Positions 1-64,000 of a stretch of 64,000 nucleotides of DNA are shown here, piece by piece. This DNA comes from a virus, in the UHGV virus genome UHGV-0371537. One strand, written 5' to 3'. The notes under the pieces were generated by a model. That model was not told the origin of the DNA. It worked only from the letters and a program-made list of their open reading frames with translations, and ran no database searches. The translations under genes were made by a program, and so were the position numbers. How positions within the stretch are numbered: the first letter of the stretch is position 1; each line of letters opens with the position of its first letter.

Positions 1-21
1 GCCCCCGTCGACACCGACAAA

Positions 22-1626
22 ATGGTCACGAACCAGGAAGAAAAGTTGCTTTCAAAAGCGACTGTTGTTGCGCTGGACGATGCTCAGGATGGTTCCATCA
101 TCCTCCAGGGCGGCGCAAATACATTCAATTTCGTAGGCGTTGAAAGCGAACTCCTCAACGTCAAACAGCTGGTCGAAGAGTACCAGAGCATGGCACAACA
201 GCCTGAGATCCGTAAGGCTGTGGATATCATTGTTAACGACGTCGTCACCTGTGAAGAGGACGAAACTCCCGTATCTATCAACCTGGAAAAGGTAGAGGGC
301 ATCACAGACGACGTCAAAGAGAAGATCACCGAAGCGTTCAAAGAGATCATGCATCTCTTGGACTTCGACAACACTGCCTACCAAAAGATTCGCAAGTGGT
401 ATGTCGAAGGTCGTCAGGCTTATCATGTCGTAGTGGACCCGAAGAACAAGAAAGCGGGTATCGCCAAACTCATCATGATGGATTCTCGTTGTATCCGACC
501 TGTGTATATCGTCCAAAAAGCGATGCGCGACGGTATCGAAGTCATCAATGATGTCAAACTTCAATACTACTACAACCCCAATTACAACCGCAACCAGTTC
601 ACTGGCCAGTCCGGTACATCTCAGAACTTCCAGCCTTCACAGCAAGAACTGGTGTTTGATGACGAGAGCATCGTGTACCTGGACAGTGGTGAAGAGCCAT
701 TGGCGAATGGGGTTGTTCCAAGCCTGTTAAACCCGGCTATTCGTCCCCTGAACAACCTCGTCACAACCGAGGATGCAACGGTCATCTACGCCATCACGCG
801 TGCTCCCGAGAAGCGTGCATTCTATCTCGACGTGGGTACTTTGGGTAAGAAGTCTGCCGAAGAATACATGCAAGCTATGATGGGCAAGTTCAAGAACCGC
901 CTGGCATATGATCGCATCACAGGTAAAGTCGCAGGCAACACGCATCTGATGGGCATCGCAGAGGATTACTGGCTGCCACGTCGTGAAGGACAGAACGCAA
1001 CCGAGATCTCTAACGTCGGTGGTGGTGATCAGCTTGGCCAGATGGATCACGTGAACTATTTCCGTGAGAAGCTGTATGAAGCCCTGATGATCCCGAAAGG
1101 GCGTCTACAAGAGGAAGGGTCCATCAACATCGGTGGTTCCAACCTGGCTGAGATTACTCAGGAAGAACTGCGCTTCAACAAATTCTGCGCCAGTCTGCGT
1201 CGTCGTTATTCAGGTGGTATATTCCTGGAACTTCTGCGTCGTCAGTTGATTCTGAAGAACATCACAGATCAGGCCGATTGGAACGAGAAGATCAAGCCGT
1301 TCGTCAAGTTCGAATTCACGTCCGACAGTTTCATCCGCGAGCAGCAAGAGAACGAAATCTTGGCACAGCGTATGTCAGCTTTGGGACAGATCGAACCGTA
1401 TATTGGCACCATCTTCTCTATCGATTATGCTCAACGCAATCTGCTGCGTATGTCTGATGAAGACATCAAAGATCAGCAAGAGAAGATCGCAAAAGAGAAG
1501 AAAGAAGGCAAATATCCTGAAGTGCAGGCAGATGAATCCGGCGGCTTTGGCGGCGGGGAAGTCAGCCCACTGAAATTCAGACCTAATGTCATCCCAGCGC
1601 CGACCCCGCCTGGTGGTGAAGAATAA
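22..1626 (+). CDS. portal vertex protein (T4 gp20-like); frame is open back to position 1, so the true start may lie upstream of the window
   Basis: 534-aa ORF directly upstream of a T4-order head module (core proteins, gp21, gp22, gp23); size fits portal; assigned by synteny, not motif. Confidence 0.6.
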   Translation: MVTNQEEKLLSKATVVALDDAQDGSIILQGGANTFNFVGVESELLNVKQLVEEYQSMAQQPEIRKAVDIIVNDVVTCEEDETPVSINLEKVEGITDDVKEKITEAFKEIMHLLDFDNTAYQKIRKWYVEGRQAYHVVVDPKNKKAGIAKLIMMDSRCIRPVYIVQKAMRDGIEVINDVKLQYYYNPNYNRNQFTGQSGTSQNFQPSQQELVFDDESIVYLDSGEEPLANGVVPSLLNPAIRPLNNLVTTEDATVIYAITRAPEKRAFYLDVGTLGKKSAEEYMQAMMGKFKNRLAYDRITGKVAGNTHLMGIAEDYWLPRREGQNATEISNVGGGDQLGQMDHVNYFREKLYEALMIPKGRLQEEGSINIGGSNLAEITQEELRFNKFCASLRRRYSGGIFLELLRRQLILKNITDQADWNEKIKPFVKFEFTSDSFIREQQENEILAQRMSALGQIEPYIGTIFSIDYAQRNLLRMSDEDIKDQQEKIAKEKKEGKYPEVQADESGGFGGGEVSPLKFRPNVIPAPTPPGGEE

Positions 1627-1664
1627 TTCGACTAAGTATAGAAAACATTTTAGAGGATACGAAC

Positions 1665-1835
1665 ATGGCCGCTATCGATCTGGTAAAAGCAATCATCGCT
1701 GGTGACACCGATGCAGCTGTAGCTGAGTGTGAAACTGAACTGTCTGCTCGCGCCCAAGAACTGGTACAGCAGGGCACTGCATATGTCATGAACTCTCTGA
1801 GTCAAGACATGAATCCTGTTGACGACGATCAATAA
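1665..1835 (+). CDS. small acidic prohead core protein (gp67-like position)
   Basis: 56-aa ORF MAAIDLVKAI..., RBS GAGGAT 7 nt upstream, between portal and protease as in T4; not in ORF track (<60 aa). Confidence 0.4.
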   Translation: MAAIDLVKAIIAGDTDAAVAECETELSARAQELVQQGTAYVMNSLSQDMNPVDDDQ

Positions 1836-1847
1836 GAGGGTGGTATC

Positions 1848-2153
1848 ATGGAAATCGAAGAAATTGCAACGTTCGCTGATTTCCTGGCTTCCCGCATGGA
1901 CGAGCAGAAAGTCATTGACAAGGTGAACGCGAAAGGTAAACGCCGCCGTCGCCTGCAGTGTGCTCCTGGTTTCAAACTGTCTGCAGACGGTTCCCGTTGT
2001 GAGGTTATGGTCGCCAGTGAGCGCCGGACTCGCAAGCTGGGCAACCGCAAGGCAATTCGAGCCAAGAAACGCATGGGTATGGGCTACCAGCGCAAAATTG
2101 AACGTCGTAAGAAGAAAGCGATGAAGTTCCGTCGTATGATGGGGCTGAGTTAA
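1848..2153 (+). CDS. basic prohead core protein (gp68-like position)
   Basis: 101 aa, Arg/Lys-rich (KGKRRRRLQ, RRKKKAMKFRR), RBS GAGGGTGG; position between gp67-like and gp21-like. Confidence 0.45.
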   Translation: MEIEEIATFADFLASRMDEQKVIDKVNAKGKRRRRLQCAPGFKLSADGSRCEVMVASERRTRKLGNRKAIRAKKRMGMGYQRKIERRKKKAMKFRRMMGLS

Positions 2154-2160
2154 GGAGCGA

Positions 2161-2829
2161 ATGATGAAACTGTTGCGTGAGATCACTGCGATAGGGAAAG
2201 ACCTTCAGATTGGTGAAGCGGCCACGGCGACTGGCGGTAAAGCCATGTACATCGAAGGTCCATTCGTGATGTGTAACCAGGTGAACCGTAATCGTCGCAA
2301 CTACGATCTCCAGAAAGTGGGTATCCCTGCCGTGGAAGCATATGACAGGGAGTACATCCAGGATCGTCGCGCAATCGGTGAACTCAAACATCCGGATTAT
2401 CCTTTCCCTGATATTGAACATGCTGCACTCAAAACCGAATCTTTGCGCTGGGAAGGCACCAACGCTATCGGTCGAGCGCGGATCTTAAATACACCGAAAG
2501 GCCAGATCATTCGTGCTCTGGCTGAAGCAGACTTCAACCTGGCCGTGTCTACACGCGGTCTTGGTGAGACCAAGTCGGTAGACGGTTACGATGACGTCCA
2601 ACCTGGCTTTATGCTCACTGCTGTTGATGCAGTCGACCGTCCTTCTGGACAAGTTTGTTATGTAAAGGCTGTGAGCGAATCTGTTGAATGGCAGCTTGAT
2701 GAATCTTCAGGAATCTGGGTTCCTAAAGACATCAAAGGGCAAGTGGTCGATTCATTGGTGAAAACCAATATTCAGTTCGAAGACGACTTCCTGCGCCGCC
2801 TCGATATCGCATTGAGACATCTGGGCTGA
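2161..2829 (+). CDS. gp21: prohead core protease (T4 gp21-like)
   Basis: 222 aa, RBS AGGAGCGA; position and size match T4 gp21; conserved-looking core GELKHPDYPF; precedes scaffold and capsid. Confidence 0.75.
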   Translation: MMKLLREITAIGKDLQIGEAATATGGKAMYIEGPFVMCNQVNRNRRNYDLQKVGIPAVEAYDREYIQDRRAIGELKHPDYPFPDIEHAALKTESLRWEGTNAIGRARILNTPKGQIIRALAEADFNLAVSTRGLGETKSVDGYDDVQPGFMLTAVDAVDRPSGQVCYVKAVSESVEWQLDESSGIWVPKDIKGQVVDSLVKTNIQFEDDFLRRLDIALRHLG

Positions 2830-2840
2830 ATTCAGCCTCA

Positions 2841-2848
2841 CTAAATAC
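2841..2848 (+). promoter_or_regulatory. candidate late promoter element (CTAAATAC) ahead of the scaffold gene
   Basis: CTAAATAC about 27 nt upstream of ATG 2875; resembles T4-family late -10 (TATAAATA / CTAAATA variant). Confidence 0.35.
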
Positions 2849-2874
2849 TGAAAATCGTTCAGAAGGAAACAATC

Positions 2875-3747
2875 ATGAAACCTGAATTGCAAAAACTGTT
2901 TGAGGGCGTTAACGGCCTCAGCACCGACTTCCTGGATAAAGTGTCTGGCCTGCTGGAATCTAAAGTAGAAGCTGCTCGCCTGACTGCTATCCAAGAAACC
3001 GAAAACGCTGCCAACATTGAGCGTCTGCGTCTTGTTGAAGCTCACCAGTCTGAAATTGCTCAGCTGAAAGAGTCTCACATCCAAGAGCTGGCCATCAAAG
3101 TCGACGGCTTCCTGAACGCCGTTGTAGAAGAGTGGGCTAACAAGAACGCTCCTGCTATCGACGCTCAGATCAAACGTGAAGCGGCTGAAAATCTGCTGAC
3201 TGGTCTGACTGGCGTTCTGAAAGAAGCTGGTATCAACTTCGCTACCGACGAAAACGGCCAGATCGCTGCGCTGACTGCTCGCCTGACCGAAGCTGAACGC
3301 CGTGCGGCTGAAGCTGAAGCAGAAAACCGTCAGATCAAAGAAGCGGCCAATGCGACTCTGCGCGACTCTGTTGTTGCCCGTATCTGTGAAGGTATGGTAG
3401 ACACCAAGAAAGCCACCGTCGTCGGCCTGCTGGAAGCGGTTCAGTTCACCACCGAAAGCGAATTCGCTTCTCGTGTTCAGACCTTCCGTAATCTGGTAGA
3501 AGGTAAGTCTGCCAAGAAAGAAGGTGACGACAACGACGATGACGACTTCAAAGACAAAGTCGGCGGCAAAGACGGCGACGATGACAACAAAGAGTCGAAA
3601 GACAAAGTCGACGAGAGCAAGAAATCCAAGAAAGAAGGCGACGACGACAACGACGACGATGAAGATGATGAAGCTGGTAAAGAGCTGAAAGAATCTATCC
3701 GTCGTCAGCGCGAATTGTATCGTGCGAAGTACAACGTCAACGGCTAA
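2875..3747 (+). CDS. gp22: prohead scaffolding protein (gp22-like)
   Basis: 290 aa, helical/coiled-coil-like with strongly acidic C-terminal tract (DDNDDDDFKDK...DDDNDDDEDDE); immediately upstream of major capsid gene. Confidence 0.7.
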   Translation: MKPELQKLFEGVNGLSTDFLDKVSGLLESKVEAARLTAIQETENAANIERLRLVEAHQSEIAQLKESHIQELAIKVDGFLNAVVEEWANKNAPAIDAQIKREAAENLLTGLTGVLKEAGINFATDENGQIAALTARLTEAERRAAEAEAENRQIKEAANATLRDSVVARICEGMVDTKKATVVGLLEAVQFTTESEFASRVQTFRNLVEGKSAKKEGDDNDDDDFKDKVGGKDGDDDNKESKDKVDESKKSKKEGDDDNDDDEDDEAGKELKESIRRQRELYRAKYNVNG

Positions 3748-3759
3748 TTTTAGCAGCCA

Positions 3760-3785
3760 CAGCCCTCGAAAGGGGGCTTGATTTT
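3760..3785 (+). terminator. rho-independent terminator-like hairpin after scaffold gene
   Basis: AGCCCTC-GAAA-GGGGGCT stem-loop then TGATTTT. Confidence 0.45.
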
Positions 3786-3838
3786 GAACTACTAAGTAAT
3801 TTCAACTTAACTGAATATCAATGTAAGGAATGAGCATC

Positions 3839-5161
3839 ATGGCTAAGAAACTTGTAACCGAAGAAATGCGCAAAGAGTGGCTGCCTGTTCTTCAAAAAGA
3901 ATCTGAACAGATCCAGCCTCTGTCTGCCGAAAACGTCGCTGTCCGTCTCCTGGAAAACCAGGCTGAGTGGAACGCCAAAAACCTGGGTGAATCCGAAGCC
4001 CCTGGCTCTCTGAACAACACTGTCGGTAAATGGCAGCCAGTTCTGATTGACATGGCTAAACGTCTGGCTCCGATCAACATCGCGATGGACTTCTTCGGCG
4101 TTCAGCCGCTGTCTGGTCCTGACGGTCAGATCTTCGCACTGCGTGCTCGCCAGGGCGTTGCAGATAGTTCCAACACCGCGCAGTCTCGTAAAGAACTGTT
4201 CATGCAGGAAGCTGATTCCGGCTACTCTGGTGACGGTACTGTACAGGCTGGCGACCCATCTGGCTTTACCCAGGCTGAAATCGAAGGTTCCGGCGCTGGT
4301 ACAACCACCATCGGTAAAGGTATGCCAAGCACCGACGCTGAACTGCTGGGTACTACCACCAACCCATGGGCGCGTGTTGGTATCACCGTGCAGAAAGCTA
4401 CCGTGACTGCGAAGTCTCGCGGCCTGTACGCTGACTACAGCCATGAGCTGCGCCAGGACATGATGGCGATTCACGGCGAAGACGTGGACAGCATCCTGTC
4501 TGACGTGATGGTCACTGAAATTCAGGCGGAAATGAACCGTGAGTTTATCCGCACCATGAACTTCAGCGCAGTACGCTTCAAAAAATTCGGCGCAAACGGC
4601 ATCGTGGACATCTCCACCGATATCTCCGGTCGTTGGGCTCTGGAAAAATGGAAGTACATGACTTTCATGCTGGAAGTTGAAGCGAACGGTATCGCCGTTG
4701 ACACCCGTCGTGGTAAAGGGAACCGTGTTCTGTGTTCTCCGAACGTAGCATCTGCCCTGGCGATGTCCGGCATGCTGGATTACGCTCCGGCGCTGCAGGA
4801 AAACACCAAGCTGGCGATCGACCCAACTGGCCAGACCTTCGCTGGTGTTCTGTCTAACGGCATGCGCGTTTACATCGACCCGTATGCAGTAGCAGAGTAC
4901 ATCACCCTGGCATACAAAGGCGCGACCGCGCTGGATGCTGGTATCTTCTTCGCGCCGTATGTGCCGCTGGAAATGTACCGCACCCAGGGTGAAACCACCT
5001 TCAGCCCACGTATGGCGTTCAAGACCCGCTACGGGATTTGTGCTAACCCATTCGTTCAGATCCCAGCGAACCAGGATCCACAGGTCTATGTGACTGCGGA
5101 TGGTATCGCCCAGGACAGCAACCCTTACTTCCGTAAAGGGTTAATAAAAGGCCTGTTTTAA
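3839..5161 (+). CDS. gp23: major capsid protein (T4 gp23-like)
   Basis: Aligns to recalled T4 gp23 (FFGVQPLSGPDGQIFALRA, FAGVLSNGMRVYIDPYA, GIFFAPYVPL, FKTRYGI); start moved to ATG 3839 (AAGGA 9 nt upstream). Confidence 0.9.
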   Translation: MAKKLVTEEMRKEWLPVLQKESEQIQPLSAENVAVRLLENQAEWNAKNLGESEAPGSLNNTVGKWQPVLIDMAKRLAPINIAMDFFGVQPLSGPDGQIFALRARQGVADSSNTAQSRKELFMQEADSGYSGDGTVQAGDPSGFTQAEIEGSGAGTTTIGKGMPSTDAELLGTTTNPWARVGITVQKATVTAKSRGLYADYSHELRQDMMAIHGEDVDSILSDVMVTEIQAEMNREFIRTMNFSAVRFKKFGANGIVDISTDISGRWALEKWKYMTFMLEVEANGIAVDTRRGKGNRVLCSPNVASALAMSGMLDYAPALQENTKLAIDPTGQTFAGVLSNGMRVYIDPYAVAEYITLAYKGATALDAGIFFAPYVPLEMYRTQGETTFSPRMAFKTRYGICANPFVQIPANQDPQVYVTADGIAQDSNPYFRKGLIKGLF

Positions 5162-5190
5162 TAATTAAAACAATGGCTTACGTCCTAACA

Positions 5191-5217
5191 AACCCCGCTT
5201 CGGCGGGGTTTTTGTTT
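5191..5217 (+). terminator. rho-independent terminator after major capsid gene
   Basis: AACCCCGC-TTCG-GCGGGGTT then TTTTTGTTTG. Confidence 0.75.
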
Positions 5218-5268
5218 GTTCATAATACCAAACAGGTTATACTAGATACCATACGAAGGAGAACAATT

Positions 5269-6741
5269 ATGTATCAGGTAATCTGTAGTGTCTGTCATGA
5301 ACAGTTCAAAGCATCCAGGAAAGATAAGAAATTTTGTTCAGATGGTTGTAAAACGTTTTCTAGCAACACATTGAAAAATCTATCACCGGAATTTGTTGCT
5401 GATGCGACGTGCCTTTCGGATGAAGAATCTTATCGTCAATTTTTCCATAAACACATGTTCACTAAGAACAATAAATTGGATATTCAGAAATGCAAATCTA
5501 ATTTGTTAATGAAGCACATCAGATTGGACCTGTTGATATTTGCCAACGCCCATAACACCCTACAAGATCTGGCCTGTAAAGTCACAGCATGGTTACACAA
5601 TAGAACCGTGAAAATGTGCCCTGTGTGTTCCAAAGAAACCAACTTTTACATCAATGACAAAGATTACAGAACATATTGTTCCGAAGAATGTTATCAGATT
5701 TCTATGTGTAAAGGCGGGGTTGGTCGGAAAGCTATAGAGGCTTCAAATATATCCAAATATGGGAGCTGCTCTACACTACAACTACCTGGTGTGAGGAAGA
5801 AGGCGTTGATAACATTACAAGAACGTTATGGTGTTGACAATCCCATGAAAAACTCGATCATATTGAAACGTGCATTGTTTAACAATGGTTCTGTCAGGAA
5901 TAAGAAATCTTCTTATGAAAAAGAAATATCCGAGTTCCTCACCTCAATAGGAGTTGTGAACAAGGTTTCTAATTACAGTATATTGTCAGGCAAACAATTG
6001 GATATCTACTGCCCGGAACACAAACTTGCAATAGAATTCAATGGGTTGTACTGGCATTCAGAAGTTTTTAAAGAAAAACGGTATCATCTAGAAAAGACTG
6101 AAATGTGTGAATCTCAGGGTATCCAGTTGATCCATATTTGGGAAGACGAATGGGCTGAGAAACAGGATGTGGTCAAATCTCTTCTGAAGGCAAAACTCGG
6201 CATTAAAACGCCTGTCTCATACGCTCGCCAACATAAAGTTGTTTGGGGTAATATAAACGGTGTGAGGGAGTTTCTAGACGCCCATCATATACAAGGTTCC
6301 GTGTCGTCCACCCACCACTTATCGCTAATTGATAAGGCTGGTGTGATACAGGCCGTGATGTTGTTTACCAAAAGGAAAGATGGCCTGGAATTAGTCAGAT
6401 TTGCCTCTAATGATTGCCACGGGGCGTTCAGTAAACTTCTATCGCACTTCAGAAGGAAATTTGTTGGTGTCCCAATCTATTCTTTTGGCGACAGGTGTGT
6501 CGTAAGCAGGCTGTCGAACATTTACCTATCCCACAGGTTCATAGAAGAGGAAGTACAGAAGCCGGATTACAAATATCACAAGCCTGGTACATTTATGCGT
6601 GAGCACAAGTTCGGTTTCAGAAAAGATTCATTTGCTCGGATGGGTTATGACATAGAAGGCAAAACAGAAAGCCAGTTAGCAACCGAAGCCGGGCTGGTCA
6701 GGATTTGGAATTGTGGTCTGATCAAATATACCTTGAACTAA
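5269..6741 (+). CDS. free-standing homing-endonuclease-like protein: N-terminal CxxC zinc fingers plus PD-(D/E)XK (DUF559/Vsr-like) nuclease core
   Basis: CSVCHEQF, CPVCSKE...CSEECY zinc-finger pairs; LDIYCPEHKLAIEFNGLYWHSE nuclease motif; AAGGAG RBS; sits right after capsid gene where T4 carries segD. Confidence 0.6.
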   Translation: MYQVICSVCHEQFKASRKDKKFCSDGCKTFSSNTLKNLSPEFVADATCLSDEESYRQFFHKHMFTKNNKLDIQKCKSNLLMKHIRLDLLIFANAHNTLQDLACKVTAWLHNRTVKMCPVCSKETNFYINDKDYRTYCSEECYQISMCKGGVGRKAIEASNISKYGSCSTLQLPGVRKKALITLQERYGVDNPMKNSIILKRALFNNGSVRNKKSSYEKEISEFLTSIGVVNKVSNYSILSGKQLDIYCPEHKLAIEFNGLYWHSEVFKEKRYHLEKTEMCESQGIQLIHIWEDEWAEKQDVVKSLLKAKLGIKTPVSYARQHKVVWGNINGVREFLDAHHIQGSVSSTHHLSLIDKAGVIQAVMLFTKRKDGLELVRFASNDCHGAFSKLLSHFRRKFVGVPIYSFGDRCVVSRLSNIYLSHRFIEEEVQKPDYKYHKPGTFMREHKFGFRKDSFARMGYDIEGKTESQLATEAGLVRIWNCGLIKYTLN

Positions 6742-6804
6742 AAGATCATTTCAATAACGGGGTGAGAGGTATTATTGCCCCGTCTACTATCCGAGGGCTG
6801 TGAC

Positions 6805-7032
6805 ATGTACCTGAAAAAGATTGTGAAGAAGCCGAAAGGCGAAGTGATCGAAGTATGCCTTATTGAGGCTTATGTTGACTCCTGGAACAACGAGCAGCGT
6901 TACTTCATGGTCAACACATTGGTGTATGTCCCAGCCTCTCACCTTAACCGTGATTTCATCACACCCGAGAACATCGTCCGTTGGGAGATTGCAACGCAGT
7001 CCGACACCGACGAACACCCTATTTTGAACTGA
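6805..7032 (+). CDS. hypothetical protein
   Basis: 75-aa ORF, GAGGG RBS before ATG 6805; no recognisable motif. Confidence 0.4.
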   Translation: MYLKKIVKKPKGEVIEVCLIEAYVDSWNNEQRYFMVNTLVYVPASHLNRDFITPENIVRWEIATQSDTDEHPILN

Positions 7033-7044
7033 AGGATCTATATC

Positions 7045-7488
7045 ATGTCAAAAGAGAAATACATCTTCATCAGCCCAGCCACGAAGGAGTTCTTTATCTC
7101 CGAAGTGAAAGATCGCGTTGAGAAGTTCCGCTACATGCGCAGCTATGGCCTGGCATCTGGTGAAATCGATTACCAGTCACTGGACAATGATCGCCAAGAT
7201 CTGATTGATGATGGCTGGCGTTTAGTCCCTTCCCCTCAGTATATCCACATCAAGCTGTACTACATGAAGGACAGCGGGAAGTATTACTCTGAAGGCGAAC
7301 TCATCCTCAATCGTGGCGAGGCTGAAGCTGAACCTGCTAAGTCCTGGATGGTCACTATGGATAAAATCCGCTATCTGCTCGACTCAGGCAATTTGCCCGG
7401 TTTGGTTAAAGGTGCCAGGTACGAGGTCTTCGTGACCGGAGAAGGGCATCCAGGTGGTTATCCACATCTGTTCCGCATTAACAACTGA
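7045..7488 (+). CDS. hypothetical protein
   Basis: 147-aa ORF, tightly packed after previous gene; no recognisable motif. Confidence 0.5.
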   Translation: MSKEKYIFISPATKEFFISEVKDRVEKFRYMRSYGLASGEIDYQSLDNDRQDLIDDGWRLVPSPQYIHIKLYYMKDSGKYYSEGELILNRGEAEAEPAKSWMVTMDKIRYLLDSGNLPGLVKGARYEVFVTGEGHPGGYPHLFRINN

Positions 7489-7495
7489 GGTCATC

Positions 7496-7732
7496 ATGAG
7501 AATCAAAAAGATCGGCGCAAGTCCGCTCACTGGGACAATCTTCCAGGGCACCTTGAACACCAAAACCAGCATGTGGGTTGGTGAGAAGACCGACGTGACA
7601 GAGGACTGCGTGGCTGCCACGGCTGAACACATGCGACACATCAATAAAGACTACTGCTTCCCAACGACGGATGGTAAGTTCTTGGTGCTGAGCGCCGAGG
7701 TTCACGAGACCCTTCCTGATCGCTTCAAATAA
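7496..7732 (+). CDS. hypothetical protein
   Basis: 78-aa ORF from ATG 7496 (GAGG RBS); followed by hairpin and promoter. Confidence 0.45.
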   Translation: MRIKKIGASPLTGTIFQGTLNTKTSMWVGEKTDVTEDCVAATAEHMRHINKDYCFPTTDGKFLVLSAEVHETLPDRFK

Positions 7733-7758
7733 ATTTTAAATTTATTCAATAAACGGGG

Positions 7759-7786
7759 TTTACTTCTTCAATAAACCCCGTATACT
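7759..7786 (+). promoter_or_regulatory. early-type sigma70-like promoter (TTTACT-N16-TATACT)
   Basis: -35 TTTACT 7759-7764, -10 TATACT 7781-7786; embedded in a 10-bp inverted repeat (7753-7781); ahead of gene 7836. Confidence 0.5.
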
Positions 7787-7835
7787 TCATTCCATAAGCA
7801 GCACAACACTGACTCTGAAATGAAGGAACTACACC

Positions 7836-8132
7836 ATGAACAATATGCCAACCACCAAAACTGCTCTGGAAATCGATTCTCGCTTTATCGTTGAAGCATG
7901 GGCAAATAGCCAAAATGCGTATGTGTACTCCCTTTATATCGGCGACACCTATATTTCTTGTCTCGGTATCGACGGTTCTGTGAACGAGCACGGCGTGAAC
8001 GAGCGCTATACCAAGAAGCAGGCTATCGCGGATGCTACCAAATTCGCAACCGACATTCTGGATCGCATCAAAGCAGGCAAGCCGTACAAACGCGGTGAAA
8101 AGGGCTATGCCACCCAATTGCTCGGCGCTTGA
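7836..8132 (+). CDS. hypothetical protein (first gene behind an early-type promoter)
   Basis: 98 aa; preceded by TTTACT-N16-TATACT promoter and GAAGGAACTACACC-ATG initiation context. Confidence 0.5.
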   Translation: MNNMPTTKTALEIDSRFIVEAWANSQNAYVYSLYIGDTYISCLGIDGSVNEHGVNERYTKKQAIADATKFATDILDRIKAGKPYKRGEKGYATQLLGA

Positions 8133-8201
8133 TTTGTTCTAAATCTTTGAACGGGGTATGTTAACTGCATACCCTTATCCCTACAAATAGAGGACTTTAC
8201 C

Positions 8202-8546
8202 GTGGCAAACGAAACCAAGGCAACGAAATCTGTGGAGATTCCCCACATCGTCAAGTTCGAAAAGCCGAGCGAGCGTAAACCGCGCAAAACTCGCCGCTTG
8301 GTCACCAAGTTGGACCTCCTGAAACAGAAGTTTGGCAACCACAGTGTGTTCACCCGCATTCGTAATGCATTAAAGGAAGGGCGAACCGAGCTGGAGCTAT
8401 ACCGTCCGAACGGTTCGACACGTGCGTATCAGACCACCGACGGCTTGCTGGAACTGATCCGCCTGAGCGGGATGACGATCGAACCTCGTTCGTCAGGCAC
8501 TCCCCTGTGCTCCCTCTATGTCATCGGCAATCTTGGGGCGCTGTAA
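8202..8546 (+). CDS. hypothetical basic protein
   Basis: 114 aa, GTG start with AGAGGA RBS 8 nt upstream; Lys/Arg-rich N-terminus. Confidence 0.45.
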   Translation: MANETKATKSVEIPHIVKFEKPSERKPRKTRRLVTKLDLLKQKFGNHSVFTRIRNALKEGRTELELYRPNGSTRAYQTTDGLLELIRLSGMTIEPRSSGTPLCSLYVIGNLGAL

Positions 8547-8551
8547 GTTCT

Positions 8552-8974
8552 ATGAAGAAGTATATCGTTGTCATCACTGGTTCCCGCTCAATTACCGAGC
8601 GGGATAAGGTCTTCGCCAAGCTGGATGAACTCCTCGATCCTCATGAAGTCTACACATTGATCGAGGGTGAGGCCAATGGTGTGGACAAGATTTGTCGCGA
8701 TTGGGCTGAAATCAATTATGTTGATGTCACTCCTATGCCGATCCCATCGGGCTATTATGAAAAATATGGCAAAGGGATGGGCAACAAACGCAATCAGGAC
8801 ATGTTAGACAAGGCATTGGATCTCGCTAGGCAGACTAAGCTGGAGGTGTATCCGATTGCGATGTGGGATGGTTCGTCCACTGGCACCCTGGACATGATAA
8901 ACAGGCTGAAGAAGGCAGGTCTCCCTGTGGATATCACTCTGATGGGTAAACCCAAAACCAAGCGCCTTTTGTAA
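8552..8974 (+). CDS. small Rossmann-like protein, possibly SLOG/DprA/LOG superfamily (DUF2493-like)
   Basis: 141 aa; VVITGSRSI, EGEANGVDK, WDGSSTGTLDMI motifs resemble the nucleotide-binding loops of DprA/LOG/SLOG proteins; assignment from memory. Confidence 0.45.
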   Translation: MKKYIVVITGSRSITERDKVFAKLDELLDPHEVYTLIEGEANGVDKICRDWAEINYVDVTPMPIPSGYYEKYGKGMGNKRNQDMLDKALDLARQTKLEVYPIAMWDGSSTGTLDMINRLKKAGLPVDITLMGKPKTKRLL

Positions 8975-9015
8975 CCTGTCATAAATAATCTGAGTTCACA
9001 CAGCGGAGATACATC

Positions 9016-9183
9016 ATGTTTGTCGTCAATCTGTTCTGCTATATCTTCACGGCTTACTTCCTTGCAGCAGTAGCGCATGAGACGTATACTGATCTGAAGG
9101 AGGGCGAATACGCCGACTGGAAGGTCTATGCCAAGAAGTTCGCTCGCAAGTTCTGGTCCAACTTCGTTTACAAACTACCCTGA
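9016..9183 (+). CDS. small hydrophobic (membrane) protein
   Basis: 55 aa MFVVNLFCYIFTAYFLAAVAH..., one predicted TM helix then basic tail; GGAG RBS; not in ORF track (<60 aa). Confidence 0.4.
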   Translation: MFVVNLFCYIFTAYFLAAVAHETYTDLKEGEYADWKVYAKKFARKFWSNFVYKLP

Positions 9184-9186
9184 TCC

Positions 9187-9195
9187 CTAAATACC
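9187..9195 (+). promoter_or_regulatory. candidate late promoter element (CTAAATACC)
   Basis: CTAAATACC about 27 nt upstream of ATG 9222; followed by GGTATTTTCTT-ATG context shared with the endolysin gene. Confidence 0.35.
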
Positions 9196-9221
9196 CCCAT
9201 CATCCATGGGGGTATTTTCTT
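9192..9221 (+). terminator. hairpin with T-run immediately ahead of gene 9222
   Basis: TACCCCCA / TGGGGGTA 8-bp stem then TTTTCTT; overlaps candidate late element and RBS region. Confidence 0.45.
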
Positions 9222-9950
9222 ATGAACGCACAGATCTATGACGCCCTTGAGCAGGGTAACGCATTTAACAATCCTCTCCCGTCCCTCAGCAGCACGTCAC
9301 AGGGTTTAATCACCAGTGGTAAGGCGACTACAGCTTCACTGGCTAACACAGGCGATACGCAAATCCAGGGCGCTCTGACGGCAGGTGGGCTTACCACAGC
9401 CAAACTGAACGAAGCAACCACTATGTTCAACTCTGCAGGTACGAGCCTCACCACCCTGAACAACTATGGTGACCAGACTGTCAGTGAAGCATATTCTCGG
9501 ATCGGGACTTCTGTTTCTTACAAATCTGGCCTGAAATCCATAGAGCGCGAGCCAACGAATTGTGATCTGATCAACAATGCATTCGGTGTCATTCAGACCC
9601 TTGGACGCCAGTGGATCGGTGCCATGGAGACCGCTCTCAGCACTGTCACGGCAAAAATGACCGAACTAGCCGAATTAGTAGCGCAGGGTGTGAGCGCAGG
9701 CCTGGCAAAGATCCAGGCGCTGGCTGCTGAGGTCACCGGGTACGTCAACACTGCCATAACTCAGGTCTCCCAGATAGCCCAGGATATTACGAGCGGTATC
9801 GCGGCAGAGCTAGCCCACATACAAGACATGGTTAGCAAGTGTCTGAACTTCTCATTTGCTAACGTCCTGTCTGAGTGGGCTAAAGATCTATGTGCTGGTG
9901 GTGTTATCAACAACATCGGTTCAGATAATCTCAAGAGTGCGCTGAAGTAA
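9222..9950 (+). CDS. hypothetical protein, Thr/Ala/Ser-rich (possibly structural)
   Basis: 242 aa; behind CTAAATACC element and GGTATTTTCTT-ATG context shared with the endolysin gene. Confidence 0.5.
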   Translation: MNAQIYDALEQGNAFNNPLPSLSSTSQGLITSGKATTASLANTGDTQIQGALTAGGLTTAKLNEATTMFNSAGTSLTTLNNYGDQTVSEAYSRIGTSVSYKSGLKSIEREPTNCDLINNAFGVIQTLGRQWIGAMETALSTVTAKMTELAELVAQGVSAGLAKIQALAAEVTGYVNTAITQVSQIAQDITSGIAAELAHIQDMVSKCLNFSFANVLSEWAKDLCAGGVINNIGSDNLKSALK

Positions 9951-10592
9951 TCAACGCTCCCTCGCCGGAAGAACTCCCACTGGCTCGATACCATCCAACA
10001 GTAGGGAGTTCACACCCACATTACTCAGTCTAATCCAGATCGTTCCCCCTGGGTTAACTTCAAAGATATTCATCTCATTCCCAACTGCGTCGTTGTTGAC
10101 AAACACACCCTGGGTTGCGATTCGTACTGGTTTATCTGAGTCATTCATGATTTTGAACGTCACGATTATATCCGATGTTGTACCCAGTCGCCCAACCATG
10201 TGTTGCTTCAGCTTGGCGTAGAATGATGGATTAAAAGTGATGATAATGCTGTTGTTCTGAGAGTAATAAATACTTGCTGATAGGTATGGAATCTTCCCTT
10301 CGTCGCCACGCCGCAGGAGGGGAATCGTGGTCTTCCAGTAAGGCTTGAGGGTGCTCGTGTTCTCCTCGAAGCAACCTAAAGGTACGAGCTTCTGGAAGGT
10401 CTGGAACTCTTGCACGATGATGTCCAGAATACCCTTGTTACAAGTGGGAACACTGGCCGACAACGTCACAGGTACGGTGCGTACTTCTGGGTTCCAGAGT
10501 TCGGAAACAGAAATTATTGGCGTGACAAAGATGCGACAGCTCGTGAGTAAGAGCATCGCGCATGCCAACAACAATCTACTGATCCCGCGCAT
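9951..10592 (-). CDS. predicted lipoprotein (possible envelope or superinfection-exclusion factor)
   Basis: Minus-strand ORF; ATG at 10592 gives MRGISRLLLACAMLLLTSC with lipobox L-T-S-C; convergent with the upstream + gene. Confidence 0.55.
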   Translation of the reverse strand: MRGISRLLLACAMLLLTSCRIFVTPIISVSELWNPEVRTVPVTLSASVPTCNKGILDIIVQEFQTFQKLVPLGCFEENTSTLKPYWKTTIPLLRRGDEGKIPYLSASIYYSQNNSIIITFNPSFYAKLKQHMVGRLGTTSDIIVTFKIMNDSDKPVRIATQGVFVNNDAVGNEMNIFEVNPGGTIWIRLSNVGVNSLLLDGIEPVGVLPARER

Positions 10593-10630
10593 CAGGGTCA
10601 CAAAATATCTCCACAGCAAAAGGTGCTATT

Positions 10631-11131
10631 ATGTCCGACGTACAATTCAAGAACGAAAACCCTAATTTTGCGGCGTCCGATAAGTGGCGTTTATCTATCG
10701 GAGACCTTGTACTCGTGTCCCGCAACATCCATGACTTCAGCATCCCTGGCTTGTATTCCGAGGGTATCGATGGTCCATCACCCGGTGACGTTCTCGTTTC
10801 CATATCTTCAGAACGTATCACATATGACCCCGTCGTATTTACTTTCGTAATCGATGAGGACTGGAAAACTTGGTTGGCGTTACACAACTGGATCCGCTCA
10901 AACGTCAAGCTGGACCAGCCTGTGAGCAAAGACATCACAATTGACTTGCTGGACAACCTCAATCGCCCCATCGGGCTGACTTTGGTGTTACAAGAATCAC
11001 GCCCAACTGCTCTTGACAACGTGTTGGTAGACGTGGATGCTGCTGTGCCTCAGCTGGTGTCGACTGTGACGTTCAAATTCCAGGAGATGGTGCCGACTCT
11101 TGTGAGCCGTGAGATAGATTCTAATCCGTGA
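10631..11131 (+). CDS. hypothetical protein
   Basis: 166 aa, AAGGTG RBS; no recognisable motif. Confidence 0.5.
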   Translation: MSDVQFKNENPNFAASDKWRLSIGDLVLVSRNIHDFSIPGLYSEGIDGPSPGDVLVSISSERITYDPVVFTFVIDEDWKTWLALHNWIRSNVKLDQPVSKDITIDLLDNLNRPIGLTLVLQESRPTALDNVLVDVDAAVPQLVSTVTFKFQEMVPTLVSREIDSNP

Positions 11132-11173
11132 TGCGCGGTATAATTTTATGACATTGACAAGCTGGGATATTTT

Positions 11174-11626
11174 ATGAAAGAACAACTACAGACAATGGCA
11201 ACCGAGGATATCATGGACGAACTGGAGCCGCTGATAACAGTGGACCCAGAAGACATGAACCTTGACCAGATATCATTGAAGATTGGGCGCTCATGGATGG
11301 CCGTGCAGCGCCATTATCTGCGTGAAGGGCGTTATCTGGAATTCCTCAATGGACGCTTCCGGCAGATTGATCTTTACCTGCGCCGCTACTATGCAGGGGA
11401 GTTGCCACCGAATATCTATGCAGAACGCCCCCTGAAGGTTCGCCCCCTGAAGTCCGACCTGGACACATGGGTGAAAGCCGACGAAGACTATGTAGAATTG
11501 TCCGTTCTGCTACAAGAGCAGAAGGCAAAGGTCAAGTTTATTGAGACTTGTTTGGATCGTTTGAACAAGCTCGGCTACGAAGTGAAGAACGCCATAGATT
11601 GGCGTAAATACATGGATGGTTCATGA
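11174..11626 (+). CDS. uvsY: UvsY-like recombination mediator
   Basis: 150 aa; pattern similarity to recalled T4 UvsY (LYLRRYYAG vs LKARLDYYSG; C-terminal amphipathic helix); adjacent to uvsW as in T4. Confidence 0.5.
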   Translation: MKEQLQTMATEDIMDELEPLITVDPEDMNLDQISLKIGRSWMAVQRHYLREGRYLEFLNGRFRQIDLYLRRYYAGELPPNIYAERPLKVRPLKSDLDTWVKADEDYVELSVLLQEQKAKVKFIETCLDRLNKLGYEVKNAIDWRKYMDGS

Positions 11627-12372
11627 TGGCATCTCTCCAGGCTCTCAGAAAGCTGAACGACTTCGAAAATCGTCACTACACATTCCAGCAGTATGAACTC
11701 CCATACAAAGAACTGGAGTGTGTGACGACGGAGAATGGTCGACATTATGTGTCTCCGACTGGCGTCAAACTCACGTCTGTCACAACGATGCTGGGTCGAA
11801 CCGGAGACCATGAATGGCTCGAAGCCTGGAGGGAGAAGTTGGGCGCAGAGGCCGCCGATCTTGAGACCATGCGTTGTGCGGAACGTGGGGAGAAGCTGCA
11901 TCTTGCGTGTGAATTGTATTTGAAGAACCGCCCAATGAAAGAAGTGCTCGAGGCGGCTGGTGAATACATGTTCATGTTCAAGCAACTCTTCCCATACCTG
12001 AACAAGATGACCAAGATCTATGCTCAGGAGATTCCATTATATAGCGAAGTCCTTGGCCTCGCTGGGCGCGTAGACCTCATCGGGGTGTATGAGGGCAAAC
12101 CAGCCATAATCGACTTCAAGACCTCCAATGTAATGAAGACTCGGGGTATGATTGAGGACTACAGCATCCAGCTGTGTCTATACTCAGTCATGTTCCAACA
12201 GATGTTCGGCGTGAAGATCACCCGGTTGATAAACGTCATCGCCAACGAATCCTCTTTGAACCCAACTATCATCGAGTTCCATCGTGATGACATCCTGAGC
12301 AAGATGTTTGAGCGTGTCCGCCTGTACCATCGCATGGATAAAGAACAGAACGGAGTCTGGGCGAACCACTAA
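11623..12372 (+). CDS. PD-(D/E)XK family nuclease (RecB/Cas4-like fold)
   Basis: 249 aa; GRVDLIGVYEGKPAIIDFKTS matches D...(E/D)xK nuclease core; ATGA start/stop overlap with uvsY-like gene. Confidence 0.5.
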   Translation: MMASLQALRKLNDFENRHYTFQQYELPYKELECVTTENGRHYVSPTGVKLTSVTTMLGRTGDHEWLEAWREKLGAEAADLETMRCAERGEKLHLACELYLKNRPMKEVLEAAGEYMFMFKQLFPYLNKMTKIYAQEIPLYSEVLGLAGRVDLIGVYEGKPAIIDFKTSNVMKTRGMIEDYSIQLCLYSVMFQQMFGVKITRLINVIANESSLNPTIIEFHRDDILSKMFERVRLYHRMDKEQNGVWANH

Positions 12373-12377
12373 ATACC
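12369..12377 (+). promoter_or_regulatory. candidate late promoter element (CTAAATACC) ahead of uvsW
   Basis: CTAAATACC about 24 nt upstream of ATG 12401. Confidence 0.35.
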
Positions 12378-12400
12378 CCATATATCTTGGGAGATTTTGT

Positions 12401-13909
12401 ATGGCAGACGTTCAGATTGTTAAGGTTAACGAAGTCCGCATGCGTTGCATCGCAGATCTTTCTATCAGGGAAGAGCTGAACGATTACTTCAAATTCGAAG
12501 ACCCCAATTACACACCAAATCCATTCTCGAAATGGGATGGAATCGTTCGCCTTTTCACCAAGTCGTCCGGCCTCATCGATATCGGTCTCCTGTTCGAGGT
12601 TTTTAAATTCTGTAAGCATCACGGATACACAGTTGAATTGGACCCGGCGCTGAAGTACATACAGGACATCCCTGATGAAGAGATCTATGAATTCATCAAC
12701 AGCCTACACGCCAAAGTACGTACAGAAAATCATGAGTACATCGATGCGATCACCCGTGATTACCAGTTCGACACGATAGCCAAGGCGATGCGTCAAACCA
12801 GATGCGTCTGCGAACTGGCTACGAGTGCCGGGAAGTCCTTTGTTCTGTATGTCATGGCGCGGTACTACAGGCAACGCAGAGAAGCCCTAGAAAGCAATCT
12901 GAGGACGCTTATCGTGGTGCCGTCAATCCACCTGGTTACACAGCTGTACGACAACTTCGAAGAATACTCCCACGGCACTGACTGGAAGCCAGTTGTCCAC
13001 ACTCAGCTGATCTTTGAGGGGGCAACCAAGAACATCACCAAGCCGATTGTCATCAGTACCTGGCAGGGCATACAAGACCAACCGAAGGAGTGGTTCCACC
13101 AGTTTGGCGACATCGTTGTGGATGAAGTACATACATCCAAGTCCGAGAAGCTGTCCTACATCCTCAACAATTGTATCTACGCCGACCAGCGTCTGGGCGT
13201 GACGGGTACGCTGGCAAACACCAAAGTCGCTGGGCTTCAGGTGGTGGCTCACTTCGGCACTTATCACAAGATCATCACGGCTCGCGACCTTATCAATCTT
13301 GGGTACGCCACTGACATCAAGGTCAAGATGATCGAGCTGAAGCACACCATCGCTGACGCAATGACTCTTGACGGGGAGTACAGCAAGGAAATTGAATATC
13401 TTATCACCCATCAGTCGCGAAACGAAGTGATTGCGAAGATGGCGCTGAACCTCAAGGGGAATGTTGCTGTTATGTTCGAGCGTATTGACGCCCACATGAT
13501 GGTAGTGTATGAGATGCTGAGCGCAGTAAAGCCAAACGTGTTTGTCATCAACGGTGAAGTGAAGATCGAAGATCGTCGACGCATTCAGAAAGCGATGGAA
13601 GATGGCGAGGATATCACGTTGCTGGCTTCTTACGGGACAATGCAGCAGGGTGTTTCAATCAAGAAGTTGCATCACCTGGTACTGGCCCACCCGAGCAAGT
13701 CATATATCCGTGTCATACAGACATTGGGTCGTCTGATGCGTCAGCACTCCTCTAAGGATGTGGCATGGATCTGGGACTTAGTCGACAATGCGTCGTATAA
13801 AGGATCCCAGAACCACGCTGTGAGGCATTCGCAAGAGCGATACAAGTTCTATCTGTCTGAGCGCCACCCAGTAGAATTCATGAAAGTGGCGCTCGGTAAT
13901 CACGATTGA
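12401..13909 (+). CDS. uvsW: UvsW-like SF2 DNA helicase
   Basis: Aligns to recalled T4 UvsW: ELATSAGKSFVLYVMARYY, WQGIQDQPKEWFHQFGDIVVDEVH, HHLVLAHPSKSYIRVIQTLGRLMR; start at ATG 12401 (GGGAGA RBS). Confidence 0.85.
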   Translation: MADVQIVKVNEVRMRCIADLSIREELNDYFKFEDPNYTPNPFSKWDGIVRLFTKSSGLIDIGLLFEVFKFCKHHGYTVELDPALKYIQDIPDEEIYEFINSLHAKVRTENHEYIDAITRDYQFDTIAKAMRQTRCVCELATSAGKSFVLYVMARYYRQRREALESNLRTLIVVPSIHLVTQLYDNFEEYSHGTDWKPVVHTQLIFEGATKNITKPIVISTWQGIQDQPKEWFHQFGDIVVDEVHTSKSEKLSYILNNCIYADQRLGVTGTLANTKVAGLQVVAHFGTYHKIITARDLINLGYATDIKVKMIELKHTIADAMTLDGEYSKEIEYLITHQSRNEVIAKMALNLKGNVAVMFERIDAHMMVVYEMLSAVKPNVFVINGEVKIEDRRRIQKAMEDGEDITLLASYGTMQQGVSIKKLHHLVLAHPSKSYIRVIQTLGRLMRQHSSKDVAWIWDLVDNASYKGSQNHAVRHSQERYKFYLSERHPVEFMKVALGNHD

Positions 13910-14277
13910 TCTTGGTTCACATAGGCGGGGGTTGCCTCGCCTTCTTCACCCGCTGCGCCGAACAATTTGTCCAAAGAAGCCAGGCACTGAGAATTCAGAT
14001 GTTCACTAATCGTGTCTTTCAACGTTCGTTCGCTGTCTAATTTGAACGGCAACACCTTCGCTTCAATGCCGTTTTCAAAGGTGACAACGCCGATGTACAG
14101 ACCAACTTTCATGCCTGTCATCAAGCCAAGAGGCACAAAGCGCGGCTCCGATGGTAAGTTCTTGTCTGACGCCAGCTGTGCCAGATAAACTGGAGTTCCG
14201 GTAACAAACTCTCCTGCGGTGAGGATGGCATCTGGCTTGCTGCATCCCACTGCGTACAATCCTACAAACTGTTTCAT
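13900..14277 (-). CDS. hypothetical protein (minus strand)
   Basis: 125-aa ORF with ATG at 14277, non-repetitive composition; only long ORF in a region with no + strand coding; weak RBS. Confidence 0.4.
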   Translation of the reverse strand: MKQFVGLYAVGCSKPDAILTAGEFVTGTPVYLAQLASDKNLPSEPRFVPLGLMTGMKVGLYIGVVTFENGIEAKVLPFKLDSERTLKDTISEHLNSQCLASLDKLFGAAGEEGEATPAYVNQDQS

Positions 14278-14490
14278 ATATTACTCTCGTGTGTTGGTTA
14301 ACCTGACATACATATTATTTCGCGCCCATGTTTAGACCAAATTAAATTATTTTGCTGTTGAATAAAAACTGCTTTCTTGTTGAACAACTGGCGTGGTATT
14401 ATACGAGTTGTGAGTGTTAACGAGCAACGAGTATTTGTTTTATGAGCGAAGCGAATAGGATTAATAAAGGTTGTTATCTTTAATAAATTC

Positions 14491-14514
14491 CATAAATGCC
14501 GAAGGCATTTATTA
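14491..14514. terminator. palindromic hairpin flanked by A/T runs (bidirectional terminator-like)
   Basis: ATAAATGCC-GAA-GGCATTTATT in the 343-bp noncoding region before gp45. Confidence 0.4.
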
Positions 14515-14620
14515 ATAACGCGTAGCGGCAAATCACCACTTGTTCTATAAGCACAACACAGCGATACTAGATTGCGTCAAACATGACTTGAACCCCACTA
14601 TATTTTGAGGATACATACAA

Positions 14621-15289
14621 ATGCAAGAGATCACTCTCTCCGAACGTACACTTCAGTTGCTGGCCAACTTTGAGACCATCAACCCTTCTATCGTTCTGAC
14701 ACCGGGTAAAATGCTGCGCAGCATCAACGATTCTTCTACTGTGATTGCCGTGGCGCAGATCGAAGAAGACTTCCCGTTTGAGTTCCCTATCCTGGACCTG
14801 ACAAAGCTCCTGGCCATCCAGCGCCTGCCTTCCTTCAAAGGCGGTAAAGCCGAATTCCATCAGGACTACATCCTGCTGAAAGGTGAAAGCTCTCAGTTGC
14901 AGTTCTGGCGCTCTGCGAAGGAACTCACTGTTGTCCCGGCTGACACCATCGAACTGCCGTCTGTCGACTTCGAAGCGATCATCACTCCAGAAAAGATGAA
15001 AGAACTGACCCGCGCCTGTTCTACCCTCGGCCACAAGACCGTGCGCCTGGTTGCTCAGGGTGGCAAAACTCGCTTGGTTGCAACTACCACTACCCTGGAC
15101 AACTCTAACAACTACACCGTTGAGCTGGGTGAAACTGCTCTGCCGGACTTCGTCATGCCGCTGGACGTTGCCAACCTGAAGATGATCGAAGGCAACTATA
15201 CTCTGCGCGCCTGTGCAGAACTGCAGATGGTCAACTTCCAGTCCTCCGACGCGACGATCAATTACTTCGTCGGCGCACAGATTGAGTAA
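14621..15289 (+). CDS. gp45: sliding clamp (T4 gp45-like)
   Basis: 222 aa; N-terminus TLQLLANFETINPSIVLTPGK parallels T4 gp45 (TALLKNFATINSGIMLKSGQ); followed by gp44/gp62/regA in T4 order. Confidence 0.8.
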   Translation: MQEITLSERTLQLLANFETINPSIVLTPGKMLRSINDSSTVIAVAQIEEDFPFEFPILDLTKLLAIQRLPSFKGGKAEFHQDYILLKGESSQLQFWRSAKELTVVPADTIELPSVDFEAIITPEKMKELTRACSTLGHKTVRLVAQGGKTRLVATTTTLDNSNNYTVELGETALPDFVMPLDVANLKMIEGNYTLRACAELQMVNFQSSDATINYFVGAQIE

Positions 15290-15305
15290 TCAATCTCCAG
15301 CCTGA

Positions 15306-15314
15306 TGCTATAAT
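15306..15314 (+). promoter_or_regulatory. extended -10 promoter-like element (TGCTATAAT) ahead of the GIY-YIG endonuclease
   Basis: TGnTATAAT at 15306-15314, followed by a GC hairpin (15319-15340) and the endonuclease RBS. Confidence 0.35.
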
Positions 15315-15318
15315 GTGT

Positions 15319-15340
15319 GGGCGGGGGTTTCCCGCCCATT
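15319..15340 (+). terminator. GC-rich hairpin after gp45
   Basis: GGCGGG-GGTTT-CCCGCC then CATTTG (weak T-run). Confidence 0.4.
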
Positions 15341-15368
15341 TGAAATGATTCTTCTACAAGAGGCTGAA

Positions 15369-16025
15369 ATGAGGAATCAACCGTTTGTATATCATTTGTT
15401 AGGAAAGGATGGTTCTTTCTATTTTGGTTCTAGAACGAAATTGGGTGCGCATCCTTTACAATTGTTCACTTCGTATTTCACTTCTTCACAAACGGTCAAG
15501 GAAATCATATCTAAGAAAGGTTCTGATTTCTTTGATGTGATATTTGTAGAATTGTTCGACTCTCCAGAAGATGCATATTGGAGAGAGCAGCAGTTGATTA
15601 GTGAGAACATTGATCACCCAAAATGTTTAAACAAATCATTTCAACCACTGGGTTGTGGTATCGCCAACGGTAGGTCAGCGGGACCCAAACATCACCGAGT
15701 TGGTGTCTCGAGTTGGTTGAAGGGTAAGTCTGGGAATCTTCATCCCATGCACGGAAGAACTGGTAAAAGCCACCCCGCCGCAGGAATAAAACCCTGGGAC
15801 ACCGGGGCTGCGCTGCTACACAACACCAGACCGATGTGGTTAAAGGCTGGGGTAGTGTATGATCACTGGGTTTCTACTGGTGATGGGTGCCATAGAATTG
15901 CCCGTTTGTTCTCTATCAAAGAGAACACCGCAACGAGTATGTTAAACAAATTCAAAGAGGGCTGGAACCCGTATGATGACGACGCTTGGGTTCTGTTCTG
16001 TAAACTATATCATGGAAATACATAA
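15369..16025 (+). CDS. GIY-YIG family homing endonuclease with NUMOD3-like repeats (seg-like)
   Basis: FVYHLLGKDGSFYFGSR (GIY-YIG-like), GKSGNLHPMHGRTGKSHPAAG (NUMOD3-like); inserted between gp45 and gp44; AAGAGG RBS. Confidence 0.65.
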   Translation: MRNQPFVYHLLGKDGSFYFGSRTKLGAHPLQLFTSYFTSSQTVKEIISKKGSDFFDVIFVELFDSPEDAYWREQQLISENIDHPKCLNKSFQPLGCGIANGRSAGPKHHRVGVSSWLKGKSGNLHPMHGRTGKSHPAAGIKPWDTGAALLHNTRPMWLKAGVVYDHWVSTGDGCHRIARLFSIKENTATSMLNKFKEGWNPYDDDAWVLFCKLYHGNT

Positions 16026-17014
16026 TGTCTAATATCACGATTGTAAAAGACCAGTACGCTTGGGAGAACCGTTTCCGCCCTGACAACCTTGATGAGATTA
16101 TCATCCCTCAAGACGTCCGTGCTAAAATCCATGGCTACATTACCAGTGGCAACGGTAACATTCCTTCCATGCTGTTTTACTCCCCTCAGCCTGGTACTGG
16201 TAAAACCACCTCTGCCCTGGCTGTGTGCAACGAGATCGGTTGTAAACAACCCCTGATGATCAACGCATCCCTGGACAACAGCATTGATGTTATCCGTGAT
16301 CGCGTGATTCAATACTCTACTGGCGTGAGTGTATTCGGCGGTCGCAAAGTCGTTATCCTCGACGAAGTGGAGCGCCTGTCTATGGCGGCGCAAGAATCCC
16401 TGAAGGGTATTGTAGAGAAGGTCTCCAAGAACTGCTCGTTCATCCTGACCACCAACGCCAAGCAACGCGTGAACGAACCTTTGCGATCTCGTTGCCGTGA
16501 AATCGACTTCATCTGGAACGAGCAGGAAGCACTGGAAGTTCAGAACAAGTTCTGTTTGCGTTGCGTTGAAATCCTCCGCGCCGAAGGTGTTGAGTTCGTT
16601 CCCCAGGTTCTGGCTGCTATCGTTAAGCGCCATTTCCCCGATAATCGCCGCATTATGGGCACCCTGCAGGATAACGTCACCACCTATGGCAAGATTGACG
16701 AACGCGCCCTGGCTGTCTTGAAAGCGGCTGACCTTGGTACTCTGGTCGGCATGCTGAAAGCCAATGACTGGGCTGGTATGAAGCAGTGGGTGACTGACAA
16801 CCAGAACTACATCACAGAAGACTTCTATTCTCGCTTCTTCCAGTTCTGTGTACCGCAAGACAAAGAGAAGCCGATGATGGTTCAGAACGAGTCCATCCCA
16901 GACCTGGTCTGCGTCTGCGGCCAGTCACAAATCGAACATCGTCAGGTGGGTGATGTGTGGCTTCACGCCGTTTATTTCCTGACCAACGTCATGCTCAACA
17001 TTAAGTGGAAGTGA
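16025..17014 (+). CDS. gp44: clamp loader large subunit (T4 gp44-like AAA+ ATPase)
   Basis: Walker A SPQPGTGKTT, VVILDEVERL (DExx), SRCREI sensor; aligns to recalled T4 gp44. Confidence 0.85.
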   Translation: MSNITIVKDQYAWENRFRPDNLDEIIIPQDVRAKIHGYITSGNGNIPSMLFYSPQPGTGKTTSALAVCNEIGCKQPLMINASLDNSIDVIRDRVIQYSTGVSVFGGRKVVILDEVERLSMAAQESLKGIVEKVSKNCSFILTTNAKQRVNEPLRSRCREIDFIWNEQEALEVQNKFCLRCVEILRAEGVEFVPQVLAAIVKRHFPDNRRIMGTLQDNVTTYGKIDERALAVLKAADLGTLVGMLKANDWAGMKQWVTDNQNYITEDFYSRFFQFCVPQDKEKPMMVQNESIPDLVCVCGQSQIEHRQVGDVWLHAVYFLTNVMLNIKWK

Positions 17015-17018
17015 TACT

Positions 17019-17441
17019 ATGGCCGCCCCTGGATTGTTCGATTATCTGTCTGCTCTGAACAGCAGCAAAGAGAACCTTCTGCAAACCGATGATCCGGAAG
17101 TGCAGAAGGGCTTCGACCCGTTCATGACGCGGCGTGGTCTCGCCCAGAGCAAAGACACTCTGGTGTTTGCGCAGCAGATGAATAAGCTGCATGCCACCAC
17201 TCCATGGATGCAATGGTCATACGCCTTTCATTCCATTCCAGCGCGTAAGCGTTATGACAAATGGTCTAAGAAAGGCGCTGTCGACCCTGATGTGAAGATG
17301 CTATCCGAGTATTTCTACATCAGCATGGAGAAGGCATCCGAGTACGTCCGTTTCTTGCCGCAGGAAGTCCTGGCTGAGATACGCGAAAAGATGGGACGTA
17401 CTGAGCTAAACGCCAAAGCGAAACCGCGCAAGGCTAAGTAG
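17019..17441 (+). CDS. gp62: clamp loader small subunit (T4 gp62-like)
   Basis: 140 aa; IPARKRYDKWSKK resembles T4 gp62 VPRGKRYGKWAKL; between gp44 and regA as in T4. Confidence 0.6.
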   Translation: MAAPGLFDYLSALNSSKENLLQTDDPEVQKGFDPFMTRRGLAQSKDTLVFAQQMNKLHATTPWMQWSYAFHSIPARKRYDKWSKKGAVDPDVKMLSEYFYISMEKASEYVRFLPQEVLAEIREKMGRTELNAKAKPRKAK

Positions 17442-17471
17442 TTCAAACTATTGCAAAAGGGGAAATAAGTC

Positions 17472-17936
17472 ATGGCGCGTAATACGCTGGACATATTGAA
17501 CATCTCAGCCGTCAACGATGAGGCCAGCATCGTTGATTGTATGGTTGAGGTTCAATTGAACCAAGATCGGCCAGGGATCTTCCTGGGGATCAAGGAAACA
17601 CTGAGCCGAATTGGGGTAAACACGCGCCAAGAGCCGAATACTCTGTACCAGACTTGTCATATCCTTCACAAGTATGGCAAGTATTATATCGTTCACTTCA
17701 AGCATCTGTTTATGCTGGATGGCCATTACAACGGCTTCAACCGTGAGGACATCCTGCGAATGAACCGCATCATCAAACTGCTTGAGCAGTGGAACATGGT
17801 GAAGGTCATTCACCCGGAACAGATCACCGAGGCCGCCGATATGTCACGCATCAAAGTGGTCAAACACGATCAGGTTCCCGAATGGAAACTGGTCCCAAAA
17901 TACATTATCCGGCCTACAAAGGCCAAAAGCGAATAA
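17472..17936 (+). CDS. regA: RegA translational repressor
   Basis: LYQTCHILHKYGKYYIVHFKHLFMLDG and EWKLVPKYIIRP match recalled T4 RegA (LYQSCHILQKKGLYYIVHFKEML...EWKLVPKYTIG). Confidence 0.8.
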   Translation: MARNTLDILNISAVNDEASIVDCMVEVQLNQDRPGIFLGIKETLSRIGVNTRQEPNTLYQTCHILHKYGKYYIVHFKHLFMLDGHYNGFNREDILRMNRIIKLLEQWNMVKVIHPEQITEAADMSRIKVVKHDQVPEWKLVPKYIIRPTKAKSE

Positions 17937-17952
17937 CTGGAGTCGCTAAATC

Positions 17953-18825
17953 ATGACAACTACATTTTCTAAGAACGTGAATCTGAATCTGGCTTTCGGT
18001 AATGCAAAGGGTGATGTGACGTCGCCCAATTTTGACAAGATCCGCAATCAGGCGAAACTGGTGCTGGAAGAAACCCGTGAACTGCTGGAAGCGGCGTATT
18101 TCGACCACGAGGTGAAAATTGAGTTCACTGCATCTCCGCGAGTCCTGAAAGAACCTGCTGTTGCCGACATCAAAGGCATTATGCGCCAGATTCTGGACGC
18201 TCAGGGCGACATCACAACAGTCAATGACGGCGTGGCTCACATTGCTGGTTTCGACGGCGATGAGTGCCTACAGCGCGTTTATGCTTCCAACATGAGCAAG
18301 TTCGTCCGCAATGCAGCTGAAGTTGTTCCGGCGCTGGAGTATTACTACAACAAAGGCTTCCCGCGTGAAAGCCTGCGCATCGAAGGTGAATTTCCACAGG
18401 CGTGCATCAAAGTGGTGGATACCATCACAATCGACGGCAAAGAGTATCCAGCAGGTAAGTTCCTGAAGAACATGGCGACATTCAAAGAGCCTGACTTCTC
18501 TGATATGCTGACTGCTGAGCCTAAGCGCCAGATCACAGAAATCATCTTGACGGGCACAGCCACTCCAGGCCAGCTTGGCTCAAATGAACATGCTGGTGTC
18601 GCTTTCGCTCCATTCGACTTCGTGGACGAGATCGTAGAATATTCCAAGATGGGCTTCCAGGCGTATTCAGGCGAAGCGATTGAGAGCTACATTCCTGTGT
18701 TTGTTTTTAATGAAGACAACTTCCCAACCCTGCCGATGATCTGGGGTGAATGGAAAGCCAACGTGCGCATTTACGTGGCTAGCCCAGTGCAGTCTTCAAT
18801 CACCCAGCTGACCCGTATCGATTAA
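17953..18825 (+). CDS. hypothetical protein; N-terminus weakly MazG/all-alpha NTP-pyrophosphatase-like (EExxELLEA)
   Basis: 290 aa; LVLEETRELLEA motif only; occupies the slot where T4 carries gene 43. Confidence 0.45.
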   Translation: MTTTFSKNVNLNLAFGNAKGDVTSPNFDKIRNQAKLVLEETRELLEAAYFDHEVKIEFTASPRVLKEPAVADIKGIMRQILDAQGDITTVNDGVAHIAGFDGDECLQRVYASNMSKFVRNAAEVVPALEYYYNKGFPRESLRIEGEFPQACIKVVDTITIDGKEYPAGKFLKNMATFKEPDFSDMLTAEPKRQITEIILTGTATPGQLGSNEHAGVAFAPFDFVDEIVEYSKMGFQAYSGEAIESYIPVFVFNEDNFPTLPMIWGEWKANVRIYVASPVQSSITQLTRID

Positions 18826-18849
18826 GATATCCGGTTATTCACTAAACAA

Positions 18850-18876
18850 CAGAGGCTATAATGGCCTCTGTTTTCG
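18850..18876 (+). terminator. rho-independent terminator after gene 17953
   Basis: CAGAGGC-TATAATG-GCCTCTG then TTTTCG. Confidence 0.65.
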
Positions 18877-18893
18877 TATTCTAAGAGGATACC

Positions 18894-20093
18894 ATGAAAG
18901 ATAAAGCCCTGGACGTCCCGTACTGCGGTGTCCGCGAAGAAAAGATAAAGTCGGCCAAACCGGTTCTCAGTCCGACCCATACCCGCCTGTCTTATGACTG
19001 GATGAGCGAGCGCTATAAGATCCACGTTCGAAAGGACGTCCAGCGTCTTCCTGCTCCTTGGACGAATAATCCTATACTACGGCAGGTCAAGTTCTGTAAC
19101 GTCCGGAGAGAGCACGACAGGCAGTCTCTTAACCTGATCAACAACATCGTCAACAACGATGCTCTGGGTATGGCAGACAAGATGTTTAACTGCGTGCTGT
19201 TCCGCATGTTCAACCTCTGGGATCCGATCCAGGCTATCGGCGGCGCGATGACGATCAAAGAATTCGCCAAGATTAATCTTGACGCAACCCGTGAACGACT
19301 TCAGAAGTTCGAGGCTGACGGTGGTAAGGTATTCACCAATGCCTTCAACACAGGCGGCCTGAAGCAATGCCTGGCTTTCCCTGAGATGGTTGTCAACCAC
19401 AAGGAGCAGCTCTTCGGTGGGATGATGGTGAAAGTGTATCGCGTTGGCCAGGGTATTGTGGACGAGATGGACTACAAGGTCGCCAAGAAGCTGGTCGAAG
19501 AGAATCCTGGTGAATATACCATCGAGGGATGGGAACCGTACATGCCAATGCGTGTCATCCGTTCCCTGAAGGCATTCGTCAACAAGTATCCAAATTACTT
19601 CCATGACCTGCTGCGCCTTGGTACTCCTCTGGAAGTATACCAGCGCATGTACGACGACATCGAAGGGCTTGGTCCATTCCTGGCTTATCAGATCTGGGTG
19701 GACTTCACGTACATTCCTGAGTATCCGTTTAGTGAGAACCACTTCACGGTTGCTGGACCAGGCTGTCGTGCAGGCATCGACCTGATGTTCCTGAACAAAG
19801 ACGGTATGACCCACGAAGAATGCATCTTCTGGTTACGGGACAACCAGGACGCAGTGTATTCCCAATATGGATATGTTCGTGAGCAATTCTGGTCTGCGGA
19901 AGAGCCTTGGGATCAGTGTATGAATGTTCAACAATTAGAAAACCACTTTTGTGAATTGTCGAAATATACCCGTTGTGTAGAGGCTTTACAGCAAGGTAAA
20001 AAACCGCGCGGGAAGGTTGGATACGATGGGGAAGGACAACCTAAAGCGGCGACATCTGGTTCTAAAAACCTACTAAATTTATTTAAAAAGTAA
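18894..20093 (+). CDS. hypothetical protein (conserved-looking, function unknown)
   Basis: 399 aa, AAGAGGA RBS, preceded by terminator hairpin; no motif I can assign. Confidence 0.5.
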   Translation: MKDKALDVPYCGVREEKIKSAKPVLSPTHTRLSYDWMSERYKIHVRKDVQRLPAPWTNNPILRQVKFCNVRREHDRQSLNLINNIVNNDALGMADKMFNCVLFRMFNLWDPIQAIGGAMTIKEFAKINLDATRERLQKFEADGGKVFTNAFNTGGLKQCLAFPEMVVNHKEQLFGGMMVKVYRVGQGIVDEMDYKVAKKLVEENPGEYTIEGWEPYMPMRVIRSLKAFVNKYPNYFHDLLRLGTPLEVYQRMYDDIEGLGPFLAYQIWVDFTYIPEYPFSENHFTVAGPGCRAGIDLMFLNKDGMTHEECIFWLRDNQDAVYSQYGYVREQFWSAEEPWDQCMNVQQLENHFCELSKYTRCVEALQQGKKPRGKVGYDGEGQPKAATSGSKNLLNLFKK

Positions 20094-20123
20094 CTTACTT
20101 TGTGAGTTAAGAAAGTATATTAT

Positions 20124-20152
20124 AACAGGAACTTTCATTTGGAGTTCCTGTT
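20124..20152 (+). promoter_or_regulatory. RBS-sequestering hairpin ahead of the HNH homing endonuclease
   Basis: Perfect 10-bp inverted repeat AACAGGAACT / AGTTCCTGTT (loop 9 nt) encloses the GGAG Shine-Dalgarno and ends at ATG 20153. Confidence 0.5.
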
Positions 20153-21082
20153 ATGTTTTACGAATTATTGATTTCTAAAGGCGGTAAACCGCATTTTATC
20201 AAGAAGTATTTGAGGATGGTTCAATCTTTCAAATATTCTGATAGTGACTACACTGAATTACACCACATCCTTCCCAAGAGCATGTTCCCTGAATATTCTA
20301 AAGATAAGATAAATTTGGTTCGATTAACAGGCAGACAACATTATCTTGTCCATGTATGCTTGGCCTTGGCTTTCCCAAACACGAGAATGGTGTATGCTGT
20401 TGTAGCTATGAGAAAGGGAGGAAGAAGAAATAAATCAGGTATTCGGTTTAATTCTCATTTGTATGAAAGTTTCAGAATTAAATTCAGCGAACAACTATCT
20501 TTACAATGGAAAGGGGTTTCTCGGTTTGTGGGTAAAGACAACCCAATGTATGGGAGAAGAGGAAAGAATAATCCCCAATATGGGTATAAGAGAACTCCAG
20601 AGCAAGTCAAGAAAATTACCAAAGGATTGATGAAAATCCATGAAAGGATGGCTTCTGATCCGGAATATAAAAGAGAAGTTTTAGAGCAGCGTCGTACCAA
20701 TACGGATTTAAAGCAATTTTCTGAGCGTTCCCGCCAAGCAAAACTCGGTGAACTCAATCCTAATTATGGGAAGGACTTAACCAACTCTTTCACACCGGAA
20801 CAACGCGCCAAACAGAAAGAAAACGCTCAGAAAGGCATGTTGGCTAAGATGCCTTGGGAGAAGGGTAAATGGAACCCCGACAATGACGTATATTGGGAGA
20901 AAGCTGATCAATTCCTTGAAGCCCTGAATACGATGAAACGTTCAGAAGCCCTCTTGTTCGTGTATGGAACAAAAGATCTGAAGGCGTTTAATGCCACCAG
21001 TGGGATAATCGAACGTTTCAATAAAGGCTGGGAACCATTAAAATGCGTAAAATGGTTAAAAAGATATAAGGGTGAAAAATGA
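20153..21082 (+). CDS. HNH family homing endonuclease with NUMOD repeats (mob-like)
   Basis: ELHHILPKS...NLVRLTGRQHY (HNH), GKDNPMYGRRGKNNPQYG and NPNYGK NUMOD-like repeats; RBS inside a 10-bp hairpin. Confidence 0.75.
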   Translation: MFYELLISKGGKPHFIKKYLRMVQSFKYSDSDYTELHHILPKSMFPEYSKDKINLVRLTGRQHYLVHVCLALAFPNTRMVYAVVAMRKGGRRNKSGIRFNSHLYESFRIKFSEQLSLQWKGVSRFVGKDNPMYGRRGKNNPQYGYKRTPEQVKKITKGLMKIHERMASDPEYKREVLEQRRTNTDLKQFSERSRQAKLGELNPNYGKDLTNSFTPEQRAKQKENAQKGMLAKMPWEKGKWNPDNDVYWEKADQFLEALNTMKRSEALLFVYGTKDLKAFNATSGIIERFNKGWEPLKCVKWLKRYKGEK

Positions 21083-21303
21083 GCTGGAAATTGTTCAAAC
21101 TGTGTAAAGCGACTGATGAGTTTCTTCTGAAAGCCCGTATGGAAGGACGTCTCGTGTACACTCCTTACCCAGGCACTATTCGGTTTTGTAGTACGTTGAG
21201 GAAACAGAAATCAGTTTCTGGGCCAAGACGTTTGTTGATGCAGGGGATGCTGGCATACAACTCCGGTGATACTCGGCCTTGTGACGGTGGTAAGATCGTC
21301 TGA
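21079..21303 (+). CDS. hypothetical small protein, 4-nt overlap with the HNH gene
   Basis: 74-aa ORF starting in ATGA overlap with the homing endonuclease stop; may travel with the endonuclease. Confidence 0.35.
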   Translation: MSWKLFKLCKATDEFLLKARMEGRLVYTPYPGTIRFCSTLRKQKSVSGPRRLLMQGMLAYNSGDTRPCDGGKIV

Positions 21304-21422
21304 ATAAAGATTCCCTTTACTTCATTCTTCAATAACTTTTTTCAACGTATTATTGACCTCACTTAAACGAAGCGCCCTGGCAAACGGGGCGCACATTTGA
21401 ACTGAAACAGGAAGACTACATC

Positions 21423-23441
21423 ATGTCAGAATTTAAGCCCTTCGCAGTAGCTGTTAACAACAACGTGCTGGCCATGTCAGCAACTGGTCTGTTCATGACC
21501 AACATCGATAAAGATGCTCTGTGGGATCTGTATCTGTCTTCTTTCCCTGCTGGCACCAACCCGCTCTACCGTGAGCGTACCGAGCACGACTGCACCTGCT
21601 GCAAACAATTCATCCGTAATATCGGTGGTGTGGTTACCATCGACACTGACCTGAACGTGATCTCTATCTGGGATAACATTCAGCTGGGCAACGAATACGA
21701 CGTTGTCGCTGCGGCGCTGTCTGCGTATGTCAAGCAACACGCAATCGTCGACGTGTACTTCAACGATACCAAGAAAGTCGGTGTTGAGTCGAATCACGAA
21801 ATGAAAGACGGTAATGTCCGCACCTACAACCACTTCCACACCGACCTGCTGCCCAGCTATGTTCTGCGGGCTGATGCCATCGCTTCTAAGAAGGGTGAAA
21901 TCCGTCAGGCGATTGAAGTGTTTGAGCGCGGCCTGCGTGAACTGTCTCTGGAATCGGCTGAAATCGTTCTGGAATTGATCGACCAGAATTCTCTGTATCG
22001 CGGTGAAGAGCACAAGGCGGCAGTGCAGGCGTTCGTGGTGAACAAGACCCTGTACGAACAGACTGCAGAAGAGAAACGCGCTCTGTGGGCTTGGCGCACT
22101 GGCTATCATGCGAACGGTCATACCCCTCACGGCATTCGTAATACCGTGATTGGCTCTCTGTTGGTAGACCTCAACGAAGGCCGCGACCTGGAAACCGCCG
22201 TCAAGTCTTTCGAAGCCAAAGTAGCTCCGACGAACTACAAGCGCCCAACCGCGCTGGTAACTAAGTCGATGATCGAAAATGCGCAGAAAGAAGTTGAAGC
22301 GCTGGGTCTGACCGATTCACTGGGTCGCCGTTATGCCGTGTATGACGATCTGACCATCAACAACGTTCTGTTTGCCGACCTGGCAGCACAGAAGAAGATG
22401 GACCCGTTTGCTCAGCTGGCGTCTGAAGTGAAGACTCCGACCAAGTCCCTGGACAAGGTTGAAGAGATCACCATCGACGACTTCCTGGCGAACGTGCTGC
22501 CGAAAGCGCACTCAATGGAAGTGCTGGTTGAGAACTCTCACACTGGCAACCTGATGTCCCTGATCGCTCCGGCTACGGCAGGTGCTCCTAACCTGTTCAA
22601 GTGGAACAACGGCTTCAGCTGGTCATACAACGGTGAAGTGGCCGACTCCATCAAAGAGCGCGTGAAGACAGCAGGTGGCAACGTTGACGGTTTCCTCCGT
22701 GTGTCGCTGGCGTGGCATAACAACGACGACCTGGATCTGAGCCTGAACGATCCTTTACACAATCATGTGTATTACCACAACCGTCGCTCAGCAACTGGCG
22801 CAACCCTGGATATCGACATGAACGGTATGGACGGCATTGACCCGAATCGCCGCCCGGTGGAGAACATCTTCTTCAGCGATGAGCGCAAGCTGCGTAATGG
22901 TCTGTACGAGTTCTATGTCACTAACTTCAGCCAGCGTGAAACCTGTGATATGGGCTTCGAAATCGAAGTCGAATACAAAGGCCAGACCAAGCGTTTTTCG
23001 CATCCTGGCCTGAAGCACAAAGATCGCACTCTGGCTGTTGTGATTGATGTCCGCGCCGGACAGGTGGTAGACATCCGCTCTACTCTGAAAGACGATGCTC
23101 GTTCTCAGGAAATCTGGGGCATCAAGACCTCGGTCTTCCAGAAGGTACAGCTGGTTCTGAACTCACCAAACCATTGGGACGGCGAGCAGACGGGCAACAA
23201 GCACGTGTTCTTCATCCTGGAAGGTTGTGCTAACCCTGTCGGCACTCGTGGCTTCTATAACGAATATCTGAAGCCGGAACTGGATAAACACCGTAAGGTT
23301 TTTGAAATGTTAGGTAGTAAGATGAAAGTACAGCCAAGCACTGAGCAGCTGTCCGGTCTGGGCTTCTCTACCACCCAACGCAACCACGTGTTCGTGAAGG
23401 TGAGCGGCTCGTTCAACCGCACTGTAAAAGTTGTGTTCTAA
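21423..23441 (+). CDS. large hypothetical protein (672 aa), unassigned
   Basis: AGGA RBS; no Walker, vWA or nucleotidyltransferase motif seen; first gene of a + strand block running to the NAD cassette. Confidence 0.6.
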   Translation: MSEFKPFAVAVNNNVLAMSATGLFMTNIDKDALWDLYLSSFPAGTNPLYRERTEHDCTCCKQFIRNIGGVVTIDTDLNVISIWDNIQLGNEYDVVAAALSAYVKQHAIVDVYFNDTKKVGVESNHEMKDGNVRTYNHFHTDLLPSYVLRADAIASKKGEIRQAIEVFERGLRELSLESAEIVLELIDQNSLYRGEEHKAAVQAFVVNKTLYEQTAEEKRALWAWRTGYHANGHTPHGIRNTVIGSLLVDLNEGRDLETAVKSFEAKVAPTNYKRPTALVTKSMIENAQKEVEALGLTDSLGRRYAVYDDLTINNVLFADLAAQKKMDPFAQLASEVKTPTKSLDKVEEITIDDFLANVLPKAHSMEVLVENSHTGNLMSLIAPATAGAPNLFKWNNGFSWSYNGEVADSIKERVKTAGGNVDGFLRVSLAWHNNDDLDLSLNDPLHNHVYYHNRRSATGATLDIDMNGMDGIDPNRRPVENIFFSDERKLRNGLYEFYVTNFSQRETCDMGFEIEVEYKGQTKRFSHPGLKHKDRTLAVVIDVRAGQVVDIRSTLKDDARSQEIWGIKTSVFQKVQLVLNSPNHWDGEQTGNKHVFFILEGCANPVGTRGFYNEYLKPELDKHRKVFEMLGSKMKVQPSTEQLSGLGFSTTQRNHVFVKVSGSFNRTVKVVF

Positions 23442-23484
23442 ACCCTTTTGAAACTGTAACCCATTTATCATTGAGGAAAGTAAA

Positions 23485-23856
23485 ATGTTCGATAAAGCAA
23501 CCCGTCTGAAACTGCGCTTCGAGTCCAACAAAGGTCTGCTGTCTGTTGAGCAGGTTTGGGACCTGAGCCTGACCGCCCTGAACGAAATGGCCAAAGGTCT
23601 GAGCCGTCAGGTGAAGGCAGCGGAAACCGATGAAGAAGATTTCATCGGCACCAAAAGCGCCGTTGACTCCGAACTGCAGCTGCGCTTCGACGTTGTCAAG
23701 CACATTATCGGCGTTAAGCTGAAAGAGCGTGACGACAGCAAAGACGCGGCACAGCGTAAGGCGGACAACCAGGTTATTATGGAGCTGATCCAGCGTAAGA
23801 AACAGCAGGAGCTGGAAGGCAAATCTGTTGAAGAACTGGAAGCGCTGCTGAAATAA
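23485..23856 (+). CDS. hypothetical protein, charged/helical
   Basis: 123 aa, GAGGAAAG RBS, followed by a strong rho-independent terminator. Confidence 0.5.
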   Translation: MFDKATRLKLRFESNKGLLSVEQVWDLSLTALNEMAKGLSRQVKAAETDEEDFIGTKSAVDSELQLRFDVVKHIIGVKLKERDDSKDAAQRKADNQVIMELIQRKKQQELEGKSVEELEALLK

Positions 23857-23878
23857 CCCTGTTGGCTCCGGCCTGAGC

Positions 23879-23907
23879 AACCCCGCCTTGTGCGGGGTTT
23901 CTTTTAT
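23879..23907 (+). terminator. rho-independent terminator after gene 23485
   Basis: AACCCCGC-CTTGT-GCGGGGTT then TCTTTTAT. Confidence 0.7.
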
Positions 23908-23921
23908 CTGAGGAAACCGTT

Positions 23922-24716
23922 ATGACAACCATCAATCGTAATGAACCCAAAGGTGTTGAGCTGAAGGGTAAATCTGTTCGCGAAGGTCTGAAGCTGTCTC
24001 CAGACCTCCTGAAGTCCCACATTGCTGAAGTCATCTATGAAGACCGTGAAGTCGGCGGTCATCGTGTCATCACCTGCCACTTCAAGATGGATAATGGATT
24101 TATCGTCTGGGGCAAGAATAGCTCTACTTCCATCGACCCTGCCAACTTTGATGAAGAGTTGGGTAAGAAGCTGGCCTATGACAAGACCTTCTCTCAGTTG
24201 TGGGAACTGGAAGCCTACCGCGCCGTTGTGGAGAAGCAGATGTTGGAGGTGGCTACCGCCGATGCGAAGATAGACATCTTCCAGTACATCTCCGAAAGGG
24301 GGAAGATAAATCAGATGGCTGGTATGGAATTCTTGCAAGGCCACGGTCAGTCTTTCGTGTTCCGACATCCACGAGACCCAAGCCGGGGTTTCTGTGCTGA
24401 ATTTATTCAGACTGACAACGAACGCCACAACGAACAATTCAATGGTAAATCCCGAGAGAAGGTTGAAACCTATCTGCGTTCGTTCATGCACCCGGATGAA
24501 TTGTATTCTGAACTCGTTGTCCGTCTGGCAAAGACATGCATGGCGGCTTACAAGGGTGGGATCTACTTCAATGCCACCACTTGGGATAAGATGAGCGCCG
24601 AAGAACAGAAAGACTGCTGTGAAGGCATCAGGCGGCTCTTGCTGGCTCCGGCGGATTATATCCCAACTGATCAGAAGGACGCGCTGTTCAAGGCCATCGT
24701 CGATTCCTACAAATAA
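23922..24716 (+). CDS. hypothetical protein
   Basis: 264 aa, GAGGAAA RBS; antisense 274-aa ORF rejected; no motif assigned. Confidence 0.55.
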   Translation: MTTINRNEPKGVELKGKSVREGLKLSPDLLKSHIAEVIYEDREVGGHRVITCHFKMDNGFIVWGKNSSTSIDPANFDEELGKKLAYDKTFSQLWELEAYRAVVEKQMLEVATADAKIDIFQYISERGKINQMAGMEFLQGHGQSFVFRHPRDPSRGFCAEFIQTDNERHNEQFNGKSREKVETYLRSFMHPDELYSELVVRLAKTCMAAYKGGIYFNATTWDKMSAEEQKDCCEGIRRLLLAPADYIPTDQKDALFKAIVDSYK

Positions 24717-24746
24717 CTGAATCAGCAAACTCCTTCAATAACAATG

Positions 24747-24778
24747 ACGCCCAGTATATTTGCTGGGCGTTTCAATTT
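24747..24778 (+). terminator. terminator-like hairpin after gene 23922
   Basis: ACGCCCAG-TATATTTG-CTGGGCGT then TTCAATTTG. Confidence 0.5.
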
Positions 24779-24789
24779 GTGCATCACAG

Positions 24790-24795
24790 TATAAT
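24790..24795 (+). promoter_or_regulatory. -10-like TATAAT box ahead of the Prs-like/NAMPT-like gene pair
   Basis: TATAAT at 24790-24795 after hairpin 24747-24770; no convincing -35. Confidence 0.3.
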
Positions 24796-24826
24796 ACGAC
24801 TGTACAATACACCATGAGGCTACATT

Positions 24827-25681
24827 ATGTTTCGTTTGAAATTGAACGACCAAGATGTGTTCTATAAGCACTTCACCTTCCCAGGTGGTGAGGAACATAT
24901 CAAGATCCAAAAGGCTGGAATCCCTATCGGCCACGTCCAGAACGTGGTGATTGATGCTCACATCAAATCCTCTGCTGACTTCGTTGAGCTGGCACTGCTG
25001 GTTAACGCTGTTCGTGGCCTGGGTAACGTGGACCGTCTGACGGCATTCCATGCATATATCCCGTACTTCCCATATGCGCGTCAGGATCGTCATTGTGACT
25101 TTGGTGAGCCTCTGTCCGTGAAGTGGGCGGCTGAGTTCATCAACAGCATGAACTTTGACCGCGTGGCGATCAAAGACCCTCATAGCCATGTCGTGTCTTC
25201 TCTGATCAACAACGTCCATGTGGTCCCGCAAGATTACATCGTGCGTCAATATCTGGGCTGGTTCATTCGCGGCAACAATGCTGTGCTGGTAGCCCCTGAC
25301 GGCGGCGCGGCGAAGAAGACCGAAGCCCTCAGCCTGTCATTGGACGGCGTTCCTGTTGTCTACGGACACAAGAACCGTGACACCAAGACTGGTGAGATCA
25401 TTGGGGTGAGTATTACAAACCCTGAACTGATCAAAGACCGCTATCTGGTTGTGGTTGATGATATCTGCGACGGTGGGCGCACGTTTGTTGAGCTGGGCAA
25501 AGAGCTTCAGAAGCACGAGCCTAAGCACATGACGCTCTTCGTCACCCATGGCATCTTCAGCAAAGGTCTCTCTGTTTTCGACGGGATCTATGATGCTGTG
25601 TATGCCGACACTGTCTGGTGGGAGAACATCACCGCCGACGGTCTTCCTTTCAAAACTGAAAATACAGGACGTGTAAAATGA
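24827..25681 (+). CDS. ribose-phosphate pyrophosphokinase (Prs) homolog; candidate ADP-ribose pyrophosphate synthetase (Adps) of an NAD+ reconstitution pathway
   Basis: IPYFPYARQDR and VVVDDICDGGRTF match Prs motifs (E. coli IPYFGYARQDRR, VLVDDMIDTGGTL); 4-nt overlap with downstream NAMPT-like gene. Confidence 0.8.
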   Translation: MFRLKLNDQDVFYKHFTFPGGEEHIKIQKAGIPIGHVQNVVIDAHIKSSADFVELALLVNAVRGLGNVDRLTAFHAYIPYFPYARQDRHCDFGEPLSVKWAAEFINSMNFDRVAIKDPHSHVVSSLINNVHVVPQDYIVRQYLGWFIRGNNAVLVAPDGGAAKKTEALSLSLDGVPVVYGHKNRDTKTGEIIGVSITNPELIKDRYLVVVDDICDGGRTFVELGKELQKHEPKHMTLFVTHGIFSKGLSVFDGIYDAVYADTVWWENITADGLPFKTENTGRVK

Positions 25682-27342
25682 GCATGCGCCACTTAGATCC
25701 GATCCATGCAATCGACTTCTACAAATCAGGGCACATCTATCAGTTCCCTGAAGGCAGCGAGCTGGTGTTCTCCAACGGAACTCCGCGCTCCAACAAACTG
25801 TTCAACTCTCACCTGCCGAAGAACGGCGTGGTGGTCTGGGGCATCCAGGGCTTCATGACTTGGTTCCATGAACTGTTTGACGAAGCATTCTTCCAGCGCC
25901 CGAAGGCCAAGGTGTTGAAGAAGTATGCCCGTCGCATGAACAAAGTCCTGGGTCCAGGTCGTGTTGGTACAGAGCATATTGAAGCCCTGCATGACCTCGG
26001 CTACCTGCCTATCGAAGTCCGTGCGCTGCCCGAAGGCACCATGTGTCCGTATGGCGTTCCGGTGTATGTGATGTTCAACACCTTGCCGGAGTTCTACTGG
26101 CTGACCAACTATCTGGAGACTGTGTTCAGCTCTGAGATCTGGAAGCCGATGACGAACGCCACCATCGCCCTGCATTACAAGGCACTGATGGTGAAAGCCG
26201 CTATCGCTACAGGTGTGTCGCCGGACCATTGGTTCATCGACTACCAAGGCCACGACTTCTCCTTCCGTGGCATGAGCGGGTGGCATGACGCGGCGTCTTC
26301 CGGTTCCGGCCATTTGGTATTCTTCAAAGGCACCGATACCAACCCTGCCCTGGACTTCGTAGAAGAGTATTATGGCGCAGACATCGACGAAGACTATGTC
26401 GTTGCTGGTTCTGTTGCGGCTACCGAACACGCCGTGATGTGTATGGGCACGAAGGATGGTGAATTCGAAACCTTCCGCCGCCTGGTGCAGGACGTGTATC
26501 CTGATGGCATCGTCAGTATCGTATCTGATGCATGGGATTACTGGCAGGTCATCGACGACTATCTCCCTCGCCTGAAAGACATTATCATGGCGCGTAACGG
26601 TAAAGTCGTGATCCGCCCCGACTCGGGCGACCCAGTACACATCGTTGGCGGCTACCGCATCGAGGGGTTCAAAGACCGCGCCACGCTGAACATCAGCGGC
26701 GTGTCTAGCAGCACCGAAGTCATTCACATCGAAGAGACGAACACCTATCACCTGATCACAGGCGAAGGCACGATCAATTCTCTGATGGCAGACGACCGTA
26801 ATATCATCAGCCGTTCTGAAGCAGTCGGCTCTATCCAGCGCCTGTGGGAGATCTTTGGCGGTACTCAAACTGAGACTGGTCACTTCCTTTTGGATGATCA
26901 CATCGGTCTGATCTACGGCGACTCCATCACCCTGGCACGTGAAGACCAGATCTTTAGCCGTCTGGCTGGCCGGAACTTCGCTTCCATCAACGTGGTGTTC
27001 GGTATCGGTTCCTACACCTACCAGATGAACACCCGTGACAGTACTGGCACGGCAGTGAAAGCCACGGCTGGTAAAGTGAACGGCGAATTCCGTGAGATCT
27101 TCAAAGAGCCGAAGACCGACAAAGGCGGGACTAAAAAGTCTGCACGTGGTTTCCTTAAAGTCATTAAAGACTCTCAGGGTAAACTAGTGTTGGTTGACGG
27201 TATCACCTTTGATCAGGTACAAGACGCCGACAACCAGCACCAACTGGTGTATCGTGATGGTAAGTTCTTCAACACTCAGACTCTGGAAGATGCGCGTGTT
27301 CGTGCTGCTCCTCTGGTGGCGGAACTGGCCTCACAAATCTGA
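25678..27342 (+). CDS. nicotinamide phosphoribosyltransferase (NAMPT) homolog; candidate nicotinamide ADP-ribose transferase (Namat)
   Basis: 554 aa; N-terminal AIDFYKSGHIYQF resembles the NAMPT DSYK region; family call from memory; no NMNAT (HxGH) gene seen nearby. Confidence 0.75.
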   Translation: MSMRHLDPIHAIDFYKSGHIYQFPEGSELVFSNGTPRSNKLFNSHLPKNGVVVWGIQGFMTWFHELFDEAFFQRPKAKVLKKYARRMNKVLGPGRVGTEHIEALHDLGYLPIEVRALPEGTMCPYGVPVYVMFNTLPEFYWLTNYLETVFSSEIWKPMTNATIALHYKALMVKAAIATGVSPDHWFIDYQGHDFSFRGMSGWHDAASSGSGHLVFFKGTDTNPALDFVEEYYGADIDEDYVVAGSVAATEHAVMCMGTKDGEFETFRRLVQDVYPDGIVSIVSDAWDYWQVIDDYLPRLKDIIMARNGKVVIRPDSGDPVHIVGGYRIEGFKDRATLNISGVSSSTEVIHIEETNTYHLITGEGTINSLMADDRNIISRSEAVGSIQRLWEIFGGTQTETGHFLLDDHIGLIYGDSITLAREDQIFSRLAGRNFASINVVFGIGSYTYQMNTRDSTGTAVKATAGKVNGEFREIFKEPKTDKGGTKKSARGFLKVIKDSQGKLVLVDGITFDQVQDADNQHQLVYRDGKFFNTQTLEDARVRAAPLVAELASQI

Positions 27343-27350
27343 TAACCGAA

Positions 27351-27373
27351 GGGGAGGCAACTCCCCTGTTTCG
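27351..27373 (+). terminator. hairpin after NAMPT-like gene (weak T-run)
   Basis: GGGGAG-GCAA-CTCCCC then TGTTTCG. Confidence 0.4.
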
Positions 27374-27383
27374 AGGTCGAGGA

Positions 27384-27554
27384 ATGTCCAAACCATTCAA
27401 AAATGCGGGTGTCGACAACCTCGACCGCCGCTTTAGCCCATCGGAAACGCTGATGAGTCAGATTGAACTCAATCGCGATTTCCTGGAACATATGCTGGTC
27501 AAGCCGGAAGGTGAGGCCGAAGACAACCCTGAAGAAGGCAATAACGATGATTGA
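27384..27554 (+). CDS. small acidic protein overlapping the vWA gene start
   Basis: 56-aa ORF MSKPFKNAGV...EEGNNDD; GAGG RBS; stop overlaps vWA start (ATGATTGA); not in ORF track. Confidence 0.35.
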   Translation: MSKPFKNAGVDNLDRRFSPSETLMSQIELNRDFLEHMLVKPEGEAEDNPEEGNNDD

Positions 27555-29808
27555 ATCCCTGGAGTTTAAGAATGCGGTTTCGACTGTTGCTCCGTCCAAC
27601 CATGTAATCGTTGTGGACATCTCTTATTCGATGTACCGTGCGCTCCCTGAAGTCCGTAAGCACCTGAAGGAGAACCTGCCTTCCCTGGTGAAACCGGAAG
27701 ACACTGTGAGCCTCCTATACTTCTCATCCCGTGGCGACTTTGGTACTGTGTTCTCTGGTCGCCAGATCAGTGTTGCGTCTGATCTGAGCGAGCTGAACAA
27801 ACTGATTGATCGCTTCCTGCAACCATCCGGCTGTACTGGTTTTGTTGAACCTCTGGGTCTGGCGGTAGATACTGCGCGCAGTCTGAAGAAACCCGGCTAT
27901 GTCAACAACCTGGCATTCATGACCGATGGTTATGACAACTGCTGGCGCTCCAATGAGATCCTGGCCGTTGCCGAAACCTTGCCATTCGTCTTTGATAACA
28001 TCACTTTCATCGAATACGGCTGGTACTGTAACCGCGAACTGCTGGCTCAGATGTCTGAGCGTTCCGGCGCGACTCACGTGTTCGCCGAAGGCCAGACTGA
28101 ATATCAGACTGAGCTGGAAAACGTGTTGAAGTCCTCGGTGCCGAAGGTTCGTGTTGACGTTCCTCTGGTGTACACTCACGCCATTTATGTCGAAAACGGC
28201 GTAGCAACCGTGCTGGCGGTGCAAGCCGAAGCAAGAATGGATTTCCAGATTGGCGATGAGTCCGTAAAACGGAAAGTGATTGAAGTAGGCCACGTGAGCA
28301 TCCCTGAGAGCGTCACGAAGCTGTGGGTTGTCAATCCTAACATGATCGACCAGCTTGATGCGCTGGCGGACATCCAGGCGGCATACGTGCTGGCGTTCTA
28401 CGGCGTACACATCATGGACGCAGACCTGGTGTGGGCTGCACTGAAGAAAACGGGCGACGTTCGCTTCATCAAACAGTACAGCAACTGCTTCACCAAGCAG
28501 GACTACTCCAACATCAAAGTTGATCTGACCCAGGCCATCGTTGATGACCAGCTGCGCGGCGTTGATGGTATCGATTACAATATGGTCCCGGCTGAAGATG
28601 CCACGACCGTGGTTGATGTGCTGACGTACCTGGCCGAAGCTGGCGTGTCTGTTGCCACCAAGCACCCGATGTTCTCCTACAAGAGTATCGGTCGCGGTAC
28701 TGTACAGAAAGCCGACGACACCGAAGACAAACTGGCCGAAGAAATCGCGAACGCCCAGTCCAAAGAAGAGCGCAAAGCCCTGGCTCTCAAGCTGGCCGAG
28801 CACGAAGAGTGGACGCCGTCGTTTGAACCTGCCAATGATCTGGGTGTGGTTCCAATCAGCGACCTGGTCTATAACTCCGAGCGCCCGAACATCAGTGTGC
28901 GGACAGTGCAGCATGGTACTGTTGCAGTTCCTGAGTTCGCGCAGAAGAAGTACGGCCTGCCTGAAGAACTTGACACCTTCCAGTGGCGCAATTACACCAT
29001 CGTCAAAGATGGTATCATCAACGTGAAGACTCTACCGTTTAGACATACCGAATCACCAGTCCGGGGTGCTGAGGTTGTGCAAAAGCTGATCGAGATGGGC
29101 GTTCACGTGTTTGGTGGTCCAGAAGTGTTCATCTTGAACCTGGAAAGCGTACCGCTGGTCAACCGTGCGATGGTCAAGAACATCAGTGCTGCTCAGTTCT
29201 TTGCGGACAATGTCCGCCTGGAAGCCCTGAAAGGCAAGCAGAAGGTGCTGAAGTTCTATCGCGACGCTCTGGTTGGTAAAGGCAATGCCAAAGGTCTGGC
29301 TATTCAGTACGGCGCTGAGGCCGCAGAATACCTGTCTGGTGTTGGCATTCGCGATTACGGCTTCTCGCCGAAGACTGAGACCAAGGAGTCTACCGACTTC
29401 TACATGAGCCGTGAGCTGAACGTTAAGATCGCTGGCGCTTCTTCCCTGCCGAGCATCGCAGCGGTACAGAAGAAGATTGCCGACAAAAAGACTCTCAATG
29501 CGGGTGATATGTTCATCGCCAATGCCCTGAAAGAGTACGATGCATTCGTGAAGTCCCCGGCGATCACTGCCGTGCCTGAAGCCGTACAGAAACAGCTGAT
29601 CGAAAACTGGATCGACGCTGCTGCCAAGGCGGCCATCACTGAAGTCCGCGCTCTGAACAAGACGCTGTCTAAAGTGGTTTATGGTATCGTTGCTGGCCAC
29701 GGCTGGTTCACCGACCTCGACCTGGAAGAGTCCACCATGGAAGTTGAAGTGGATGGCGTGAAGTACAAGGTCACTGCCGAACTGGCAGAGAAAGAGATCA
29801 AAATCTAA
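27547..29808 (+). CDS. von Willebrand factor A (vWA) domain protein, 753 aa
   Basis: MIDAS-like HVIVVDISYSMY (DxSxS) with downstream T and MTDGYDN; start moved to ATG 27547 (GAAGAAGG RBS); rest unassigned. Confidence 0.65.
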   Translation: MIESLEFKNAVSTVAPSNHVIVVDISYSMYRALPEVRKHLKENLPSLVKPEDTVSLLYFSSRGDFGTVFSGRQISVASDLSELNKLIDRFLQPSGCTGFVEPLGLAVDTARSLKKPGYVNNLAFMTDGYDNCWRSNEILAVAETLPFVFDNITFIEYGWYCNRELLAQMSERSGATHVFAEGQTEYQTELENVLKSSVPKVRVDVPLVYTHAIYVENGVATVLAVQAEARMDFQIGDESVKRKVIEVGHVSIPESVTKLWVVNPNMIDQLDALADIQAAYVLAFYGVHIMDADLVWAALKKTGDVRFIKQYSNCFTKQDYSNIKVDLTQAIVDDQLRGVDGIDYNMVPAEDATTVVDVLTYLAEAGVSVATKHPMFSYKSIGRGTVQKADDTEDKLAEEIANAQSKEERKALALKLAEHEEWTPSFEPANDLGVVPISDLVYNSERPNISVRTVQHGTVAVPEFAQKKYGLPEELDTFQWRNYTIVKDGIINVKTLPFRHTESPVRGAEVVQKLIEMGVHVFGGPEVFILNLESVPLVNRAMVKNISAAQFFADNVRLEALKGKQKVLKFYRDALVGKGNAKGLAIQYGAEAAEYLSGVGIRDYGFSPKTETKESTDFYMSRELNVKIAGASSLPSIAAVQKKIADKKTLNAGDMFIANALKEYDAFVKSPAITAVPEAVQKQLIENWIDAAAKAAITEVRALNKTLSKVVYGIVAGHGWFTDLDLEESTMEVEVDGVKYKVTAELAEKEIKI

Positions 29809-29815
29809 TCCAACA

Positions 29816-29839
29816 GGCGGGGCAACCCCGCCTTTCTTT
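29816..29839 (+). terminator. rho-independent terminator after vWA gene
   Basis: GGCGGGG-CAA-CCCCGCC then TTTCTTT. Confidence 0.7.
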
Positions 29840-29851
29840 GGGAGAAGTAAC

Positions 29852-30175
29852 ATGAGCGGTAAACCAACATATGTTGAGGTAATGCGCCACCTGGCCCGGT
29901 ACGCCACCGATAATCTGAATATGGATCTGTGGCGTGACGATGACAAGCGCAAACTGCTGGATGATGTGGCGGCTCAAAACGAGGATGCCCTGGACAAGCT
30001 GGCTGGCCTCCGCACCAAGAAAGACCTCGGCGGCGACGAACTCGATGCCATAGAAATCGTAATGGATCTCGAAGAAGAGTTTCAGGTCGAAATCGACGAC
30101 GGTTGGCTGGGTAGTAAAGGCGATGACCCGACCATGGGTGAACTCGCTGAACTCGTGGTCGCCCTGCGCAAATAA
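29852..30175 (+). CDS. acyl carrier protein-like protein with acceptor Ser replaced by Glu
   Basis: DLGGDELDAIEIVMDLEEEFQVEI vs E. coli AcpP [24 protein letters not shown]; the phosphopantetheine-accepting S of DSL is E here. Confidence 0.7.
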   Translation: MSGKPTYVEVMRHLARYATDNLNMDLWRDDDKRKLLDDVAAQNEDALDKLAGLRTKKDLGGDELDAIEIVMDLEEEFQVEIDDGWLGSKGDDPTMGELAELVVALRK

Positions 30176-30181
30176 CAGAAG

Positions 30182-30207
30182 TCCCCAACAAACGTTGGGG
30201 ATTTTTA
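30182..30207 (+). terminator. rho-independent terminator after ACP-like gene
   Basis: TCCCCAAC-AAAC-GTTGGGGA then TTTTT. Confidence 0.7.
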
Positions 30208-30217
30208 CTTTTAGGGG

Positions 30218-30246
30218 TTTACTTCCTCTAAGGAATGTCCTATTAT
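30218..30246 (+). promoter_or_regulatory. early-type sigma70-like promoter (TTTACT-N17-TATTAT)
   Basis: -35 TTTACT 30218-30223, -10 TATTAT 30241-30246; directly after terminator 30182-30207. Confidence 0.5.
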
Positions 30247-30297
30247 TCAATAACTGGCGAACGATGGGTTCATCAGGTTGAAAGGTAAGATTATATC

Positions 30298-30537
30298 ATG
30301 AAGAACAAAATGGTCGAAACTTCAGTAGAGATTGATCGCAATTGGGGCTTGCTGCGCGCAAAGGGGTTCCGTCGTGTGTATGCGACCAAAGAAGTCTACG
30401 CACAGCGCCGTGACGTTATTATCAGTAAGAAGGGTAAAGAGTGGGTTGCTGAAGAAGTCGATGTTGAGACTGGCGTCGTCGGCAAGATAAAGGCCAAATC
30501 TGCAATTCTCTTCGCTCTTCTGAAGCATATCAGTTAA
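30298..30537 (+). CDS. hypothetical small basic protein
   Basis: 79 aa behind TTTACT-N17-TATTAT promoter and GATTATATC-ATG context. Confidence 0.45.
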   Translation: MKNKMVETSVEIDRNWGLLRAKGFRRVYATKEVYAQRRDVIISKKGKEWVAEEVDVETGVVGKIKAKSAILFALLKHIS

Positions 30538-30597
30538 TTCTATAAACCCACGGCGGGGTATGTTTACTCCGCCTATTTGACATCAAGAGACTATATC

Positions 30598-30975
30598 ATG
30601 AAAAAGTTAATCCTCGCTGTTGCTATGCTGGGCGCTTCCTTTGCTGCTGTTTCCGCTCCTACTGTCATCACCGGAGTGTCTACCAACGGCGTTTATGCTT
30701 TCAAGGCGTATGGACAAGACCTCGTCCTGTATAAGAACGGGAAGATGATTGAGCGCTGTGTAGCGGACGGTGTAAACCGTGGGATCGACAATCAGGGCAG
30801 TCCGTTCATTCTGGACTTCTATGCCTGCTCCAACGGGACGAAGACCTTTGGTGTCAAGACCTTCGGCAACGTCGCCGACGGCGGTTGGGGGTTTATGGTT
30901 GAAACCCGCAATCGCCGCCCGGTCACGACTATTGAAGAAGAGTTCTTGATCTCTGTCGGGGGTGGTTCGTTATGA
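30598..30975 (+). CDS. secreted (periplasmic) protein with Sec signal peptide
   Basis: MKKLILAVAMLGASFAAVSA signal peptide; GAGACTATATC-ATG initiation context. Confidence 0.55.
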   Translation: MKKLILAVAMLGASFAAVSAPTVITGVSTNGVYAFKAYGQDLVLYKNGKMIERCVADGVNRGIDNQGSPFILDFYACSNGTKTFGVKTFGNVADGGWGFMVETRNRRPVTTIEEEFLISVGGGSL

Positions 30976-31259
30976 AAAAGGACGAAGAACTCGCTCTATT
31001 CTCTATGGTGCGCAGTGAAGTCGAAACAGGTTTCAGGGAGACAGACGCGATTATTGACTTAATGAAAGTCAAAAACGATATCGACAATGAACGGTACAAA
31101 ACAGCGCTCTACGGCCTTCTCGAGTTCATTCTGCGCAAGGCCGATCTTGGTCCTGTCGACACCCTTGATGATCTGACCAAGCTGTTGAACACGGGCGGGG
31201 AAACTTTCGACACCGCTCGTATCCTGATTGACGGTGGACCTGAAGAAGACGAGGTGTGA
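30972..31259 (+). CDS. hypothetical acidic protein
   Basis: 95 aa, ATGA overlap with upstream gene. Confidence 0.45.
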   Translation: MKKDEELALFSMVRSEVETGFRETDAIIDLMKVKNDIDNERYKTALYGLLEFILRKADLGPVDTLDDLTKLLNTGGETFDTARILIDGGPEEDEV

Positions 31260-31260
31260 T

Positions 31261-31347
31261 ATGGACTGGGGAATTATTCTTCAATGTGTTGCTACTTTCG
31301 TCTTGGTGTTCCTGATTGTGTTCTGTTTTGGTTTCAGGATGCGCTAA
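31261..31347 (+). CDS. very small hydrophobic peptide
   Basis: 28 aa MDWGIILQCVATFVLVFLIVFCFGFRMR, single TM-like segment; start 1 nt after upstream stop; speculative. Confidence 0.3.
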   Translation: MDWGIILQCVATFVLVFLIVFCFGFRMR

Positions 31348-31380
31348 CTAAGGGATAATCCATATCCCGAGGTGAATCTC

Positions 31381-31830
31381 ATGTTCATGTCTTCCTTCAT
31401 AGACTGGTTGAACATTATCAACGGCCTGAGGATTCCTGTTGGAAATCTCGGGCTTTCTCGTTCTTCTATGCCACAGATTGACGATGACAAGCAGCAGGCG
31501 TTCCATGACTACCTGGAGGAACTCGGCATCACTATCGATGCTGGCCAGGTTCCTATCAAATCGCTCCGTCTCACCCAGAACGAAATCAACAAGATGAAGG
31601 TCTGGAAGATCATGAAGAACATTCGAAACAAGAAGCCGATGGGTCGGGTTTGGGTGTCTTCTGACAATTATGTGGTCGACGGCTCCCACCGCTATGTTGC
31701 TGCCCTGAACATGGATGATCGCCAGCGCATCAAGGTCTACAAAGTGGACATGCCAGCGATGGAGTTCGTCAAGGTTGCCAAGCAGTTCAAGGGTGTGAAG
31801 TTCAGAACTGTATCTGATGCCCGATACTAA
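31381..31830 (+). CDS. ParB/sulfiredoxin-like N-terminal domain protein (ParB-like nuclease domain)
   Basis: YVVDGSHRYVAA resembles the ParB-family DGxHR motif; GAGGTG RBS before ATG 31381. Confidence 0.5.
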   Translation: MFMSSFIDWLNIINGLRIPVGNLGLSRSSMPQIDDDKQQAFHDYLEELGITIDAGQVPIKSLRLTQNEINKMKVWKIMKNIRNKKPMGRVWVSSDNYVVDGSHRYVAALNMDDRQRIKVYKVDMPAMEFVKVAKQFKGVKFRTVSDARY

Positions 31831-31914
31831 TCTGAATACGATAGTTTATTGAAACCCTTTACTCAACATGGTGAGCCGCCTATCATTTCATCCAATGAAA
31901 TAAGGAGAATCACC

Positions 31915-32601
31915 ATGAAACGTTTAATCCTCGGGGTCGTGCTGGCTGGTCTGGCATTACCCGCCGCCGCCAAGCTGAACTCCACAGGTGACAAACTGTG
32001 GTCTGATCTTTCCTACTGTGCTGGGTTCTCCCAGGCAGTCGCCATCGACAAGTCTGGTTCCATAGAGAACTTTGCTGAACTCTGGAACACGGGCAACGTC
32101 TCCACTGCTGTGGTCAATGCTGGGATTGAGTTCAACCGTTACAAACAGGGAGCCTATAACCTCAAGGGCTACCTCAATGACGATGAATTTAATCGAGGCG
32201 GAATGGAGGCTGGCGATTTGATCATGACTGGCCGAATGGGCACCCAAGGCCGAATGACAGTCAGACAGTGCCGTTCGCTTCCTTCTCCGGCATTACAGAA
32301 GGGTGTGCAGATAGGCCGCCGTCACCTGAACCTCATCAACGATGGCAACCAGTGCATCAAAGTATTCGAATACAGCGCTACACAGACCTCTGATCGCGTC
32401 CTGAAGAAGGAATGGCGTACTCGCGCTCTTGGTCTCAGAGCCTGGCTGGTTGAGAACGATCATTATTTTGAGGATCGTGTTCAGAACGGTCTGAAAGACC
32501 TGGCCACGAATCTGAGCGTGAACCTTGATGATCCTCGCATGTCGCGCGAACTTCAGCAGACTCGTGTTGACTGCGACAATATGATGAAGGAGAACGAGTG
32601 A
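31915..32601 (+). CDS. secreted protein with Sec signal peptide
   Basis: MKRLILGVVLAGLALPAAA signal peptide; AAGGAG RBS. Confidence 0.55.
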   Translation: MKRLILGVVLAGLALPAAAKLNSTGDKLWSDLSYCAGFSQAVAIDKSGSIENFAELWNTGNVSTAVVNAGIEFNRYKQGAYNLKGYLNDDEFNRGGMEAGDLIMTGRMGTQGRMTVRQCRSLPSPALQKGVQIGRRHLNLINDGNQCIKVFEYSATQTSDRVLKKEWRTRALGLRAWLVENDHYFEDRVQNGLKDLATNLSVNLDDPRMSRELQQTRVDCDNMMKENE

Positions 32602-32915
32602 TGAAAGGTAAAATCCTACTCCTGCTGTTACTGATGACCGGGTGTGTAAACGCTACACCACCGTCTAAACTGAATACCTGCGCCGCCTGGATGGAGACGT
32701 ATCAGCAGTTCCACCCAGATGACAAAGATACATCTATCCTCCTGTCTGACTTCGAGGGGGAGCTGAAGCGCCTTGATCTGTTCAGTGTTGATCAGATAGA
32801 GAATGCGCTGGATCTTCCCATGATGCTGACTGCGGCTGATAACAGCCCACAGACGAAGAAAGATCTGATGTATTGCCGGGGGATTGCCCAAGACTTTGTT
32901 GGCGTTTCAAAATAG
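32598..32915 (+). CDS. predicted lipoprotein
   Basis: MMKGKILLLLLLMTGC with lipobox L-M-T-G-C; ATGA overlap with upstream secreted-protein gene. Confidence 0.55.
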   Translation: MMKGKILLLLLLMTGCVNATPPSKLNTCAAWMETYQQFHPDDKDTSILLSDFEGELKRLDLFSVDQIENALDLPMMLTAADNSPQTKKDLMYCRGIAQDFVGVSK

Positions 32916-32965
32916 ATTTCAGGGTAAAATTTAACCCTCCATTGAAATTGAAGGAATACATTGTG

Positions 32966-33913
32966 ATGCTCCTGACGAAAACAATCGCTGCGGCGATCAT
33001 CGAAAAGAATAAATCATTCGCTCCAAACTCAGCGCGGGTGATGCTCGTACATGATGACGCCCGTGTCATCTTCGCCGAGAAGTTCGAGCAAGGCTCTACA
33101 TTCTGGTTCGCTGACACCATGCGTGAAAGCAAACTGCAGGGCATCATCCACAAACTGACTTTGGTTGCCAAGCGCAATGATCAGGGCGACTGGGTGGGTG
33201 TTTCCGACTTCAGTACGAAGATCACACCAAAGGCTCCGCTTTCTCGTCAAGAGCGCATTCTGGAAGCCCAGGAAAAGCTGCGTGCGGCTCGGAGCACACC
33301 GAAGGCGAAACCAGATGCAAGTCCGGTCATAACTCCTGCCACCAAACTGCCTCCCGTGAGCGAAAAGTCTGTTGAGCAATATGCGGAGAAGCGCAAGGGT
33401 GTGGTTGTGGAATCACAACGTCTGGTGAAAACAGAGAATGGTCACGCAGTTGTCAAGACCGAAAAGACTGTAGAACCCTTTAAGGATTCTTCAAAATCAG
33501 CTGTTGAAGTCGTGTCCGCAGTAACTGAAGTTGTCAGTAAAGTTCGCGAAGACATGATCGCCTTGGGTGCCTTGAGCGAACCCTCTGAATTCATTTCCCT
33601 GCGCGAACTTGAACCGCCTGCCCGCCGCCGGGTTGCCAATGAGATGTTTGTATCATTCAGGCCGGATGGAAAGATCATTCTGTGTAAAGCCCTGCGCGAT
33701 GCACTCCCTTGGACAACTCTGAACATGATGGTGACCCGCGACTTCAAACGTTTCGGTGTCTGTGCTGGAAAGGACTACAACGTCAACCAGAGCGGGACTT
33801 ATGTCAACCGCGCCATGTGCTCCAAGCTGACCTTCCCAGAAGATTCCGGAACTATCCGTGTCGTCGTAGAGTGGGATGACAAGCTGAACATGTATGTTGG
33901 CGATTTCCAATAA
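32966..33913 (+). CDS. hypothetical protein
   Basis: 315 aa from ATG 32966 (AAGGAA RBS); Lys/Pro-rich central linker; no motif assigned. Confidence 0.5.
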   Translation: MLLTKTIAAAIIEKNKSFAPNSARVMLVHDDARVIFAEKFEQGSTFWFADTMRESKLQGIIHKLTLVAKRNDQGDWVGVSDFSTKITPKAPLSRQERILEAQEKLRAARSTPKAKPDASPVITPATKLPPVSEKSVEQYAEKRKGVVVESQRLVKTENGHAVVKTEKTVEPFKDSSKSAVEVVSAVTEVVSKVREDMIALGALSEPSEFISLRELEPPARRRVANEMFVSFRPDGKIILCKALRDALPWTTLNMMVTRDFKRFGVCAGKDYNVNQSGTYVNRAMCSKLTFPEDSGTIRVVVEWDDKLNMYVGDFQ

Positions 33914-33969
33914 TCAATAACCTCGGGCGGCTTATCATAAAGTCGCCCTTTCATTTGAGAGACTATATC

Positions 33970-34632
33970 ATGGAAAAACTTTATTCTATTATCGTCGGTC
34001 CTGATCCCGACGGATTATTCTTCGCCCCGTTGTCCTATGTCGCCCACGCCCGTATCGGCAGTCATTACGCGTATTGCACACATGGTCACGACGGTTCCAA
34101 TGTGCTCCATTATAGTCGCCTGAACGATTTCCTGGCACTTCAACCAGAAGACGTTGTGCTGGCGCGTCGCGTGTTCATTGATTTCAACGCGATGCACAAC
34201 AACGAAATCGACGCTCGCTACCATGCCATGCGTTCTATGGAAGGGCGAGACTGCATTTATCGTATCGACCATTTTGGTGAGTTTACCCAATCGATCGATT
34301 GGTTCGTTTCGGACAAGACATTGGGCGAAAGAATTGTCACGACTCCGTGGGTGCATGCGGAACAACTTCGTGTGTCTACCGATGCGTACAAAGAAGTCGA
34401 CAATCTGTGCAACAAGTTCCGCATCTCGGTGACCTGTAATCAAGACCTGGGAGAAGAGATCCAATGGACAGCTGAGTCTCCTCATTTCAGTGACCTGGTG
34501 ATGACAGCAGAAACCCGTTCCCGCGCTGTCGTTCAGTTGGTTCTATGGGCGTTCTACCAGCGCACCCCGTTCTCCTACATGGGGCAGAAAGCGATTGACG
34601 AACTCCTGAAGTCTCACGCGGTGGAGGTATAA
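33970..34632 (+). CDS. hypothetical protein
   Basis: 220 aa; GAGACTATATC-ATG initiation context identical to gene at 30598. Confidence 0.5.
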   Translation: MEKLYSIIVGPDPDGLFFAPLSYVAHARIGSHYAYCTHGHDGSNVLHYSRLNDFLALQPEDVVLARRVFIDFNAMHNNEIDARYHAMRSMEGRDCIYRIDHFGEFTQSIDWFVSDKTLGERIVTTPWVHAEQLRVSTDAYKEVDNLCNKFRISVTCNQDLGEEIQWTAESPHFSDLVMTAETRSRAVVQLVLWAFYQRTPFSYMGQKAIDELLKSHAVEV

Positions 34633-34633
34633 C

Positions 34634-34921
34634 ATGGCTGGCGTATGGTGTGATGTCTTGCTGGTTCGATACAGCGTAAATGGGTGCGCCCAAGTGCGTT
34701 CCACCTTCTATCCGGTTCCATTCTCTTCCGGCGGCCTGACAATTCAAAGAGTTCTCGACATAGAGTCAGAACTGAACAAACGATCTTGGGGTGTGCGTGG
34801 TGTACAAGTCCTGGGGTACGATCTTCTGAATGAAATGATGGTTGAAGAAGACAAAGTTGAGACTGTCATTGGTCGCCCGGAGATGGAATTGTTAATCTCC
34901 AAATCGGAGGTCAAATCATGA
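34634..34921 (+). CDS. hypothetical protein
   Basis: 95 aa, GGAGGT RBS. Confidence 0.4.
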   Translation: MAGVWCDVLLVRYSVNGCAQVRSTFYPVPFSSGGLTIQRVLDIESELNKRSWGVRGVQVLGYDLLNEMMVEEDKVETVIGRPEMELLISKSEVKS

Positions 34922-35166
34922 GTCCCAACATGGCAATAATCTGGGTTGGTGAATCGTCAATACGTTGTCTTCACAAGACGATCACCTTCTTGGATGATGA
35001 GCGCCTGGCCGAACAACGGGTTGAAGTCCGCGAAATGCAGGTTTCTTCAAAGGCGGTGAACGTTCCTGTGTCTAATGTTCAGACTTTTAAGCCTTGCGTC
35101 AGAGTGATTTGTGAACGCTGTGGATGTTATGGCACGATGACGACTGAAGACGTGGCGAAAGGCTAA
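34918..35166 (+). CDS. hypothetical protein with C-terminal CxxC pair
   Basis: 82 aa, GGAGG RBS, ATGA overlap; CERCGC motif. Confidence 0.4.
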   Translation: MSPNMAIIWVGESSIRCLHKTITFLDDERLAEQRVEVREMQVSSKAVNVPVSNVQTFKPCVRVICERCGCYGTMTTEDVAKG

Positions 35167-35259
35167 TAATTTCGCTTTATTCAATATGTTTTGTTAGGTA
35201 AGCTGTAGTCCTCTTGTAGTGAACATGAAAGTAAACATTAACCCAACGGAGAAATCCAG

Positions 35260-35538
35260 ATGAATCGTACTGAATTTGTTGCCCACATTGCTTCGACCCA
35301 GAACATCACCAAAGGCGAAGCGGAGAAAGTAGTGGCATCCTTTATCGACGGCGTTAAAACTGCAGTTGCTGCAGGTGCGTCTGTACAGCTGGTCGGCTTC
35401 GGCGCGTTCGAAGTTAAAGCGCAAGAAGCGCGTGAAGGTCGCAACCCTCTGAACGGCCAGACCATTCAGATCGCGGCGAAAAACGTTGTGAAATTCAAAG
35501 TGGGCGAAGGTCTGAAGAACGCTGCCAACGGCAAGTAA
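35260..35538 (+). CDS. HU/IHF-like histone-like DNA-binding protein
   Basis: GFGAFEVKAQEAREGRNPLNGQTIQIAAKNVVKFKVGEGLK matches the HU family arm; GGAG RBS; terminator follows. Confidence 0.8.
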   Translation: MNRTEFVAHIASTQNITKGEAEKVVASFIDGVKTAVAAGASVQLVGFGAFEVKAQEAREGRNPLNGQTIQIAAKNVVKFKVGEGLKNAANGK

Positions 35539-35590
35539 TTCTATCTGACGCGCGGCCTGGCTCTGCGACGCAGGGTATGGCAAAAGAGAA

Positions 35591-35619
35591 AGCCGGGGCA
35601 AACGCTCCGGCTTTTTCGT
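35591..35619 (+). terminator. rho-independent terminator after HU-like gene
   Basis: AGCCGG-(10-nt loop)-CCGGCT then TTTTCGTT. Confidence 0.6.
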
Positions 35620-35666
35620 TCCTGGGAATCGGTTAAACTAAAGGCGAATCCCATAGGAGGAAGCAA

Positions 35667-37385
35667 GTGACAGCATTCAATCAATATACCAAGGCGCTTG
35701 ATGGCGTCGGACCAGTTAGCATAGACCGCATCAAGTCTCTTGCCACTGAGTTCTTCCCATACGACACCGCCAACCCCGGCCAGATGGAGTGCATCGTTGA
35801 AGCCGTTGATGCCCTTGTGAATAAGAAATTCAAACACGTGATCATCGAGGCTCCAACTGGTGTGGGCAAATCCCTCATTGGCACGACCATCCATAACGTG
35901 CTTCGCCATCTGGTTCTTGAGCGCAACCCATATGGTCAGTTCCGCACGTCTATCACGACGCCGACCAAAGGGCTACAGGATCAGTATGCGGCGGAGAAAG
36001 CCGTGGCGATAGACATCCTGAAGGGTAAGAAAAACTATCGTTGCCATATCAGTCCCGACCTGTACTACAACGCCATTCAGTGTCGTATGGCATGCCGTGA
36101 CGGCCACTGTAGTAAGAATCGTTGCCCATATGTTCAGGCTCGTCGTCTTTGGACGGATATCTCCTCCCTGCGCTGCACCAACGCCGCCATGATGGTGGAG
36201 ATGTGCACGACGATCTGTATGAAGCCCGAAAACCGCGCCGATATGCTGATCCTTGACGAGTGCCATAAGATGCCCTCTACGCTCCTAGAGCACACGATCA
36301 TGGAATACAGTATAAATGCTGTAAGAGGGTTGCTTACAATCCCCGAGGGAGTGCCTATCGTGGAGACCATCACGGATATCATCAGGCGCACAGAAAACTA
36401 TGAGCTGGGCAAGCTGTACTCACTAACAGGTGAGATGCATGCGATCTTTGACGACCTGCATGACAAGGTTGAAGCCCTCTTAGAAACCCTTGAGGAACTG
36501 GTAGAAGACGAGCGCCTGACGGAAGCTCAGGTGATGAAGCTGTCTGACATCATTGACACCCTTCACAACCTCAGCGACTACTGTGGCATCATGGGTCAGA
36601 CCAACGCCAGCACCTTCATCGTTCAGGAAAAAGACAAGGGTATGATCCAGTTCAAGCCTGTCATCGCATCTGATGTGTCTCAGTTCGGCCTGTTCCGCAA
36701 GGGCGATTACCATGTTCACATGTCAGCGACCATCTGCGGGATTGAGTCCTATGCTCGTTCTCTGGGTATCCGTGAGGGCGAATATCACAAGATTCAAATC
36801 GGCAACCCCATCCCGATTGAGAATCGTAAGGTCAACTACATGCCCGTCATGAAGATGTCGGCCAACATGGGCGACTACGAGATGAAGAAGCTGGCCGAGT
36901 ACGTGGATGAGATCATTGCATTCCATCCAGGACAGTCTGGCATCATTCACACAGTCAGTTATGACCGCGCTCTGGCTCTACAGAAGTTCAGCAAGTACCG
37001 GAATATGATTCACGTTCCTCGTACTCGTAAGGCTCTGATGGATATCATGGAGCAGGCGTTCAGGACGAAGACGCCTTGTGTCATCGCCAGTCCGGCTATG
37101 GAAGAGGGGTATGACTTCAAAGGCGATTACAGCCGCTTCCAGATCCTGATCAAGGTTCCATACGATTACCTTGGTGACCCGCTTGTGGCTCATGTAAACA
37201 GTGTAGACCCTTCGGCATACTTCAGGATGGCGGTACTGCGTATCGTGCAGATGTGCGGGCGCTCGGTCAGGGGTGTGAATGACTGGGCTGCGACATACAT
37301 CCTTGATTCTTCATTTGAATCATTAATGATGCGCAACCCAGAGTTCTTCCCCGCATGGTTCACCGATGCTGTGTTCGAGGTTTAG
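35667..37385 (+). CDS. DinG/XPD-like SF2 DNA helicase with Fe-S cluster domain
   Basis: Walker A EAPTGVGKS, DEAH-type LILDECHK, four-Cys cluster CHISPD...CRMACRDGHCSKNRCPY; GTG start with AGGAGG RBS. Confidence 0.7.
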   Translation: MTAFNQYTKALDGVGPVSIDRIKSLATEFFPYDTANPGQMECIVEAVDALVNKKFKHVIIEAPTGVGKSLIGTTIHNVLRHLVLERNPYGQFRTSITTPTKGLQDQYAAEKAVAIDILKGKKNYRCHISPDLYYNAIQCRMACRDGHCSKNRCPYVQARRLWTDISSLRCTNAAMMVEMCTTICMKPENRADMLILDECHKMPSTLLEHTIMEYSINAVRGLLTIPEGVPIVETITDIIRRTENYELGKLYSLTGEMHAIFDDLHDKVEALLETLEELVEDERLTEAQVMKLSDIIDTLHNLSDYCGIMGQTNASTFIVQEKDKGMIQFKPVIASDVSQFGLFRKGDYHVHMSATICGIESYARSLGIREGEYHKIQIGNPIPIENRKVNYMPVMKMSANMGDYEMKKLAEYVDEIIAFHPGQSGIIHTVSYDRALALQKFSKYRNMIHVPRTRKALMDIMEQAFRTKTPCVIASPAMEEGYDFKGDYSRFQILIKVPYDYLGDPLVAHVNSVDPSAYFRMAVLRIVQMCGRSVRGVNDWAATYILDSSFESLMMRNPEFFPAWFTDAVFEV

Positions 37386-38149
37386 TAACCCGCCACGAAG
37401 GACAGATGGCATTTGACATTAGGTTCCAATGATGTCACTGAAATTGTCATGCTGTCCGAATCTTGGCTGAAACTAATGTTGGCGAGAGGTTTGGTCTGTA
37501 TGTGATTGTAGATGCTGTAGAACAGATCCTCGCCACGATACCCGACCTTGCCATCGGTGTCCTGCCAATGCCCCAGGGTTTCATCGTATACATGCACACG
37601 AAACTCGATCATGTGGAAGAGTGCCTTGGGGATGTCTTTGAGTATACTGGTGCCAACCACCGGAATCTCAATAGCTGAATCATTAGAATTCCCTTCATAG
37701 ACCGAAGCCCATGCGAAGGTAGGATCACCGCCTGCAACAGGTGTACGCTTCCAGTATTGGAACTCAGGGTTGCCTGAAGTGTTCTTCTGAAGTAGAATGA
37801 CTTCGCCACCTGTGAAGTTCGTGGTGTCAATGTCATCTCTCTCAAGTACATCGGCCGGAGACCCAATAAATTTCCAGCCTTCGCGATCCAGAAGAGACTT
37901 ATAATAGTCGGTGAACACGTTGCTATCGCCAGCGGAGTTGATGGCGTCTTTGAGGCCTTGGCCTGTCACCATCTCATTCAGGCGAAGCCACATGTCCTTG
38001 ACGGCAGACGCAGCTGCGACCTGCCCGACAGTCCCACCTGCAGTGTAATCATAGATGATATCTTCGAACTTGATAGCATCATTGATGGACAAGAGCAGTT
38101 GCTCAATCTGCGGTGCGGTGAGACTGAAACGATATGCGCGGGGTGCCAT
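37382..38149 (-). CDS. hypothetical protein (minus-strand gene between + strand helicase and RNase H)
   Basis: 256 aa from ATG 38149 with AAGAGGA RBS; longer than any + strand ORF here; function unknown. Confidence 0.5.
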   Translation of the reverse strand: MAPRAYRFSLTAPQIEQLLLSINDAIKFEDIIYDYTAGGTVGQVAAASAVKDMWLRLNEMVTGQGLKDAINSAGDSNVFTDYYKSLLDREGWKFIGSPADVLERDDIDTTNFTGGEVILLQKNTSGNPEFQYWKRTPVAGGDPTFAWASVYEGNSNDSAIEIPVVGTSILKDIPKALFHMIEFRVHVYDETLGHWQDTDGKVGYRGEDLFYSIYNHIQTKPLANISFSQDSDSMTISVTSLEPNVKCHLSFVAGY

Positions 38150-38194
38150 AGTTTCATTCCTCTTTCTATAAAACCAGTTTGGGATATTTATATC

Positions 38195-38722
38195 ATGATA
38201 GAAATTTATTCTGACGGGGGTTCTAACCCGAAGACCAACCAGGCCGCAGGCTGGGCATTTGCCATTAAGCCGATGTCGGGTATGCAATGGAAAGTGTTCT
38301 TTGGGCACCTTCCGCCGCCATCGACGAATAATATCGCCGAGTTGTTGGGAGTCACGAACGCATTGAAATTACTGTGGGCATTCTCTAGAAAGGGTGAGCG
38401 CAGCATACCGGACGTCCGCATCTGGTCCGACAGCCAATACACCATCAATAGCGTACTGGAGTGGCGAGCGAAGTGGGAGTATCAGGGGTTCCCGGAAAAG
38501 AACGTTGAACTCATAAAAGATCTGTTCAGGATCTATGATCTCGTTAGTTCAATTTGTGAAGTTGAACTAAAATGGGTCAAAGGTCATGCGGGTGTTGAAG
38601 GTAACGAACTCGCAGACACGTGGGCTACTGCAGCCAAGAATGACAGCAACTTCCTGATTGAGAACGACAAGATCTCTGTGAAGAAAGTTGTTGGATCTTT
38701 TGATGAATTTATCGGTATCTGA
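38195..38722 (+). CDS. rnhA: ribonuclease HI
   Basis: MIEIYSDGGSNP...NNIAEL...IWSDSQY...WVKGHAGVEGNELAD covers the RNase HI catalytic signature; ORF-track start 37958 rejected. Confidence 0.8.
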   Translation: MIEIYSDGGSNPKTNQAAGWAFAIKPMSGMQWKVFFGHLPPPSTNNIAELLGVTNALKLLWAFSRKGERSIPDVRIWSDSQYTINSVLEWRAKWEYQGFPEKNVELIKDLFRIYDLVSSICEVELKWVKGHAGVEGNELADTWATAAKNDSNFLIENDKISVKKVVGSFDEFIGI

Positions 38723-38733
38723 GGGTTCCCACA

Positions 38734-39462
38734 ATGGGTATGAATTATGTTGATCGTGGCGAGAATGTCGTCAAATATTTTACGGACGAAGATAACGAGC
38801 GTGTCATCAGTATCCTTCGTGACTGGATCCCCGCCCGTAAGAAAGCACTGGCCGAAGGAACAAGACTTCCAAAGATCCCCAACTATGTTGCTGTCCAAGT
38901 CCAGCGCATCATCACCAAGATGAGCACCCGCTACAATTATCGTGACTATCCCTTCCGTGAGGACATGGTCTCTGAAGCCGTCGTGAACATCCTTCGTTAC
39001 CTCCACACGTTTGACGTCGGCCATGTGGGCAAGAAAGGCAAAATCAATTTCTTTTCCTGGGTGACCATGTGTGCTGATCGTTCCTTCGCTCGCAAACTGA
39101 ACATTGAAGAAGAACACACTTACATCAAGTTGCGCTCCTTTGAAGAGGCAGGCGGTTTCGCAGGGCTGGCTGATGACCCAGATTTCCAACAAGAGGTCTT
39201 CGTTGATGCTACTGGGATTGGTATGGACTTCCGCGAGCGCATCGGTAACTTCGAAAACAAGAAGGACGCCCAAAGACAGCGGGAACGCGAAAAGGTAGAG
39301 ACCGCCCGAGCCGCTGAATCGAACAAAAAGATAGCGAAAGGCATACTTCAATACATGTCTCAGGGTAAGAATACCCCAACAGCGCAGGCCGAAGACGATT
39401 CAGATCAGGACTTCGGTAATACCCAATTCGATCTGGAAGAAAACGAAGGAGAAACAGAATAA
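38734..39462 (+). CDS. gp55: late-transcription sigma factor (T4 gp55-like)
   Basis: Pattern similarity to recalled T4 gp55 (RYNYRDYPFREDMVSEAVVNILRYLHTFD vs [31 protein letters not shown]); upstream of gp47/gp46 as in T4. Confidence 0.6.
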   Translation: MGMNYVDRGENVVKYFTDEDNERVISILRDWIPARKKALAEGTRLPKIPNYVAVQVQRIITKMSTRYNYRDYPFREDMVSEAVVNILRYLHTFDVGHVGKKGKINFFSWVTMCADRSFARKLNIEEEHTYIKLRSFEEAGGFAGLADDPDFQQEVFVDATGIGMDFRERIGNFENKKDAQRQREREKVETARAAESNKKIAKGILQYMSQGKNTPTAQAEDDSDQDFGNTQFDLEENEGETE

Positions 39463-40577
39463 TGGCGATTGCTAAAATCGGCGATCTGCATATCGGGAGC
39501 CGTAATGGTTCCCGTTACGTTCGCGACTTCATTAAGAACTATCTCATCAATTATTTCATCCCCGAGCTGGTCGCCTCCGACATCTATGAGGTGTGGCAGT
39601 TCGGTGATACGTTTGATGTCCGTAAATTCATGTACGGGCGTGACAAAGACTGGATGAAGGATGAACTCACCCCTGCGTTGAAAGCGGCTGGTATCAAGTG
39701 GAATGGTATCGTGGGCAACCATGACATCACCCTGGAAGAGTCCAACCGCATCAACTGGCCATCCTACCTGAACGAACTCGACCCTGACGTCTACCACTAC
39801 TACAGTGAACCGACCGAAGTGATGATTGAGGGTGTTAAGACCCTGCTACTGCCGTGGATCAACAAGGAGAACTATGATGCGTCTATTAAGGCGATACAAA
39901 ATACAGACGCCAAGTACTGTTTTGCGCATTTGGAGTTGGCAGGGTTCAAAATGTACCAGTCCTCTACTTGTGATCACGGTCAGATCGACGTTACTCTCCT
40001 TTCCAAGTTTGACCGGGTCGATACGGGGCATTTCCATACCCGTTCGATGGAAGGTAACATTCAGTATATTGGGACTCCGTATCACCTGAACTGGGAAGAC
40101 TACAAAGACGGCACCAACCGTGGCTTCTATGTAGACGACATGCGTGGCGGTGAAGTCTTCATCCCTAATGCCGAGCACCAGACGCTGTTCCGCTACGTGG
40201 AATATGACTACACCAAATTGTCCTCCGATGACGAAGGCAATTGGATCGACCCGGAATGGCTGAACACAGGCTTGGGTATTGAAGGACAGATCGTTAAGGT
40301 AATCGTACAGAACCGCGACAACGCCAAGCATTATGAGAAGTTCTGTGATGCGATGAAGCGTTGCAAGTGTATTGACTACAACTTCATCGACCGGACGATT
40401 ACCGTGGCGGCCGAGAAGGTTGAGGTCACCGAAGAGATGGTGGCAACCGATGCGGTGGAAGTCCTGAAGAAGGATATCCGCGCCGGGAACAACATCCAGC
40501 GCCCAGAAAATGTCTGCAAGCTGGCTGAGTACTTCTACAACGCTGCCCAACAACGCCTGAACAAACTGGACGCATAA
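39462..40577 (+). CDS. gp47: recombination nuclease subunit (T4 gp47 / SbcD-Mre11-like)
   Basis: Calcineurin-like phosphoesterase motifs IGDLHIG, QFGDTFDVR, GIVGNHD, GHFH; paired with Rad50-like gene. Confidence 0.8.
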   Translation: MAIAKIGDLHIGSRNGSRYVRDFIKNYLINYFIPELVASDIYEVWQFGDTFDVRKFMYGRDKDWMKDELTPALKAAGIKWNGIVGNHDITLEESNRINWPSYLNELDPDVYHYYSEPTEVMIEGVKTLLLPWINKENYDASIKAIQNTDAKYCFAHLELAGFKMYQSSTCDHGQIDVTLLSKFDRVDTGHFHTRSMEGNIQYIGTPYHLNWEDYKDGTNRGFYVDDMRGGEVFIPNAEHQTLFRYVEYDYTKLSSDDEGNWIDPEWLNTGLGIEGQIVKVIVQNRDNAKHYEKFCDAMKRCKCIDYNFIDRTITVAAEKVEVTEEMVATDAVEVLKKDIRAGNNIQRPENVCKLAEYFYNAAQQRLNKLDA

Positions 40578-40578
40578 C

Positions 40579-42915
40579 ATGACCCAAAGTACAGATATCC
40601 TGGCCAAATTTGGCAATCTTCTGAAGGAAGCTGACACCCCGGTAGAGGTGGAAGTCCCATTCGAAGTGCGTGATAACATTACGCACAAACTGACCTTCCG
40701 CAAAGGCCGCGCCAAGAACTTCCGCTCCATCGGCAATCAGTTCATGGAGATTGATTACCAGCGCAACCCGGCTACCCTCGTCACGTCCGATGACAACGGC
40801 GCGGGTAAATCCACGATGCTGGTGTGGCTGTTGTTCTTCGTATTGTACAACGACACGTACAGCAAGAAGGAGAAGAAGGCAGGTCTGGTGAACTCACAGA
40901 GCCGCAAGGAATGTGTGGGCGAGGTGGAGTTTGCCTGTCGCGGCAGCGAATGGAAGGTTCGCCGTGGCATTAAACCTGACTTTGTTGAAGTCTACCAGAT
41001 GGCGGACGGCAAATGGATGCAGATCGATAATGAAGCAGCCAAGGCCGACATGAACAAGTACATCGTGAACCTCATCGGCGTGGACCAGAAGATGTTTGAG
41101 AACTCTCTGGTTCTGGGTAAAGAGAAGTTCATTCCGTTTACGGAGATGTACACTGCCGACCGCCGCGCCATGGTGGAGACGATTTGGGACTTGGGCTTCT
41201 TCAGCCTGATGAACGAAGATGTCAAGGCCGCCATCAAGAAAGCAAACGAAAAGCTGGACACAATCGCAAATGAATGTGCTTTGAAGGTTGTTGACCACAC
41301 CAACAAGAAGACGCAGCTGCAGCAGATAGAGCAGTCCAATGCCCTTATCCAACAGCAGTCGGCTGATATTCTTGTGCAGCAACAGGAAGCACTGACTTCC
41401 CTGGACGCTGACATCGCCACCCAGAATGAAGAGCGCACCCGCCTCACAGCTGTGGAGTTTGAAGCCACCCAGGAAATGAAGACGGTGGAAAGCCGCCTGC
41501 ATGATGAATCCATGGTTGAGATCGAGGCTGTGAAGAAAGACTTTGAAGCCAAGATCCAAACCGTGAAGAATGCTGCTCAGGACAAGGCTGACGATTATGA
41601 ACGCATCGAAGTGTCTACCGCCGAGCATGATCTTCAGGTCTTGCGTGACCGCGCCTTTACAGTGGCCGAAAGCAAGAACACTCTACTCACCGAGCGCAAT
41701 GCAAACCTGGATGCCCTGAACGCTGCTATCCAACGCCGCCAGCAGGGTGAGAACTTCCGCATCAAGTTCCAGACCGAAATGGACGGACATCAGTCGGCCA
41801 TCAAGCGCTTCCACGACATGGGGACTTGCCCTACCTGTACCCAACTGGTCTCCGATGACACCAAGGCGCGGATTGAGAGTGAGTACAATCCTCAGATCCA
41901 GGAACTGCAGTCGAAGTTAGATCAACTGGACAAAGTTACCGCCGATATCAATGTCCTGATCGATGACCACAAGGCTCAGGACGATAAGTTGGTTGCCGAT
42001 ATTGCTGTGTTGGACGCTGAACTGGATGCAATGCGCAAGCAGGCCGACGAAATCGTTGACAACATCAAACAGCTGCGCCGTGACATTCAGGGGTTCCATG
42101 ACGCCGCCACGATCGAGTGTAACTCTCTGAACCGTGAATGTCAGCAGAAGATCCTTGACATCCGTAAGGCGTTGAACGTTCGTTTTGAAGACATCACTGC
42201 ATCGCTGCAACAGACGCGGGAGAACGCCGTTAGCGGGATTAAAGCCGTCGATGATAAGATCGCCGAGCTGAAAGCCCGTCGTGCTCCTCTCGTGGCGTCG
42301 ATTGCCGATCTGGAGCGTAAACTGTCTATACAGCCGACACCCACAGCCGACCTGGAGAATGCCATCTCCTCGATTGAGGGTGAACTGGAAGATCTATACC
42401 AGCGCCGCGAGGATGCTGACCAGGAACTTCAAGACTTACAGCACCTGTTGTTCTTCCTGAAGGATGACCAGACCAAGGCGCGCATCATCGCCCTGTACCT
42501 GCCATTCCTCAATAGCAAGATCAACGAGTATCTTGAAGCCCTTAACATGTTCCTGGACATCGTTGTTGACGATACCTTTGAGATCACCATGAGTGCAGCA
42601 GGTCGCAAGGGGCAGAGCATCTTTTCCTTGTCTACTGGCCAACGCAGTCGTCTGAACCTGGCTGTGACATTAGCCCTGCGTGATGTGGCTAACCTCAAGG
42701 CATCAGTGCAGTGCAACCTGTTCGTGCTGGATGAAATCCTTGAGAACATGAGCGAGCGCGGGGTGCAGGAATCGGTTGAGATGCTGAAGCATAAGTTCGG
42801 CGGGAACAACCTGTTTGTCATCAGTCAGCGTGAGCAGGAGTTCCAGGAATACTTCCAACACAACATCCGTTATGGCCTGCGAAACGGCCTGACCGAAGTT
42901 ATCAAGAAGGATTGA
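40579..42915 (+). CDS. gp46: recombination ATPase subunit (T4 gp46 / SbcC-Rad50-like)
   Basis: Walker A SDDNGAGKST, long central coiled coil, C-terminal LSTGQRSRL (signature) and FVLDEIL (Walker B). Confidence 0.8.
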   Translation: MTQSTDILAKFGNLLKEADTPVEVEVPFEVRDNITHKLTFRKGRAKNFRSIGNQFMEIDYQRNPATLVTSDDNGAGKSTMLVWLLFFVLYNDTYSKKEKKAGLVNSQSRKECVGEVEFACRGSEWKVRRGIKPDFVEVYQMADGKWMQIDNEAAKADMNKYIVNLIGVDQKMFENSLVLGKEKFIPFTEMYTADRRAMVETIWDLGFFSLMNEDVKAAIKKANEKLDTIANECALKVVDHTNKKTQLQQIEQSNALIQQQSADILVQQQEALTSLDADIATQNEERTRLTAVEFEATQEMKTVESRLHDESMVEIEAVKKDFEAKIQTVKNAAQDKADDYERIEVSTAEHDLQVLRDRAFTVAESKNTLLTERNANLDALNAAIQRRQQGENFRIKFQTEMDGHQSAIKRFHDMGTCPTCTQLVSDDTKARIESEYNPQIQELQSKLDQLDKVTADINVLIDDHKAQDDKLVADIAVLDAELDAMRKQADEIVDNIKQLRRDIQGFHDAATIECNSLNRECQQKILDIRKALNVRFEDITASLQQTRENAVSGIKAVDDKIAELKARRAPLVASIADLERKLSIQPTPTADLENAISSIEGELEDLYQRREDADQELQDLQHLLFFLKDDQTKARIIALYLPFLNSKINEYLEALNMFLDIVVDDTFEITMSAAGRKGQSIFSLSTGQRSRLNLAVTLALRDVANLKASVQCNLFVLDEILENMSERGVQESVEMLKHKFGGNNLFVISQREQEFQEYFQHNIRYGLRNGLTEVIKKD

Positions 42916-42917
42916 TT

Positions 42918-43082
42918 ATGAACTACGAACAAATTAAACTGGCTATTCTGATCTTTGCATGCATCATTGACATCATTGCATTTTCTCGTGAAACCGAAAG
43001 GAAAAACTACCTGAAAGCACTGGGGTATCTCGGGTTCTCTGCCTGGTTCTGTTATCTACTTGCAGGTCAAATCCTGAAATGA
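42918..43082 (+). CDS. small hydrophobic membrane protein
   Basis: 54 aa MNYEQIKLAILIFACIIDIIAF..., AAGAAGG RBS; overlaps next gene by ATGA; not in ORF track. Confidence 0.35.
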   Translation: MNYEQIKLAILIFACIIDIIAFSRETERKNYLKALGYLGFSAWFCYLLAGQILK

Positions 43083-43408
43083 AAGTCGTCCACTTCAAGA
43101 AGGAGCCATATGACGTCTACATCGGGCGTCCCGGGAAATGGGGAAACCCGTTCGAGGTCAAAGACCACGGGCGGGGGAACTGCATCGAGTTGTTTGAAGA
43201 CTACTTGTATGTGCGCCTGATTGAAGGGGATATCACCGAGGATGAACTCCTTGAGCTTGATGGGAAGATCTTGGGGTGTTGGTGTAAGCCGCGCCCCTGT
43301 CACGGAGATGTTTACGTCAAAGTCATTGGTCGTATTAAACTATTCCGCAAGCTGGGTAAATCCTTTACTGAACACCTGAGACAAACATATGTCAGAATCA
43401 AAAGATGA
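43079..43408 (+). CDS. conserved small protein with YIGRPxKWGNPF motif (DUF4326-like)
   Basis: 109 aa; EPYDVYIGRPGKWGNPFEV; domain name recalled from memory, not verified. Confidence 0.45.
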   Translation: MKVVHFKKEPYDVYIGRPGKWGNPFEVKDHGRGNCIELFEDYLYVRLIEGDITEDELLELDGKILGCWCKPRPCHGDVYVKVIGRIKLFRKLGKSFTEHLRQTYVRIKR

Positions 43409-43673
43409 AATCCAAGACTCCTGTGACATTGCGGTTGAAATCTGGAACCGTCGGAACCCGCATTACCAGGTGACCGTCACGCCAAATCGCTACCTTGAGC
43501 AGGGTGGTTTGATTGTTGTTGATGCTGTGGTTGCGTTCAACAAGTACGCCGACATGCAAATCCTGGACGGCAACTTCACTGTCGCGACCAAGACGGCTTG
43601 GGATGACCCGATGGAGTTTGTCTACGGCTGGCTGGAGTGTATCGAAGAATCCTACCACCTCATCTACGAATGA
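43389..43673 (+). CDS. hypothetical protein
   Basis: 94 aa, overlaps upstream gene end. Confidence 0.4.
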   Translation: MSESKDEIQDSCDIAVEIWNRRNPHYQVTVTPNRYLEQGGLIVVDAVVAFNKYADMQILDGNFTVATKTAWDDPMEFVYGWLECIEESYHLIYE

Positions 43674-43772
43674 GGCTGAAGGGCACTAAATATCACGTGC
43701 CCTTTATCTTTTAACCCCTGTCAGGAGGCTCAATCGAGCTGCAAGTCGACAAACCACATAAGGAACGCCATC

Positions 43773-44387
43773 ATGACGATGACAACGTTGAAGGCCATGG
43801 CCTTGTCCGTGACCTTTACCATTGCCAGCGGGAATGTGCACGCTTCCCAAAATACAAGTCAATGTGTTTATGATTTCTCTGAGCAACAACTTAATACGCT
43901 GGCAACTGCCTATCACATAGGCAAGACACAAGATCTTGGTTACACTCTGGCCGCCATATCTTGGCGAGAGAGCCGCGCTGGTGAAGATGTAGTGTCAATG
44001 CGCTATGGACTCAAGGCGGCCAACATGGGAGCCTTTCAGAACAAGGTGAAGACAGTTGGTGATCGCGAAGGTTGTAAGAATCGCAAGTGCTATGCCAATG
44101 TCGCCATAAAGTTGCTGACCGACCAAGAATATGCCGCGCAAGCCGCCCTCGAAGAGATGCAGTTCTGGCTGACCTATCACAAGCAGAATGTACGCAAATC
44201 CCTCTCCTCTTACAATGCTGGCTTCGCCCGTAATCCCGCATCGAACGCTTATGCCGCTGACGTCGTGAAGAAAGCTAAATATCTTCAGAAATGTGTGTCC
44301 TTCAAAGGCCGGACCATCTCCGAGGTAGATCCTCAGGTGATCGCCATGAACAAGCGCACGATAGAGAAACTGAAGAGGACAAGATAA
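43773..44387 (+). CDS. secreted protein, possible lytic transglycosylase (SLT-like)
   Basis: Signal peptide MTMTTLKAMALSVTFTIASGNVHA; AISWRESRAG...MGAFQ resembles the SLT catalytic E-S...G.MQ region; AAGGA RBS. Confidence 0.45.
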   Translation: MTMTTLKAMALSVTFTIASGNVHASQNTSQCVYDFSEQQLNTLATAYHIGKTQDLGYTLAAISWRESRAGEDVVSMRYGLKAANMGAFQNKVKTVGDREGCKNRKCYANVAIKLLTDQEYAAQAALEEMQFWLTYHKQNVRKSLSSYNAGFARNPASNAYAADVVKKAKYLQKCVSFKGRTISEVDPQVIAMNKRTIEKLKRTR

Positions 44388-45025
44388 TGAACATCACTCC
44401 ATCTCAGACCGGATATGAACATATCTTGGTCTTCATCGCTCTACAGGGCGCGAAGGAAGGCATCATCGTATCCGAGTACTCGGGGACTGTGCGCCTTGCC
44501 GATTACGTCGCACCCGAGGCGTTCATTAAGAAGTGTATTGATGCGTGGTGCCTCTATGCCCTCGGCACGTATCCTGCCCCTCCTGAGGGCGAGCTGTTGT
44601 TTACTGTACCGACTCCGGCTGCTGGCGATACGGACGCGATCTTTGCCGATATGCTGGCCAAGGGGTATCTGGTGTATGATATCACTCACGATGTCTACTC
44701 CTTCACCTCGCTGAACACCGTGTTTGGGTTCACCATCACGTCTGAAGCCAACATCCCTGACTGGGGCATCTTGGCGTGGGGCGTTGACGGCCTGGGCGCA
44801 ACCTATGCATCGTCCGATGTCGGTCCTGTGTTGATTGATGAGGGTGTAACCATGGAGCAGTACCTTGCTCAGTTCCCTCAGCACAATATCACAGGCAGCG
44901 ACATCATTTTAGTTCAGCCTGGTGCTATCGCTCTCCCCCGTTTGGTGGATGGATGGAAGCCTCAGCTGAAGGATATCATCGCCGGGATCAGATTCCATAT
45001 TCCTGTGGTGAACCCAACGCCGTAA
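44387..45025 (+). CDS. hypothetical protein
   Basis: 212 aa from ATG 44387 (TAATG overlap with upstream stop). Confidence 0.45.
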   Translation: MNITPSQTGYEHILVFIALQGAKEGIIVSEYSGTVRLADYVAPEAFIKKCIDAWCLYALGTYPAPPEGELLFTVPTPAAGDTDAIFADMLAKGYLVYDITHDVYSFTSLNTVFGFTITSEANIPDWGILAWGVDGLGATYASSDVGPVLIDEGVTMEQYLAQFPQHNITGSDIILVQPGAIALPRLVDGWKPQLKDIIAGIRFHIPVVNPTP

Positions 45026-45040
45026 AAATAATTCAATAAA

Positions 45041-45065
45041 AGGGGCTTTCGCCCCTTTACTTCTT
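45041..45065 (+). terminator. rho-independent terminator after gene 44387, abutting an early promoter
   Basis: AGGGGC-TTTC-GCCCCT then TTACTTCTT. Confidence 0.6.
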
Positions 45066-45084
45066 CAATATCCTTCCCTATACT
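45056..45084 (+). promoter_or_regulatory. early-type sigma70-like promoter (TTTACT-N17-TATACT)
   Basis: -35 TTTACT 45056-45061, -10 TATACT 45079-45084; downstream TTCATTCCATAAGCAG block also found at 7787-7802. Confidence 0.55.
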
Positions 45085-45132
45085 TCATTCCATAAGCAGT
45101 ACGACACCAACTTGAAACGAAGGAACTATATT

Positions 45133-45492
45133 ATGGCTATCACCACAAAAACTGAATTGAACGCGATCCTGAAAGAAGCTGGCTTCGGTAGTATCAAACG
45201 CCAGGGCAAGGTTTTACGCGATGGCGGTAAAATCGTAAAGGGCATCATGTTGGGAAGTACTGGCCCGTTGAGCATCAGCTCCCCTCAGTATGACAATCTT
45301 CGTAAACTGGCGCGTGAACTTCTCCAAGAAGACCTCCATATCACGACGCAAGAAACCAATTATGTGGTTTTGGAATGCAACAAATTCATCGTCAGCCTTT
45401 ACATCTGCAGCACCCGCTCATATCCGGTGTCTGAAGGTTATGACCCAATGTATCTGACCCATTATGCTCAGGTTACTGTCAAAGCAAAATAA
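45133..45492 (+). CDS. hypothetical protein behind an early-type promoter
   Basis: 119 aa; N-terminus MAITTKTELNAILKEAGFG resembles gene at 51446; promoter TTTACT-N17-TATACT upstream. Confidence 0.5.
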   Translation: MAITTKTELNAILKEAGFGSIKRQGKVLRDGGKIVKGIMLGSTGPLSISSPQYDNLRKLARELLQEDLHITTQETNYVVLECNKFIVSLYICSTRSYPVSEGYDPMYLTHYAQVTVKAK

Positions 45493-45504
45493 TCAAATTC
45501 AACG

Positions 45505-45530
45505 GGGAGCTTCGGCTCCTCTTTTGTTTT
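45505..45530 (+). terminator. rho-independent terminator after gene 45133
   Basis: GGAGC-TTCG-GCTCC then TCTTTTGTTTTCG. Confidence 0.65.
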
Positions 45531-45576
45531 CGCTAATTAAGGAAAACCGCACCGATTTATTATCAGGAGAATTACA

Positions 45577-47565
45577 ATGGCCACCCCATCTTTCTTAAAT
45601 TTCCTTGAAGAGTCTAAACAATTAGACGAAGCGTTCAACTCCGCTCCGTATGAGCTGACCATGGGTAAGAAGAACGCAGGCGATGTGTTCTTCACCTTCA
45701 TCGACGAAGATGAAAAGGAATACCGTATTCAGTTCTATACCCCACAGGGGCTGGGCAAGAACGTTCGTCAGGTCTTCATCGGCCAGAAGCGCGGCTCCGT
45801 CTACCCTGATGCCATCGCTCGCTTCAAAAACCCAATGCGCGTCATCGCCTCCATGATCGAAGCGACCAAGCAGTTCCTGGCGACCCCTCTGGGCAAGACC
45901 ATCGATGGTTATGCTGTCAACTTCTCTAAGAAAGCGCTGGAACGCGGGATGACCCTGATTCCTAAGATCATCCGCCAGTCCGGCCTGAAGCAGAAACTGA
46001 ACGTCATGGACCTGACTTACGCGCCTGTCCCTGACCGTGGTTATGTGTGGTTGGTCCGCAAGGGCAAAGATCCGGCTCAGGTATTCGACGGTCCGAAGAT
46101 GCAGGGCATCACCTGGGATGATCCAGACAAGGTCGGTGACGTTCCGGTTCAGAACAATACCCCAGATGTGGGGACTTCATCTTCTGTTGATGATTCCAAC
46201 GGATGGAAATTAACTTCAAACGGGGATCAGCCTATGTTGATCTGGGTTGGCAAAGAGAGAGGCCGCATGAACACGGCAAATATCGCTCCCCACTACAATG
46301 AGCCAGGCGTGTATGTTGGCGCATACATGAATGAGAAATCTGTGCGTGGGCAAAGTGCTGATTTCATTGCTCGTCAGTTGAAATTACCGCAAGTCCCTAT
46401 CAGTATCCTGAATGATTTCACCACGGCGTCCACAAAATTTTGGAAAGGTTCTCAGCAGAAGTCTGCGCCAGCTGACTCCAACACCACTATTGGTGCTCGG
46501 GGTGTGGGAACTGGGTCTGGTTCTTCTGAAATCGAAATCAACCGCGACTGGTACAACAGCTCAGACACTGGTCTGGTGTTGAAGAGCGGGCGCGACCCGA
46601 TTCGCGGAAACTACACCCGCTTGATGAGCGGTTCGAGAGAAGTAGCCACATTCTATGGCTATGATTTTGACAAATACCCAGACGGAACTGAAGTATCTTG
46701 GAATATGAAGCGCGGCTTCACCAACCAAGACTTGGTCGGTGCGTCCATGACCAAACAGAAGAAAGGCATGTACGATCAGTACACTTTCAAGAAAGGTGCT
46801 CAGTTAATTCTGGTGGTGGACGTTGATACCAGCAACAATACCAACACCCTCAGTTCTAACGACCTAAAAATCCCGCGCAACGCCGAAGTATTCGGTGAAA
46901 CTGGTAGTGGTTTCTCCGTTCGGTGGGCTGTCAATTTCCCCGAAACGGGAAAATATGCCGGTACTTCTATGATAACCAACGTAACCTATTATCATGACAA
47001 AGGCAAAGTTGCATTCACCCCAATTGTCTCTCAGAAAGGGCGTACCCTGAACAATCCGAAGACATATGAACTTCCTTTGAACAAAGATTTGGTCCAGAGT
47101 GTGATTGATGAGATTTCATCAAAAATGGTATATCTTTCCAGAAACCTCCAACAGTTGAAAAGTCAGACATACAACCCAAACCAGGTTTTCTTGAATGATA
47201 TAACCATCACGGATAAAGGTGAAGTGATTTGGAACGATTACAACTTGTCTGACGGCAAAGTTACACAAATTATGCTGTCCATGATAAGCGCAGAAAATAA
47301 ACGCTTGGAGAAAGTGACAAACAGGCCGGATATCACATTACCAAAGAAACAAGCCGAAGTAGTAGAATTTATAAACCGGATGATTGATATTGATCTCGGA
47401 CCTTATTTGAGAGAACCCAAAAAACGTGATGTGGTATTATTCGACTCTTCTGAATTGTCGATAAACCAACTCAACAACATAGAACGCCTGGGAAGAGAAA
47501 CAGGAAAATGGTCTCTTCAGTCAAACGGCGGTATGGGTCATGCACTATTTCTGAATGTTTGGTGA
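45577..47565 (+). CDS. large hypothetical protein with possible capsid-targeting N-terminus (Alt-like position)
   Basis: 662 aa; N-terminus MATPSFLNFLEES resembles T4 internal-protein targeting leaders; no ADP-ribosyltransferase motif confirmed. Confidence 0.5.
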   Translation: MATPSFLNFLEESKQLDEAFNSAPYELTMGKKNAGDVFFTFIDEDEKEYRIQFYTPQGLGKNVRQVFIGQKRGSVYPDAIARFKNPMRVIASMIEATKQFLATPLGKTIDGYAVNFSKKALERGMTLIPKIIRQSGLKQKLNVMDLTYAPVPDRGYVWLVRKGKDPAQVFDGPKMQGITWDDPDKVGDVPVQNNTPDVGTSSSVDDSNGWKLTSNGDQPMLIWVGKERGRMNTANIAPHYNEPGVYVGAYMNEKSVRGQSADFIARQLKLPQVPISILNDFTTASTKFWKGSQQKSAPADSNTTIGARGVGTGSGSSEIEINRDWYNSSDTGLVLKSGRDPIRGNYTRLMSGSREVATFYGYDFDKYPDGTEVSWNMKRGFTNQDLVGASMTKQKKGMYDQYTFKKGAQLILVVDVDTSNNTNTLSSNDLKIPRNAEVFGETGSGFSVRWAVNFPETGKYAGTSMITNVTYYHDKGKVAFTPIVSQKGRTLNNPKTYELPLNKDLVQSVIDEISSKMVYLSRNLQQLKSQTYNPNQVFLNDITITDKGEVIWNDYNLSDGKVTQIMLSMISAENKRLEKVTNRPDITLPKKQAEVVEFINRMIDIDLGPYLREPKKRDVVLFDSSELSINQLNNIERLGRETGKWSLQSNGGMGHALFLNVW

Positions 47566-47637
47566 AACAAGCTGAACTTGAACAGAATAAAGCCCCTCCG
47601 GGGGCTAATTACATCTAAATCCCCGAGGAGAGATCCA

Positions 47638-48210
47638 ATGAAACCTTTTATCGAATATTTTAAAGAGCAAGCTGCACAGCCTCAGACCCATGCTGGTGTC
47701 CAGGGTAAGACCGTATCCATCACCAAGCAAGCTGACGGCACCCAGTGGTGTTCCGGCGCTACCGTGACCCAGATCACTCCTGACAATCAGGCGGATGTCT
47801 ACAACCTGGAGTTAACCAACGGCAACACCATCAAGGTGAAGCTGACCCCAGACCAGACTCACGGTATCTCCCAAGGTCAGGAAGTTGTTGCTGTCCACGA
47901 TGGCTTCGAATTCTTCTTCTTCGGCAAGTCCGCCGACAAAGGCCAGGTGACTGAAGCCTATGCCCAGGAACTGGCGAACATGGACAAGATGATCGGTAAA
48001 GCACTGGGTGTTGGCAAGTCCCGCAAGAGTGGTCGCACTGAGTTCGAATACTCTGGCATCCCTGGCATCGGCAAGGCGATCACCGTGAACTTCGGCGGCG
48101 AAGATGACCCATATGTGATCGTCACCTGCAACGGCAAAGAGCAGGACATCAGCAAGGGTAAAAACCTGGCTGCTGACATTGCCAAGTTCCTCGGTGTTAA
48201 GCCTGTGTAG
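47638..48210 (+). CDS. internal-protein-like head protein candidate
   Basis: 190 aa; N-terminus MKPFIEYFKEQAA resembles T4 IP leader MKTYQEFIAEA; GAGGAGAG RBS. Confidence 0.5.
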   Translation: MKPFIEYFKEQAAQPQTHAGVQGKTVSITKQADGTQWCSGATVTQITPDNQADVYNLELTNGNTIKVKLTPDQTHGISQGQEVVAVHDGFEFFFFGKSADKGQVTEAYAQELANMDKMIGKALGVGKSRKSGRTEFEYSGIPGIGKAITVNFGGEDDPYVIVTCNGKEQDISKGKNLAADIAKFLGVKPV

Positions 48211-48240
48211 AAGGGTGAACTTTGCAACCGGGTGAGTCGT

Positions 48241-48276
48241 AAAATAAACCCCGCTTTTCGCGGGGTTTTGTTATTT
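48241..48276. terminator. bidirectional rho-independent terminator between convergent genes
   Basis: AAAATAAACCCCGC-TTTTC-GCGGGGTTTTGTTATTT; A-run on one side, T-run on the other. Confidence 0.75.
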
Positions 48277-48876
48277 CACATACATACTGACTTGTACTTT
48301 CTTACCTTTTTCGTTTTTGACGTCCATCAGCTTGGATGCACCATTCAGTTTCATGACGGTTCCGCGTTCTTTGCCGCCATTCGGTAACTCGTATTCAATA
48401 TCTTCCCCAGGAGATGGCATACCCGCATGAGGTCCCATAACCATGGCGATCTTATAACGAGCCAAGCCGGGGCGACCGCCTTTATACGCATACCAACCAC
48501 CTTCAGTCATTTCTTTCCATTGCTTGTTACCGTCAATGGAGATAAAGGAATTGCCCATACCTGATTTGACATCCAACAAGTCAATATATTTGCCTGATTT
48601 GTTGTACTTGACAGCGGTGTCAGTATCAACCTTGTCAATCATCTGGGCGCTGGCAAACTGTCCATCTTTCAATCCAGATGCTGAGATGATGTCTTTGGCA
48701 TTGGCCAGGATTATCTTGCGACCGTCAGGGGTTTCAAAGGTGGCTTTGTCGCCACTAACACTAACTCGCAAGAAAGTGCCGATATTGTCTTCGGTGGACT
48801 TGCCGATCTTGTCTGACTTGATATGAACAGACATCGGTGGCGCGGCTTCGGTCAAAAAGTCTTGAAAAGTTTTCAT
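48271..48876 (-). CDS. internal-protein-like head protein candidate (minus strand)
   Basis: 201 aa; N-terminus MKTFQDFLTEAA closely matches T4 IP leader MKTYQEFIAEA; GGAG RBS; convergent with 47638 gene. Confidence 0.55.
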   Translation of the reverse strand: MKTFQDFLTEAAPPMSVHIKSDKIGKSTEDNIGTFLRVSVSGDKATFETPDGRKIILANAKDIISASGLKDGQFASAQMIDKVDTDTAVKYNKSGKYIDLLDVKSGMGNSFISIDGNKQWKEMTEGGWYAYKGGRPGLARYKIAMVMGPHAGMPSPGEDIEYELPNGGKERGTVMKLNGASKLMDVKNEKGKKVQVSMYVK

Positions 48877-48965
48877 TTTCGTTCTCCAGTTATATTATTC
48901 TATATAGTACCTCATGGACCCATTAACACTAAATACTAGATGGTTCACAATACAGGAAACAAATC

Positions 48966-49319
48966 ATGGTTAACGCGAGTATTTTCATCAACCGTGGACT
49001 GCTTGCTATAGCCCACTCTCATGCCCTGCACTTCGTTACAACGTCCTATGCCAAGCACAAAGCTCTCGGGGAGTTCTACGGGGAACTGGAGGACTTGCTG
49101 GACACGTTTACCGAAGCATACATCGGTGCGGGTGGCCAGTACGTTCCGTCGTTTGAGAACATCAAGCTCTATAACCCAGACCCTATCTCCTATGTCAACA
49201 GCGTGGTGATAGACGTCGATGGCATCTACAGGCAGTGCGACTCCCACCTTCAGAACACGCTTGATGAAATCAAGACGCTGTGCTATCAGACGATCTACAA
49301 ACTGAAGCAGCTGTCGTAA
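48966..49319 (+). CDS. hypothetical protein
   Basis: 117 aa, AGGAAACA RBS. Confidence 0.45.
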   Translation: MVNASIFINRGLLAIAHSHALHFVTTSYAKHKALGEFYGELEDLLDTFTEAYIGAGGQYVPSFENIKLYNPDPISYVNSVVIDVDGIYRQCDSHLQNTLDEIKTLCYQTIYKLKQLS

Positions 49320-49376
49320 GTCAATACGAAATAAAGGCATATAATTTTGCTCATTATTCACCGAAAGGAAAGGACA

Positions 49377-49988
49377 ATGAGCAAAATCTTTACCCCGACA
49401 CATCGTGAAGGATGTGAGATCGCGGCCAACTACCTGCGCGGTCGCATGAACTGCGGCGCAGTCTTCATCGAACCAAACTCCTTCGACAACAAAGAATCGC
49501 CAGATGCCATCGGGTTTCGTTCAGGCGGGTGCTCTGTCCTGATGGAAGTGAAGGTGTCCCGCGCCGACTTCCTCACCGACAAGAAGAAGCCCCATCGGAT
49601 GGACCCCACAACAGGGATGGGCGCATACCGCTTTTATGTCTGCCCTCAGGATGTGATCAGGGTTGAAGACCTGCCACCAAAGTGGGGGTTGTTCTACTTC
49701 ACACCTCGCAAGTCCCTGATGCCCGTTCATGTGCCGGACATGCAATACTCCTCGTTGTCATCACCAGAGCATTATCAGAAGTATCTTGATGAACAGATCA
49801 AGAGAGGAAGAACCGTCACCCGGCATATGCGCAGCTACATGGAACTTCTCGACGGCTTCGCCCACTTTGAGCGCAACACGGCTGGAGAACAGAATATCCT
49901 GTATGGGGCTTGGCGGCAACTGTGTATAGCTCAAAGTCGTGGTGTAGACTATACTGTGACCGAAGTGTTCCAGAGGCCGAAGATCTAA
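49377..49988 (+). CDS. hypothetical protein, possible PD-(D/E)XK nuclease fold
   Basis: 203 aa; PDAIGF...CSVLMEVKVSRADF fits a D...E-V-K nuclease core; weak call. Confidence 0.4.
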   Translation: MSKIFTPTHREGCEIAANYLRGRMNCGAVFIEPNSFDNKESPDAIGFRSGGCSVLMEVKVSRADFLTDKKKPHRMDPTTGMGAYRFYVCPQDVIRVEDLPPKWGLFYFTPRKSLMPVHVPDMQYSSLSSPEHYQKYLDEQIKRGRTVTRHMRSYMELLDGFAHFERNTAGEQNILYGAWRQLCIAQSRGVDYTVTEVFQRPKI

Positions 49989-51046
49989 TGAAATTTCTTG
50001 ACGAGCAATTTATCAACAACGTGTCGCCCCGCCTTGACAAGTTCAAGTGGGAGCGCGTTGGTACTGTCGCAAACTTCCGTTGTCCCCTGTGTGGTGACTC
50101 CACGAAGTCTGCCAACAAGCGCCGTGGATACTTCTTCTATGATCGGGATCATGACTGCTTCCGGTTCAAGTGCCACAACTGCAACCAGATGAATGGCTGG
50201 TCATTTGAGTTCTGGCTGAAGAAGTTCGATGAGCGCCTCTCAACCGAATACAACATGGAGAAGTTCCGTCTGCTGGGCGATACATCAGGCAGACCGCTTC
50301 CTTCCCTGAAGCCGTTACCAAAGCTGACACAGACCGCCCGTATTGGATCAGTGGCGGCGAAACGCGACGAGAGCCTCCTCGGCAATATGCTGCGCCTTGA
50401 TCTGCTACCGCCTGACCATAAGGCTCGACAGTACGTACAGTGGCGAGGACTACCGGAGAGCACGTGGTCTTTGCTGTATTACACGCAGCACTTCCGACAG
50501 GATCTAAAACAGTTCGAAACAGATCCTGAAAAGCAGCTGAAGATCCCTGATGATGAACGGCTGGTGATTCCATTCTGGACGCAAGACGGGCGCATGAAGA
50601 TCGTCCAGGGGCGCGCATTCGACGAAACAGCCACATTGCGTTATGCAACAGTCAAACCCAAGGACGAAGACACGAAGGTGTACGGTGAAGACCGGGTTAA
50701 CTTTCACAAGACCAAGCTGGTCGTGGAAGGTCCGATTGACAGCCTCTTCCTACCCAATTGCATGGCATCAGCTGATGCGGATTTGCTGAGTGTGAAGGGT
50801 GACATCTATATCCCTGATAACCAGTACCGGAACCCGCAGGTGTGTGACGGCATTCAGAAGATGATAGATAAAGGTGTCAAGGTCGTGTTGTTCCCGCCGA
50901 GTATGCCATGGAAAGATATCAACGACATGGTCATGCCATCGAAGGGTAACATGGCCATACGAGACCTCCTGAAGCTGATTGCCCAGAACGTCTACCAGGG
51001 GATGGCCGCATCACTGCAATTTGCCGAACTGAGGAAAGTGAAATGA
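49988..51046 (+). CDS. gp61: DNA primase (T4 gp61-like)
   Basis: FRCPLCGDS zinc ribbon, VVEGPIDSLFL TOPRIM, WKDINDM; aligns to recalled T4 gp61 (FRCPVCGDS, LEGPIDSLF, WKSKDVNDM). Confidence 0.85.
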   Translation: MKFLDEQFINNVSPRLDKFKWERVGTVANFRCPLCGDSTKSANKRRGYFFYDRDHDCFRFKCHNCNQMNGWSFEFWLKKFDERLSTEYNMEKFRLLGDTSGRPLPSLKPLPKLTQTARIGSVAAKRDESLLGNMLRLDLLPPDHKARQYVQWRGLPESTWSLLYYTQHFRQDLKQFETDPEKQLKIPDDERLVIPFWTQDGRMKIVQGRAFDETATLRYATVKPKDEDTKVYGEDRVNFHKTKLVVEGPIDSLFLPNCMASADADLLSVKGDIYIPDNQYRNPQVCDGIQKMIDKGVKVVLFPPSMPWKDINDMVMPSKGNMAIRDLLKLIAQNVYQGMAASLQFAELRKVK

Positions 51047-51249
51047 CGTTAGAAGAACTGAACAAGCTGGACGACGGGGAGATCGTGCGGGGGTACTTGA
51101 AATCCCGTGAGGGTTATGTCCTATCTGGGGAAGAGTCTCCGAGTTTCATCCACGGCTGGAAGAATGGTCAGGTGGACTTCCATGGTGTTCCCATCAGTCC
51201 TGAGCAGGCCGAATTGGCTCGCGAGTTTGTAAGATTTCGCCCGAGCTAA
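51043..51249 (+). CDS. hypothetical protein
   Basis: 68 aa, ATGA overlap with primase stop. Confidence 0.4.
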   Translation: MTLEELNKLDDGEIVRGYLKSREGYVLSGEESPSFIHGWKNGQVDFHGVPISPEQAELAREFVRFRPS

Positions 51250-51343
51250 AACTTTTTACTTCACATCACCCTCCCTCCAGGCCTCGTCGAATGAGGCCTT
51301 TTAAAATACTTCAAAAATATTTTAAAAATTTATTGAAAAAGAC

Positions 51344-51372
51344 TTTACTCTTCAATAATGATGCACTATTAT
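51344..51372 (+). promoter_or_regulatory. early-type sigma70-like promoter (TTTACT-N17-TATTAT)
   Basis: -35 TTTACT 51344-51349, -10 TATTAT 51367-51372; in an AT-rich spacer ahead of gene 51446. Confidence 0.5.
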
Positions 51373-51445
51373 AGTTCACATAGGGCGGTAACACACCGCC
51401 GAATGAAAAGTGAAACGAACCAACTACATTATGAGGAATTACATC

Positions 51446-51934
51446 ATGGCTACTACCAAAACTCTGATCACCAACGGCACCATCTCTTTCGAACTGAACA
51501 CCGAAGTTGCTAAAGTTGAAATGTTCCGCATCGCTCAGGCAGCTGGCTTCACTGGTGGCAAAACTTCCTTCATGAACCTGCTGAACGGCAAAGTGGAAGC
51601 GACTAACGGCTTCACCCTGGTAGAGCAGACTGTGGTTGACAAAGCCGTGGTTGCTAAGGCTGCTGACAAAGTTGGCATGCTGAAAGACCTGGGTCACGAC
51701 ATCCACGTTGTCGAAGCGAATACCGAAACTTACGGCACCATCGTAGTCGGTAAAGGTCGCATCCAGCTGAACCCACTGAACAACGGTTCCTTCTCTGTGA
51801 TGGTCTTCCCTAAGAAGGGCTATGACAACACAGACATCGTGAAAGCTGCTGGCGGCGAAGCGAAAGCTCAGTATGTCAAAATGGGTAAACTGAGCGCCAA
51901 AGACGTTCAGACCCTGGTGAGCAAACTGGCTTAA
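51446..51934 (+). CDS. hypothetical protein behind an early-type promoter
   Basis: 162 aa from ATG 51446 (GAGGA RBS); N-terminus MATTKT...AAGFTG resembles gene at 45133. Confidence 0.5.
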   Translation: MATTKTLITNGTISFELNTEVAKVEMFRIAQAAGFTGGKTSFMNLLNGKVEATNGFTLVEQTVVDKAVVAKAADKVGMLKDLGHDIHVVEANTETYGTIVVGKGRIQLNPLNNGSFSVMVFPKKGYDNTDIVKAAGGEAKAQYVKMGKLSAKDVQTLVSKLA

Positions 51935-51939
51935 TCGAA

Positions 51940-51965
51940 AGGGGGAGGAAACTCCCCTCCTTATT
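51940..51965 (+). terminator. terminator-like hairpin after gene 51446
   Basis: GGGGAG-GAAA-CTCCCC with T-run (GATTTTT) about 12 nt downstream. Confidence 0.45.
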
Positions 51966-51988
51966 CAGATTTTTGGTAGGAGACCATC

Positions 51989-52177
51989 ATGTCCCGCGCT
52001 GTCATTCAAGCCTCTCCAGGCGCTCTCTGGGTTGTCAACCGCATTCCGAACAAAGTCTTTCCTCAGTTTCAAGAGGAACTCGAGCAGGCGATGTTAGCAG
52101 TCCTGGAAAAATACGGGTACGACACTGAAGTTCGTACGTCCTTCAACGAAGTCATGCCAGTGGTGGTAGCAAGATGA
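51989..52177 (+). CDS. hypothetical protein
   Basis: 62 aa, TAGGAGA RBS. Confidence 0.4.
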   Translation: MSRAVIQASPGALWVVNRIPNKVFPQFQEELEQAMLAVLEKYGYDTEVRTSFNEVMPVVVAR

Positions 52178-52473
52178 AACTGAGCAGCTCAGAAGCGACC
52201 AAGATTGCGGAAGAATCAGCACAACTGCTGGCTTCACATACTTCAAAACCCTGGGTAATAGACACATGTTCTTTCTCCCAAGTTATCCTTTCTTGCGGGG
52301 ATGTTTACGTTCAGCATCTACTAACCACGGGATCTTGGTTTGCTGGTTTTAAAGAATATGATGATAGTATTACCAGTCGTTATGTTGGTTCTGCAATAAT
52401 GGCATATGAAGGTTTAAAGTCCGCTGTCGAAGATTACATTACCCAGTTGAAAGAAATCCACGATAATATGTGA
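52174..52473 (+). CDS. hypothetical protein
   Basis: 99 aa, ATGA overlap with upstream gene. Confidence 0.4.
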   Translation: MKLSSSEATKIAEESAQLLASHTSKPWVIDTCSFSQVILSCGDVYVQHLLTTGSWFAGFKEYDDSITSRYVGSAIMAYEGLKSAVEDYITQLKEIHDNM

Positions 52474-52504
52474 CACGGCAGTTCCTCAAGTAGTTCACTT
52501 TCAC

Positions 52505-52514
52505 TTTAAATACC
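52505..52514 (+). promoter_or_regulatory. candidate late promoter element (TTTAAATACC) ahead of the endolysin gene
   Basis: TTAAATACC about 29 nt upstream of ATG 52543; GGAGGTATTTTCTT-ATG context. Confidence 0.35.
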
Positions 52515-52542
52515 TTCGCATTCATTGCGGAGGTATTTTCTT

Positions 52543-53337
52543 ATGGCCATTCTAAAACTTGGCAACCGTGGCACTGAAGTGAAGGCACTTCAGGATAGCC
52601 TCAACAAAATCGGCTTCACCCTCGTCGCCGACGGCATCTTTGGTAAGGCAACAGAGAACGCTGTCAAGACTGTTCAGGCGGGTGCGGGGCTTGTCATCGA
52701 CGGTATCGTGGGTCCAAAGACCTCCTATGCTATTCGCAACGCTGGAGACGCCCATCAAGATCACCTGACCGAGGCTGACCTTATCGATGCGGCTAATCAG
52801 CTTGGAGTTGATCTCGCCTCTGTAAAGGCGGTCAACCAGGTGGAATCCCGTGGCACTGGCTTCACCAAGTCAGGTAAGATCAAGACATTGTTCGAACGCC
52901 ACATCATGTACAAGAAGCTCATGGCGAAGTTCGGCCAGGCTCGGGCGAATGCTATAGGGCAGATGTACCCGACGTTGGTCAGTCCTTCTGCAGGTGGGTA
53001 CACGGGCGGCGATGCAGAACTGGATCGACTTCATGCGGCCATCAACATCGACGAGGATTGTGCGTACGAGAGTGCCTCATACGGTCTCTTCCAGATCATG
53101 GGCTTCAACTGCCAGGTCTGTGGGTATGCCAATGCCAAGGAGATGTTCAATGACTTCCTGACAGGCGAACGTGCTCATCTGATGGCATTCGTGAAGTTCA
53201 TCAAGGCCGATGCCAAGCTCTGGCAGGCTCTGAAGGACAAGAACTGGGCTGAGTTTGCGCGGCGCTATAATGGTCCGGCGTATGCCAAGAACCAGTACGA
53301 CACGAAGCTCGCTGCTGCATACAAGAGTTTCAGTTAA
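52543..53337 (+). CDS. modular endolysin: N-terminal peptidoglycan-binding domain plus C-terminal muramidase-like domain
   Basis: N-terminus LKLGNRGTEVKALQ...DGIFG...DGIVGP (PG-binding repeat); C-terminus ESASYGLFQIMGFN; GGAGG RBS. Confidence 0.75.
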   Translation: MAILKLGNRGTEVKALQDSLNKIGFTLVADGIFGKATENAVKTVQAGAGLVIDGIVGPKTSYAIRNAGDAHQDHLTEADLIDAANQLGVDLASVKAVNQVESRGTGFTKSGKIKTLFERHIMYKKLMAKFGQARANAIGQMYPTLVSPSAGGYTGGDAELDRLHAAINIDEDCAYESASYGLFQIMGFNCQVCGYANAKEMFNDFLTGERAHLMAFVKFIKADAKLWQALKDKNWAEFARRYNGPAYAKNQYDTKLAAAYKSFS

Positions 53338-53340
53338 CTC

Positions 53341-53367
53341 AAAGGCCGGAAACGGCCTTTTTCTTTA
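53341..53367 (+). terminator. rho-independent terminator after endolysin gene
   Basis: AGGCCG-GAAA-CGGCCT then TTTTCTTTAT. Confidence 0.75.
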
Positions 53368-53441
53368 TCCGCCCCTCGGGTATGCTGGGTGTGTCGCCTT
53401 AATTAAGGTTGATGACACCCCTGAGATATAGGAAGGTTCCC

Positions 53442-54284
53442 ATGCAATCTGCCACCAAAGTTGTAAGTATGAAGCCAGCGGGCAAGACCAAGTCAGCACG
53501 TAAGAAGGAGACTGTTCAGAAAGAAGATGACTGGATGAAGTTCTCCAAAGGCGACTTTAGAATCGCTCCGTTCAATGGCCTCTCAGAGAATCAGAACCTC
53601 GCATATCAATCTGCTCTTGAAGAAAACCTCACCATCGCGATTGGTCCGGCAGGCACGGGTAAATCGTACTGCGGTGCCTCAGCCGCCGCCAAGCTCCTGA
53701 TCGATAAAGTTGTCAGTAAGATCGTCATCACACGCTCTCCGCTGCCAACAGGCCAGACAGCAGGCTTCCGTCCTGGCGACACTTACGAAAAGCTCATGCC
53801 ATACCTGATGCCCCTGATTCAGACGCTGAAAAAGGTGCTGAAGACCGATACTGGCAGCGACGGGTTCTTCAACTATCTGTGGGAGAAACGGATCATCGAG
53901 ATCCAGGATCTGGAGACCATCAAGGGGATGACCTTTGACGACACCTTCCTGATTATCGAAGAAGCGCAGGAATGCGATATGGAGCAGCTGAAGAACCTGC
54001 TGACCCGCGCATCCGACTCGACTTACATCTTTGTCAACGGTGACATCAAGCAATCCAACAAGCGCCTGCGCGACAGCGCTCTGGAAAAGTACGTCGGTTC
54101 CTTCCGCGACTTCAACGCCAAGCTGGAGGCCGGAACTCTGAAGATCGATGGTGTTGGAGTCGGTGATGAATACCCTGAATGGGTACAACCGTTCAGTATC
54201 ATCGAATTCAACAAGACCGACCGCAACGGGCGCGGCGACTTCACTCGCCTGATGCTGGAAGTCAACGATCTGTACGACATTTAA
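53442..54284 (+). CDS. phoH: PhoH-like ATPase
   Basis: Walker A AIGPAGTGKSY, Walker B-like FLIIEEAQ; start at ATG 53442 (AGGAAGG RBS). Confidence 0.8.
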   Translation: MQSATKVVSMKPAGKTKSARKKETVQKEDDWMKFSKGDFRIAPFNGLSENQNLAYQSALEENLTIAIGPAGTGKSYCGASAAAKLLIDKVVSKIVITRSPLPTGQTAGFRPGDTYEKLMPYLMPLIQTLKKVLKTDTGSDGFFNYLWEKRIIEIQDLETIKGMTFDDTFLIIEEAQECDMEQLKNLLTRASDSTYIFVNGDIKQSNKRLRDSALEKYVGSFRDFNAKLEAGTLKIDGVGVGDEYPEWVQPFSIIEFNKTDRNGRGDFTRLMLEVNDLYDI

Positions 54285-54330
54285 GTAACTCACCAACACT
54301 CCCCGCCGCCTTCAATCTACGAGGGCGGCG

Positions 54331-54336
54331 TATAAT
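54331..54336 (+). promoter_or_regulatory. -10-like TATAAT box ahead of the HNH endonuclease
   Basis: TATAAT directly after a 7-bp GC hairpin (54304-54330) and 18 nt before ATG 54354. Confidence 0.3.
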
Positions 54337-54353
54337 ATGTTCCGAGACTAATC

Positions 54354-55013
54354 ATGAATTATCAAAATATCTATGACTCTCTGATACAAAGAGCCAAGAC
54401 CCGTTCATTGGTTGGTTATTCTGAAACCCACCATATTATCCCTAGATGTATGGGAGGGAAAGATGACAAACATAATCTGGTGGAGTTGACACCAGAAGAA
54501 CATTATTTAGCACATCAATTGTTAGTCAAAATATATCCCAAAAATTTCAAATTAGCATTTGCAGCTAATGCTATGTGCGTAAACAATGAATTCTCCGGTA
54601 GATCTTGTAACAAATTATTCGGTTGGTTGCGGAGAAAACTTTCTCATTCCAATAAACAGATGTACAAAGACAACCCTAATTTGAGGAAAATTCGTTCCGA
54701 TCAAATGAAACAGACACATGTAAAGTATTCTCATTTGCGGGAAATACAGTCTAAACGTTTGAAGGAAAACAATATATGCGTGATAAAACAACCTTGGGAA
54801 AGTAACCATGCCACCAAAGAGTCTTTGGATATATGGAAACGCGCCGACGAATATTATGATTGGTGGTTGTGCAACCAAAAAGGTTGCACGTTCATGGCGA
54901 AAGCGTTTGGGTTCAAAAACAAGACGACTCCGCATTTCACAATGATTAATAAATTTAAATCTGGGTGGAATCCCAAAGCCGACCCAGAGTGGTTAGAGTT
55001 TGTAAGTCAATAA
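54354..55013 (+). CDS. HNH family homing endonuclease (mob-like)
   Basis: YSETHHIIPRCMGGKDDKHNLVELTPEEHYLAH (HNH); inserted between phoH and nrdA; C-terminal NKFKSGWNP motif shared with two other endonucleases. Confidence 0.75.
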   Translation: MNYQNIYDSLIQRAKTRSLVGYSETHHIIPRCMGGKDDKHNLVELTPEEHYLAHQLLVKIYPKNFKLAFAANAMCVNNEFSGRSCNKLFGWLRRKLSHSNKQMYKDNPNLRKIRSDQMKQTHVKYSHLREIQSKRLKENNICVIKQPWESNHATKESLDIWKRADEYYDWWLCNQKGCTFMAKAFGFKNKTTPHFTMINKFKSGWNPKADPEWLEFVSQ

Positions 55014-55072
55014 GCCCCGAAGAGTTTATTATTGGGGTGGAGTTCATTCACCAATAAATCCAGGAAATATAA

Positions 55073-57361
55073 ATGAGCGAAATTAACGTCATTAAGCGGG
55101 ACGGATCTTCTGTCCCCTTTGATATTGAGAAACTACACGCAGTCGTAGACCGCGCATGTGACGGCCTGCCTGGTGTATCAATGTCAGAGGTGATCGCTGC
55201 ATCGAAGATTCAGTTCACCGACAACATGAGAACAGATCGCATTCAGGATATCCTCATCCAGGCTGCGGCTTCGCTGATCTCTGTAGACAAACCCAATTAC
55301 CAGTATGTGGCTGCTCGCCTGAAGTCATATGATCTGCGCAAGGCTGTCTATGGCCAGTACAAGCCGCCTCACCTGCTGGATATCTTCGTCAAGAACATCA
55401 AACAGCGTGTGTATGATCGTGAGTTCCTTGATCTCTACACGACCGAAGAGTTCAACGAGCTGAACGATGTTATCAACCACAAACGTGACAAGAACTTCAC
55501 CTGGGCGGCCATGGGTCAGCTGACAGAGAAGTATCTGCTGCGTGACCGTTCCAAGAAGGACAGCAAGATCTTCTATGAAACCCCACAGGTCATGTACATG
55601 GGCATCGCCATGGCGTTGTTCTCCAACTGGGACAAAGACAGCCGCCTGGATATGGTGAAGAAGTTCTATGAATATGCCAGCACAGGCAAGTTCAGTCTTC
55701 CAACCCCGATTATGGCAGGCGTTCGTACTCCTACCCGTCAGTTCAGTTCCTGCGTGTTGATCAAAACTGGTGACACCCTGGACTCTATCAACGCAACAGC
55801 CAAGACCATCGTTGACTATGTGTCCAAACGTGCGGGTATCGGCTTCGACATCGGGGCGATACGTGGGATTGGTAGTCCTATTCGCGGCGGAGAGATGGTT
55901 CACACAGGCCTGATCCCATTCATCAAGTATCTCACTGGGGCGCTCAAGTCTTGCTCCCAGGGCGGCATTCGTGGTGGTGCAGCAACAGCTTATATCCCTC
56001 TGTGGCATTACCAGTTCGATGACGTCGTTGTACTGAAGAATAACCGTGGCACTGAAGAAAACCGCGAACGCCGTATCGACTACGGTATTCAGATCAACCG
56101 CGTGATGTTTGAGCGCCTGGTTGCCAAGCAGCCTCTGTATCTGTTCGACCCGAAAGACAACCGCGAAATGTACGAAGCATACTTCTCCGACGTCGACAAG
56201 TTCCGTACTCTGTATGAGAACATGATCAAGGCCGCCGATGCTGGTCTGGTACGTTCTAAGAAGCTGCAGGCTGAAGAAGTGTTCCAGATGCTGTTAGACC
56301 AGCGTTCAGACACAGGCCGCATCTACATCGCATTTGTCGATCACATGAATGAATACAGCCCATTCAACCTCGACACGATCTACAGCTCCAACCTGTGTCT
56401 TGAAATCGCCCTGCCGACCCGTGAGTTTGAGCAGTACAACGATGAAAACGGGCGCGTGGCTCTGTGCACCCTGGCTTCCTTTAACCTGACGGCGTTCGAA
56501 GACCCGACTGAGATGGAAGACGTGGCGTTTGTGTTGGTGTCTGCGCTGGACATGCTGTTGGAATATCAGGACTATCCGGCAATCCAGGCTCGTAAGGCTG
56601 TTGAGGATTATCGCCCTCTGGGTGTTGGTATCGTGAACGTGGCTCACTTCTTGGCCAAGAACTTCACAGGCTATGGTTCTCCGGCTGGTCTTGAGATGTT
56701 GGATGCGTGGATGGCACACCTGCACTACTATCTGGTCAAGGCATCCAACCGTCTGGCGATGAAGTTCGGTGCATGCAAACGTGGAACCATCCACAATAAT
56801 GGGCAGGTCACTGCCGATCTTCAGCCGCTTCCACTTGATATCCTGCCGAATGGTAAGAAACCGGAAGGCATGGCATACGGCCTGGATTGGGAAGAACTGA
56901 AGGATGATCTGAAGACCTATGGTATCCGCAATGCCACCCTGCTGGCAGTAGCCCCTACCGAAAGCTCCTCACAAGTCCTCAACGCAACGAACGGCATTGA
57001 GCCACCGAAGGGCTTGGTAAGCATTAAGGGCAGCAAGGACGGCACGTACAAGCAGGTCGTTCCGGATGTAGAGACCCTTGGACCGCTGTATGACCTGAAG
57101 TGGGACCTGGAATGCATCGAGTACCTGAAGACCGCTGCTGTCATCCAGCGCTGGGTTGACCAGTCCATCAGTACCAACACATGGTATGACCCAGAGAAGT
57201 ACCCTGACGGCAAGATCCCTCGTGCTAAGATGATGCAGGATATCCTGTCGTTCTATATGTGGGGTGGTAAGACTCTGTATTACAACACGAACAAGGACGC
57301 CAAGGAAGACGAAGAGCTGAAACAGGCTGATGCCGTGGAATGTGAAAGTTGTATCGTGTAG
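55073..57361 (+). CDS. nrdA: ribonucleotide reductase large subunit (class Ia NrdA)
   Basis: 762 aa; N-terminal ATP-cone (VIKRDGSSVPFDIEKL), catalytic region SSNLCLEI..., C-terminal CESCIV tail. Confidence 0.9.
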   Translation: MSEINVIKRDGSSVPFDIEKLHAVVDRACDGLPGVSMSEVIAASKIQFTDNMRTDRIQDILIQAAASLISVDKPNYQYVAARLKSYDLRKAVYGQYKPPHLLDIFVKNIKQRVYDREFLDLYTTEEFNELNDVINHKRDKNFTWAAMGQLTEKYLLRDRSKKDSKIFYETPQVMYMGIAMALFSNWDKDSRLDMVKKFYEYASTGKFSLPTPIMAGVRTPTRQFSSCVLIKTGDTLDSINATAKTIVDYVSKRAGIGFDIGAIRGIGSPIRGGEMVHTGLIPFIKYLTGALKSCSQGGIRGGAATAYIPLWHYQFDDVVVLKNNRGTEENRERRIDYGIQINRVMFERLVAKQPLYLFDPKDNREMYEAYFSDVDKFRTLYENMIKAADAGLVRSKKLQAEEVFQMLLDQRSDTGRIYIAFVDHMNEYSPFNLDTIYSSNLCLEIALPTREFEQYNDENGRVALCTLASFNLTAFEDPTEMEDVAFVLVSALDMLLEYQDYPAIQARKAVEDYRPLGVGIVNVAHFLAKNFTGYGSPAGLEMLDAWMAHLHYYLVKASNRLAMKFGACKRGTIHNNGQVTADLQPLPLDILPNGKKPEGMAYGLDWEELKDDLKTYGIRNATLLAVAPTESSSQVLNATNGIEPPKGLVSIKGSKDGTYKQVVPDVETLGPLYDLKWDLECIEYLKTAAVIQRWVDQSISTNTWYDPEKYPDGKIPRAKMMQDILSFYMWGGKTLYYNTNKDAKEDEELKQADAVECESCIV

Positions 57362-57393
57362 GTTAGGTCTAAACCTGCTACCGTTATATCATC

Positions 57394-57416
57394 AGGGGTG
57401 AGAGATCACCCCTTAT
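57394..57416 (+). terminator. hairpin between nrdA and nrdB (possible attenuator)
   Basis: AGGGGTGA-GAGA-TCACCCCT then TATTCAT (weak T-run). Confidence 0.4.
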
Positions 57417-57432
57417 TCATCAGGAAAGAAAC

Positions 57433-58536
57433 ATGAGCGAACAGAAACAATTTTCCGTATTCGACCCAAGCTCGGACAACACTGGCCTGCCGTTCTTCGG
57501 CGACCCAGTGAGCATCCAGCGCTATGACATCGTGGCTTGGCCATTCGTACAGAAGTGGTATGAGAAAGGCCTCAGCCAGTTCTGGCGTCCGGAAGAAGTA
57601 GACATCACCAAGGACAAGGCCGACTATGCCACCCTCACACCTGCTGAAAAGCGCATCTATGAGAGCAACCTGAAGCGCCAGACCATGCTGGATTCTATCC
57701 AGGGCGCGGCTCCGTTCGAGGCGTTTGGTCCATGGGCGTCTACCCCTGAAATGCAGTTCGCCGTCCTTGAGTGGACGCGCCAGGAAGCCATTCACTCCCT
57801 GTCGTACACCCACATCCTGCGAAACACTGTGAACGATCCTGGTATCGTGTTTGACCACGTGTTGGACGTTGCAGAGATCGTGGATTGTGCTCATCAGATT
57901 AGTACTCACTATGACGATATGGTTCGTTACAGTGGCATGCGTATGGCTGGTCGCGCCTTTACCCGTGAAGACATGATGAATGCCAAACGTGCATTCTGGC
58001 GTGCTCTGTTTGCTGCCAACACACTGGAAGGCATCCGCTTCTACGTGTCCTTTGCATGCTCTTGGGCGTTCACGCAGTTCCAGAAGAAGATGGAAGGTAA
58101 TGCTAAAATCATTCGCCAGATCGCCCGTGATGAGCAAGATCACCTGATCCTGACTCAGACGCTGCTGAACCGTCTGCCTGGCATGGACCCTGACTTCGAA
58201 ATCATCCGTGAGGAACTGCGTGGTGAGATGACCCAGATGTTCTTGGACGTGGGTAATCAGGAGAAGCAATGGGCTGACTATCTGTTCCAGGACGGCTCCA
58301 TGCTTGGCCTGAACGCGAAGATCCTACACCATATGGTAGACTGGTTGCTCACCCACCGCATGGGCGCTATCGGACACCCATATCCTGGGGAACCACGTAA
58401 GGAATGCCCAGTGCCATGGATCAACGAGTGGCTAAATAATAAGACAATGCAGTACGCGTTGCAGGAAGCTGAAGCTCCTGATTATCTTATGGGTGTACTG
58501 ACTGGTTCAGTATCCGACGGCCTCAAATTCGCTTAA
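57433..58536 (+). CDS. nrdB: ribonucleotide reductase small subunit (NrdB)
   Basis: 367 aa; di-iron ligand pattern (EAIHSLSYTHIL, EGIRFYVSFA); directly downstream of nrdA. Confidence 0.9.
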   Translation: MSEQKQFSVFDPSSDNTGLPFFGDPVSIQRYDIVAWPFVQKWYEKGLSQFWRPEEVDITKDKADYATLTPAEKRIYESNLKRQTMLDSIQGAAPFEAFGPWASTPEMQFAVLEWTRQEAIHSLSYTHILRNTVNDPGIVFDHVLDVAEIVDCAHQISTHYDDMVRYSGMRMAGRAFTREDMMNAKRAFWRALFAANTLEGIRFYVSFACSWAFTQFQKKMEGNAKIIRQIARDEQDHLILTQTLLNRLPGMDPDFEIIREELRGEMTQMFLDVGNQEKQWADYLFQDGSMLGLNAKILHHMVDWLLTHRMGAIGHPYPGEPRKECPVPWINEWLNNKTMQYALQEAEAPDYLMGVLTGSVSDGLKFA

Positions 58537-58545
58537 AGGTGAGAA

Positions 58546-58770
58546 ATGATTACGATCTATTCCAAACAAGGTTGCGCTCAGTGTGTTACAGCTGAAAATC
58601 TGTGTAAGATGAAAGGGCTGGAACACAAGATCCTCAAGCTGGACAAAGACTACCAGCTGGAAGAACTTCAGAAGTTGACGGGTAAGCAGCGCATGTCTAT
58701 GCCTGTAATCGTCCTCGCTGACCAGACCGTGACCGACGTTACTGGACTCGCCGCCAGCCTCAAGCGCTGA
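58546..58770 (+). CDS. glutaredoxin-like protein (NrdH/NrdC-type)
   Basis: 74 aa, N-terminal YSKQGCAQC (CxxC) typical of glutaredoxin/NrdH; downstream of nrdAB. Confidence 0.7.
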   Translation: MITIYSKQGCAQCVTAENLCKMKGLEHKILKLDKDYQLEELQKLTGKQRMSMPVIVLADQTVTDVTGLAASLKR

Positions 58771-58777
58771 TCTGTCA

Positions 58778-58805
58778 AAGCCCCTCAATGAGGGGCTTTA
58801 CTTTT
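58778..58805 (+). terminator. rho-independent terminator after glutaredoxin gene, abutting an early promoter
   Basis: AAGCCCCTC-AAT-GAGGGGCTT then TACTTTT. Confidence 0.6.
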
Positions 58806-58825
58806 GAAACACCCTCCCCTATACT
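58797..58825 (+). promoter_or_regulatory. early-type sigma70-like promoter (TTTACT-N17-TATACT)
   Basis: -35 TTTACT 58797-58802, -10 TATACT 58820-58825; directly after terminator hairpin 58778-58798. Confidence 0.55.
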
Positions 58826-58875
58826 TCCCAATAATTCATTGGCATTCGCCACAAATTGAAAGCGGGAACTATATC

Positions 58876-59337
58876 ATGACAAACAAAGTGCTCACCAACC
58901 CACTGCACAACTTCGGTTACATTCAGCTTCCTCTGGTGATTGATACCCTATACGCTGATGACAAAGAGGAGATCTGTTGGTCTCCAACCGCTCTGATTGA
59001 ACGCGAAATCTTCAAGTCTGTTGTTGATGTTATGTTCCGTATCGGTCGCAATGCACCTCTGGTCTACCTCGGCAAAGCAACTGAACTGAAGACAAGCCAC
59101 AACGAACGCTTCCTGCGCATTGATACTACCGGGTGCTCCCAGCAAGACTTCAACACACTGCGCAATTATGTTCTGGTCAACCGCCCGGTATCCCAGCATC
59201 GTCCTTACCTGACGTCAATGCACATAGACAGTTTCATCACTGACGTACACCTGCAGGCTGAAACCCTCCATGAAGAGGAAACAGGCCGAGCTATCGACAC
59301 TGTCTTAAATATGGTTGTGATCACCCTCGCGGAGTAG
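58876..59337 (+). CDS. hypothetical protein behind an early-type promoter
   Basis: 153 aa from ATG 58876 (GGAACTATATC-ATG); promoter TTTACT-N17-TATACT upstream. Confidence 0.45.
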   Translation: MTNKVLTNPLHNFGYIQLPLVIDTLYADDKEEICWSPTALIEREIFKSVVDVMFRIGRNAPLVYLGKATELKTSHNERFLRIDTTGCSQQDFNTLRNYVLVNRPVSQHRPYLTSMHIDSFITDVHLQAETLHEEETGRAIDTVLNMVVITLAE

Positions 59338-59342
59338 CCATC

Positions 59343-59732
59343 ATGAACTATCCTCTTGACGCGAAATTTATTCTTCCAAGGAAGGAACTAGACACCTTCC
59401 GGGTTCTGCATCAACTTTTGGCCGCCGGGGAAACAATCCCGCTATACGAAGGTGGAAAGAAGGTAGGAAAAGGAATTTCGTGTGCGATCGATGACAGTGA
59501 ATACTGGGCATTTGATTTCAATCGCACCGAGAATTTCAAGCCAAGGGATTCATCAATGATGATGAGGTTCATGATTGACAAACCAATTGACCTACAGAAG
59601 TATGATCTGTTCTTGGACGCGATCCCATACGAATTCAGGGAGGAGGGTCTGAAGTACAGATTTGCGTTGTTGGTGTGCTTCAAAATGACTATCGTCCTGA
59701 AGCCTATGTTCACACCGCCCAACGCAAGTTAA
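59343..59732 (+). CDS. hypothetical protein
   Basis: 129 aa, GGAG RBS. Confidence 0.45.
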   Translation: MNYPLDAKFILPRKELDTFRVLHQLLAAGETIPLYEGGKKVGKGISCAIDDSEYWAFDFNRTENFKPRDSSMMMRFMIDKPIDLQKYDLFLDAIPYEFREEGLKYRFALLVCFKMTIVLKPMFTPPNAS

Positions 59733-60113
59733 TCAGTTCGTCCTTTTCAACCACACGGTGTCTGTTATTGGATCTGGGTTGTTGACCACATAGAAAGTGA
59801 TGGTCACGCCCAGAGAGTGGTAATCTTCCGACAGACTGACCGTGACTTCCTCCACCTCGGCTCGTGGTTCATACAGAGCAATAGCATCTTCAACTTTGTT
59901 CTTCACATCTACCTGAATCGTCGGGTTCGTGTTCTCCCCGAGTAGATTGTAAAGCCCCGCTCCGATCCCAGGGTATGTCGGCCAATCTCCAACCGACGAC
60001 ATGACGATATTCCTCACAGATTGTAGGACAGCGTAAATCCCAGATTTCATGGTGACATCTTTGGTCACAGGGTGCATGCCGAACTTCAGATCGACATCTT
60101 TGTATTCTTTCAT
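59733..60113 (-). CDS. gp25: baseplate wedge protein (T4 gp25 / GPW-like)
   Basis: Aligns to recalled T4 gp25 (SVRNIVMSSVGDWPTYPGIGAGL vs SIKNSLLGIITTRKGSRPFDPEFGCDL; YEPRAEVEEV vs YEPRIDKLAV; VNNPDP vs IDNPDD); GAGGAG RBS. Confidence 0.7.
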   Translation of the reverse strand: MKEYKDVDLKFGMHPVTKDVTMKSGIYAVLQSVRNIVMSSVGDWPTYPGIGAGLYNLLGENTNPTIQVDVKNKVEDAIALYEPRAEVEEVTVSLSEDYHSLGVTITFYVVNNPDPITDTVWLKRTN

Positions 60114-60187
60114 TACAACACTCCTCTCAGGGTGCCTAGAAGGAGCAGAGAGGAGCGTTGCCCCTCTGCCACTAAACTTATACCAAC

Positions 60188-61798
60188 TTACTCTTCGGTG
60201 CCGAAATTACCACCATTGTCTTTTAATTCTGCCTTGATATCAATCTCACCTGGACCCGTAGGGGATGCAGGGGTTGCACCTGACAGAGAAGAGGCGCGAC
60301 CAGCACCTTCCGCATATTTGATGTTGCCATTAATCGTCTGGGCCACAGTCAGTTTGTCGGCGATGATCTCTGTTGCCAGAATCTTAGGAACCTTCAACGT
60401 CCCGCCGACCTCCAGAGTCTCACAGATAATACGCAAAATATTCTGCGCCTGCAACTCAGCCAGGTTGCTGAATTTCATCAACGCTGTGCCAGCAACAACA
60501 TTAGAATAGTTGTTGGAATGCAAATGATAGACTTCACCAGTCTTGCGCTGCACTTCCGTTCCTTTGATCGTCAGGTTGTGATCGCCGCCAACATAATAAC
60601 GTTTGTTGAACATCGTCAGATCATAATGATCTTTCACAGACTTGTTCACAACGTCACCGTCTGGCAGCATTTGTTTGTACGACCCGGACATGTGCATCCA
60701 GTGAAGACGTTCGCCCCCCGGTGTGTCATCCACTTCCATGATGTGGCCAGCCCGAGAAGCCATGACGTTGTTGTACGGATACTTGGACCCACCCGCAGCC
60801 GGAACCATAGTTTCGCCAGTGTTGTCAATGTCCTGAACACGGCCTGTTGGTGCTGGCGTTGCCTGCTCTTTCGGAGTCCGATCTGGAATTGGTTCTGACC
60901 ATTTACCGTTCTGTTGGGCGGGGGCAGCCGCAGCTGTGTTTGCAGGTCCAGGCCAGCGATAGCCCAAGACCGAAGAACGGCTGAAACGACTGACCTTCAC
61001 TGAATCGGATTGGTTGCCCCCGATACACCAGACATAGTTGGCATCGAACTTCTGCACGAACGCCACATGGCCGAATGTCGGGTTGTTACCGCGCCGGAAG
61101 ACCACGATAGCGCCATACTGAGGTGCCGACAATGGACTACCCCACGTCAGGTAAGATCGGGCAAGAGCGGAGCGTGTGGAAGTGTATCCGGCCTTTAACA
61201 TAACCCAACCAACAAACGCAGCGCACCAGGATACTTCATCTTCAGATGCACCAAGCGAGGTTGTCTTGTGATACTCAACGATGCGGGGGTTGTTGTTGAA
61301 CTTGCCAGCATATTCTTTGACGCCAAGTTCACCACGGGCGATAGTCATCCATTTTTCAGGATCATACCCACCCACAGGAGGCTGAGGGTCTGGCTGAGGT
61401 TCGTCTTCTTGCTTTACAGGTACATCAGTGACAGCATTGTACGCCTGACGTTCAACAGACATGACGACCTGCCCCAGAGCCAGGGGGTTTGTGTCCGCCC
61501 CATCAGTCGGGGTCGCACCCGGCCAGGTCCATGCGATTCTGAGATTCTGGTATGCGTCATCCAGCGCGAACCCCATGACTTCCGTGCCGACAATGATACC
61601 CGTAGGGGACCAACCTAAACCTGCCGAGGAGGCATTCGACGCAGGCATCATCACTTTTGCCCATGGGAGTTTATCCGTAGGCAAGAGGACGGGATCATCT
61701 GTATGTATGCCGTGTATGCGAACGGCCACGCGCCCGTTTTCATCAGGATCATTGACGTCTTCAACGGTGCCATAAAACCATCTCATTTTGTCTAACAT
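60188..61798 (-). CDS. baseplate hub/central spike protein (gp5-like) with CHAP peptidoglycan-hydrolase domain
   Basis: N-terminus FYGTVEDVNDPDENGRVAVRIHGIHTD...LPWAKVMMP (gp5 OB-fold signature); central SWCAAFVGWV...GHVAFV (Cys/His CHAP-like). Confidence 0.7.
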   Translation of the reverse strand: MLDKMRWFYGTVEDVNDPDENGRVAVRIHGIHTDDPVLLPTDKLPWAKVMMPASNASSAGLGWSPTGIIVGTEVMGFALDDAYQNLRIAWTWPGATPTDGADTNPLALGQVVMSVERQAYNAVTDVPVKQEDEPQPDPQPPVGGYDPEKWMTIARGELGVKEYAGKFNNNPRIVEYHKTTSLGASEDEVSWCAAFVGWVMLKAGYTSTRSALARSYLTWGSPLSAPQYGAIVVFRRGNNPTFGHVAFVQKFDANYVWCIGGNQSDSVKVSRFSRSSVLGYRWPGPANTAAAAPAQQNGKWSEPIPDRTPKEQATPAPTGRVQDIDNTGETMVPAAGGSKYPYNNVMASRAGHIMEVDDTPGGERLHWMHMSGSYKQMLPDGDVVNKSVKDHYDLTMFNKRYYVGGDHNLTIKGTEVQRKTGEVYHLHSNNYSNVVAGTALMKFSNLAELQAQNILRIICETLEVGGTLKVPKILATEIIADKLTVAQTINGNIKYAEGAGRASSLSGATPASPTGPGEIDIKAELKDNGGNFGTEE

Positions 61799-61830
61799 AT
61801 TGAGTTCCGGTTGTCAAACAAGGATTTGAA

Positions 61831-61840
61831 GGTATTTATG
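61831..61840 (-). promoter_or_regulatory. candidate late promoter element (CATAAATACC on minus strand) ahead of the gp5-like gene
   Basis: Reverse complement of 61831-61840 is CATAAATACC, about 33 nt upstream of minus-strand ATG 61798. Confidence 0.4.
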
Positions 61841-62130
61841 CGCAGCGGATTTTGCCTTATATACTATAGGAAGCTCTGCTTCCGTTCAGTTATTGTCTTA
61901 TTCGATCTTATTCGCTTCGCTCATCACACCGCCTTATGCAGGCAGCACCATTCCAATGCCATGGAGGCATAAGGGCGAGGCAATAACTGTACACCTCAGA
62001 ACATCCCTTGAAAAATGGTTTTTAATTGACAATCTGATTCAAAATAGACGATCCCCAACAATGACTCAGGAACAAGCCCATTATAACAATTTCAGGTAAA
62101 GAGAGCGCGTGTTAACCTGTTTTGCAGTTA

Positions 62131-62160
62131 AGCCAATAAAAATCCCGCCGAAGCGGGATT
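62131..62160 (-). terminator. rho-independent terminator for minus-strand gene 62308-63114
   Basis: AATCCCGC-CGAA-GCGGGATT hairpin; on the minus strand it is followed by TTTTATTGG. Confidence 0.65.
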
Positions 62161-62307
62161 ATGGTTTCTTAGACAACCTGACCTTGAGGGCTTCAGTTAA
62201 CAAGTCAAGGTGCCATGGCATCGATTCATTGATTTCAAATATGTTATAGCCGTGTAACTTCAATTCATCACACATCACGAAATAGGATAATAAATCAGTT
62301 TCAAACA

Positions 62308-63114
62308 TTAAATGAAAATTTCATTAATGCTATTGAACTCAATAGGATGCTCTTTACCACATTTAGGGCATTTGATTTTGTTCTTGTAGTGGATGCGAGG
62401 AATTTTATGGAAGAAGTTCTTCGTAATATCCTCGATAACATCCGATTCAAGATTGTCTTTTACCCATTCAATGAAAGCGTCTTTGACACGACGACGCTCA
62501 ATAGATTCTTCGGGCGTGATGCCCGGTTCATCCGGGTTCTCTACACGCCATACTTGTCCATCGTCATCATACAGACAATCAATGAAAGTCGCCAGCATTT
62601 CTTCAATGCTAGATGATTCAGACAGAGCCGTGGCATCGGCAAAGGAGGGCTGGCGCATCTTCAGATGATAACCACCCGGCAGGTCAAAGATTTCTTTAAA
62701 CCCTTCCTTCGCTACACACTTGACATTCAGTAGAGGGATAGGCAGCACCAGTTCCTGCTTACAAGGAACCATGGTTTTCTTCTCGATTCCTTCCCCGACG
62801 TCTGTCGTTTCTTCGATTTGGTTGTTGCATTCATAGCGGATTTTCATCAATTCGCCAATAGCGATGCTACGCATGCGGATGAACACTTCTTCAACAACAC
62901 CGATCGGCAGTTTGTTAAACGGTGCCCCGGCTTCAACACAATCTGCAAACAGGCTTTCCATAATCGCAGCACGCTCTTCAACCGGAGTCTGAGGATCCGC
63001 GACCTGTAGCATGAGAGTTTGTTGCCCGGCAGTGAAAGCGCGATATCTGATGACACTCGGCCAAAAATCGCTTTTGAATGTCTTTTCTGTTCTGGGCAAT
63101 GAAGGTAATTTCAT
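62308..63114 (-). CDS. hypothetical protein, possibly baseplate/tail-associated, with C-terminal zinc ribbon
   Basis: 268 aa from ATG 63114 (GGAG RBS 8 nt upstream); C-terminal CPKCGKEH; upstream of gp5-like gene on same strand. Confidence 0.5.
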   Translation of the reverse strand: MKLPSLPRTEKTFKSDFWPSVIRYRAFTAGQQTLMLQVADPQTPVEERAAIMESLFADCVEAGAPFNKLPIGVVEEVFIRMRSIAIGELMKIRYECNNQIEETTDVGEGIEKKTMVPCKQELVLPIPLLNVKCVAKEGFKEIFDLPGGYHLKMRQPSFADATALSESSSIEEMLATFIDCLYDDDGQVWRVENPDEPGITPEESIERRRVKDAFIEWVKDNLESDVIEDITKNFFHKIPRIHYKNKIKCPKCGKEHPIEFNSINEIFI

Positions 63115-63163
63115 AATGTATCTCCATGGTATATTGTAAGGATATTTATAACGAGGAATGAAA

Positions 63164-63688
63164 ATGCGCGGATTCTGTTTTAGCGAAATTGGCAAAGAAC
63201 TGTCGATACAATATCCAGACCCCAATACAGACTTCTTTATTTTCTTGTCTGACTATGCCCAGAAAGAGAATATTAGTCACATTGCGATGAAGTACGAAGA
63301 TTATAAATTTTGTCGATTGGGTGTTAAGGATCTCTTGCGCTTCGGACTGTGTGTCATTATCGTAGATCAAACCTATAGCCCCATTGATGATGAAGAAGTC
63401 CTTCCTGTTTTCGTACATCGCAATATCAACACTCTGGATACACATTTTCCTGGGTGTGTGGTCGTTGGTGAGCTGGTTCCTTATTTCCACCGTTTGCGGA
63501 AGTTGGAACAAATTAAAAGTTATTTTCAAGATGGCGTGGGTCAATATAAGATGAACGTCCTCGGTAGTGGATGGAAAGTGTTGTCAACAGCTGGTGGCAC
63601 CGACTATATCAAAATGCGGGTCTATGGTTATGACGTGGACCGCGATTATGAACTGGAGAAAAGTAATGCAAAAAGAAAACGCCGTTGA
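63164..63688 (+). CDS. hypothetical protein
   Basis: 174 aa, divergent from the minus-strand gene at 63114; GAGGA RBS. Confidence 0.45.
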   Translation: MRGFCFSEIGKELSIQYPDPNTDFFIFLSDYAQKENISHIAMKYEDYKFCRLGVKDLLRFGLCVIIVDQTYSPIDDEEVLPVFVHRNINTLDTHFPGCVVVGELVPYFHRLRKLEQIKSYFQDGVGQYKMNVLGSGWKVLSTAGGTDYIKMRVYGYDVDRDYELEKSNAKRKRR

Positions 63689-64000
63689 ACGTACTCCTAT
63701 TGAGGAAGTACAACAATATGTGTTGGATCTGTTGAAACACACCGTATCCGACGCCGACGGTAAAGTACCGGATGAGTTTGTCGGTGCATTCGAAGAAGTC
63801 GCTCACGATACCGAAGGTGTTCCTCTGATCCAGACGATTGGTGGCCTGTTAATGTTTGATGAAAAAGCACTGGCTGATGGCGCTGTGCTGTACTCTGCAA
63901 ACATTGGGGTTGATGGTGAGTCATTGTCTATCGAAGTGTGTAACCTCGCCAAGTACCTGCTGCAATGCGGCTATGATCTGCGTGTCGTTACAGCTCATTA
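63666..64000 (+). CDS. hypothetical protein, 3'-truncated by window end
   Basis: Open frame from ATG 63666 (GGAG RBS) to the last base, about 111 codons, no stop. Confidence 0.4.
   Translation, partial: MQKENAVERTPIEEVQQYVLDLLKHTVSDADGKVPDEFVGAFEEVAHDTEGVPLIQTIGGLLMFDEKALADGAVLYSANIGVDGESLSIEVCNLAKYLLQCGYDLRVVTAH

Follow-up and report, generated by a model that had tools for sequence, protein, structure and literature searches.

In the 64,000-nucleotide stretch of viral DNA analysed here (UHGV-0371537; hereafter the window), which stems from an Ackermannviridae phage (ViI-like; Agtrevirus/Limestonevirus-type), a recurrent TTTACT motif probably represents promoters for host RNA polymerase with sigma-70 that resemble the early promoters of T4, are mostly insulated by hairpins and are partly embedded in repeated cassettes which swap small genes. 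The direct observations behind this reading are the enrichment and orientation of the motif, its fixed spacing, the footprint of conservation, stable hairpins whose stems covary to a limited extent, genes being replaced at the ATG, and copies that are mosaics of one another. Conserved sigma-70-type promoters accompanied by terminator hairpins are a solid and largely expected feature; the promoter type was to be expected, has partly been annotated already and overturns no existing knowledge.

Motif, count and enrichment

Exact matches to TTTACT-N16/17-TATWMT lie at 7759, 30218, 45056, 51344 and 58797, all on the plus strand, as an earlier note on this DNA had claimed; these five strict matches compare with 0.02 expected from dinucleotide shuffles, and none of 100 shuffles reached five. 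Each of the five sites is intergenic and is followed by a co-oriented ORF of 79–162 aa with an SD-like purine run, in line with the small genes with strong ribosome-binding sites described there. The count of five transcription units turned out to be too low: the window holds a sixth one at 31858 (TTTACT-N17-TATCAT). This conserved intergenic site has no hairpin and had been overlooked because the -10 pattern used at the time left out TATCAT. In the complete genome of the relative SKML-39, six strict matches were found against 0.13 expected, and nine under a relaxed pattern; all six strict and nine relaxed matches are intergenic and point in the same direction as the next gene. Across the family loci, no TTTACT/-10 context was observed on the antisense strand. 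Members of the class occupy a small share of intergenic gaps, about 6 of about 40, an approximate figure since the ORF-based gene caller gave spurious minus-strand genes. A TTTACTT at 21316 was ruled out as a seventh member, being not conserved in relatives and 26 nt away from a -10, so that it is no -35. In SKML-39, the class is missing from the minus-strand block holding classic early-type genes (rIIA/B and others), and it is therefore not 'the' early promoter class.

The match to the canonical sigma-70 consensus amounts to at most 9 of 12 positions at every site, with TTTACT agreeing with TTGACA at four of six positions and sitting 17 ± 1 bp upstream of the -10, and a generic sigma-70 consensus scan over 60 kb of the window found promoter-like sites no commoner than in shuffles. 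The informative signal is the specific motif, not general promoter-likeness. Agreement at only 9 of 12 positions and the missing enrichment of generic matches would also fit a mere coincidence of AT-rich intergenic composition, but the enrichment of the specific motif, its strict bias in strand and position, its conservation in about 20 genomes and its fixed spacing refute such a coincidence and leave it a negligible probability.

Organisation of the sites

All features described in this section lie on the plus strand. Cassette s1 (7745..7835), which is kept in relatives and whose LIMEstone1 orthologue is annotated, starts with the AT-rich octamer TTCAATAA (7745-7752). A 10-bp inverted repeat (7753-7762/7772-7781) encloses the -35 TTTACT (7759-7764) and the 16-nt spacer, which again contains TTCAATAA; the -10 TATACT follows at 7781-7786, and a 49-nt leader ending in GAAGGAACTACACC separates it from the ATG at 7836. 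The 98-aa ORF behind s1 (7836..8132), the gene of a variable slot, falls into PHROG 17538, to which no function is assigned there, and has no Pfam match.

Further downstream, a terminator-like hairpin (30177..30206), with the core TCCCCAAC-loop-GTTGGGGA at 30182-30201 followed by TTTTTACTTTT, stands 3' of an acyl-carrier-protein gene. It precedes promoter P30218 (30218..30297), composed of the -35 TTTACT (30218-30223), a 17-nt spacer, the -10 TATTAT (30241-30246) and a 51-nt leader up to the ATG at 30298 of a 79-aa ORF (30298-30537). Promoter P31858 (31858..31914) combines TTTACT (31858-31863), a 17-nt spacer and the -10 TATCAT (31881-31886) with a 28-nt leader containing AAGGAGAA; the ATG at 31915 opens the gene of a 228-aa signal-peptide protein, after which comes an Rz-like spanin gene.

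Cassette s2 (45030..45132), the site on which the earlier note had centred, likewise carries the AT-rich TTCAATAA (45032-45039), followed by the hairpin AAAGGGGC-TTTC-GCCCCTTT (45039-45046/45051-45058). Its -35 TTTACT (45056-45061) overlaps the T tail of this hairpin and is joined through the 17-nt spacer TCTTCAATATCCTTCCC to the -10 TATACT (45079-45084), from which a 48-nt leader, CATAAGCAG...GAAGGAACTATATT, extends to the ATG at 45133. The variable slot behind s2 holds a 119-aa ORF (45133..45492; PHROG 13016, no function given), and a terminator hairpin, GGGGAGC-TTCG-GCTCCTC followed by TTTTGTTTTC (45504..45521), ends this one-gene unit; relatives keep it as the 3' limit of the slot. The downstream block TTCATTCCATAAGCAG is common to s1 and s2, as had been noticed before; it lies at 7786-7801 and 45084-45099, one base upstream of where the earlier note had put it.

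A terminator-like hairpin, AGGCCTCGT-CGA-ATGAGGCCT followed by TTTTAAAA (51279..51299), is found 45 nt upstream of P51344. This promoter (51300..51445) comprises an AT-rich, UP-like stretch (51300-51343), the -35 TTTACT (51344-51349), the spacer CTTCAATAATGATGCAC, the -10 TATTAT (51367-51372) and a 73-nt leader with a conserved GGGCGG...CCGCC stem-loop, leading to the ATG at 51446 of a 162-aa ORF that ends at 51934. Cassette P58797 (58777..58875) begins with the hairpin AAAGCCCCTC-AAT-GAGGGGCTTT (58777-58786/58790-58799), whose T tail is overlapped by the -35 TTTACT (58797-58802); a 17-nt spacer, the -10 TATACT (58820-58825) and a 50-nt leader ending in GGGAACTATATC precede the ATG at 58876 of a 153-aa ORF running to 59337. 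Searches of Pfam and PHROGs found a function for no promoter-proximal or slot gene. RegB, for which relatives have an annotation nearby, does not belong to the slot genes.

Conservation and spacing among relatives

Footprints were compared in 8–23 relatives per site, with identity measured to the window. These relatives are not independent of one another, so that counts of conservation and of spacing exceed the number of truly independent cases. Mean identity reaches 98% in the -35 and 92% in the -10, as against 78% in upstream coding DNA and 72% in the 3' half of the spacer. The 60 distinct TTTACT/-10 contexts collected over all family loci show a spacing of 16 nt (11 contexts) or 17 nt (49 contexts), with none at 12–15 or 18–22 nt. 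The hexamers of P30218 are 100% conserved in 18 relatives around four unrelated spacers, each of 17 nt. P31858 is kept in relatives, with TACTAT as -10 in distant ones and a spacer that always measures 17 nt. For s2, the -35 is invariant in 20 relatives, the spacer has 16 or 17 nt and the -10 is TATACT or, in more distant relatives, the perfect TATAAT, while the hexamers of P51344 are invariant in 11–15 relatives. At all six sites of the window the -10 (TATACT, TATTAT or TATCAT) has the critical A2 and T6, both of which are always kept in the variants seen in relatives (TATAAT, TACTAT, TATAGT). The two hexamers behave as a coupled -35/-10 pair, near-invariant while the spacer is rewritten at constant length; this much of the earlier attribution to host sigma70 stands, and the sequence pattern suggests recognition by sigma-70 itself.

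One feature that a plain sigma-70 model leaves unexplained is TCTTCAATA, which is conserved within the 5' half of the spacer at several sites and reaches 97–100% conservation at 7759, 45056 and 51344. It speaks for a rival reading of the sites as phage-factor-dependent 'middle' promoters, at which RNA polymerase would use the -10, a phage-encoded MotA/AsiA-like activator would read CTTCA or TTCAATAA in the -30 region and TTTACT would not be read by sigma-70. At these sites, TCTTCA is similar to the 3' portion of the MotA box TGCTT(t/c)A; its end lies 10 nt from the -10 at 7759, 11 nt at 45056 and 12 nt at 51344, the rule in T4 being 12 ± 1. The LIMEstone1 record labels the orthologues of 45056 and 51344 'putative middle promoter' by way of a CTT core. 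In addition, a separate class of sites, TTCAATWW-N11-13-TATWWT, occurs four times in the window against 0.01 expected and seven times in SKML-39 against 0.03, always co-oriented with the next gene; it shares the geometry of T4 MotA middle promoters, a -10 with a box about 12 bp upstream, which is roughly also that of CTTCA at three TTTACT sites. However, the CTT core is absent at 30218, 31858 and 58797, and at 45056 it changes to ATT in more distant relatives, in which TTTACT is invariant. In 60 of 60 contexts TTTACT lies at the distance from the -10 that corresponds to sigma-70 region-4 geometry, a -35 arrangement unlike that of MotA promoters. The box also differs from (a/t)3TGCTT(t/c)A: the full (a/t)(a/t)(a/t)TGCTT(t/c)A at 12 ± 1 bp is found at none of the six sites, and the partial CTTCA, 10–12 nt from the -10, at three. 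MotA/AsiA homologues are unmentioned in two genome papers on these phages, a scan of 16 window proteins revealed none, and the LIMEstone1 'middle' labels arose from pattern matching to T4. We consider middle promoters of this kind distinctly unlikely and favour sigma-70 recognition of TTTACT.

Two published registers were ruled out. The 'middle promoter' register of LIMEstone1 at the 45056 orthologue (CTT...TACGAC) was rejected because its -10 is without the essential final T and distant relatives do not keep the CTT core; the register of the ΦSboM-AG3 paper at 51344 (TTGAAA...AATAAT) was rejected because its -10 loses T-7 in 5 of 14 distinct relative sequences, while TATTAT never changes.

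Hairpins

The earlier note had placed each promoter immediately after a GC hairpin. This holds for 45056 and 58797, where the T tail itself is the -35, but not for 30218, 51344 and 7759: the hairpin ends 12–17 nt upstream of 30218 and 45 nt upstream of 51344, and at 7759 the perfect inverted repeat surrounds the -35 together with the spacer and lacks a U tail. No adjacent hairpin is present at 31858. Predicted stabilities at four sites range from -13.5 to -17 kcal/mol with z-scores of -3.7 to -5.1 (45056: -13.5 kcal/mol, z -4.7; 51279..51299: -13.6 kcal/mol, z -4.3; RNA hairpin at 7759: -14 kcal/mol, z -5.1; 58797: -17.2 kcal/mol). The region of 30177..30206 reaches -26.9 kcal/mol for 61 nt, a second hairpin included; the latter, at 30209-30233 with the -35 in its loop, was dismissed as not conserved in relatives. 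An Rfam search of the window returned no known RNA family anywhere.

The hairpin at 45056 shows one compensatory stem pair, with 100% of cells paired, and about eight loop variants among 20 relatives, and the stem at 58797 shows two compensatory pairs with 96% of cells paired; this covariation rests on very few changes, and shuffles reach the observed values in 55 of 500 cases at 45056 and 3 of 500 at 58797. The loop of the 30177..30206 hairpin differs among relatives, and in the distant relatives L051, L052 and L055 the promoter of 30218 is kept with the hairpin gone. In SKML-39, TTTACTTT...TATACT is found without a hairpin downstream of an endonuclease insertion. Judging from such relatives, in some of which the two occur apart, the hairpin is a separable module and not a part of the promoter.

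Several of these features would also suit a block that is mainly a terminator, an RNA 3'-end element and a recombination linker, in which TTTACTT is the U tail and the rest is homogenised by recombination, with no initiation. TTTACTT follows directly 3' of the stem at 45056 and 58797, the 58797 orthologue in LIMEstone1 is annotated as a terminator only, and cassette copies exchange sequence; moreover, the s1 cassette is base-perfect in eight relatives whose flanking coding DNA is 80% identical, which exceeds the need of a promoter alone. Against this, TTTACT and the -10 are equally conserved where they have no stem to serve, namely at 31858 and 51344 and in those versions of 30218 that lack the hairpin, and SKML-39 retains them after the endonuclease insertion. 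Substitutions pile up in the 3' half of the spacer and spare the hexamers at fixed spacer length; homogenisation would not give such a pattern. A block without initiation appears very improbable next to the promoter reading.

Cassette copies and gene exchange

The core TTTACTTMTTCAATA...TATAMT is present in 3–4 copies per full-length genome (two in LIMEstone1), distributed over four loci, and the copies at 7759 and 45056 are 77–86% identical over about 105 nt. Variants of spacer, -10 and leader are swapped between the loci s2 and s4 in different lineages, and leader patches of s2 type are found within s1 copies. Most matches to the cassette core outside Ackermannviridae were set aside as chance, being AT-rich coding sequence without hairpin or leader.

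The slot behind 45056, flanked by the cassette on its 5' side only and by a plain terminator on its 3' side, holds one or two genes in 20 relatives, drawn from five PHROG families, and homologues of its 119-aa gene stand behind another cassette copy (s4) in other genomes. Four PHROG families occupy the 7759 slot, the other three of them in relatives, and its 98-aa gene is present in one of nine relatives. Synteny is lost at 45135-45182 in each of 18 relatives, with a second breakpoint cluster at 45504-45530, again in 18 of 18, and at 7839-7842 in seven of nine. Breakpoints at the ATG were observed behind four of the six promoters (18/18, 7/9, 10/19 and 8/20 relatives), and the initiation motif ACTAYAYYATG occurs eight times against 0.08 expected, six of the eight at breakpoint clusters. 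At the 58797 locus, insertions sit right behind hairpin-TTTACTTT or TTTAATTT in three relatives, and two of these insertions are genes of homing-endonuclease type; in SKML-39, TTTACTTT is duplicated and flanks the insertion on both sides.

A general hyper-variability of the genes behind these promoters is unsupported, the link between promoter and gene turnover being not significant overall (Mann-Whitney p = 0.08). The gene behind P51344 is conserved in 19 of 19 relatives, three of the five scorable promoter-proximal genes are conserved in 95–100% of relatives, and about 60 further clusters of breakpoints coincide with ordinary gene boundaries.

Discussion

We propose a model in which RNA polymerase with sigma-70 would read a -35 (G/C)TTTACT and, across a spacer of 16–17 bp, a -10 TATACT, TATAAT, TATTAT or TATCAT. 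Each promoter would yield a short leader, about 41–44 nt long at four sites, which has a shared initiation region (...GGAACTAYAYCATG) at its end and feeds a small accessory gene without an assigned function. Most sites have a stable G+C hairpin close by on the upstream side, which would stop or insulate read-through from the preceding gene, and at 45056 and 58797 TTTACTT would double as terminator U tail and -35, giving a very compact terminator-promoter junction. Copies of one cassette account for 3–4 of the promoters per genome, 7759 and 45056 being those in the window; it reaches from stop codon to ATG in the order TTCAATAA, hairpin, TTTACTTCTTCAATA, -10, CATAAGCAG leader and SD. As this cassette is repeated and conserved, it is probably also a homology patch through which small genes are swapped in and out by recombination, as has been proposed for the promoter-early stem-loop (PeSL) cassettes of T4-like phages.

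Ackermannviridae are widely used in biocontrol, detection and phage engineering. A review of 2024, which puts the complete genomes of the family on NCBI at 174, makes no mention of promoters. A validated list of promoters and terminators would indicate which small genes are probably expressed first, and are hence candidates for host takeover or anti-defence, and would provide compact, portable terminator-promoter-leader parts together with natural 'landing slots' for engineering, among which the 45056 slot stands out since it tolerates five unrelated genes. Validation would further extend the PeSL idea of regulatory cassettes as gene-exchange linkers from T4-like phages to a second family.

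PeSL cassettes have been described in the T4-like phages RB49/phi1, T4/PST and KVP40/nt-1 (Arbiol 2010, PMC2839356; Comeau 2014, PMC4122927). In T4/PST, the early/PeSL promoter consensus is TTTACW-N17-TAYWAT or, with the preceding base, (G)TTTAC-N17-TAYWAT; the stem-loop directly precedes it, and SD and ATG close the cassette on its 3' side (PMC4122927); RB49 stems are generally GGGG...CCCC, with crossovers between -10 and ATG (PMC2839356). The sites described here share the composite from stop codon to ATG, consisting of an AT-rich stretch, a G-rich stem-loop, a sigma-70-like promoter, SD and ATG, which is present at 45056, 58797, 30218 and 51344 (hairpin 0–45 nt upstream), in a variant form at 7759 and not at 31858. 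They also share the promoter motif, which is essentially the T4/PST consensus TTTACW-N17-TAYWAT, the multiple dispersed and mutually similar copies with small ORFans behind, and degraded 'half' elements such as the hairpin plus -35 before the endonuclease insertion of SKML-39. A PeSL-type terminator function of the hairpins, and with it actual termination, is predicted from stability, U-rich tails (none at 7759) and limited covariation. In contrast to PeSLs, which were defined in T4-like myoviruses, the present phages belong to Ackermannviridae, and they have 3–4 clearly paralogous cassettes and 6–9 promoters per genome, whereas tens are clustered in hyperplastic regions there. Dense tandem arrays flanking single ORFans are likewise not seen here. 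PeSLs form mini-circles by recombination between flanking cassettes, whereas the slots here have a cassette on the 5' side only. Gene replacement with junctions between -10 and ATG may be a further common trait; statistically, indels are no more closely associated with the present cassettes than with the background (p = 0.08).

The octamer allows a further reading, which we regard as possible but unlikely: TTCAATAA may be the box of a putative phage transcription factor with a dual role at two promoter classes, the cassettes being mobile ORFan linkers. At 12 ± 1 bp from a -10, it may activate a middle-type class in the manner of a MotA box (such sites lie at 6750, 21328 and 24734/24771 in the window, with seven co-oriented ones in SKML-39), and inside the TTTACT spacers at 7759, 45056 and 51344 it may let the factor silence early promoters. 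If true, a TTCAATAA-binding factor would set the temporal programme of Ackermannviridae, and a PeSL-like system would exist outside T4-like phages.

Returning to sigma-70 promoters as the favoured reading, T4 early promoters are of the sigma-70 class (reviewed in PMC2988021) and share with the present sites a (G)TTTAC -35 that departs from the canonical one, a good -10 some 17 bp away, AT-rich stretches upstream of certain sites (here 51344 and 7759), conservation past the hexamers and small uncharacterised genes downstream. GTTTACT is found at 7759 and 30218 and CTTTACT at the other four sites, the TTTACW core being common to all six. Unlike in T4 early promoters, a hairpin takes the UP-element position at 45056 and 58797, TATACT is frequent as the -10, and the TGn extended -10 typical of T4 is absent at all six sites. 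It is this resemblance to T4 that suggests 'early' timing; a literature search for transcription-start, timing or in vitro data from Ackermannviridae found nothing.

The earlier description of a phage-specific class was overstated, since the consensus has been published for T4/PST (PMC4122927) and the LIMEstone1 record of 2012 annotates the orthologues of 30218 and 7759. In that phage (GenBank HE600015; PMC3296691), GTTTAC/TATTAT (equivalent to 30218) and GTTTAC/TATACT (equivalent to 7759) are listed as putative early promoters, and the 45056 orthologue carries a terminator and a 'putative middle promoter' (GenBank HE600015). The annotations of LIMEstone1 and AG3 take the sites singly, put 45056 and 51344 into a different, 'middle' class and register and miss 58797 as a promoter; the shared cassette, its conservation and gene exchange do not appear in them. 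Two members of the class figure in the ΦSboM-AG3 paper (Table S2 of PMC3121705); its Porf100 is an off-register sigma-70 reading that is not conserved, and in its Porf138 (TTttacttcttcaataactcacgTATAAT) the cassette recurs once more (PMC3121705).

Results and discussion

In the window, the pattern TTTACT-N16/17-TATWMT occurs at 7759, 30218, 45056, 51344 and 58797 (first base of the -35), always on the plus strand, and all five sites claimed in the earlier note were thereby recovered, against 0.02 matches expected from dinucleotide shuffles. The proposed number of five units has to be raised to six, since loosening of the -10 added one further plus-strand site, the conserved intergenic promoter TTTACT-N17-TATCAT at 31858. 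The looser pattern (TT[GT]AC) also matched five times on the minus strand of the window, in no case with TTTACT as the -35 hexamer. Each of the six has a stop codon on its 5' side and, behind it, a co-oriented ORF of 79–228 aa with an SD-like purine run, in line with the small gene and RBS described in the earlier note for its five; at four of the six the -10 is 48–51 nt from the ATG. By a crude gene call, ~6 of ~40 sizeable gaps in the window hold the class.

Phages of the Ackermannviridae match a 3-kb probe around 45056 at 94–96% identity (Salmonella phages SW16-7, SKML-39 and others), and synteny with SKML-39 spans the entire window, in which portal and capsid genes come first, then genes of replication and nucleotide metabolism and numerous small ones, with nearly all genes up to ~59.7 kb on the plus strand. 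A scan of the complete SKML-39 genome gave six strict matches (0.13 expected), each in an intergenic gap and pointing the same way as the following gene, and nine matches to the relaxed motif, all on the plus strand; the minus-strand block of this genome (rIIA/B, topoisomerase, polymerase) contains no motif match. We regard the motif as real and, judged from sequence, as marking six conserved putative promoters of sigma-70 type with a T4-early flavour, a sound finding of use to annotation and engineering. A generic sigma-70 scan of the window gave no excess of promoter-like sites, and each site scores only 9 of 12 against the consensus. T4 early promoters are built as UP/-35/TGn/-10 (PMC2988021), whereas TGn is present at none of the sites.

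For comparison, loci from ~20–38 related genomes around four anchor genes were collected and the orthologous intergenic regions aligned. Mean identity to the window over the six sites is 98% for the -35 and 92% for the -10, whereas upstream coding sequence reaches only 78% and the spacer's 3' half 72%. The 30218 spacer is represented by four unrelated sequences in relatives, every one exactly 17 nt long, and in more distant relatives the 45056 -10 becomes a perfect TATAAT, still at a spacing of 16 or 17 nt. Across all family loci, each of 60 distinct TTTACT/-10 contexts has a spacing of 16 or 17, with none at other spacings within 12 to 22 or on the antisense strand. Neither chance nor conservation of a terminator tail alone would yield this pattern, in which both hexamers and their spacing are kept while the spacer sequence changes; a working -35/-10 promoter is expected to leave such a footprint. 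At 51344, TATTAT is invariant in relatives, unlike the register of the AG3 (ΦSboM-AG3) paper (TTGAAA...AATAAT), which loses its final T in several of them.

An element (T)CTTCAATA(A/T) additionally occupies the 5' half of the spacer at 7765–7774, 45062–45071 and 51350–51358, where it is 97–100% conserved, and distant relatives have it in their spacer at 30218. Further copies lie at 7745, 45032 and 30246, upstream of two hairpins and directly 3' of one -10. A plain sigma-70 promoter, which needs no conserved spacer sequence, does not account for this conservation.

RNA folding predicts all five hairpin regions to be stable (four at -13.5 to -17 kcal/mol; z -3.7 to -5.1). The hairpin stated to come immediately before each promoter does so at 45056 and 58797, where TTTACTT directly follows the stem and the same bases would thus serve as terminator U tail and -35. 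Elsewhere this arrangement does not hold: the hairpin ends 12–17 nt upstream at 30218 and 45 nt upstream at 51344, the -35 and spacer of 7759 lie inside a perfect 10-bp inverted repeat that lacks a U tail, and at 31858 the hairpin is absent. Relatives preserve stem pairing, with one compensatory pair at 45056 (100% of cells paired) and two at 58797 (96%), though changes are few overall, and the loops vary freely. Hairpin and promoter are separable modules, since the 30218 promoter in distant relatives and the 58797 promoter in SKML-39, there downstream of an endonuclease insertion, are kept without hairpin. A further conserved stem-loop (GGGCGG-loop-CCGCC, 51384–51403) lies within the 5' leader of the gene that starts at 51446; it has no Rfam match, and a 4-nt loop insertion in relatives leaves the stem intact. 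The Rfam scan of the window returned no known RNA family.

Several of the six promoters are fused to hairpins in cassettes that match the description of the promoter-early stem-loops (PeSLs) of T4-like phages, stop-to-ATG units that combine an AT-rich stretch with a terminator stem-loop (GGGG...CCCC), a sigma-70-like promoter and an SD (PMC2839356, PMC4122927), with the T4/PST promoter consensus TTTACW-N17-TAYWAT (PMC4122927). The present cassettes belong to a different phage family, with far fewer copies and without tandem arrays; they may act early and terminate upstream transcription. A literature search found nothing linking PeSLs to Ackermannviridae, and a 2024 review of the family gives no account of transcription. 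Part of the promoter set is already in databases. In the LIMEstone1 record, the orthologues of 30218 (GTTTAC/TATTAT) and 7759 (GTTTAC/TATACT) are annotated as 'putative early promoter'; for 45056 and 51344 the record has a 'putative middle promoter' together with a terminator, on the basis of a MotA-type CTT core, and for 58797 a terminator only. Neither MotA nor AsiA is mentioned in the LIMEstone1 and AG3 genome papers (PMC3296691, PMC3121705); Table S2 of AG3 includes Porf138, another cassette copy, and Porf100 (PMC3121705).

Between the 7759 and 45056 copies, the reported shared block was confirmed one base upstream of the stated start, within a far longer repeat (37 nt at 86%; ~105 nt at 77–79%). 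The cassette core TTTACTTMTTCAATA-N6-8-TATAMT is present 3–4 times, at four loci, in almost all full-length genomes of Ackermannviridae in IMG/VR (two in LIMEstone1); matches outside the family are mostly AT-rich coding sequence. Spacer, -10 and leader variants found at 45056 (s2) in one lineage occur at a further cassette locus of relatives (s4) in another, and vice versa, and the 7759 copy of two genomes contains s2-type leader patches, showing that the copies exchange sequence. The slot behind the 45056 cassette holds one or two genes from five PHROG families in 20 relatives, with a terminator as 3' boundary, that behind 7759 four families, and homologues of the 45133 gene lie behind s4 in other genomes. 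None of the promoter-downstream genes has an assigned function.

PeSL crossovers were mapped between -10 and ATG (PMC2839356). Synteny breaks at the ATG in 18/18 relatives at 45056, 7/9 at 7759, 10/19 at 58797 and 8/20 at 30218, and the cassettes may mediate gene exchange. This reading has limits: the genes behind 30218, 31858 and 51344 are present in 95–100% of relatives, the overall test linking promoters to gene turnover was not significant (p = 0.08), and a further ~60 clusters of breakpoints coincide with ordinary gene boundaries. An initiation motif, ACTAYAYYATG, occurs eight times against 0.08 expected, all on the plus strand at gene starts (7828, 16004, 21415, 30590, 33962, 45125, 51423, 58868). 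Since six of the eight coincide with breakpoint clusters among relatives, the conserved SD-to-ATG segment is suggested as a preferred gene-replacement junction. At 58797–58804, three relatives (SKML-39, 76807–77639, and loci L031 and L039) carry insertions directly 3' of hairpin-TTTACTTT or TTTAATTT. That of SKML-39, an 818-bp homing-endonuclease gene between duplicated TTTACTTT copies, leaves a 'half cassette' of hairpin and -35 upstream and the hairpin-less promoter downstream.

A second promoter-like class, TTCAATWW-N11-13-TATWWT, occurs four times in the window against 0.01 expected (6750–6775, 21328–21353, 24734–24760, 24771–24795) and seven times in SKML-39 (NC_019910) against 0.03 (plus strand: 26361, 39041, 42824, 42860; minus: 150202, 136307, 128885), an enrichment that is optimistic given the post hoc pattern. 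All sites, including the three on the minus strand, are co-oriented with the next gene, and the 21328 octamer is invariant in 17 relatives with variable flanks. The end of the box and the -10 are 12 ± 1 nt apart, as for a MotA box in T4.

Three segments missing from most relatives (15371–16024, 20017–21300, 54337–55082) hold ORFs at 15315–16025, 20153–21303 and 54354–55013 between conserved replication or nucleotide-metabolism genes and are likely mobile or accessory insertions, perhaps homing-endonuclease-like. The gene directly 3' of the variable slot encodes a 662-aa protein (45577–47565; N-terminal part PHROG 3867, weak C-terminal match to internal head protein) that looks like a fast-evolving mosaic: in most relatives, breakpoints fall within it, at ~46150, ~46430 and ~46850. 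Terminator hairpins of one repeat family (D2), built alike as AA(A)CCCCGC-loop-GCGGGGTT(T) with a T run on the 3' side, lie at 5187–5222, 23876–23911, 48243–48278 and 62137–62172 with no TTTACT promoter behind; several are at edges of variable segments (5212–5217, 23901–23922, 48203–48221).

Follow-up and report, generated by a model that had tools for sequence, protein, structure and literature searches.

Candidate head-internal proteins with T4-like capsid-targeting leaders at a three-gene locus of an Ackermannviridae phage

A three-gene locus among virion protein genes

The window, i.e., the entire stretch of 64,000 nucleotides of viral DNA that was analysed, derives from an Agtrevirus-like phage of the family Ackermannviridae (Vi01-like). 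Three adjacent genes, encoding proteins of 662, 190, and 201 amino acids, are embedded in a cluster of virion protein genes, which is organized as follows.

44387-45025, + strand: virion protein of the same gene cluster with a DUF7270 match (Pfam, E 1.4e-113), without a leader
45577-47565, + strand: 662-amino acid ORF, N-terminus MATPSFLNFLEES, ATG start, Shine-Dalgarno sequence AGGAG
47638-48210, + strand: 190-amino acid ORF, N-terminus MKPFIEYFKEQAA, ATG start, Shine-Dalgarno sequence GAGGAG
48246-48268, no strand assigned: G+C-rich hairpin with a 9-bp stem (6 G-C pairs) and a T-run, between the convergent genes for the 190- and 201-amino acid proteins
48271-48876, - strand: 201-amino acid ORF, N-terminus MKTFQDFLTEAA, ATG start, Shine-Dalgarno sequence TGGAG
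48966-49319, + strand: DUF5856 (ferritin/Dps-like) virion protein of the same gene cluster (Pfam, E 8.8e-30), without a leader

The coordinates and N-termini given for the three genes in the initial annotation were all confirmed, every one of them starting with ATG behind a Shine-Dalgarno sequence. The same annotation had placed a bidirectional terminator between the two smaller genes. A hairpin does lie between these convergent genes and is likely the terminator common to both; the terminator scan gives it a score on the + strand only, and its use in both directions is plausible, because T-rich runs border the stem on both strands. Paralogy was rejected for the ORFs of 119 amino acids (45133) and 162 amino acids (51446), which have no similarity.

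Evidence for the presence of such proteins in virions comes from the proteomic studies of others and concerns orthologues of the 662- and the 190-amino acid proteins. In purified virions of LIMEstone1, ORF078, 080, 081, 082, and 085 were detected (PMC3296691), and in those of Sajous1, gp214-217, with gp214 in the top five by representation (PMC10892097). Sajous1 gp214 (196 spectra) and LIMEstone1 ORF081/082 are orthologues of the 662-amino acid protein, for which 55% coverage and 23 unique peptides were obtained in LIMEstone1; LIMEstone1 ORF080 and Sajous1 gp215 are those of the 190-amino acid protein. The gp216 family, to which the 201-amino acid protein is related, was represented by 20 spectra. 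Of the flanking genes, that of DUF7270 has its counterpart in LIMEstone1 ORF085, a confirmed structural protein (PMC3296691), and that of DUF5856 in the virion proteins LIMEstone1 ORF078 and Sajous1 gp217. The paper on EspM4VN is without N-terminal data on these proteins, "capsid targeting" is not paired with any Ackermannviridae term in the literature searched, and the 2024 review of the Ackermannviridae is silent on both internal proteins and the processing of the prohead.

Searches of Pfam, PHROGs, NCBIfam, PADLOC, and PDB sequences returned no functional family match for the three proteins, except for phrog_7673 at the C-terminus of the 662-amino acid protein and a sub-threshold TOBE match in the 190-amino acid protein. 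The enzymatic or anti-restriction domain that might have been expected from the initial annotation was, hence, undetected in all three by family and PDB sequence searches. The 190-amino acid protein corresponds to phrog_4048 and is a core virion protein of the Ackermannviridae. It occurs in 277 phage records, and its C-terminal half is regarded as variable, because part of these records match the N-terminal half alone (about 100-107 amino acids). Its match to Pfam TOBE (E 0.0096, 16.6 bits) stays below the gathering score of 22.3 bits, with no stretch passing alone, and no TOBE/BiMOP domain was obtained for it from NCBIfam or PDB sequence searches. The 201-amino acid gene, on the other hand, is a rare, sporadic accessory found in 15 phage records, the body of its product consisting of small Tudor/SH3/KOW-like beta-barrels.

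Leader peptides and the prohead maturation machinery

The capsid-targeting sequence (CTS) of T4 is MKTYQEFIAEA (PMC8442874). Its aromatic residues at positions 4 and 7 are needed for targeting, and the aliphatic residue at position 8 and Glu at position 10 for processing (PMC9026906). CTS-like leaders are predicted at the N-termini of all three proteins, and the window also encodes a T4-type protease and scaffold (arrows mark predicted cleavage sites).

45577-45630, + strand: predicted 18-residue propeptide MATPSFLNFLEESKQLDE of the 662-amino acid protein, with a CTS-like F6/F9/L10/E12 motif and the site LDE18↓AFNS
47638-47667, + strand: CTS-like 10-residue leader MKPFIEYFKE↓QAA of the 190-amino acid protein, predicted site E10
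48847-48876, - strand: leader MKTFQDFLTE↓AA of the 201-amino acid protein, predicted site E10
2161-2829, + strand: prohead protease of the T4 gp21 family (Pfam Peptidase_S77, E 3.6e-29), with an N-terminal I-G-E19 site
2875-3747, + strand: prohead scaffold of the T4 gp22 family (Pfam T4_CASP, E 1.1e-43), with the leader-like N-terminus MKPELQKLFE↓G

The genes for the gp20 portal and the gp23 capsid protein adjoin those of protease and scaffold, and the gp22-type scaffold itself contains 13 [LIM]-x-E sites in 290 amino acids.

The initial annotation had pointed out the resemblance of the leaders to the T4 CTS, and this is borne out far above the level of chance, with the key residues of T4 being kept. 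When all 1845 candidate starts of the window were scored over their first 11 residues against MKTYQEFIAEA with BLOSUM62, the start of the 201-amino acid protein ranked first with a score of 42 (mean -2.8, sd 6.5; runner-up 27), and that of the 190-amino acid protein was joint fourth. Out of 2234 candidate starts, the window has four that match the leader pattern ^M.{1,5}[FYW]..[FYW][LIMFV].E; the adjacent genes account for three of these, and the fourth is an internal TTG without a ribosome-binding site. Applied to the complete genome of Gloob, a relative, the pattern matches 11 of 5680 starts, four of which are real gene starts at the same locus. Four more matches fall on two other genes, gp174 (three nested starts) and gp182 (its start), and no Shine-Dalgarno sequence precedes the last three, which are internal starts.

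The leader of the 201-amino acid protein shares six identical and four conservative positions out of ten with the T4 CTS. The targeting aromatics are F4 and F7 in this protein, F4 and Y7 in the 190-amino acid protein, and, with an offset of two residues, F6 and F9 in the 662-amino acid protein. The gp21-type motif (L/I-x-E with a small residue after it) is present as L-T-E10↓A in the 201-amino acid protein and as both L-E-E12↓S and L-D-E18↓A in the 662-amino acid protein. In the 190-amino acid protein of the window the leader ends in F-K-E10↓Q instead of the canonical L/I-x-E, whereas the orthologue of a Serratia phage has the canonical leader MKKFSEFLIE↓QAAQ, i.e., L-I-E10↓Q. The slot adjoining the 190-amino acid gene is variable, with other phages carrying other leader-bearing genes there, and in relatives the same leader is found on enzymes: Gloob has it on an ART-PolyVal protein, Vibrio phage K475 on an InPase protein.

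The features in common with the T4 internal proteins are a 10-residue leader in which position 2 is Lys, positions 4 and 7 are aromatic, position 8 is aliphatic, and position 10 is Glu; a genome that also codes for a protease of the gp21 family and a scaffold of the gp22 family; diverse, unrelated mature parts behind a conserved leader at a variable locus; and the basic nature of the mature 201-amino acid protein (predicted pI 9.3, 20.6 kDa). There are differences as well. The mature parts have no sequence similarity to IPI, IPII, or IPIII, the phage belongs to the Ackermannviridae and not to the Straboviridae, the mature 190-amino acid protein is predicted to be mildly acidic (pI 5.9) in addition to its F-K-E leader end, and none of the internal proteins of T4 comes near the 662-amino acid protein in size.

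The 662-amino acid protein and its relation to T4 Alt

T4 Alt is a packaged and injected RNA polymerase ADP-ribosyltransferase, composed of the N-terminal domain PF26846 and the ADP-ribosyltransferase (ART) domain PF03496. The 662-amino acid protein is of similar length (662 versus 682 amino acids), and two regions can be delineated in it downstream of the leader.

45631-46176, + strand: Alt-N-like domain, approximately residues 19-200, the conserved part of the family
47332-47562, + strand: module D, approximately residues 586-662, optional in the family and like small stand-alone phage proteins

Among 25 close homologues, M1, F6, L7, F9, and E12 are invariant and the residues between them vary, which implies that selection acts on the leader peptide. 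The best-supported cleavage site, as predicted from family conservation, would be LDE18↓AFNS, in preference to FLEE12↓S. Sixty diverse family members all have E18, and the logo of 83 members reads [LI]-x-E↓[AS]-F-[ND]-[ST], with L or I at P3 in 73, E at P1 in 81, and A or S at P1' in 79 of the 83. The spacing between Met1 and this Glu varies, while the logo around the Glu is of the protease type, and the family site superposes on the cleavage of Alt after residue 6, as annotated in X15811.

The N-terminal domain is, on profile comparison, homologous to that of T4 Alt (PF26846). In hhalign, residues 13-193 of the query were aligned collinearly to residues 1-195 of Alt over approximately 175 columns (probability 92.1%, E 6.1e-7, with a shallow Alt-N profile of 10 sequences and an Neff of about 2), and the reversed and 10 column-shuffled controls had probabilities of 0.5% or less. 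The match becomes convincing only once the Alt profile is enlarged, the single-sequence comparison with T4 Alt being weak (hmmsearch 7.7 bits; hhalign probability 1.9%). The domain would be one for head incorporation or anchoring, and it is found N-terminally on proteins of 300-1600 amino acids in about 80 of 92 representative clusters, each of which groups proteins at 50% identity.

The ART domain, which had been considered for this protein from the outset, was not found. There is no Pfam match to PF03496, and phmmer with Alt as the query did not report the protein; the Pfam set used was without PF26846, so that T4 Alt itself matches PF03496 only there. The domain is confined to distant members of the family (5 of 60), and P0191 matches T4 Alt over both its domains. 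With Alt-N present and ART missing, the 662-amino acid protein would share the delivery domain of Alt without being an Alt-type enzyme.

Its leader and conserved N-domain are followed by the shuffled modules A and B in the middle, by module C, which is conserved, and by the optional C-terminal module D. The middle and C-terminal modules are beta-rich and have been shuffled and duplicated between phages. Module D is matched by phrog_7673, "internal head protein" (residues 586-644, E 2e-8), and by stand-alone phage proteins of 74-88 amino acids (residues 588-660). The AlphaFold2 model of the protein was poor (pLDDT 52), and no Foldseek match in the PDB fell below E 0.07, the weak GNAT-like ones being disregarded as meaningless.

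In summary, the likeness to Alt consists in a homologous N-domain of about 180 residues, in a short propeptide ending at an L/I-x-E site aligned with the known cleavage, and in the C-terminal ART domain of some distant family members. Unlike Alt, the 662-amino acid protein is devoid of ART and has shuffled, duplicated beta-rich modules in its C-terminal two thirds; its leader comprises 18 instead of 6 residues and holds an internal-protein-type CTS-like motif, and its orthologues seem to be much more abundant in virions.

Proposed loading route, alternatives, and implications

Considering the leaders, the protease and scaffold, and the Alt-N-like domain together, the three genes probably encode precursors of head-internal virion proteins that use a T4-type loading route. 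During prohead assembly, the CTS-like leader would dock the precursor onto the gp22-type scaffold core, and the gp21-type S77 protease would then cut behind the Glu of L/I-x-E and remove the leader. The 201- and 190-amino acid proteins are each predicted to be cut at E10, and the 662-amino acid protein at E18 and perhaps at E12 as well. The neo-N-termini after cutting would be AFNSAPYELTMGK, QAAQPQTHAGVQGK, and AAPPMSVHIK, and examples of uncut N-terminal peptides would be MKPFIEYFK and TFQDFLTEAAPPMSVHIK. The mature protein would stay inside the DNA-filled head and exit with the DNA at infection. In this set, the 662-amino acid protein would be the Alt-N-type member with shuffled beta modules, the 190-amino acid protein the core member, and the 201-amino acid protein a swappable accessory. 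Location in the head, cleavage, injection, and action on the host are all inferred steps of this scenario. It is reasonable to regard the three proteins as candidate injected effectors, as initially proposed; just as possible is that they are internal proteins with a structural role or one associated with DNA.

Several points count against this scenario: the F-K-E leader end and mildly acidic mature form of the 190-amino acid protein, the shallow Alt profile behind the Alt-N homology, the failure to find an enzymatic domain in any of the three proteins, and the promoter sequences. The exact T4 late promoter TATAAATA has two copies in the window, neither of them at the three-gene locus. A CTAAATA variant is enriched 5' of virion genes (8 copies versus 3.35 expected) and is found at 48929, near the DUF5856 gene (48966). 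Directly upstream of the genes for the 662- and 201-amino acid proteins there is no recognisable late promoter, the CTAAATA variant included, and this counts against the head-internal reading.

The proteins could also be head-internal with an exclusively structural or DNA-related job, such as core assembly, DNA condensation, or ejection mechanics, and not be directed at the host. As a full explanation this is rather unlikely, although several observations are in its favour. The searches turned up no enzymatic or inhibitor fold, the genes for the 662- and 190-amino acid proteins are core in the family, and the mature 662-amino acid protein (predicted pI 9.2, 72 kDa) is basic, as is the 201-amino acid protein. 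In addition, the 662-amino acid orthologue is very abundant in virions, which brings it nearer to the T4 internal proteins, with about 1000 copies per head in all, than to Alt with about 40 (PMC5694885). The module shuffling of the 662-amino acid protein and the sporadic occurrence of the 201-amino acid gene, however, resemble arms-race diversification, and in members or relatives ART and other enzyme domains follow the same N-domain or leader. Furthermore, T4 IPI is small and enzyme-free and yet an anti-restriction inhibitor (PMC3012670).

A published proposal sees in Sajous1 gp214-217 an iron-binding "Ferrojan horse" or tail completion operon. It builds on Phyre2 matches of gp215 to BiMOP (63% confidence) and of gp217 to ferritin (96.7%) (PMC10892097), and both the TOBE match of the 190-amino acid protein and the ferritin/Dps-like DUF5856 would be in line with it. 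That match is under the Pfam threshold, though, infectivity was kept on TonB- or FeoB-deficient hosts (PMC10892097), and the labels "tail completion" and "helicase" go back to annotation or to low-confidence matches (27%). With T4-type head-targeting leaders on three or four of the genes and an Alt-N-like gp214, which are unexpected for tail proteins, the proposal is very improbable for this locus. Hardly any weight is given to the notion that the shared N-termini are chance amphipathic helices or were left behind by a mobile cassette for translation starts or recombination, with virion entry, if any, by unrelated routes: T4-like phages are known to shuffle genes via conserved promoter and terminator cassettes (PMC4122927), and the slot by the 190-amino acid gene is clearly recombinogenic, but amino acid conservation is position-specific and on T4-critical residues with the intervening ones varying, the motif is nearly missing from the other approximately 5700 starts of a whole genome (Gloob), and the invariant Glu keeps its protease-type surroundings at variable distance from Met1.

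Extending the head-internal reading, the Alt-N domain and the CTS-like leader may together serve Ackermannviridae and related phages as a general platform by which interchangeable payloads are loaded into the head for co-injection. The shuffled modules of the 662-amino acid protein and the 201-amino acid protein would then be injected counter-defence factors like T4 IPI*, and the slot by the 190-amino acid gene an arms-race hotspot. This extension is tentative, and on present grounds doubtful. Polyvalent or polymorphic effectors, which are co-delivered with DNA by phages and conjugative elements and are the source of the Pfam families ART-PolyVal and InPase, offer a comparison. As in these, a conserved delivery part is combined with interchangeable cargo, and ART-PolyVal and InPase stand behind the same leader in relatives. 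Unlike these, the cargo of the three window proteins comprises no recognisable enzymes, and delivery would follow the T4 prohead-core route instead of depending on a giant multidomain protein.

Ackermannviridae are widely used in the biocontrol and diagnostics of Salmonella, E. coli O157, Klebsiella, and Dickeya. Four of their "unknown structural proteins", verified by mass spectrometry, would gain a testable assignment, in conflict with the published tail completion or Ferrojan horse reading, and specific proteins can be named as candidates for injection with an anti-defence or host-modifying role. A large uncharacterised family, most of whose clusters combine an N-terminal Alt-N-like domain with a near-invariant protease-type site, would come into view. 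If the platform reading were true, ADP-ribosyltransferases, pyrophosphatase-like enzymes, and the shuffled beta-modules would be among its known payloads. A 10-residue leader fused to a foreign protein could load the heads of Ackermannviridae, as in T4. The T4 CTS/gp21 loading route and the delivery domain of Alt would, in this way, reach past the Straboviridae.

Leaders and head-assembly genes

The initial annotation had described three genes whose N-terminal leaders resemble the capsid-targeting sequence (CTS) of T4. The open reading frames and their N-termini are as stated there; each begins with ATG and is preceded by a good Shine-Dalgarno site, and the two small genes are convergent with a G+C-rich hairpin (48246-48268) between them:

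45577-47565, plus strand, gene of the 662-aa protein
47638-48210, plus strand, gene of the 190-aa protein
48271-48876, minus strand, gene of the 201-aa protein

The T4 CTS is MKTYQEFIAE (PMC8442874), in which, according to T4 genetics, residues 4 and 7 govern targeting and residues 8 and 10 processing (PMC9026906). The likeness of the leaders to it is real and non-random by both start scoring and pattern statistics. Among all 1845 candidate starts of the window scored against MKTYQEFIAEA, the 201-aa gene ranks first by a wide margin (42 versus a mean of -2.8, sd 6.5) and the 190-aa gene joint fourth; a pattern encoding the critical CTS positions is matched by four of 2234 candidate starts, three of which are those of the three genes. 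Applied to the complete genome of phage Gloob, the same pattern picks out four neighbouring genes of this locus by their starts, together with two genes elsewhere, one of which is matched at three nested starts; the three leftover matches are internal starts without a Shine-Dalgarno site.

By megablast, 45000-49500 matches 261 phage records, all of Vi01-like Ackermannviridae with Salmonella, Klebsiella, Escherichia, Dickeya and Shigella as hosts; the closest relatives are SW16-7, SKML-39, Gloob and MK-13. A T4-type head module is found at the start of the window, so that the phage is equipped with the T4 machinery by which capsid-targeting sequences are read:

22-1626, gp20 portal protein
1665-2153, gp67- and gp68-like core proteins
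2161-2829, Peptidase_S77 prohead protease
2875-3747, T4_CASP scaffold
3830-5161, gp23 major capsid protein

Leader-like segments are also present in the scaffold N-terminus (2875-2910, plus strand; MKPELQKLFE↓G, the arrow marking the predicted cleavage point) and in the gp68-like core protein (1848-1910, plus strand; ATFADFLAS), which would fit a leader-core interaction via like-with-like helices. Immediately downstream of the major capsid gene, a 522-aa ORF (5173-6741, plus strand) with weak endonuclease-type matches (MTES_1575, DUF559) probably encodes a homing endonuclease of the free-standing kind that was inserted into the head module.

Eight copies of CTAAATA occur in the window versus 3.35 expected:

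2841, 9187, 12369, 43686, 44275, 48929 and 58432, plus strand, CTAAATA (43686, 44275 and 48929 at this locus)
54504, minus strand, CTAAATA

Most are found 30-90 nt ahead of virion genes (scaffold, DUF7217, SLT-like gene, DUF5856), and the motif probably corresponds, as a variant used by this phage, to the T4 late promoter TATAAATA, a perfect copy of which is located just upstream of ORF080, the 190-aa orthologue of phage LIMEstone1. A clear late promoter for the 662-aa and 201-aa genes was not found in the window. The product of the SLT-like gene (43773-44387, plus strand) is 204 aa long; its N-terminus resembles a signal peptide, and its match to SLT lytic transglycosylase is borderline (E 2e-4). 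The label 'RegB' that it bears in several relatives is probably wrong.

The 662-aa protein and T4 Alt

Close homologues of the 662-aa protein range from 541 to 1105 aa. Their N-domain (residues 15-192) hardly varies and their module C is conserved; the modules in between and behind these two differ in presence, copy number and order (NAC, NACD, NBAC, NABCD, NABAC and others). When 1.84 billion representative proteins were searched by filter-free HMMER, 92 clusters were obtained; in about 80 of these the N-domain forms the N-terminal part of a protein of 300-1600 aa, the remainder being short proteins or fragments that match other parts of the 662-aa protein. Met1 and Glu18 are the only invariant residues among 60 diverse members. 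The leaders preceding the predicted site vary in length, mostly from 6 to 21 residues, and many are CTS-like (MSNFKGFLKE..., MLNFQEFQELNE↓, MALFKQLVE...). The site logo of 83 members (P3 Leu/Ile in 73, P1 Glu in 81, P1' Ala/Ser in 79, followed by F-[ND]-[ST]) corresponds to the specificity of the T4 prohead protease gp21.

The ADP-ribosyltransferase domain PF03496 of Alt, the packaged and injected ADP-ribosyltransferase of T4, is present in five of the 60 members, one of which, a distant one, matches Alt in both domains; homology to the N-terminal region of Alt was therefore tested, using the sequence of record X15811, where removal of six residues is annotated. Single-sequence comparison gave a weak match, a four-sequence Alt profile a probability of 60%, and a ten-sequence profile, enlarged with sequences from IMG/VR loci, a probability of 92.1% (E 6.1e-7), with reversed or column-shuffled control profiles at ≤0.5%. 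The alignment is collinear (residues 13-193 versus Alt 1-195) and places LDE18↓AFNS onto L(N/T)E↓(V/L)FDE of Alt. On this profile evidence, the 662-aa protein is assigned the Alt delivery domain. The ADP-ribosyltransferase domain that the initial annotation had considered was not found in it. Over its last 75 residues the protein matches small stand-alone proteins as well as phrog_7673, 'internal head protein'; the quality of a full-length AlphaFold2 model was too low for use.

The small proteins and leader-bearing genes of relatives

The 190-aa protein is found in 277 phage records, with a conserved N-terminal and a variable C-terminal half. Enterobacterial phages have the leader MKPF[IL][EQ]YF[KN]E↓QAAQ, and a Serratia phage has MKKFSEFLIE↓QAAQ; in the window, where position 8 is Phe, targeting can be assumed with more certainty than cleavage. 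The mature form has a pI of 5.9, and a sub-threshold TOBE match is the sole domain hint.

The 201-aa gene is rare (15 of the 261 Ackermannviridae records carrying the region; five clusters among 5.8 billion proteins). M1, K2, F4, L8, E10 and A11 of its leader are invariant in homologues of 60-98% identity, and a basic mature form (pI 9.3) is predicted. Most relatives carry a small plus-strand gene between the 190-aa gene and the DUF5856 gene, the product of which has a C-terminal barrel similar to that of the 201-aa protein (E 7e-5), with these leaders:

Sajous1 gp216, MKGFPDFLKE↓AKVDH
SKML-39, MKGFKDFLAE↓AK
Serratia phage 2050H1, MKSFGDYLLKE↓R

Gloob carries both the 201-aa gene and a 160-aa version, located between the 190-aa and 201-aa homologues and composed of a leader, an extra domain and a gp216-type C-terminal barrel:

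L006:11945-12427 (Gloob sequence), minus strand, gp90, 160 aa, MKGFQDFLTE↓VK

As gp90 is without counterpart in the window, the slot gains and loses such genes, a situation reminiscent of the polymorphic internal-protein loci in T-even phages.

A further leader-bearing gene of Gloob lies outside the genome part covered by the window:

L007:45160-45618 (Gloob sequence), gp182, 152 aa, MKTFLQYLQE↓SEH, PF18760 ART-PolyVal (E 7.8e-12, above the Pfam cutoff)

Its annotation as 'N-acetyltransferase' was rejected given the match to this ADP-ribosyltransferase family. That match and the same leader make gp182 a strong candidate for an enzyme that is packaged in the head and injected. In the tRNA region of Gloob, the 65-aa ORF gp174 (L007:40806-41003) starts with MKTFGDFIAE↓WDG, a near-copy of the T4 CTS, 27 nt downstream of the annotated start, and has a weak DUF2188 match alone. 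In the distant, Ackermannviridae-like Vibrio phage K475 (L026:2128-8456), genes 0038 and 0040 are adjacent paralogues of the Alt N-terminal domain family; after them comes gene 0042, in whose product the leader MASFKLIFE↓A is joined to a PF18823 InPase domain (E 2.7e-35). A weak 'VYHGT' motif of Tpt1/KptA type was seen in gene 0041.

Virion occurrence and possible roles

By mass spectrometry, ORF078, ORF080, ORF081, ORF082 and ORF085 were identified as LIMEstone1 virion proteins 'of unknown function', each with a structural counterpart in ViI (PMC3296691). They correspond to DUF5856 (ORF078), the 190-aa protein (ORF080), the 662-aa protein, split in two (ORF081 and ORF082), and DUF7270 (ORF085). 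ORF082 and ORF081 (L025:2848-4444) are annotated as overlapping ORFs of 163 and 375 aa, both virion-confirmed; the split could reflect a frameshift or an error in sequencing, or else be genuine. In CsCl-purified Sajous1, gp214, gp215, gp216 and gp217, whose correspondence to the window genes was confirmed, gave 196, 32, 20 and 10 spectra, gp214 being among the five most represented proteins (PMC10892097). The reading of these genes as a tail 'Ferrojan horse' operon rests on low-confidence Phyre2 matches, and no effect of TonB or FeoB mutations was found by its authors (PMC10892097). Among the papers searched, none was found to link capsid targeting or internal proteins to Ackermannviridae.

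By analogy with T4, the leader would bind the scaffold core as the prohead assembles (PMC9026906, PMC5694885, PMC3012670). The S77 protease would then cleave after Glu10 in the 201-aa and 190-aa proteins and after Glu18, possibly also Glu12, in the 662-aa protein, and the mature proteins would stay among the packaged DNA and be ejected along with it. Once delivered, the three proteins may act on the host, as suggested by the way modules are shuffled in the 662-aa family, by the patchy occurrence of the 201-aa gene and by the enzymes found in relatives behind the same leader or N-domain (ART-PolyVal, InPase and PF03496 domains). They may equally have a structural or DNA-associated role, with which high abundance, core conservation and the lack of a recognisable enzyme fold are consistent.

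Summarizing, this analysis itself showed the leaders, a site logo of the protease type, in-cis genes for the protease and the scaffold, and homology to the Alt N-terminal domain; the presence of orthologues in virions was demonstrated by others. The observation made in the initial annotation is confirmed, and its T4-internal-protein-like reading is supported in part, no ADP-ribosyltransferase domain having been found in the 662-aa protein. A head-loading system of the already known T4 CTS, internal-protein and Alt type is thus partly supported in Ackermannviridae, a reading that reassigns virion proteins mislabelled until now.

Follow-up and report, generated by a model that had tools for sequence, protein, structure and literature searches.

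Candidate late promoters nested in Shine-Dalgarno hairpins at the endolysin and DUF7217 genes of an Ackermannviridae phage

TAAATA elements and the genes they precede

We analyzed a 64,000-nucleotide stretch of the viral genome UHGV-0371537 (the window), which originates from an Ackermannviridae phage with about 90–94% identity to Shigella phages ChubbyThor and Ag3. On the plus strand, positions 52543–53337 encode the endolysin, which carries PG_binding_1 and N-acetylmuramidase (PF11860) domains (Pfam; RefSeq Ag3 annotation). Its start is likely ATG 52543 rather than TTG 52525, which sits inside the loop of a hairpin described below. A putative late-promoter -10 element, TTTAAATA, is located at 52505–52512 (plus strand), where the longer stretch 52505–52514 reads TTTAAATACC, and its TAAATA lies 30 nt before the ATG. 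The element does not vary in 17 relatives and is also found in Serratia phage 3M.

Similar elements precede other genes on both strands. The prohead scaffold gene (ATG 2875) has CTAAATA at 2841–2847 (plus strand), with 27 nt from the end of TAAATA to the start codon; this leader has no hairpin and has a near-identical counterpart in 3M. On the same strand, CTAAATA lies at 9187–9193, 28 nt before ATG 9222 of a gene for a DUF7217 protein (9222–9950; PF23854, E=6e-98; phrog_2114), and at 12369–12375, 25 nt before ATG 12401 of uvsW. On the minus strand, ATAAATA at 61833–61839 stands 34 nt before ATG 61798 of the gp5 baseplate hub/lysozyme gene, and positions 61840–61831 read CATAAATACC. The sequence-only reading of this DNA had listed these four sites and that of the endolysin (at 2841, 9187, 12369, 52505 and, on the minus strand, 61831–61840), and all five exist at or next to those positions, 25–34 nt before ATGs. 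The element sequence that it gave holds at 9187–9195 and 12369–12377, both of which read CTAAATACC, while the scaffold site (2841–2849) reads CTAAATACT and does not end in ACC.

Four exact TAAATA sites can be added to that list. Candidate late promoters precede hyp181 (ATAAATA, 8981–8987, plus strand; ATG 9016; kept in ChubbyThor and not in 3M), a DUF5856 gene (CTAAATA, 48929–48935, plus strand; ATG 48966), orf129 (TTAAATA, 59305–59311, plus strand; ATG 59343; kept in ChubbyThor) and a baseplate hub gene (ATAAATA, 63143–63149, minus strand; 28 nt before ATG 63114; present in 3M). For the baseplate hub, the phrog_150 match begins at residue 37 of a longer open reading frame, and the start is likely ATG 63114. 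Also absent from the earlier list were three similarly placed CTAAGTA variants (TAAGTA at 1633, 3793 and 17435), located before hyp193 (1632–1638), the major capsid protein gene (3792–3798, plus strand; 31 nt before ATG 3830) and regA (17434–17440). At the positions of these variants, the 3M orthologs have TAAATA instead.

Overall, 9 of the 19 TAAATA hexamers in the window lie 25–34 nt upstream of a same-strand start codon. The enrichment upstream of genes that the sequence-only reading had proposed as a check was indeed present: 8 of the 19 fell 20–40 nt upstream of a same-strand start, while 0.26 were expected (binomial P=8.6e-11), and TAAATA ranked first among all 4096 hexamers for enrichment in this zone. 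Pure chance was thus rejected as the origin of the placement (P about 1e-10). The longer sequence TAAATACC occurred four times vs 0.79 expected, and none of 100 shuffles contained at least four. Among one-mismatch variants, TAAGTA (3/5), TAATTA (2/12) and TAACTA (1/2) had similarly placed sites, and no comparable placement was seen for the others. The base preceding TAAATA was C, A or T, and was G in none of the nine promoter sites of the window. The same holds in phage 3M, where G precedes TAAATA in 0 of 30 promoter sites vs 8 of 31 non-promoter sites. The promoter element is NTAAATA, where N is not G, rather than CTAAATACC.

The second comparison that had been proposed, with related phages, gave a recurrence of TAAATA at orthologous late genes in 3M. 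In this distant relative, about 30 of 61 TAAATA sites lie 20–41 nt before starts, mostly those of structural genes, including the sheath, tube, portal, major capsid protein and tail spikes. Six sites are shared with the window at orthologous genes, while the intergenic DNA of 3M has otherwise diverged.

Could these sites be ordinary -10 boxes of the host sigma-70, or mere A+T-rich intergenic DNA, with no late-specific role? TAAATA matches TATAAT at three of six positions, coding DNA is less A+T-rich than intergenic DNA, and the total of 19 hexamers is not above expectation (14.4 +/- 4). However, TAAATA lacks the invariant final T of the sigma-70 -10 box, the scanned regions gave no sigma-70 -35/-10 pair at NTAAATA sites, and most one-mismatch variants are not placed in the same way. 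Furthermore, the bona fide early-type promoters of the window have a different form (TTTACT-16-TATACT), and the TAAATA sites precede the scaffold, gp5, hub, endolysin and uvsW genes here and nearly all structural genes in 3M. We therefore consider this explanation very improbable.

The sequence-only reading had likened the element to T4-family late promoters and had named gp55 as the factor that would read it. In T4, the late promoter is TATAAATA at -13 to -6, and the CTAAATA form that the earlier reading named for some T4-like phages is documented in Aeromonas phage Aeh1 (PMC1524935). The likeness is supported by the restricted position, the lack of G before TAAATA, the recurrence in 3M and this literature motif. 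Like gp55-dependent promoters, the sites of the window consist of a lone -10-type element with no -35 partner, 25–34 nt ahead of late-gene start codons, and, as in Aeh1, the position before TAAATA is C-rich. They differ in that the first T of the T4 octamer is not conserved in this lineage, and in the G variant CTAAGTA ahead of its major capsid protein gene.

A presumed reader of the motif is encoded in the window. The protein at 38734–39462 (plus strand) is a gp55-family late sigma factor by its match to phrog_234 (E=6e-51, profile positions 5–178 of 181), a profile that T4 gp55 also matches (E=3e-69). This PHROG profile is the sole link between the two proteins: the window protein (242 amino acids vs 185 in T4) had no match in Pfam or in a sequence search of the PDB, and BLASTP found no similarity when it was paired with T4 gp55. 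Two further putative components of T4-like late transcription are known by annotation. The window encodes a gp45-type sliding clamp (14621–15289, plus strand), with 100% identity to the clamp annotated in ChubbyThor, and just past its end ChubbyThor and 3M have a gene annotated as a gp33-like “late promoter transcription accessory”. In T4, gp33 and the gp45 clamp are co-activators of late transcription. Since TAAATA is enriched by position, a gp55-family sigma factor is encoded and six sites recur in 3M, the reading of NTAAATA sites as late promoters is supported, with their function deduced from sequence.

Late promoters have been predicted in part before. The accessible text of the Ag3 (phiSboM-AG3) and LIMEstone1 papers describes 33 late promoters predicted in silico for LIMEstone1 (PMC3121705, PMC3296691) and a gp5 promoter of Ag3, named Porf084 (PMC3121705). 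The endolysin and DUF7217 promoters are absent among the Ag3 late-promoter examples shown there (PMC3121705, PMC3296691). The searchable literature yielded no mapped transcript ends, whether 5' or 3', for Ackermannviridae phages.

Hairpins at the endolysin and DUF7217 genes

Two of the roughly 12 promoter leaders in the window are predicted to fold into strong hairpins. At the endolysin gene, the hairpin spans 52508–52538 (plus strand) and consists of a 5' arm at 52508–52520 (AAATACCTTCGCA), a loop at 52521–52525 and a 3' arm at 52526–52538 (TGCGGAGGTATTT). The 3' arm holds the Shine-Dalgarno (SD) sequence GGAGG at 52529–52533 and is followed by the U-rich TCTT and ATG 52543. At the DUF7217 gene, the hairpin spans 9189–9217 (plus strand), with a 5' arm at 9189–9200 (AAATACCCCCAT), a loop at 9201–9205 and a 3' arm at 9206–9217 (ATGGGGGTATTT), which holds the SD-like GGGGG at 9208–9212; here too, TCTT comes next, and then ATG 9222. 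The predicted stabilities are -18.0 kcal/mol (z about -6.0 to -6.6) for the endolysin hairpin and -17.2 kcal/mol (z=-6.6) for the DUF7217 hairpin, with 100% of the SD paired in each. In both (12–13 bp), positions -15 to -5 are fully paired, and the same fold is predicted when 146 nt of sequence are considered. Of all 84 gene leaders in the window, these two are the most stable and the third most stable, and that of a homing endonuclease comes between them. Rfam models gave no match in the window at gathering thresholds. The uvsW leader shows the hairpin in no more than a weak and degenerate form (-9.4 kcal/mol over 12360–12420, z=+0.4).

The promoter element is part of each stem. TAAATA at 52507–52512 and at 9188–9193 overlaps the 5' arms at 52508–52520 and 9189–9200, and the GGTATTT of the leader pairs with the promoter's AAATACC, of which it is the reverse complement, to form the hairpin. 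This accounts for a leader shared by two genes, which the sequence-only reading had noted as a separate GG(A)…-ATG feature. The shared sequence GGTATTTTCTTATG does occur exactly twice (9211–9224 and 52532–52545; shuffles expect 0.3 even with two mismatches), but it is not an independent element: GG(A/G)GGTATTT stands before both ATGs because it complements AAATACC(T/C)CC. If the T4 geometry applies, in which the last A of the element is at -6 (PMC1524935), the transcription start sites would be located at about 52518 and about 9199. The late transcripts predicted to begin there are unstructured (z about 0).

Candidate early promoters lie upstream of both hairpins on the same strand. Sigma-70-like candidates at 51333–51372 (plus strand), upstream of hyp123–hyp121, read toward the endolysin hairpin with one weak terminator-like site in between (51941–51956), and an early promoter, Porf100, is listed upstream of this hairpin in the accessible text of the Ag3 paper (PMC3121705). 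The sigma-70-like promoter TTTACT-16-TATACT at 7759–7786 (plus strand), upstream of hyp184, reads toward the DUF7217 hairpin, and no terminator was called between the two. This promoter element recurs near 45040–45100.

An alternative is that both hairpins serve only as rho-independent terminators of these upstream early units, so that TAAATA and TATTT would be an A-tract and a U-tract, the late promoter would be incidental, and SD pairing would have no translational role. This is how the endolysin hairpin has been annotated in Ag3, where ccttcgcattcattgcggaggtattttcttat is listed as terminator Torf098 (-12.2 kcal/mol; PMC3121705), and the accessible portions of the Ag3 and LIMEstone1 papers make no link between it and a promoter or SD (PMC3121705, PMC3296691). 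The upper parts of the stems are G+C-rich (CCTTCGCA/TGCGGAGG and CCCCCAT/ATGGGGG), and TATTTTCTT follows in both. Both hairpins fit an intrinsic terminator, and SD occlusion may therefore be secondary. In 3M, one pair of the endolysin stem is given up for a T.T mismatch, and the T run that follows is cleaner (TTTTT). TAAATA is also found in the loops of terminator-like hairpins, both at 43676–43706 in the window and at the DUF5856 leader of ChubbyThor, where the same TAAATA is at an equal distance from the start.

However, neither hairpin was called by a consensus terminator scan. The A-tract is invariably the exact TAAATA, 25–34 nt from the ATG, as at promoters that have no hairpin. Phage 3M has six promoter-SD hairpins, of which the gp5 one (…TCAGGGTgatcccATG) has no U-tract and the gp031 one (…GGGGTATcaaaATG) a poor one; at these two and at T4 gene e (GGAGGTATTATGAAT), the U-tract is poor or absent and the SD region is still paired. 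In T4, early transcription reportedly continues into gene e (PMC3014915). Termination and SD occlusion can also coexist. On this evidence, we regard a role in termination only as unlikely, and favor hairpins that also occlude the SD.

Conservation of the hairpins and comparison with T4

Promoter-SD hairpins are found in five genera, and compensatory changes accompany their conservation. In the endolysin stem, 97.4% of cells were paired and three double changes were found, a result matched by 4 of 500 shuffles; all double changes come from a single source sequence, that of 3M. Only 11 in-register pairs were counted here, because MAFFT misregistered the upper stem of the Serratia sequence. The DUF7217 stem was 100% paired in nine distinct relatives. 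In relatives, a Holliday-junction resolvase gene just past the window's end has the same nested promoter-hairpin, and its stem was 100% paired, with two double changes, no disruptions and a variable loop (matched by 18 of 500 shuffles; Agtrevirus rows, which have an extra G-C pair, were left out of the count). Among orthologs, a small sample, 10 of 12 DUF7217 pairs and 11 of 13 resolvase pairs are invariant. Since promoter and SD constraints act on both arms, much of this conservation could be explained without structure. The upper-stem sequences differ between genes.

At the DNA level, each pair of arms forms a nearly perfect inverted repeat, which might act as a protein-binding palindrome or a cruciform rather than as RNA. 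This is the least probable of the explanations, and we give it hardly any weight. In several variants, pairing is kept solely by G.U wobble, a pair that forms in RNA of this strand and neither in DNA nor on the opposite strand (stem position 9 of the window, T.G; L006, T.G and G.T). In addition, the upper-stem sequence varies freely while pairing is kept, unlike a sequence-specific binding site. Pairing in RNA is thus preferred.

A late promoter inside an SD-sequestering hairpin was described for the T4 gene e leader (McPheeters et al. 1986, as reviewed in PMC3014915). In T4, early transcripts that read through are kept silent, and those made late begin within the stem and are translated (PMC3014915). 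The nested late-promoter hairpin is therefore known from T4, and the hairpins described herein are a probable further instance in Ackermannviridae. We also folded the T4 leaders, and obtained -14.9 kcal/mol for gene e (TATAAATACCTTC...GGAGGTATT-ATG) and -16.3 kcal/mol for gene 49 (TAAATACCCTTATC...GGTAAGGGTTTATT-ATG).

The gene e leader resembles that of the window's endolysin (TTTAAATACCTTCGCA...TGCGGAGGTATTT-TCTT-ATG) in its layout, in the nearly identical sequence of its arms, in the ACCTTC/GGAGGT pairing with the same U.G wobble, and in stability (-14.9 vs -18.0 kcal/mol), and in both phages the downstream gene is the lysis muramidase. The two differ in the enzyme, which has the T4 lysozyme fold in one case and PG_binding_1 with PF11860 in the other; in a second TATAAATA in the T4 loop, whereas the window has one promoter; and in the U-rich tract after the window's stem, which may also terminate transcription. 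Function was demonstrated in T4, whereas the window is known from its sequence and predicted fold. The T4 gene 49 leader (AATAAATACCCTTATC...GGTAAGGGTTTATT-ATG) is in turn similar to the Ackermannviridae resolvase leaders (CTAAATACCCATAAC...GTTATGGGTATTT-ATG), with -16.3 vs -15.7 to -20.9 kcal/mol. The products are junction resolvases in both cases, annotated as endonuclease VII in T4 and as a RuvC-like enzyme in Ackermannviridae, where the gene lies just outside the window.

A proposed timing switch and its meaning

Taken together, the evidence makes it probable that NTAAATA sites are gp55-type late promoters, and that at the endolysin and DUF7217 genes they are nested in SD-occluding hairpins that delay expression. 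From the sequence, positional statistics, predicted folds, conservation and the layout shared with T4 genes e and 49, we infer promoter activity, the position of the transcription start, read-through from upstream and a block of translation. The process would comprise two kinds of transcript. As in T4, NTAAATA would be read by the host's RNA polymerase with the gp55-family sigma factor of the phage bound to it. At the endolysin and DUF7217 genes, and at the resolvase gene in relatives, the promoter would be in the 5' arm and the SD region would form the 3' arm. Read-through RNA that starts at the upstream, same-strand early promoters would contain both arms, fold and not be translated; partial termination of this early RNA at the hairpin is also probable, because a U-rich tract follows the stem. 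Late RNA would start about 6 nt past TAAATA, and would therefore lack the 5' arm, leaving the ribosome site open and termination impossible. Since hyp181, immediately upstream of the DUF7217 gene, has its own candidate late promoter, the hairpin there would not be purely a separator of early and late units.

A broader proposal is that a single module, with a gp55-type promoter in the 5' arm and the ribosome-binding site in the 3' arm, has been maintained or re-invented in Straboviridae and Ackermannviridae before muramidase and resolvase genes. We lean slightly toward this proposal. If it is true, it would imply strong selection for a double lock, on transcription and on translation or termination, over proteins that are harmful when made early. 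The ACC that often follows TAAATA would then be an internal mimic of the anti-SD rather than a part of the promoter, and the DUF7217 protein would join the other two as a candidate for a protein that must not be made early.

The results provide a testable map of predicted late transcription starts for Ackermannviridae, a family widely proposed for biocontrol, together with likely corrections of two start codons (endolysin, ATG 52543; baseplate hub, ATG 63114). The published terminator Torf098 of Ag3 is reinterpreted as a probable timing switch of the T4 gene e type on the lysis enzyme. The DUF7217 protein is flagged as a protein that may be timed no less tightly than the endolysin and the resolvase. 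The same design is found in T4 before a muramidase and a resolvase of other protein families, and would thus represent a regulatory logic that outlives the genes it controls.

Placement of TAAATA elements before gene starts

The window shares 90-94% DNA identity with the Shigella phages ChubbyThor and phiSboM-AG3 (Ag3) and other Ackermannviridae (subfamily Aglimvirinae). Gene calls were carried over from the ChubbyThor annotation via tblastn, and several starts were corrected. All five TAAATA-like sites listed in the sequence-only reading were found: before the scaffold gene (2841, CTAAATACT, rather than a form ending in ACC), the DUF7217 gene (9187, CTAAATACC), uvsW (12369, CTAAATACC), the endolysin gene (52505, TTTAAATACC) and, on the minus strand, gp5 (61840-61831, CATAAATACC). 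The distance from the end of TAAATA to the start codon was 25-34 nt at each. The window holds 19 copies of TAAATA against 14.4 +/- 4 expected, which is no overall over-representation; yet in 8 of the 19 cases a same-strand start follows at a distance of 20-40 nt, where 0.26 such cases were expected (P=8.6e-11). An unbiased scan of all hexamers returned TAAATA as the most enriched in this zone. The signal is one of placement, not abundance. Additional sites occur at 8982, 48930 and 59306.

A ninth site (63143-63148, minus strand) precedes ATG 63114 of the baseplate hub gene by 28 nt. Since PHROG homology in the hub ORF (62308-63225, minus strand) begins at residue 37, the true start is probably ATG 63114, which has a GGAGA Shine-Dalgarno (SD) sequence, and in relatives the annotated ORF is probably too long. 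With this start, the overlap with the divergent hyp107 gene (63158-63688) disappears.

For comparison, the complete genome of Serratia phage 3M (genus Miltonvirus), which is distantly related, was assembled; its endolysin and DUF7217 protein are 61% and 52% identical to those of the window. About 30 of 61 TAAATA sites in 3M are placed 20-41 nt before gene starts, and the genes behind them are nearly all structural or otherwise of the expected late class: wedge, tail spikes, sheath, tube, portal, scaffold, major capsid protein, gp5, hub, and gp48/gp54/gp2/gp4 homologs, together with uvsW, endolysin and the Holliday-junction resolvase. Six of the nine window sites were found again at the orthologous 3M gene, despite differing intergenic surroundings. 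The base preceding TAAATA at the promoter-like sites of 3M was C in 17 cases, A in 8, T in 5 and never G; G preceded 8 of the remaining 31 sites.

The late promoter of T4 is TATAAATA at -13 to -6, and that of Aeromonas phage Aeh1 is CTAAATA (PMC1524935). A 242-aa protein (38734-39462) hits the PHROG 234 profile ("late sigma transcription factor") over almost the full length (E=6e-51), and T4 gp55 matches the same profile (E=3e-69); pairwise BLASTP, Pfam and PDB searches gave no link between the two proteins. The sliding clamp is encoded at 14621-15289, and in relatives the annotation includes a gp33-like gene directly past the window's end. Placement, recurrence in 3M, base preference, the gp55-family factor and the literature motif all support the proposed late promoters. 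The interpretation as such is not new: the Ag3 paper predicts the gp5 site as Porf084 (PMC3121705) and the LIMEstone1 paper predicts 33 late promoters (PMC3296691).

CTAAGTA accounts for three of five TAAGTA sites, at 1632-1638, 3792-3798 and 17434-17440 (plus strand), which precede hyp193, the major capsid protein gene and regA by 26-31 nt. ChubbyThor also has CTAAGTA instead of CTAAATA before these genes, and the orthologous positions in 3M read TAAATA. A G in this place of the motif, ahead of the most abundant late protein, is surprising in a T4-type promoter. All forms of CTAA.TA together are close to starts at 10 of 16 sites. gcTAATTA (twice) and gcTAACTA, at 45534-45539, 47606-47611 and 31345-31350 (plus strand), lie 21-37 nt before the hyp130, hyp129 and hyp151 starts; they may be more degenerate late promoters, or chance.

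Proposed promoter and ribosome-binding region in one predicted hairpin

There are exactly two copies of the leader reported as common to two genes, GGTATTTTCTTATG, at 9211 and 52532. It had been taken for a conserved initiation region; the sharing holds, but the leader is the promoter's complement. AAATACC in the promoter and GGTATTT in the leader are reverse complements, and folding made the promoter and the ribosome-binding region two arms of one predicted hairpin at both the endolysin gene (52508-52520 with 52526-52538; 13 bp, one G.U; -18.0 kcal/mol) and the DUF7217 gene (9189-9200 with 9206-9217; 12 bp; -17.2 kcal/mol). Against shuffles, z is ~ -6.6 for both; both have the SD region wholly paired in the predicted fold and are retained in 146-nt context. 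They rank first and third in stability among the window's 84 gene leaders, a homing endonuclease leader being second. Folding gave no hairpin of this type at the window's other promoter sites, uvsW having a weak remnant only.

Under T4 geometry, transcription would start ~6 nt past TAAATA, near 52518 and 9199, and late transcripts would keep just 2-3 nt of the 5' arm. These shortened RNAs are predicted to lack significant structure. ChubbyThor endolysin is annotated from TTG 52525, in the hairpin loop. Because GGAGG lies 9 nt upstream of ATG 52543, the RefSeq Ag3 start, and the TTG has no SD, ATG 52543 is the likely start.

IMG/VR yielded 16 Ackermannviridae loci, and all of them have the endolysin hairpin. 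So does 3M, where the upper stem is wholly replaced (CCTTCGCA/TGCGGAGG to CCCTCTG/CAGAGGG). Pair counting found 97.4% of cells paired and three pairs changed on both sides, a level reached by 4 of 500 shuffles; slid registers were only 44-58% paired. Some variants pair only via G.U, which favours RNA over DNA as the acting level. The DUF7217 hairpin was 100% paired in nine distinct sequences, with 10 of 12 pairs invariant; Kuttervirus versions carry canonical TATAAATA.

A third such hairpin, the family's strongest, is in the Holliday-junction resolvase leader, ~150-250 nt past the window's end (ChubbyThor locus L003, ~36990-37037; GTAAATAGCCCATA...TATGGGCTATTTAC-ATG; -21 kcal/mol). The fold has -15.7 to -20.9 kcal/mol in 20 of 20 recovered loci, and -18.8 kcal/mol in 3M. 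Its stem shows two compensated changes and no disruptions, its loop varies freely, and Agtrevirus has an extra G-C pair inserted. In total, 3M has six promoter-SD hairpins.

Possible upstream transcription and termination

Runs of small same-strand genes lie upstream of both hairpins, headed by candidate sigma-70-like promoters: an overlapping pair at 51333-51372 (plus strand) before the endolysin hairpin, given as early promoter Porf100 in the Ag3 paper, and TTTACT-16-TATACT at 7759-7786 (plus strand) before the DUF7217 hairpin. Since no more than one weak terminator-like site separates these same-strand promoters from the hairpins, read-through of upstream transcripts into them is plausible from the sequence. 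A ~70-nt element, ATTCAATAAA-GGGG...TTTACTTCTTCAATA...TATACTTCATTCCATAAGCAG, which includes TTTACT-16-TATACT, is repeated at 7747-7815 and 45027-45100 (plus strand), ahead of hyp184 and hyp131; it probably represents an early promoter cassette used more than once.

The main rival explanation is that the hairpins terminate transcription rather than occlude the SD. Both stems directly precede TATTTTCTT, a U-rich spacer, and in the Ag3 paper the endolysin hairpin is listed as Torf098, a rho-independent terminator. However, the hairpins of 3M gp5, 3M gp031 and T4 gene e have a poor U-tract or none, and their SD region is paired nonetheless; the T4 precedent also speaks for a translational component. 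Terminator-like hairpins with TAAATA in the loop, which favour termination, lie at 43676-43706 (plus strand), 80 nt before regB, and at ~21790-21820 of ChubbyThor L003, 30 nt before the DUF5856 gene (Torf105 of Ag3). They may represent a second nesting mode, in which only transcripts begun inside escape termination. Termination and SD occlusion could not be told apart by computation. A transcript begun inside the stem escapes either way, so the logic of a nested late promoter holds under both: the hairpin would keep upstream transcripts from expressing the gene, with the late promoter nested within.

Parallels with T4 leaders

Inhibitory leader structures are described for T4 genes e, soc, 49 and I-TevI; early read-through transcripts of gene e fold the structure and are translated poorly, whereas late-promoter transcripts, which do not contain the 5' strand, are translated (PMC3014915). 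We folded the leaders of T4 gene e (lysozyme; TATAAATACCTTCTATAAATACTTAGGAGGTATTATG, -14.9 kcal/mol) and gene 49 (endonuclease VII; AATAAATACCCTTATCtatttaaGGTAAGGGTTTATTATG, -16.3 kcal/mol). The gene e leader and the window's endolysin leader, TTTAAATACCTTCGCAttcatTGCGGAGGTATTTtcttATG, share ACCTTC/GGAGGT pairing and a U.G wobble, although the enzymes belong to different families. The gene 49 leader is paralleled by the Ackermannviridae resolvase leader.

The leader of orf309 (20153-21082, a phrog_655 homing endonuclease) forms a hairpin at 20121-20155 (plus strand; 15 bp, -17.8 kcal/mol, z=-5.4) that pairs the GGAG SD plus AUG and has no TAAATA in its 5' arm; in this it resembles T4 I-TevI, whose ribosome site is sequestered. 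The window has several homing-endonuclease-like genes (15315-16025, 20153-21303, 5269-6741 and 54354-55013, plus strand) whose presence or position is not the same as in ChubbyThor, for example an additional ORF separating the clamp and clamp-loader genes, and orf309 plus orf74 before gene 21423.

The searchable literature yielded no description of an e/49-type switch in Ackermannviridae. Beyond the late-promoter observation, the analysis identifies the "conserved initiation region" as the promoter's complement. By analogy, promoter and complement would give a second phage family a switch of the T4 e/49 type, preceding genes that have the same functions as those of T4 but belong to different protein families.
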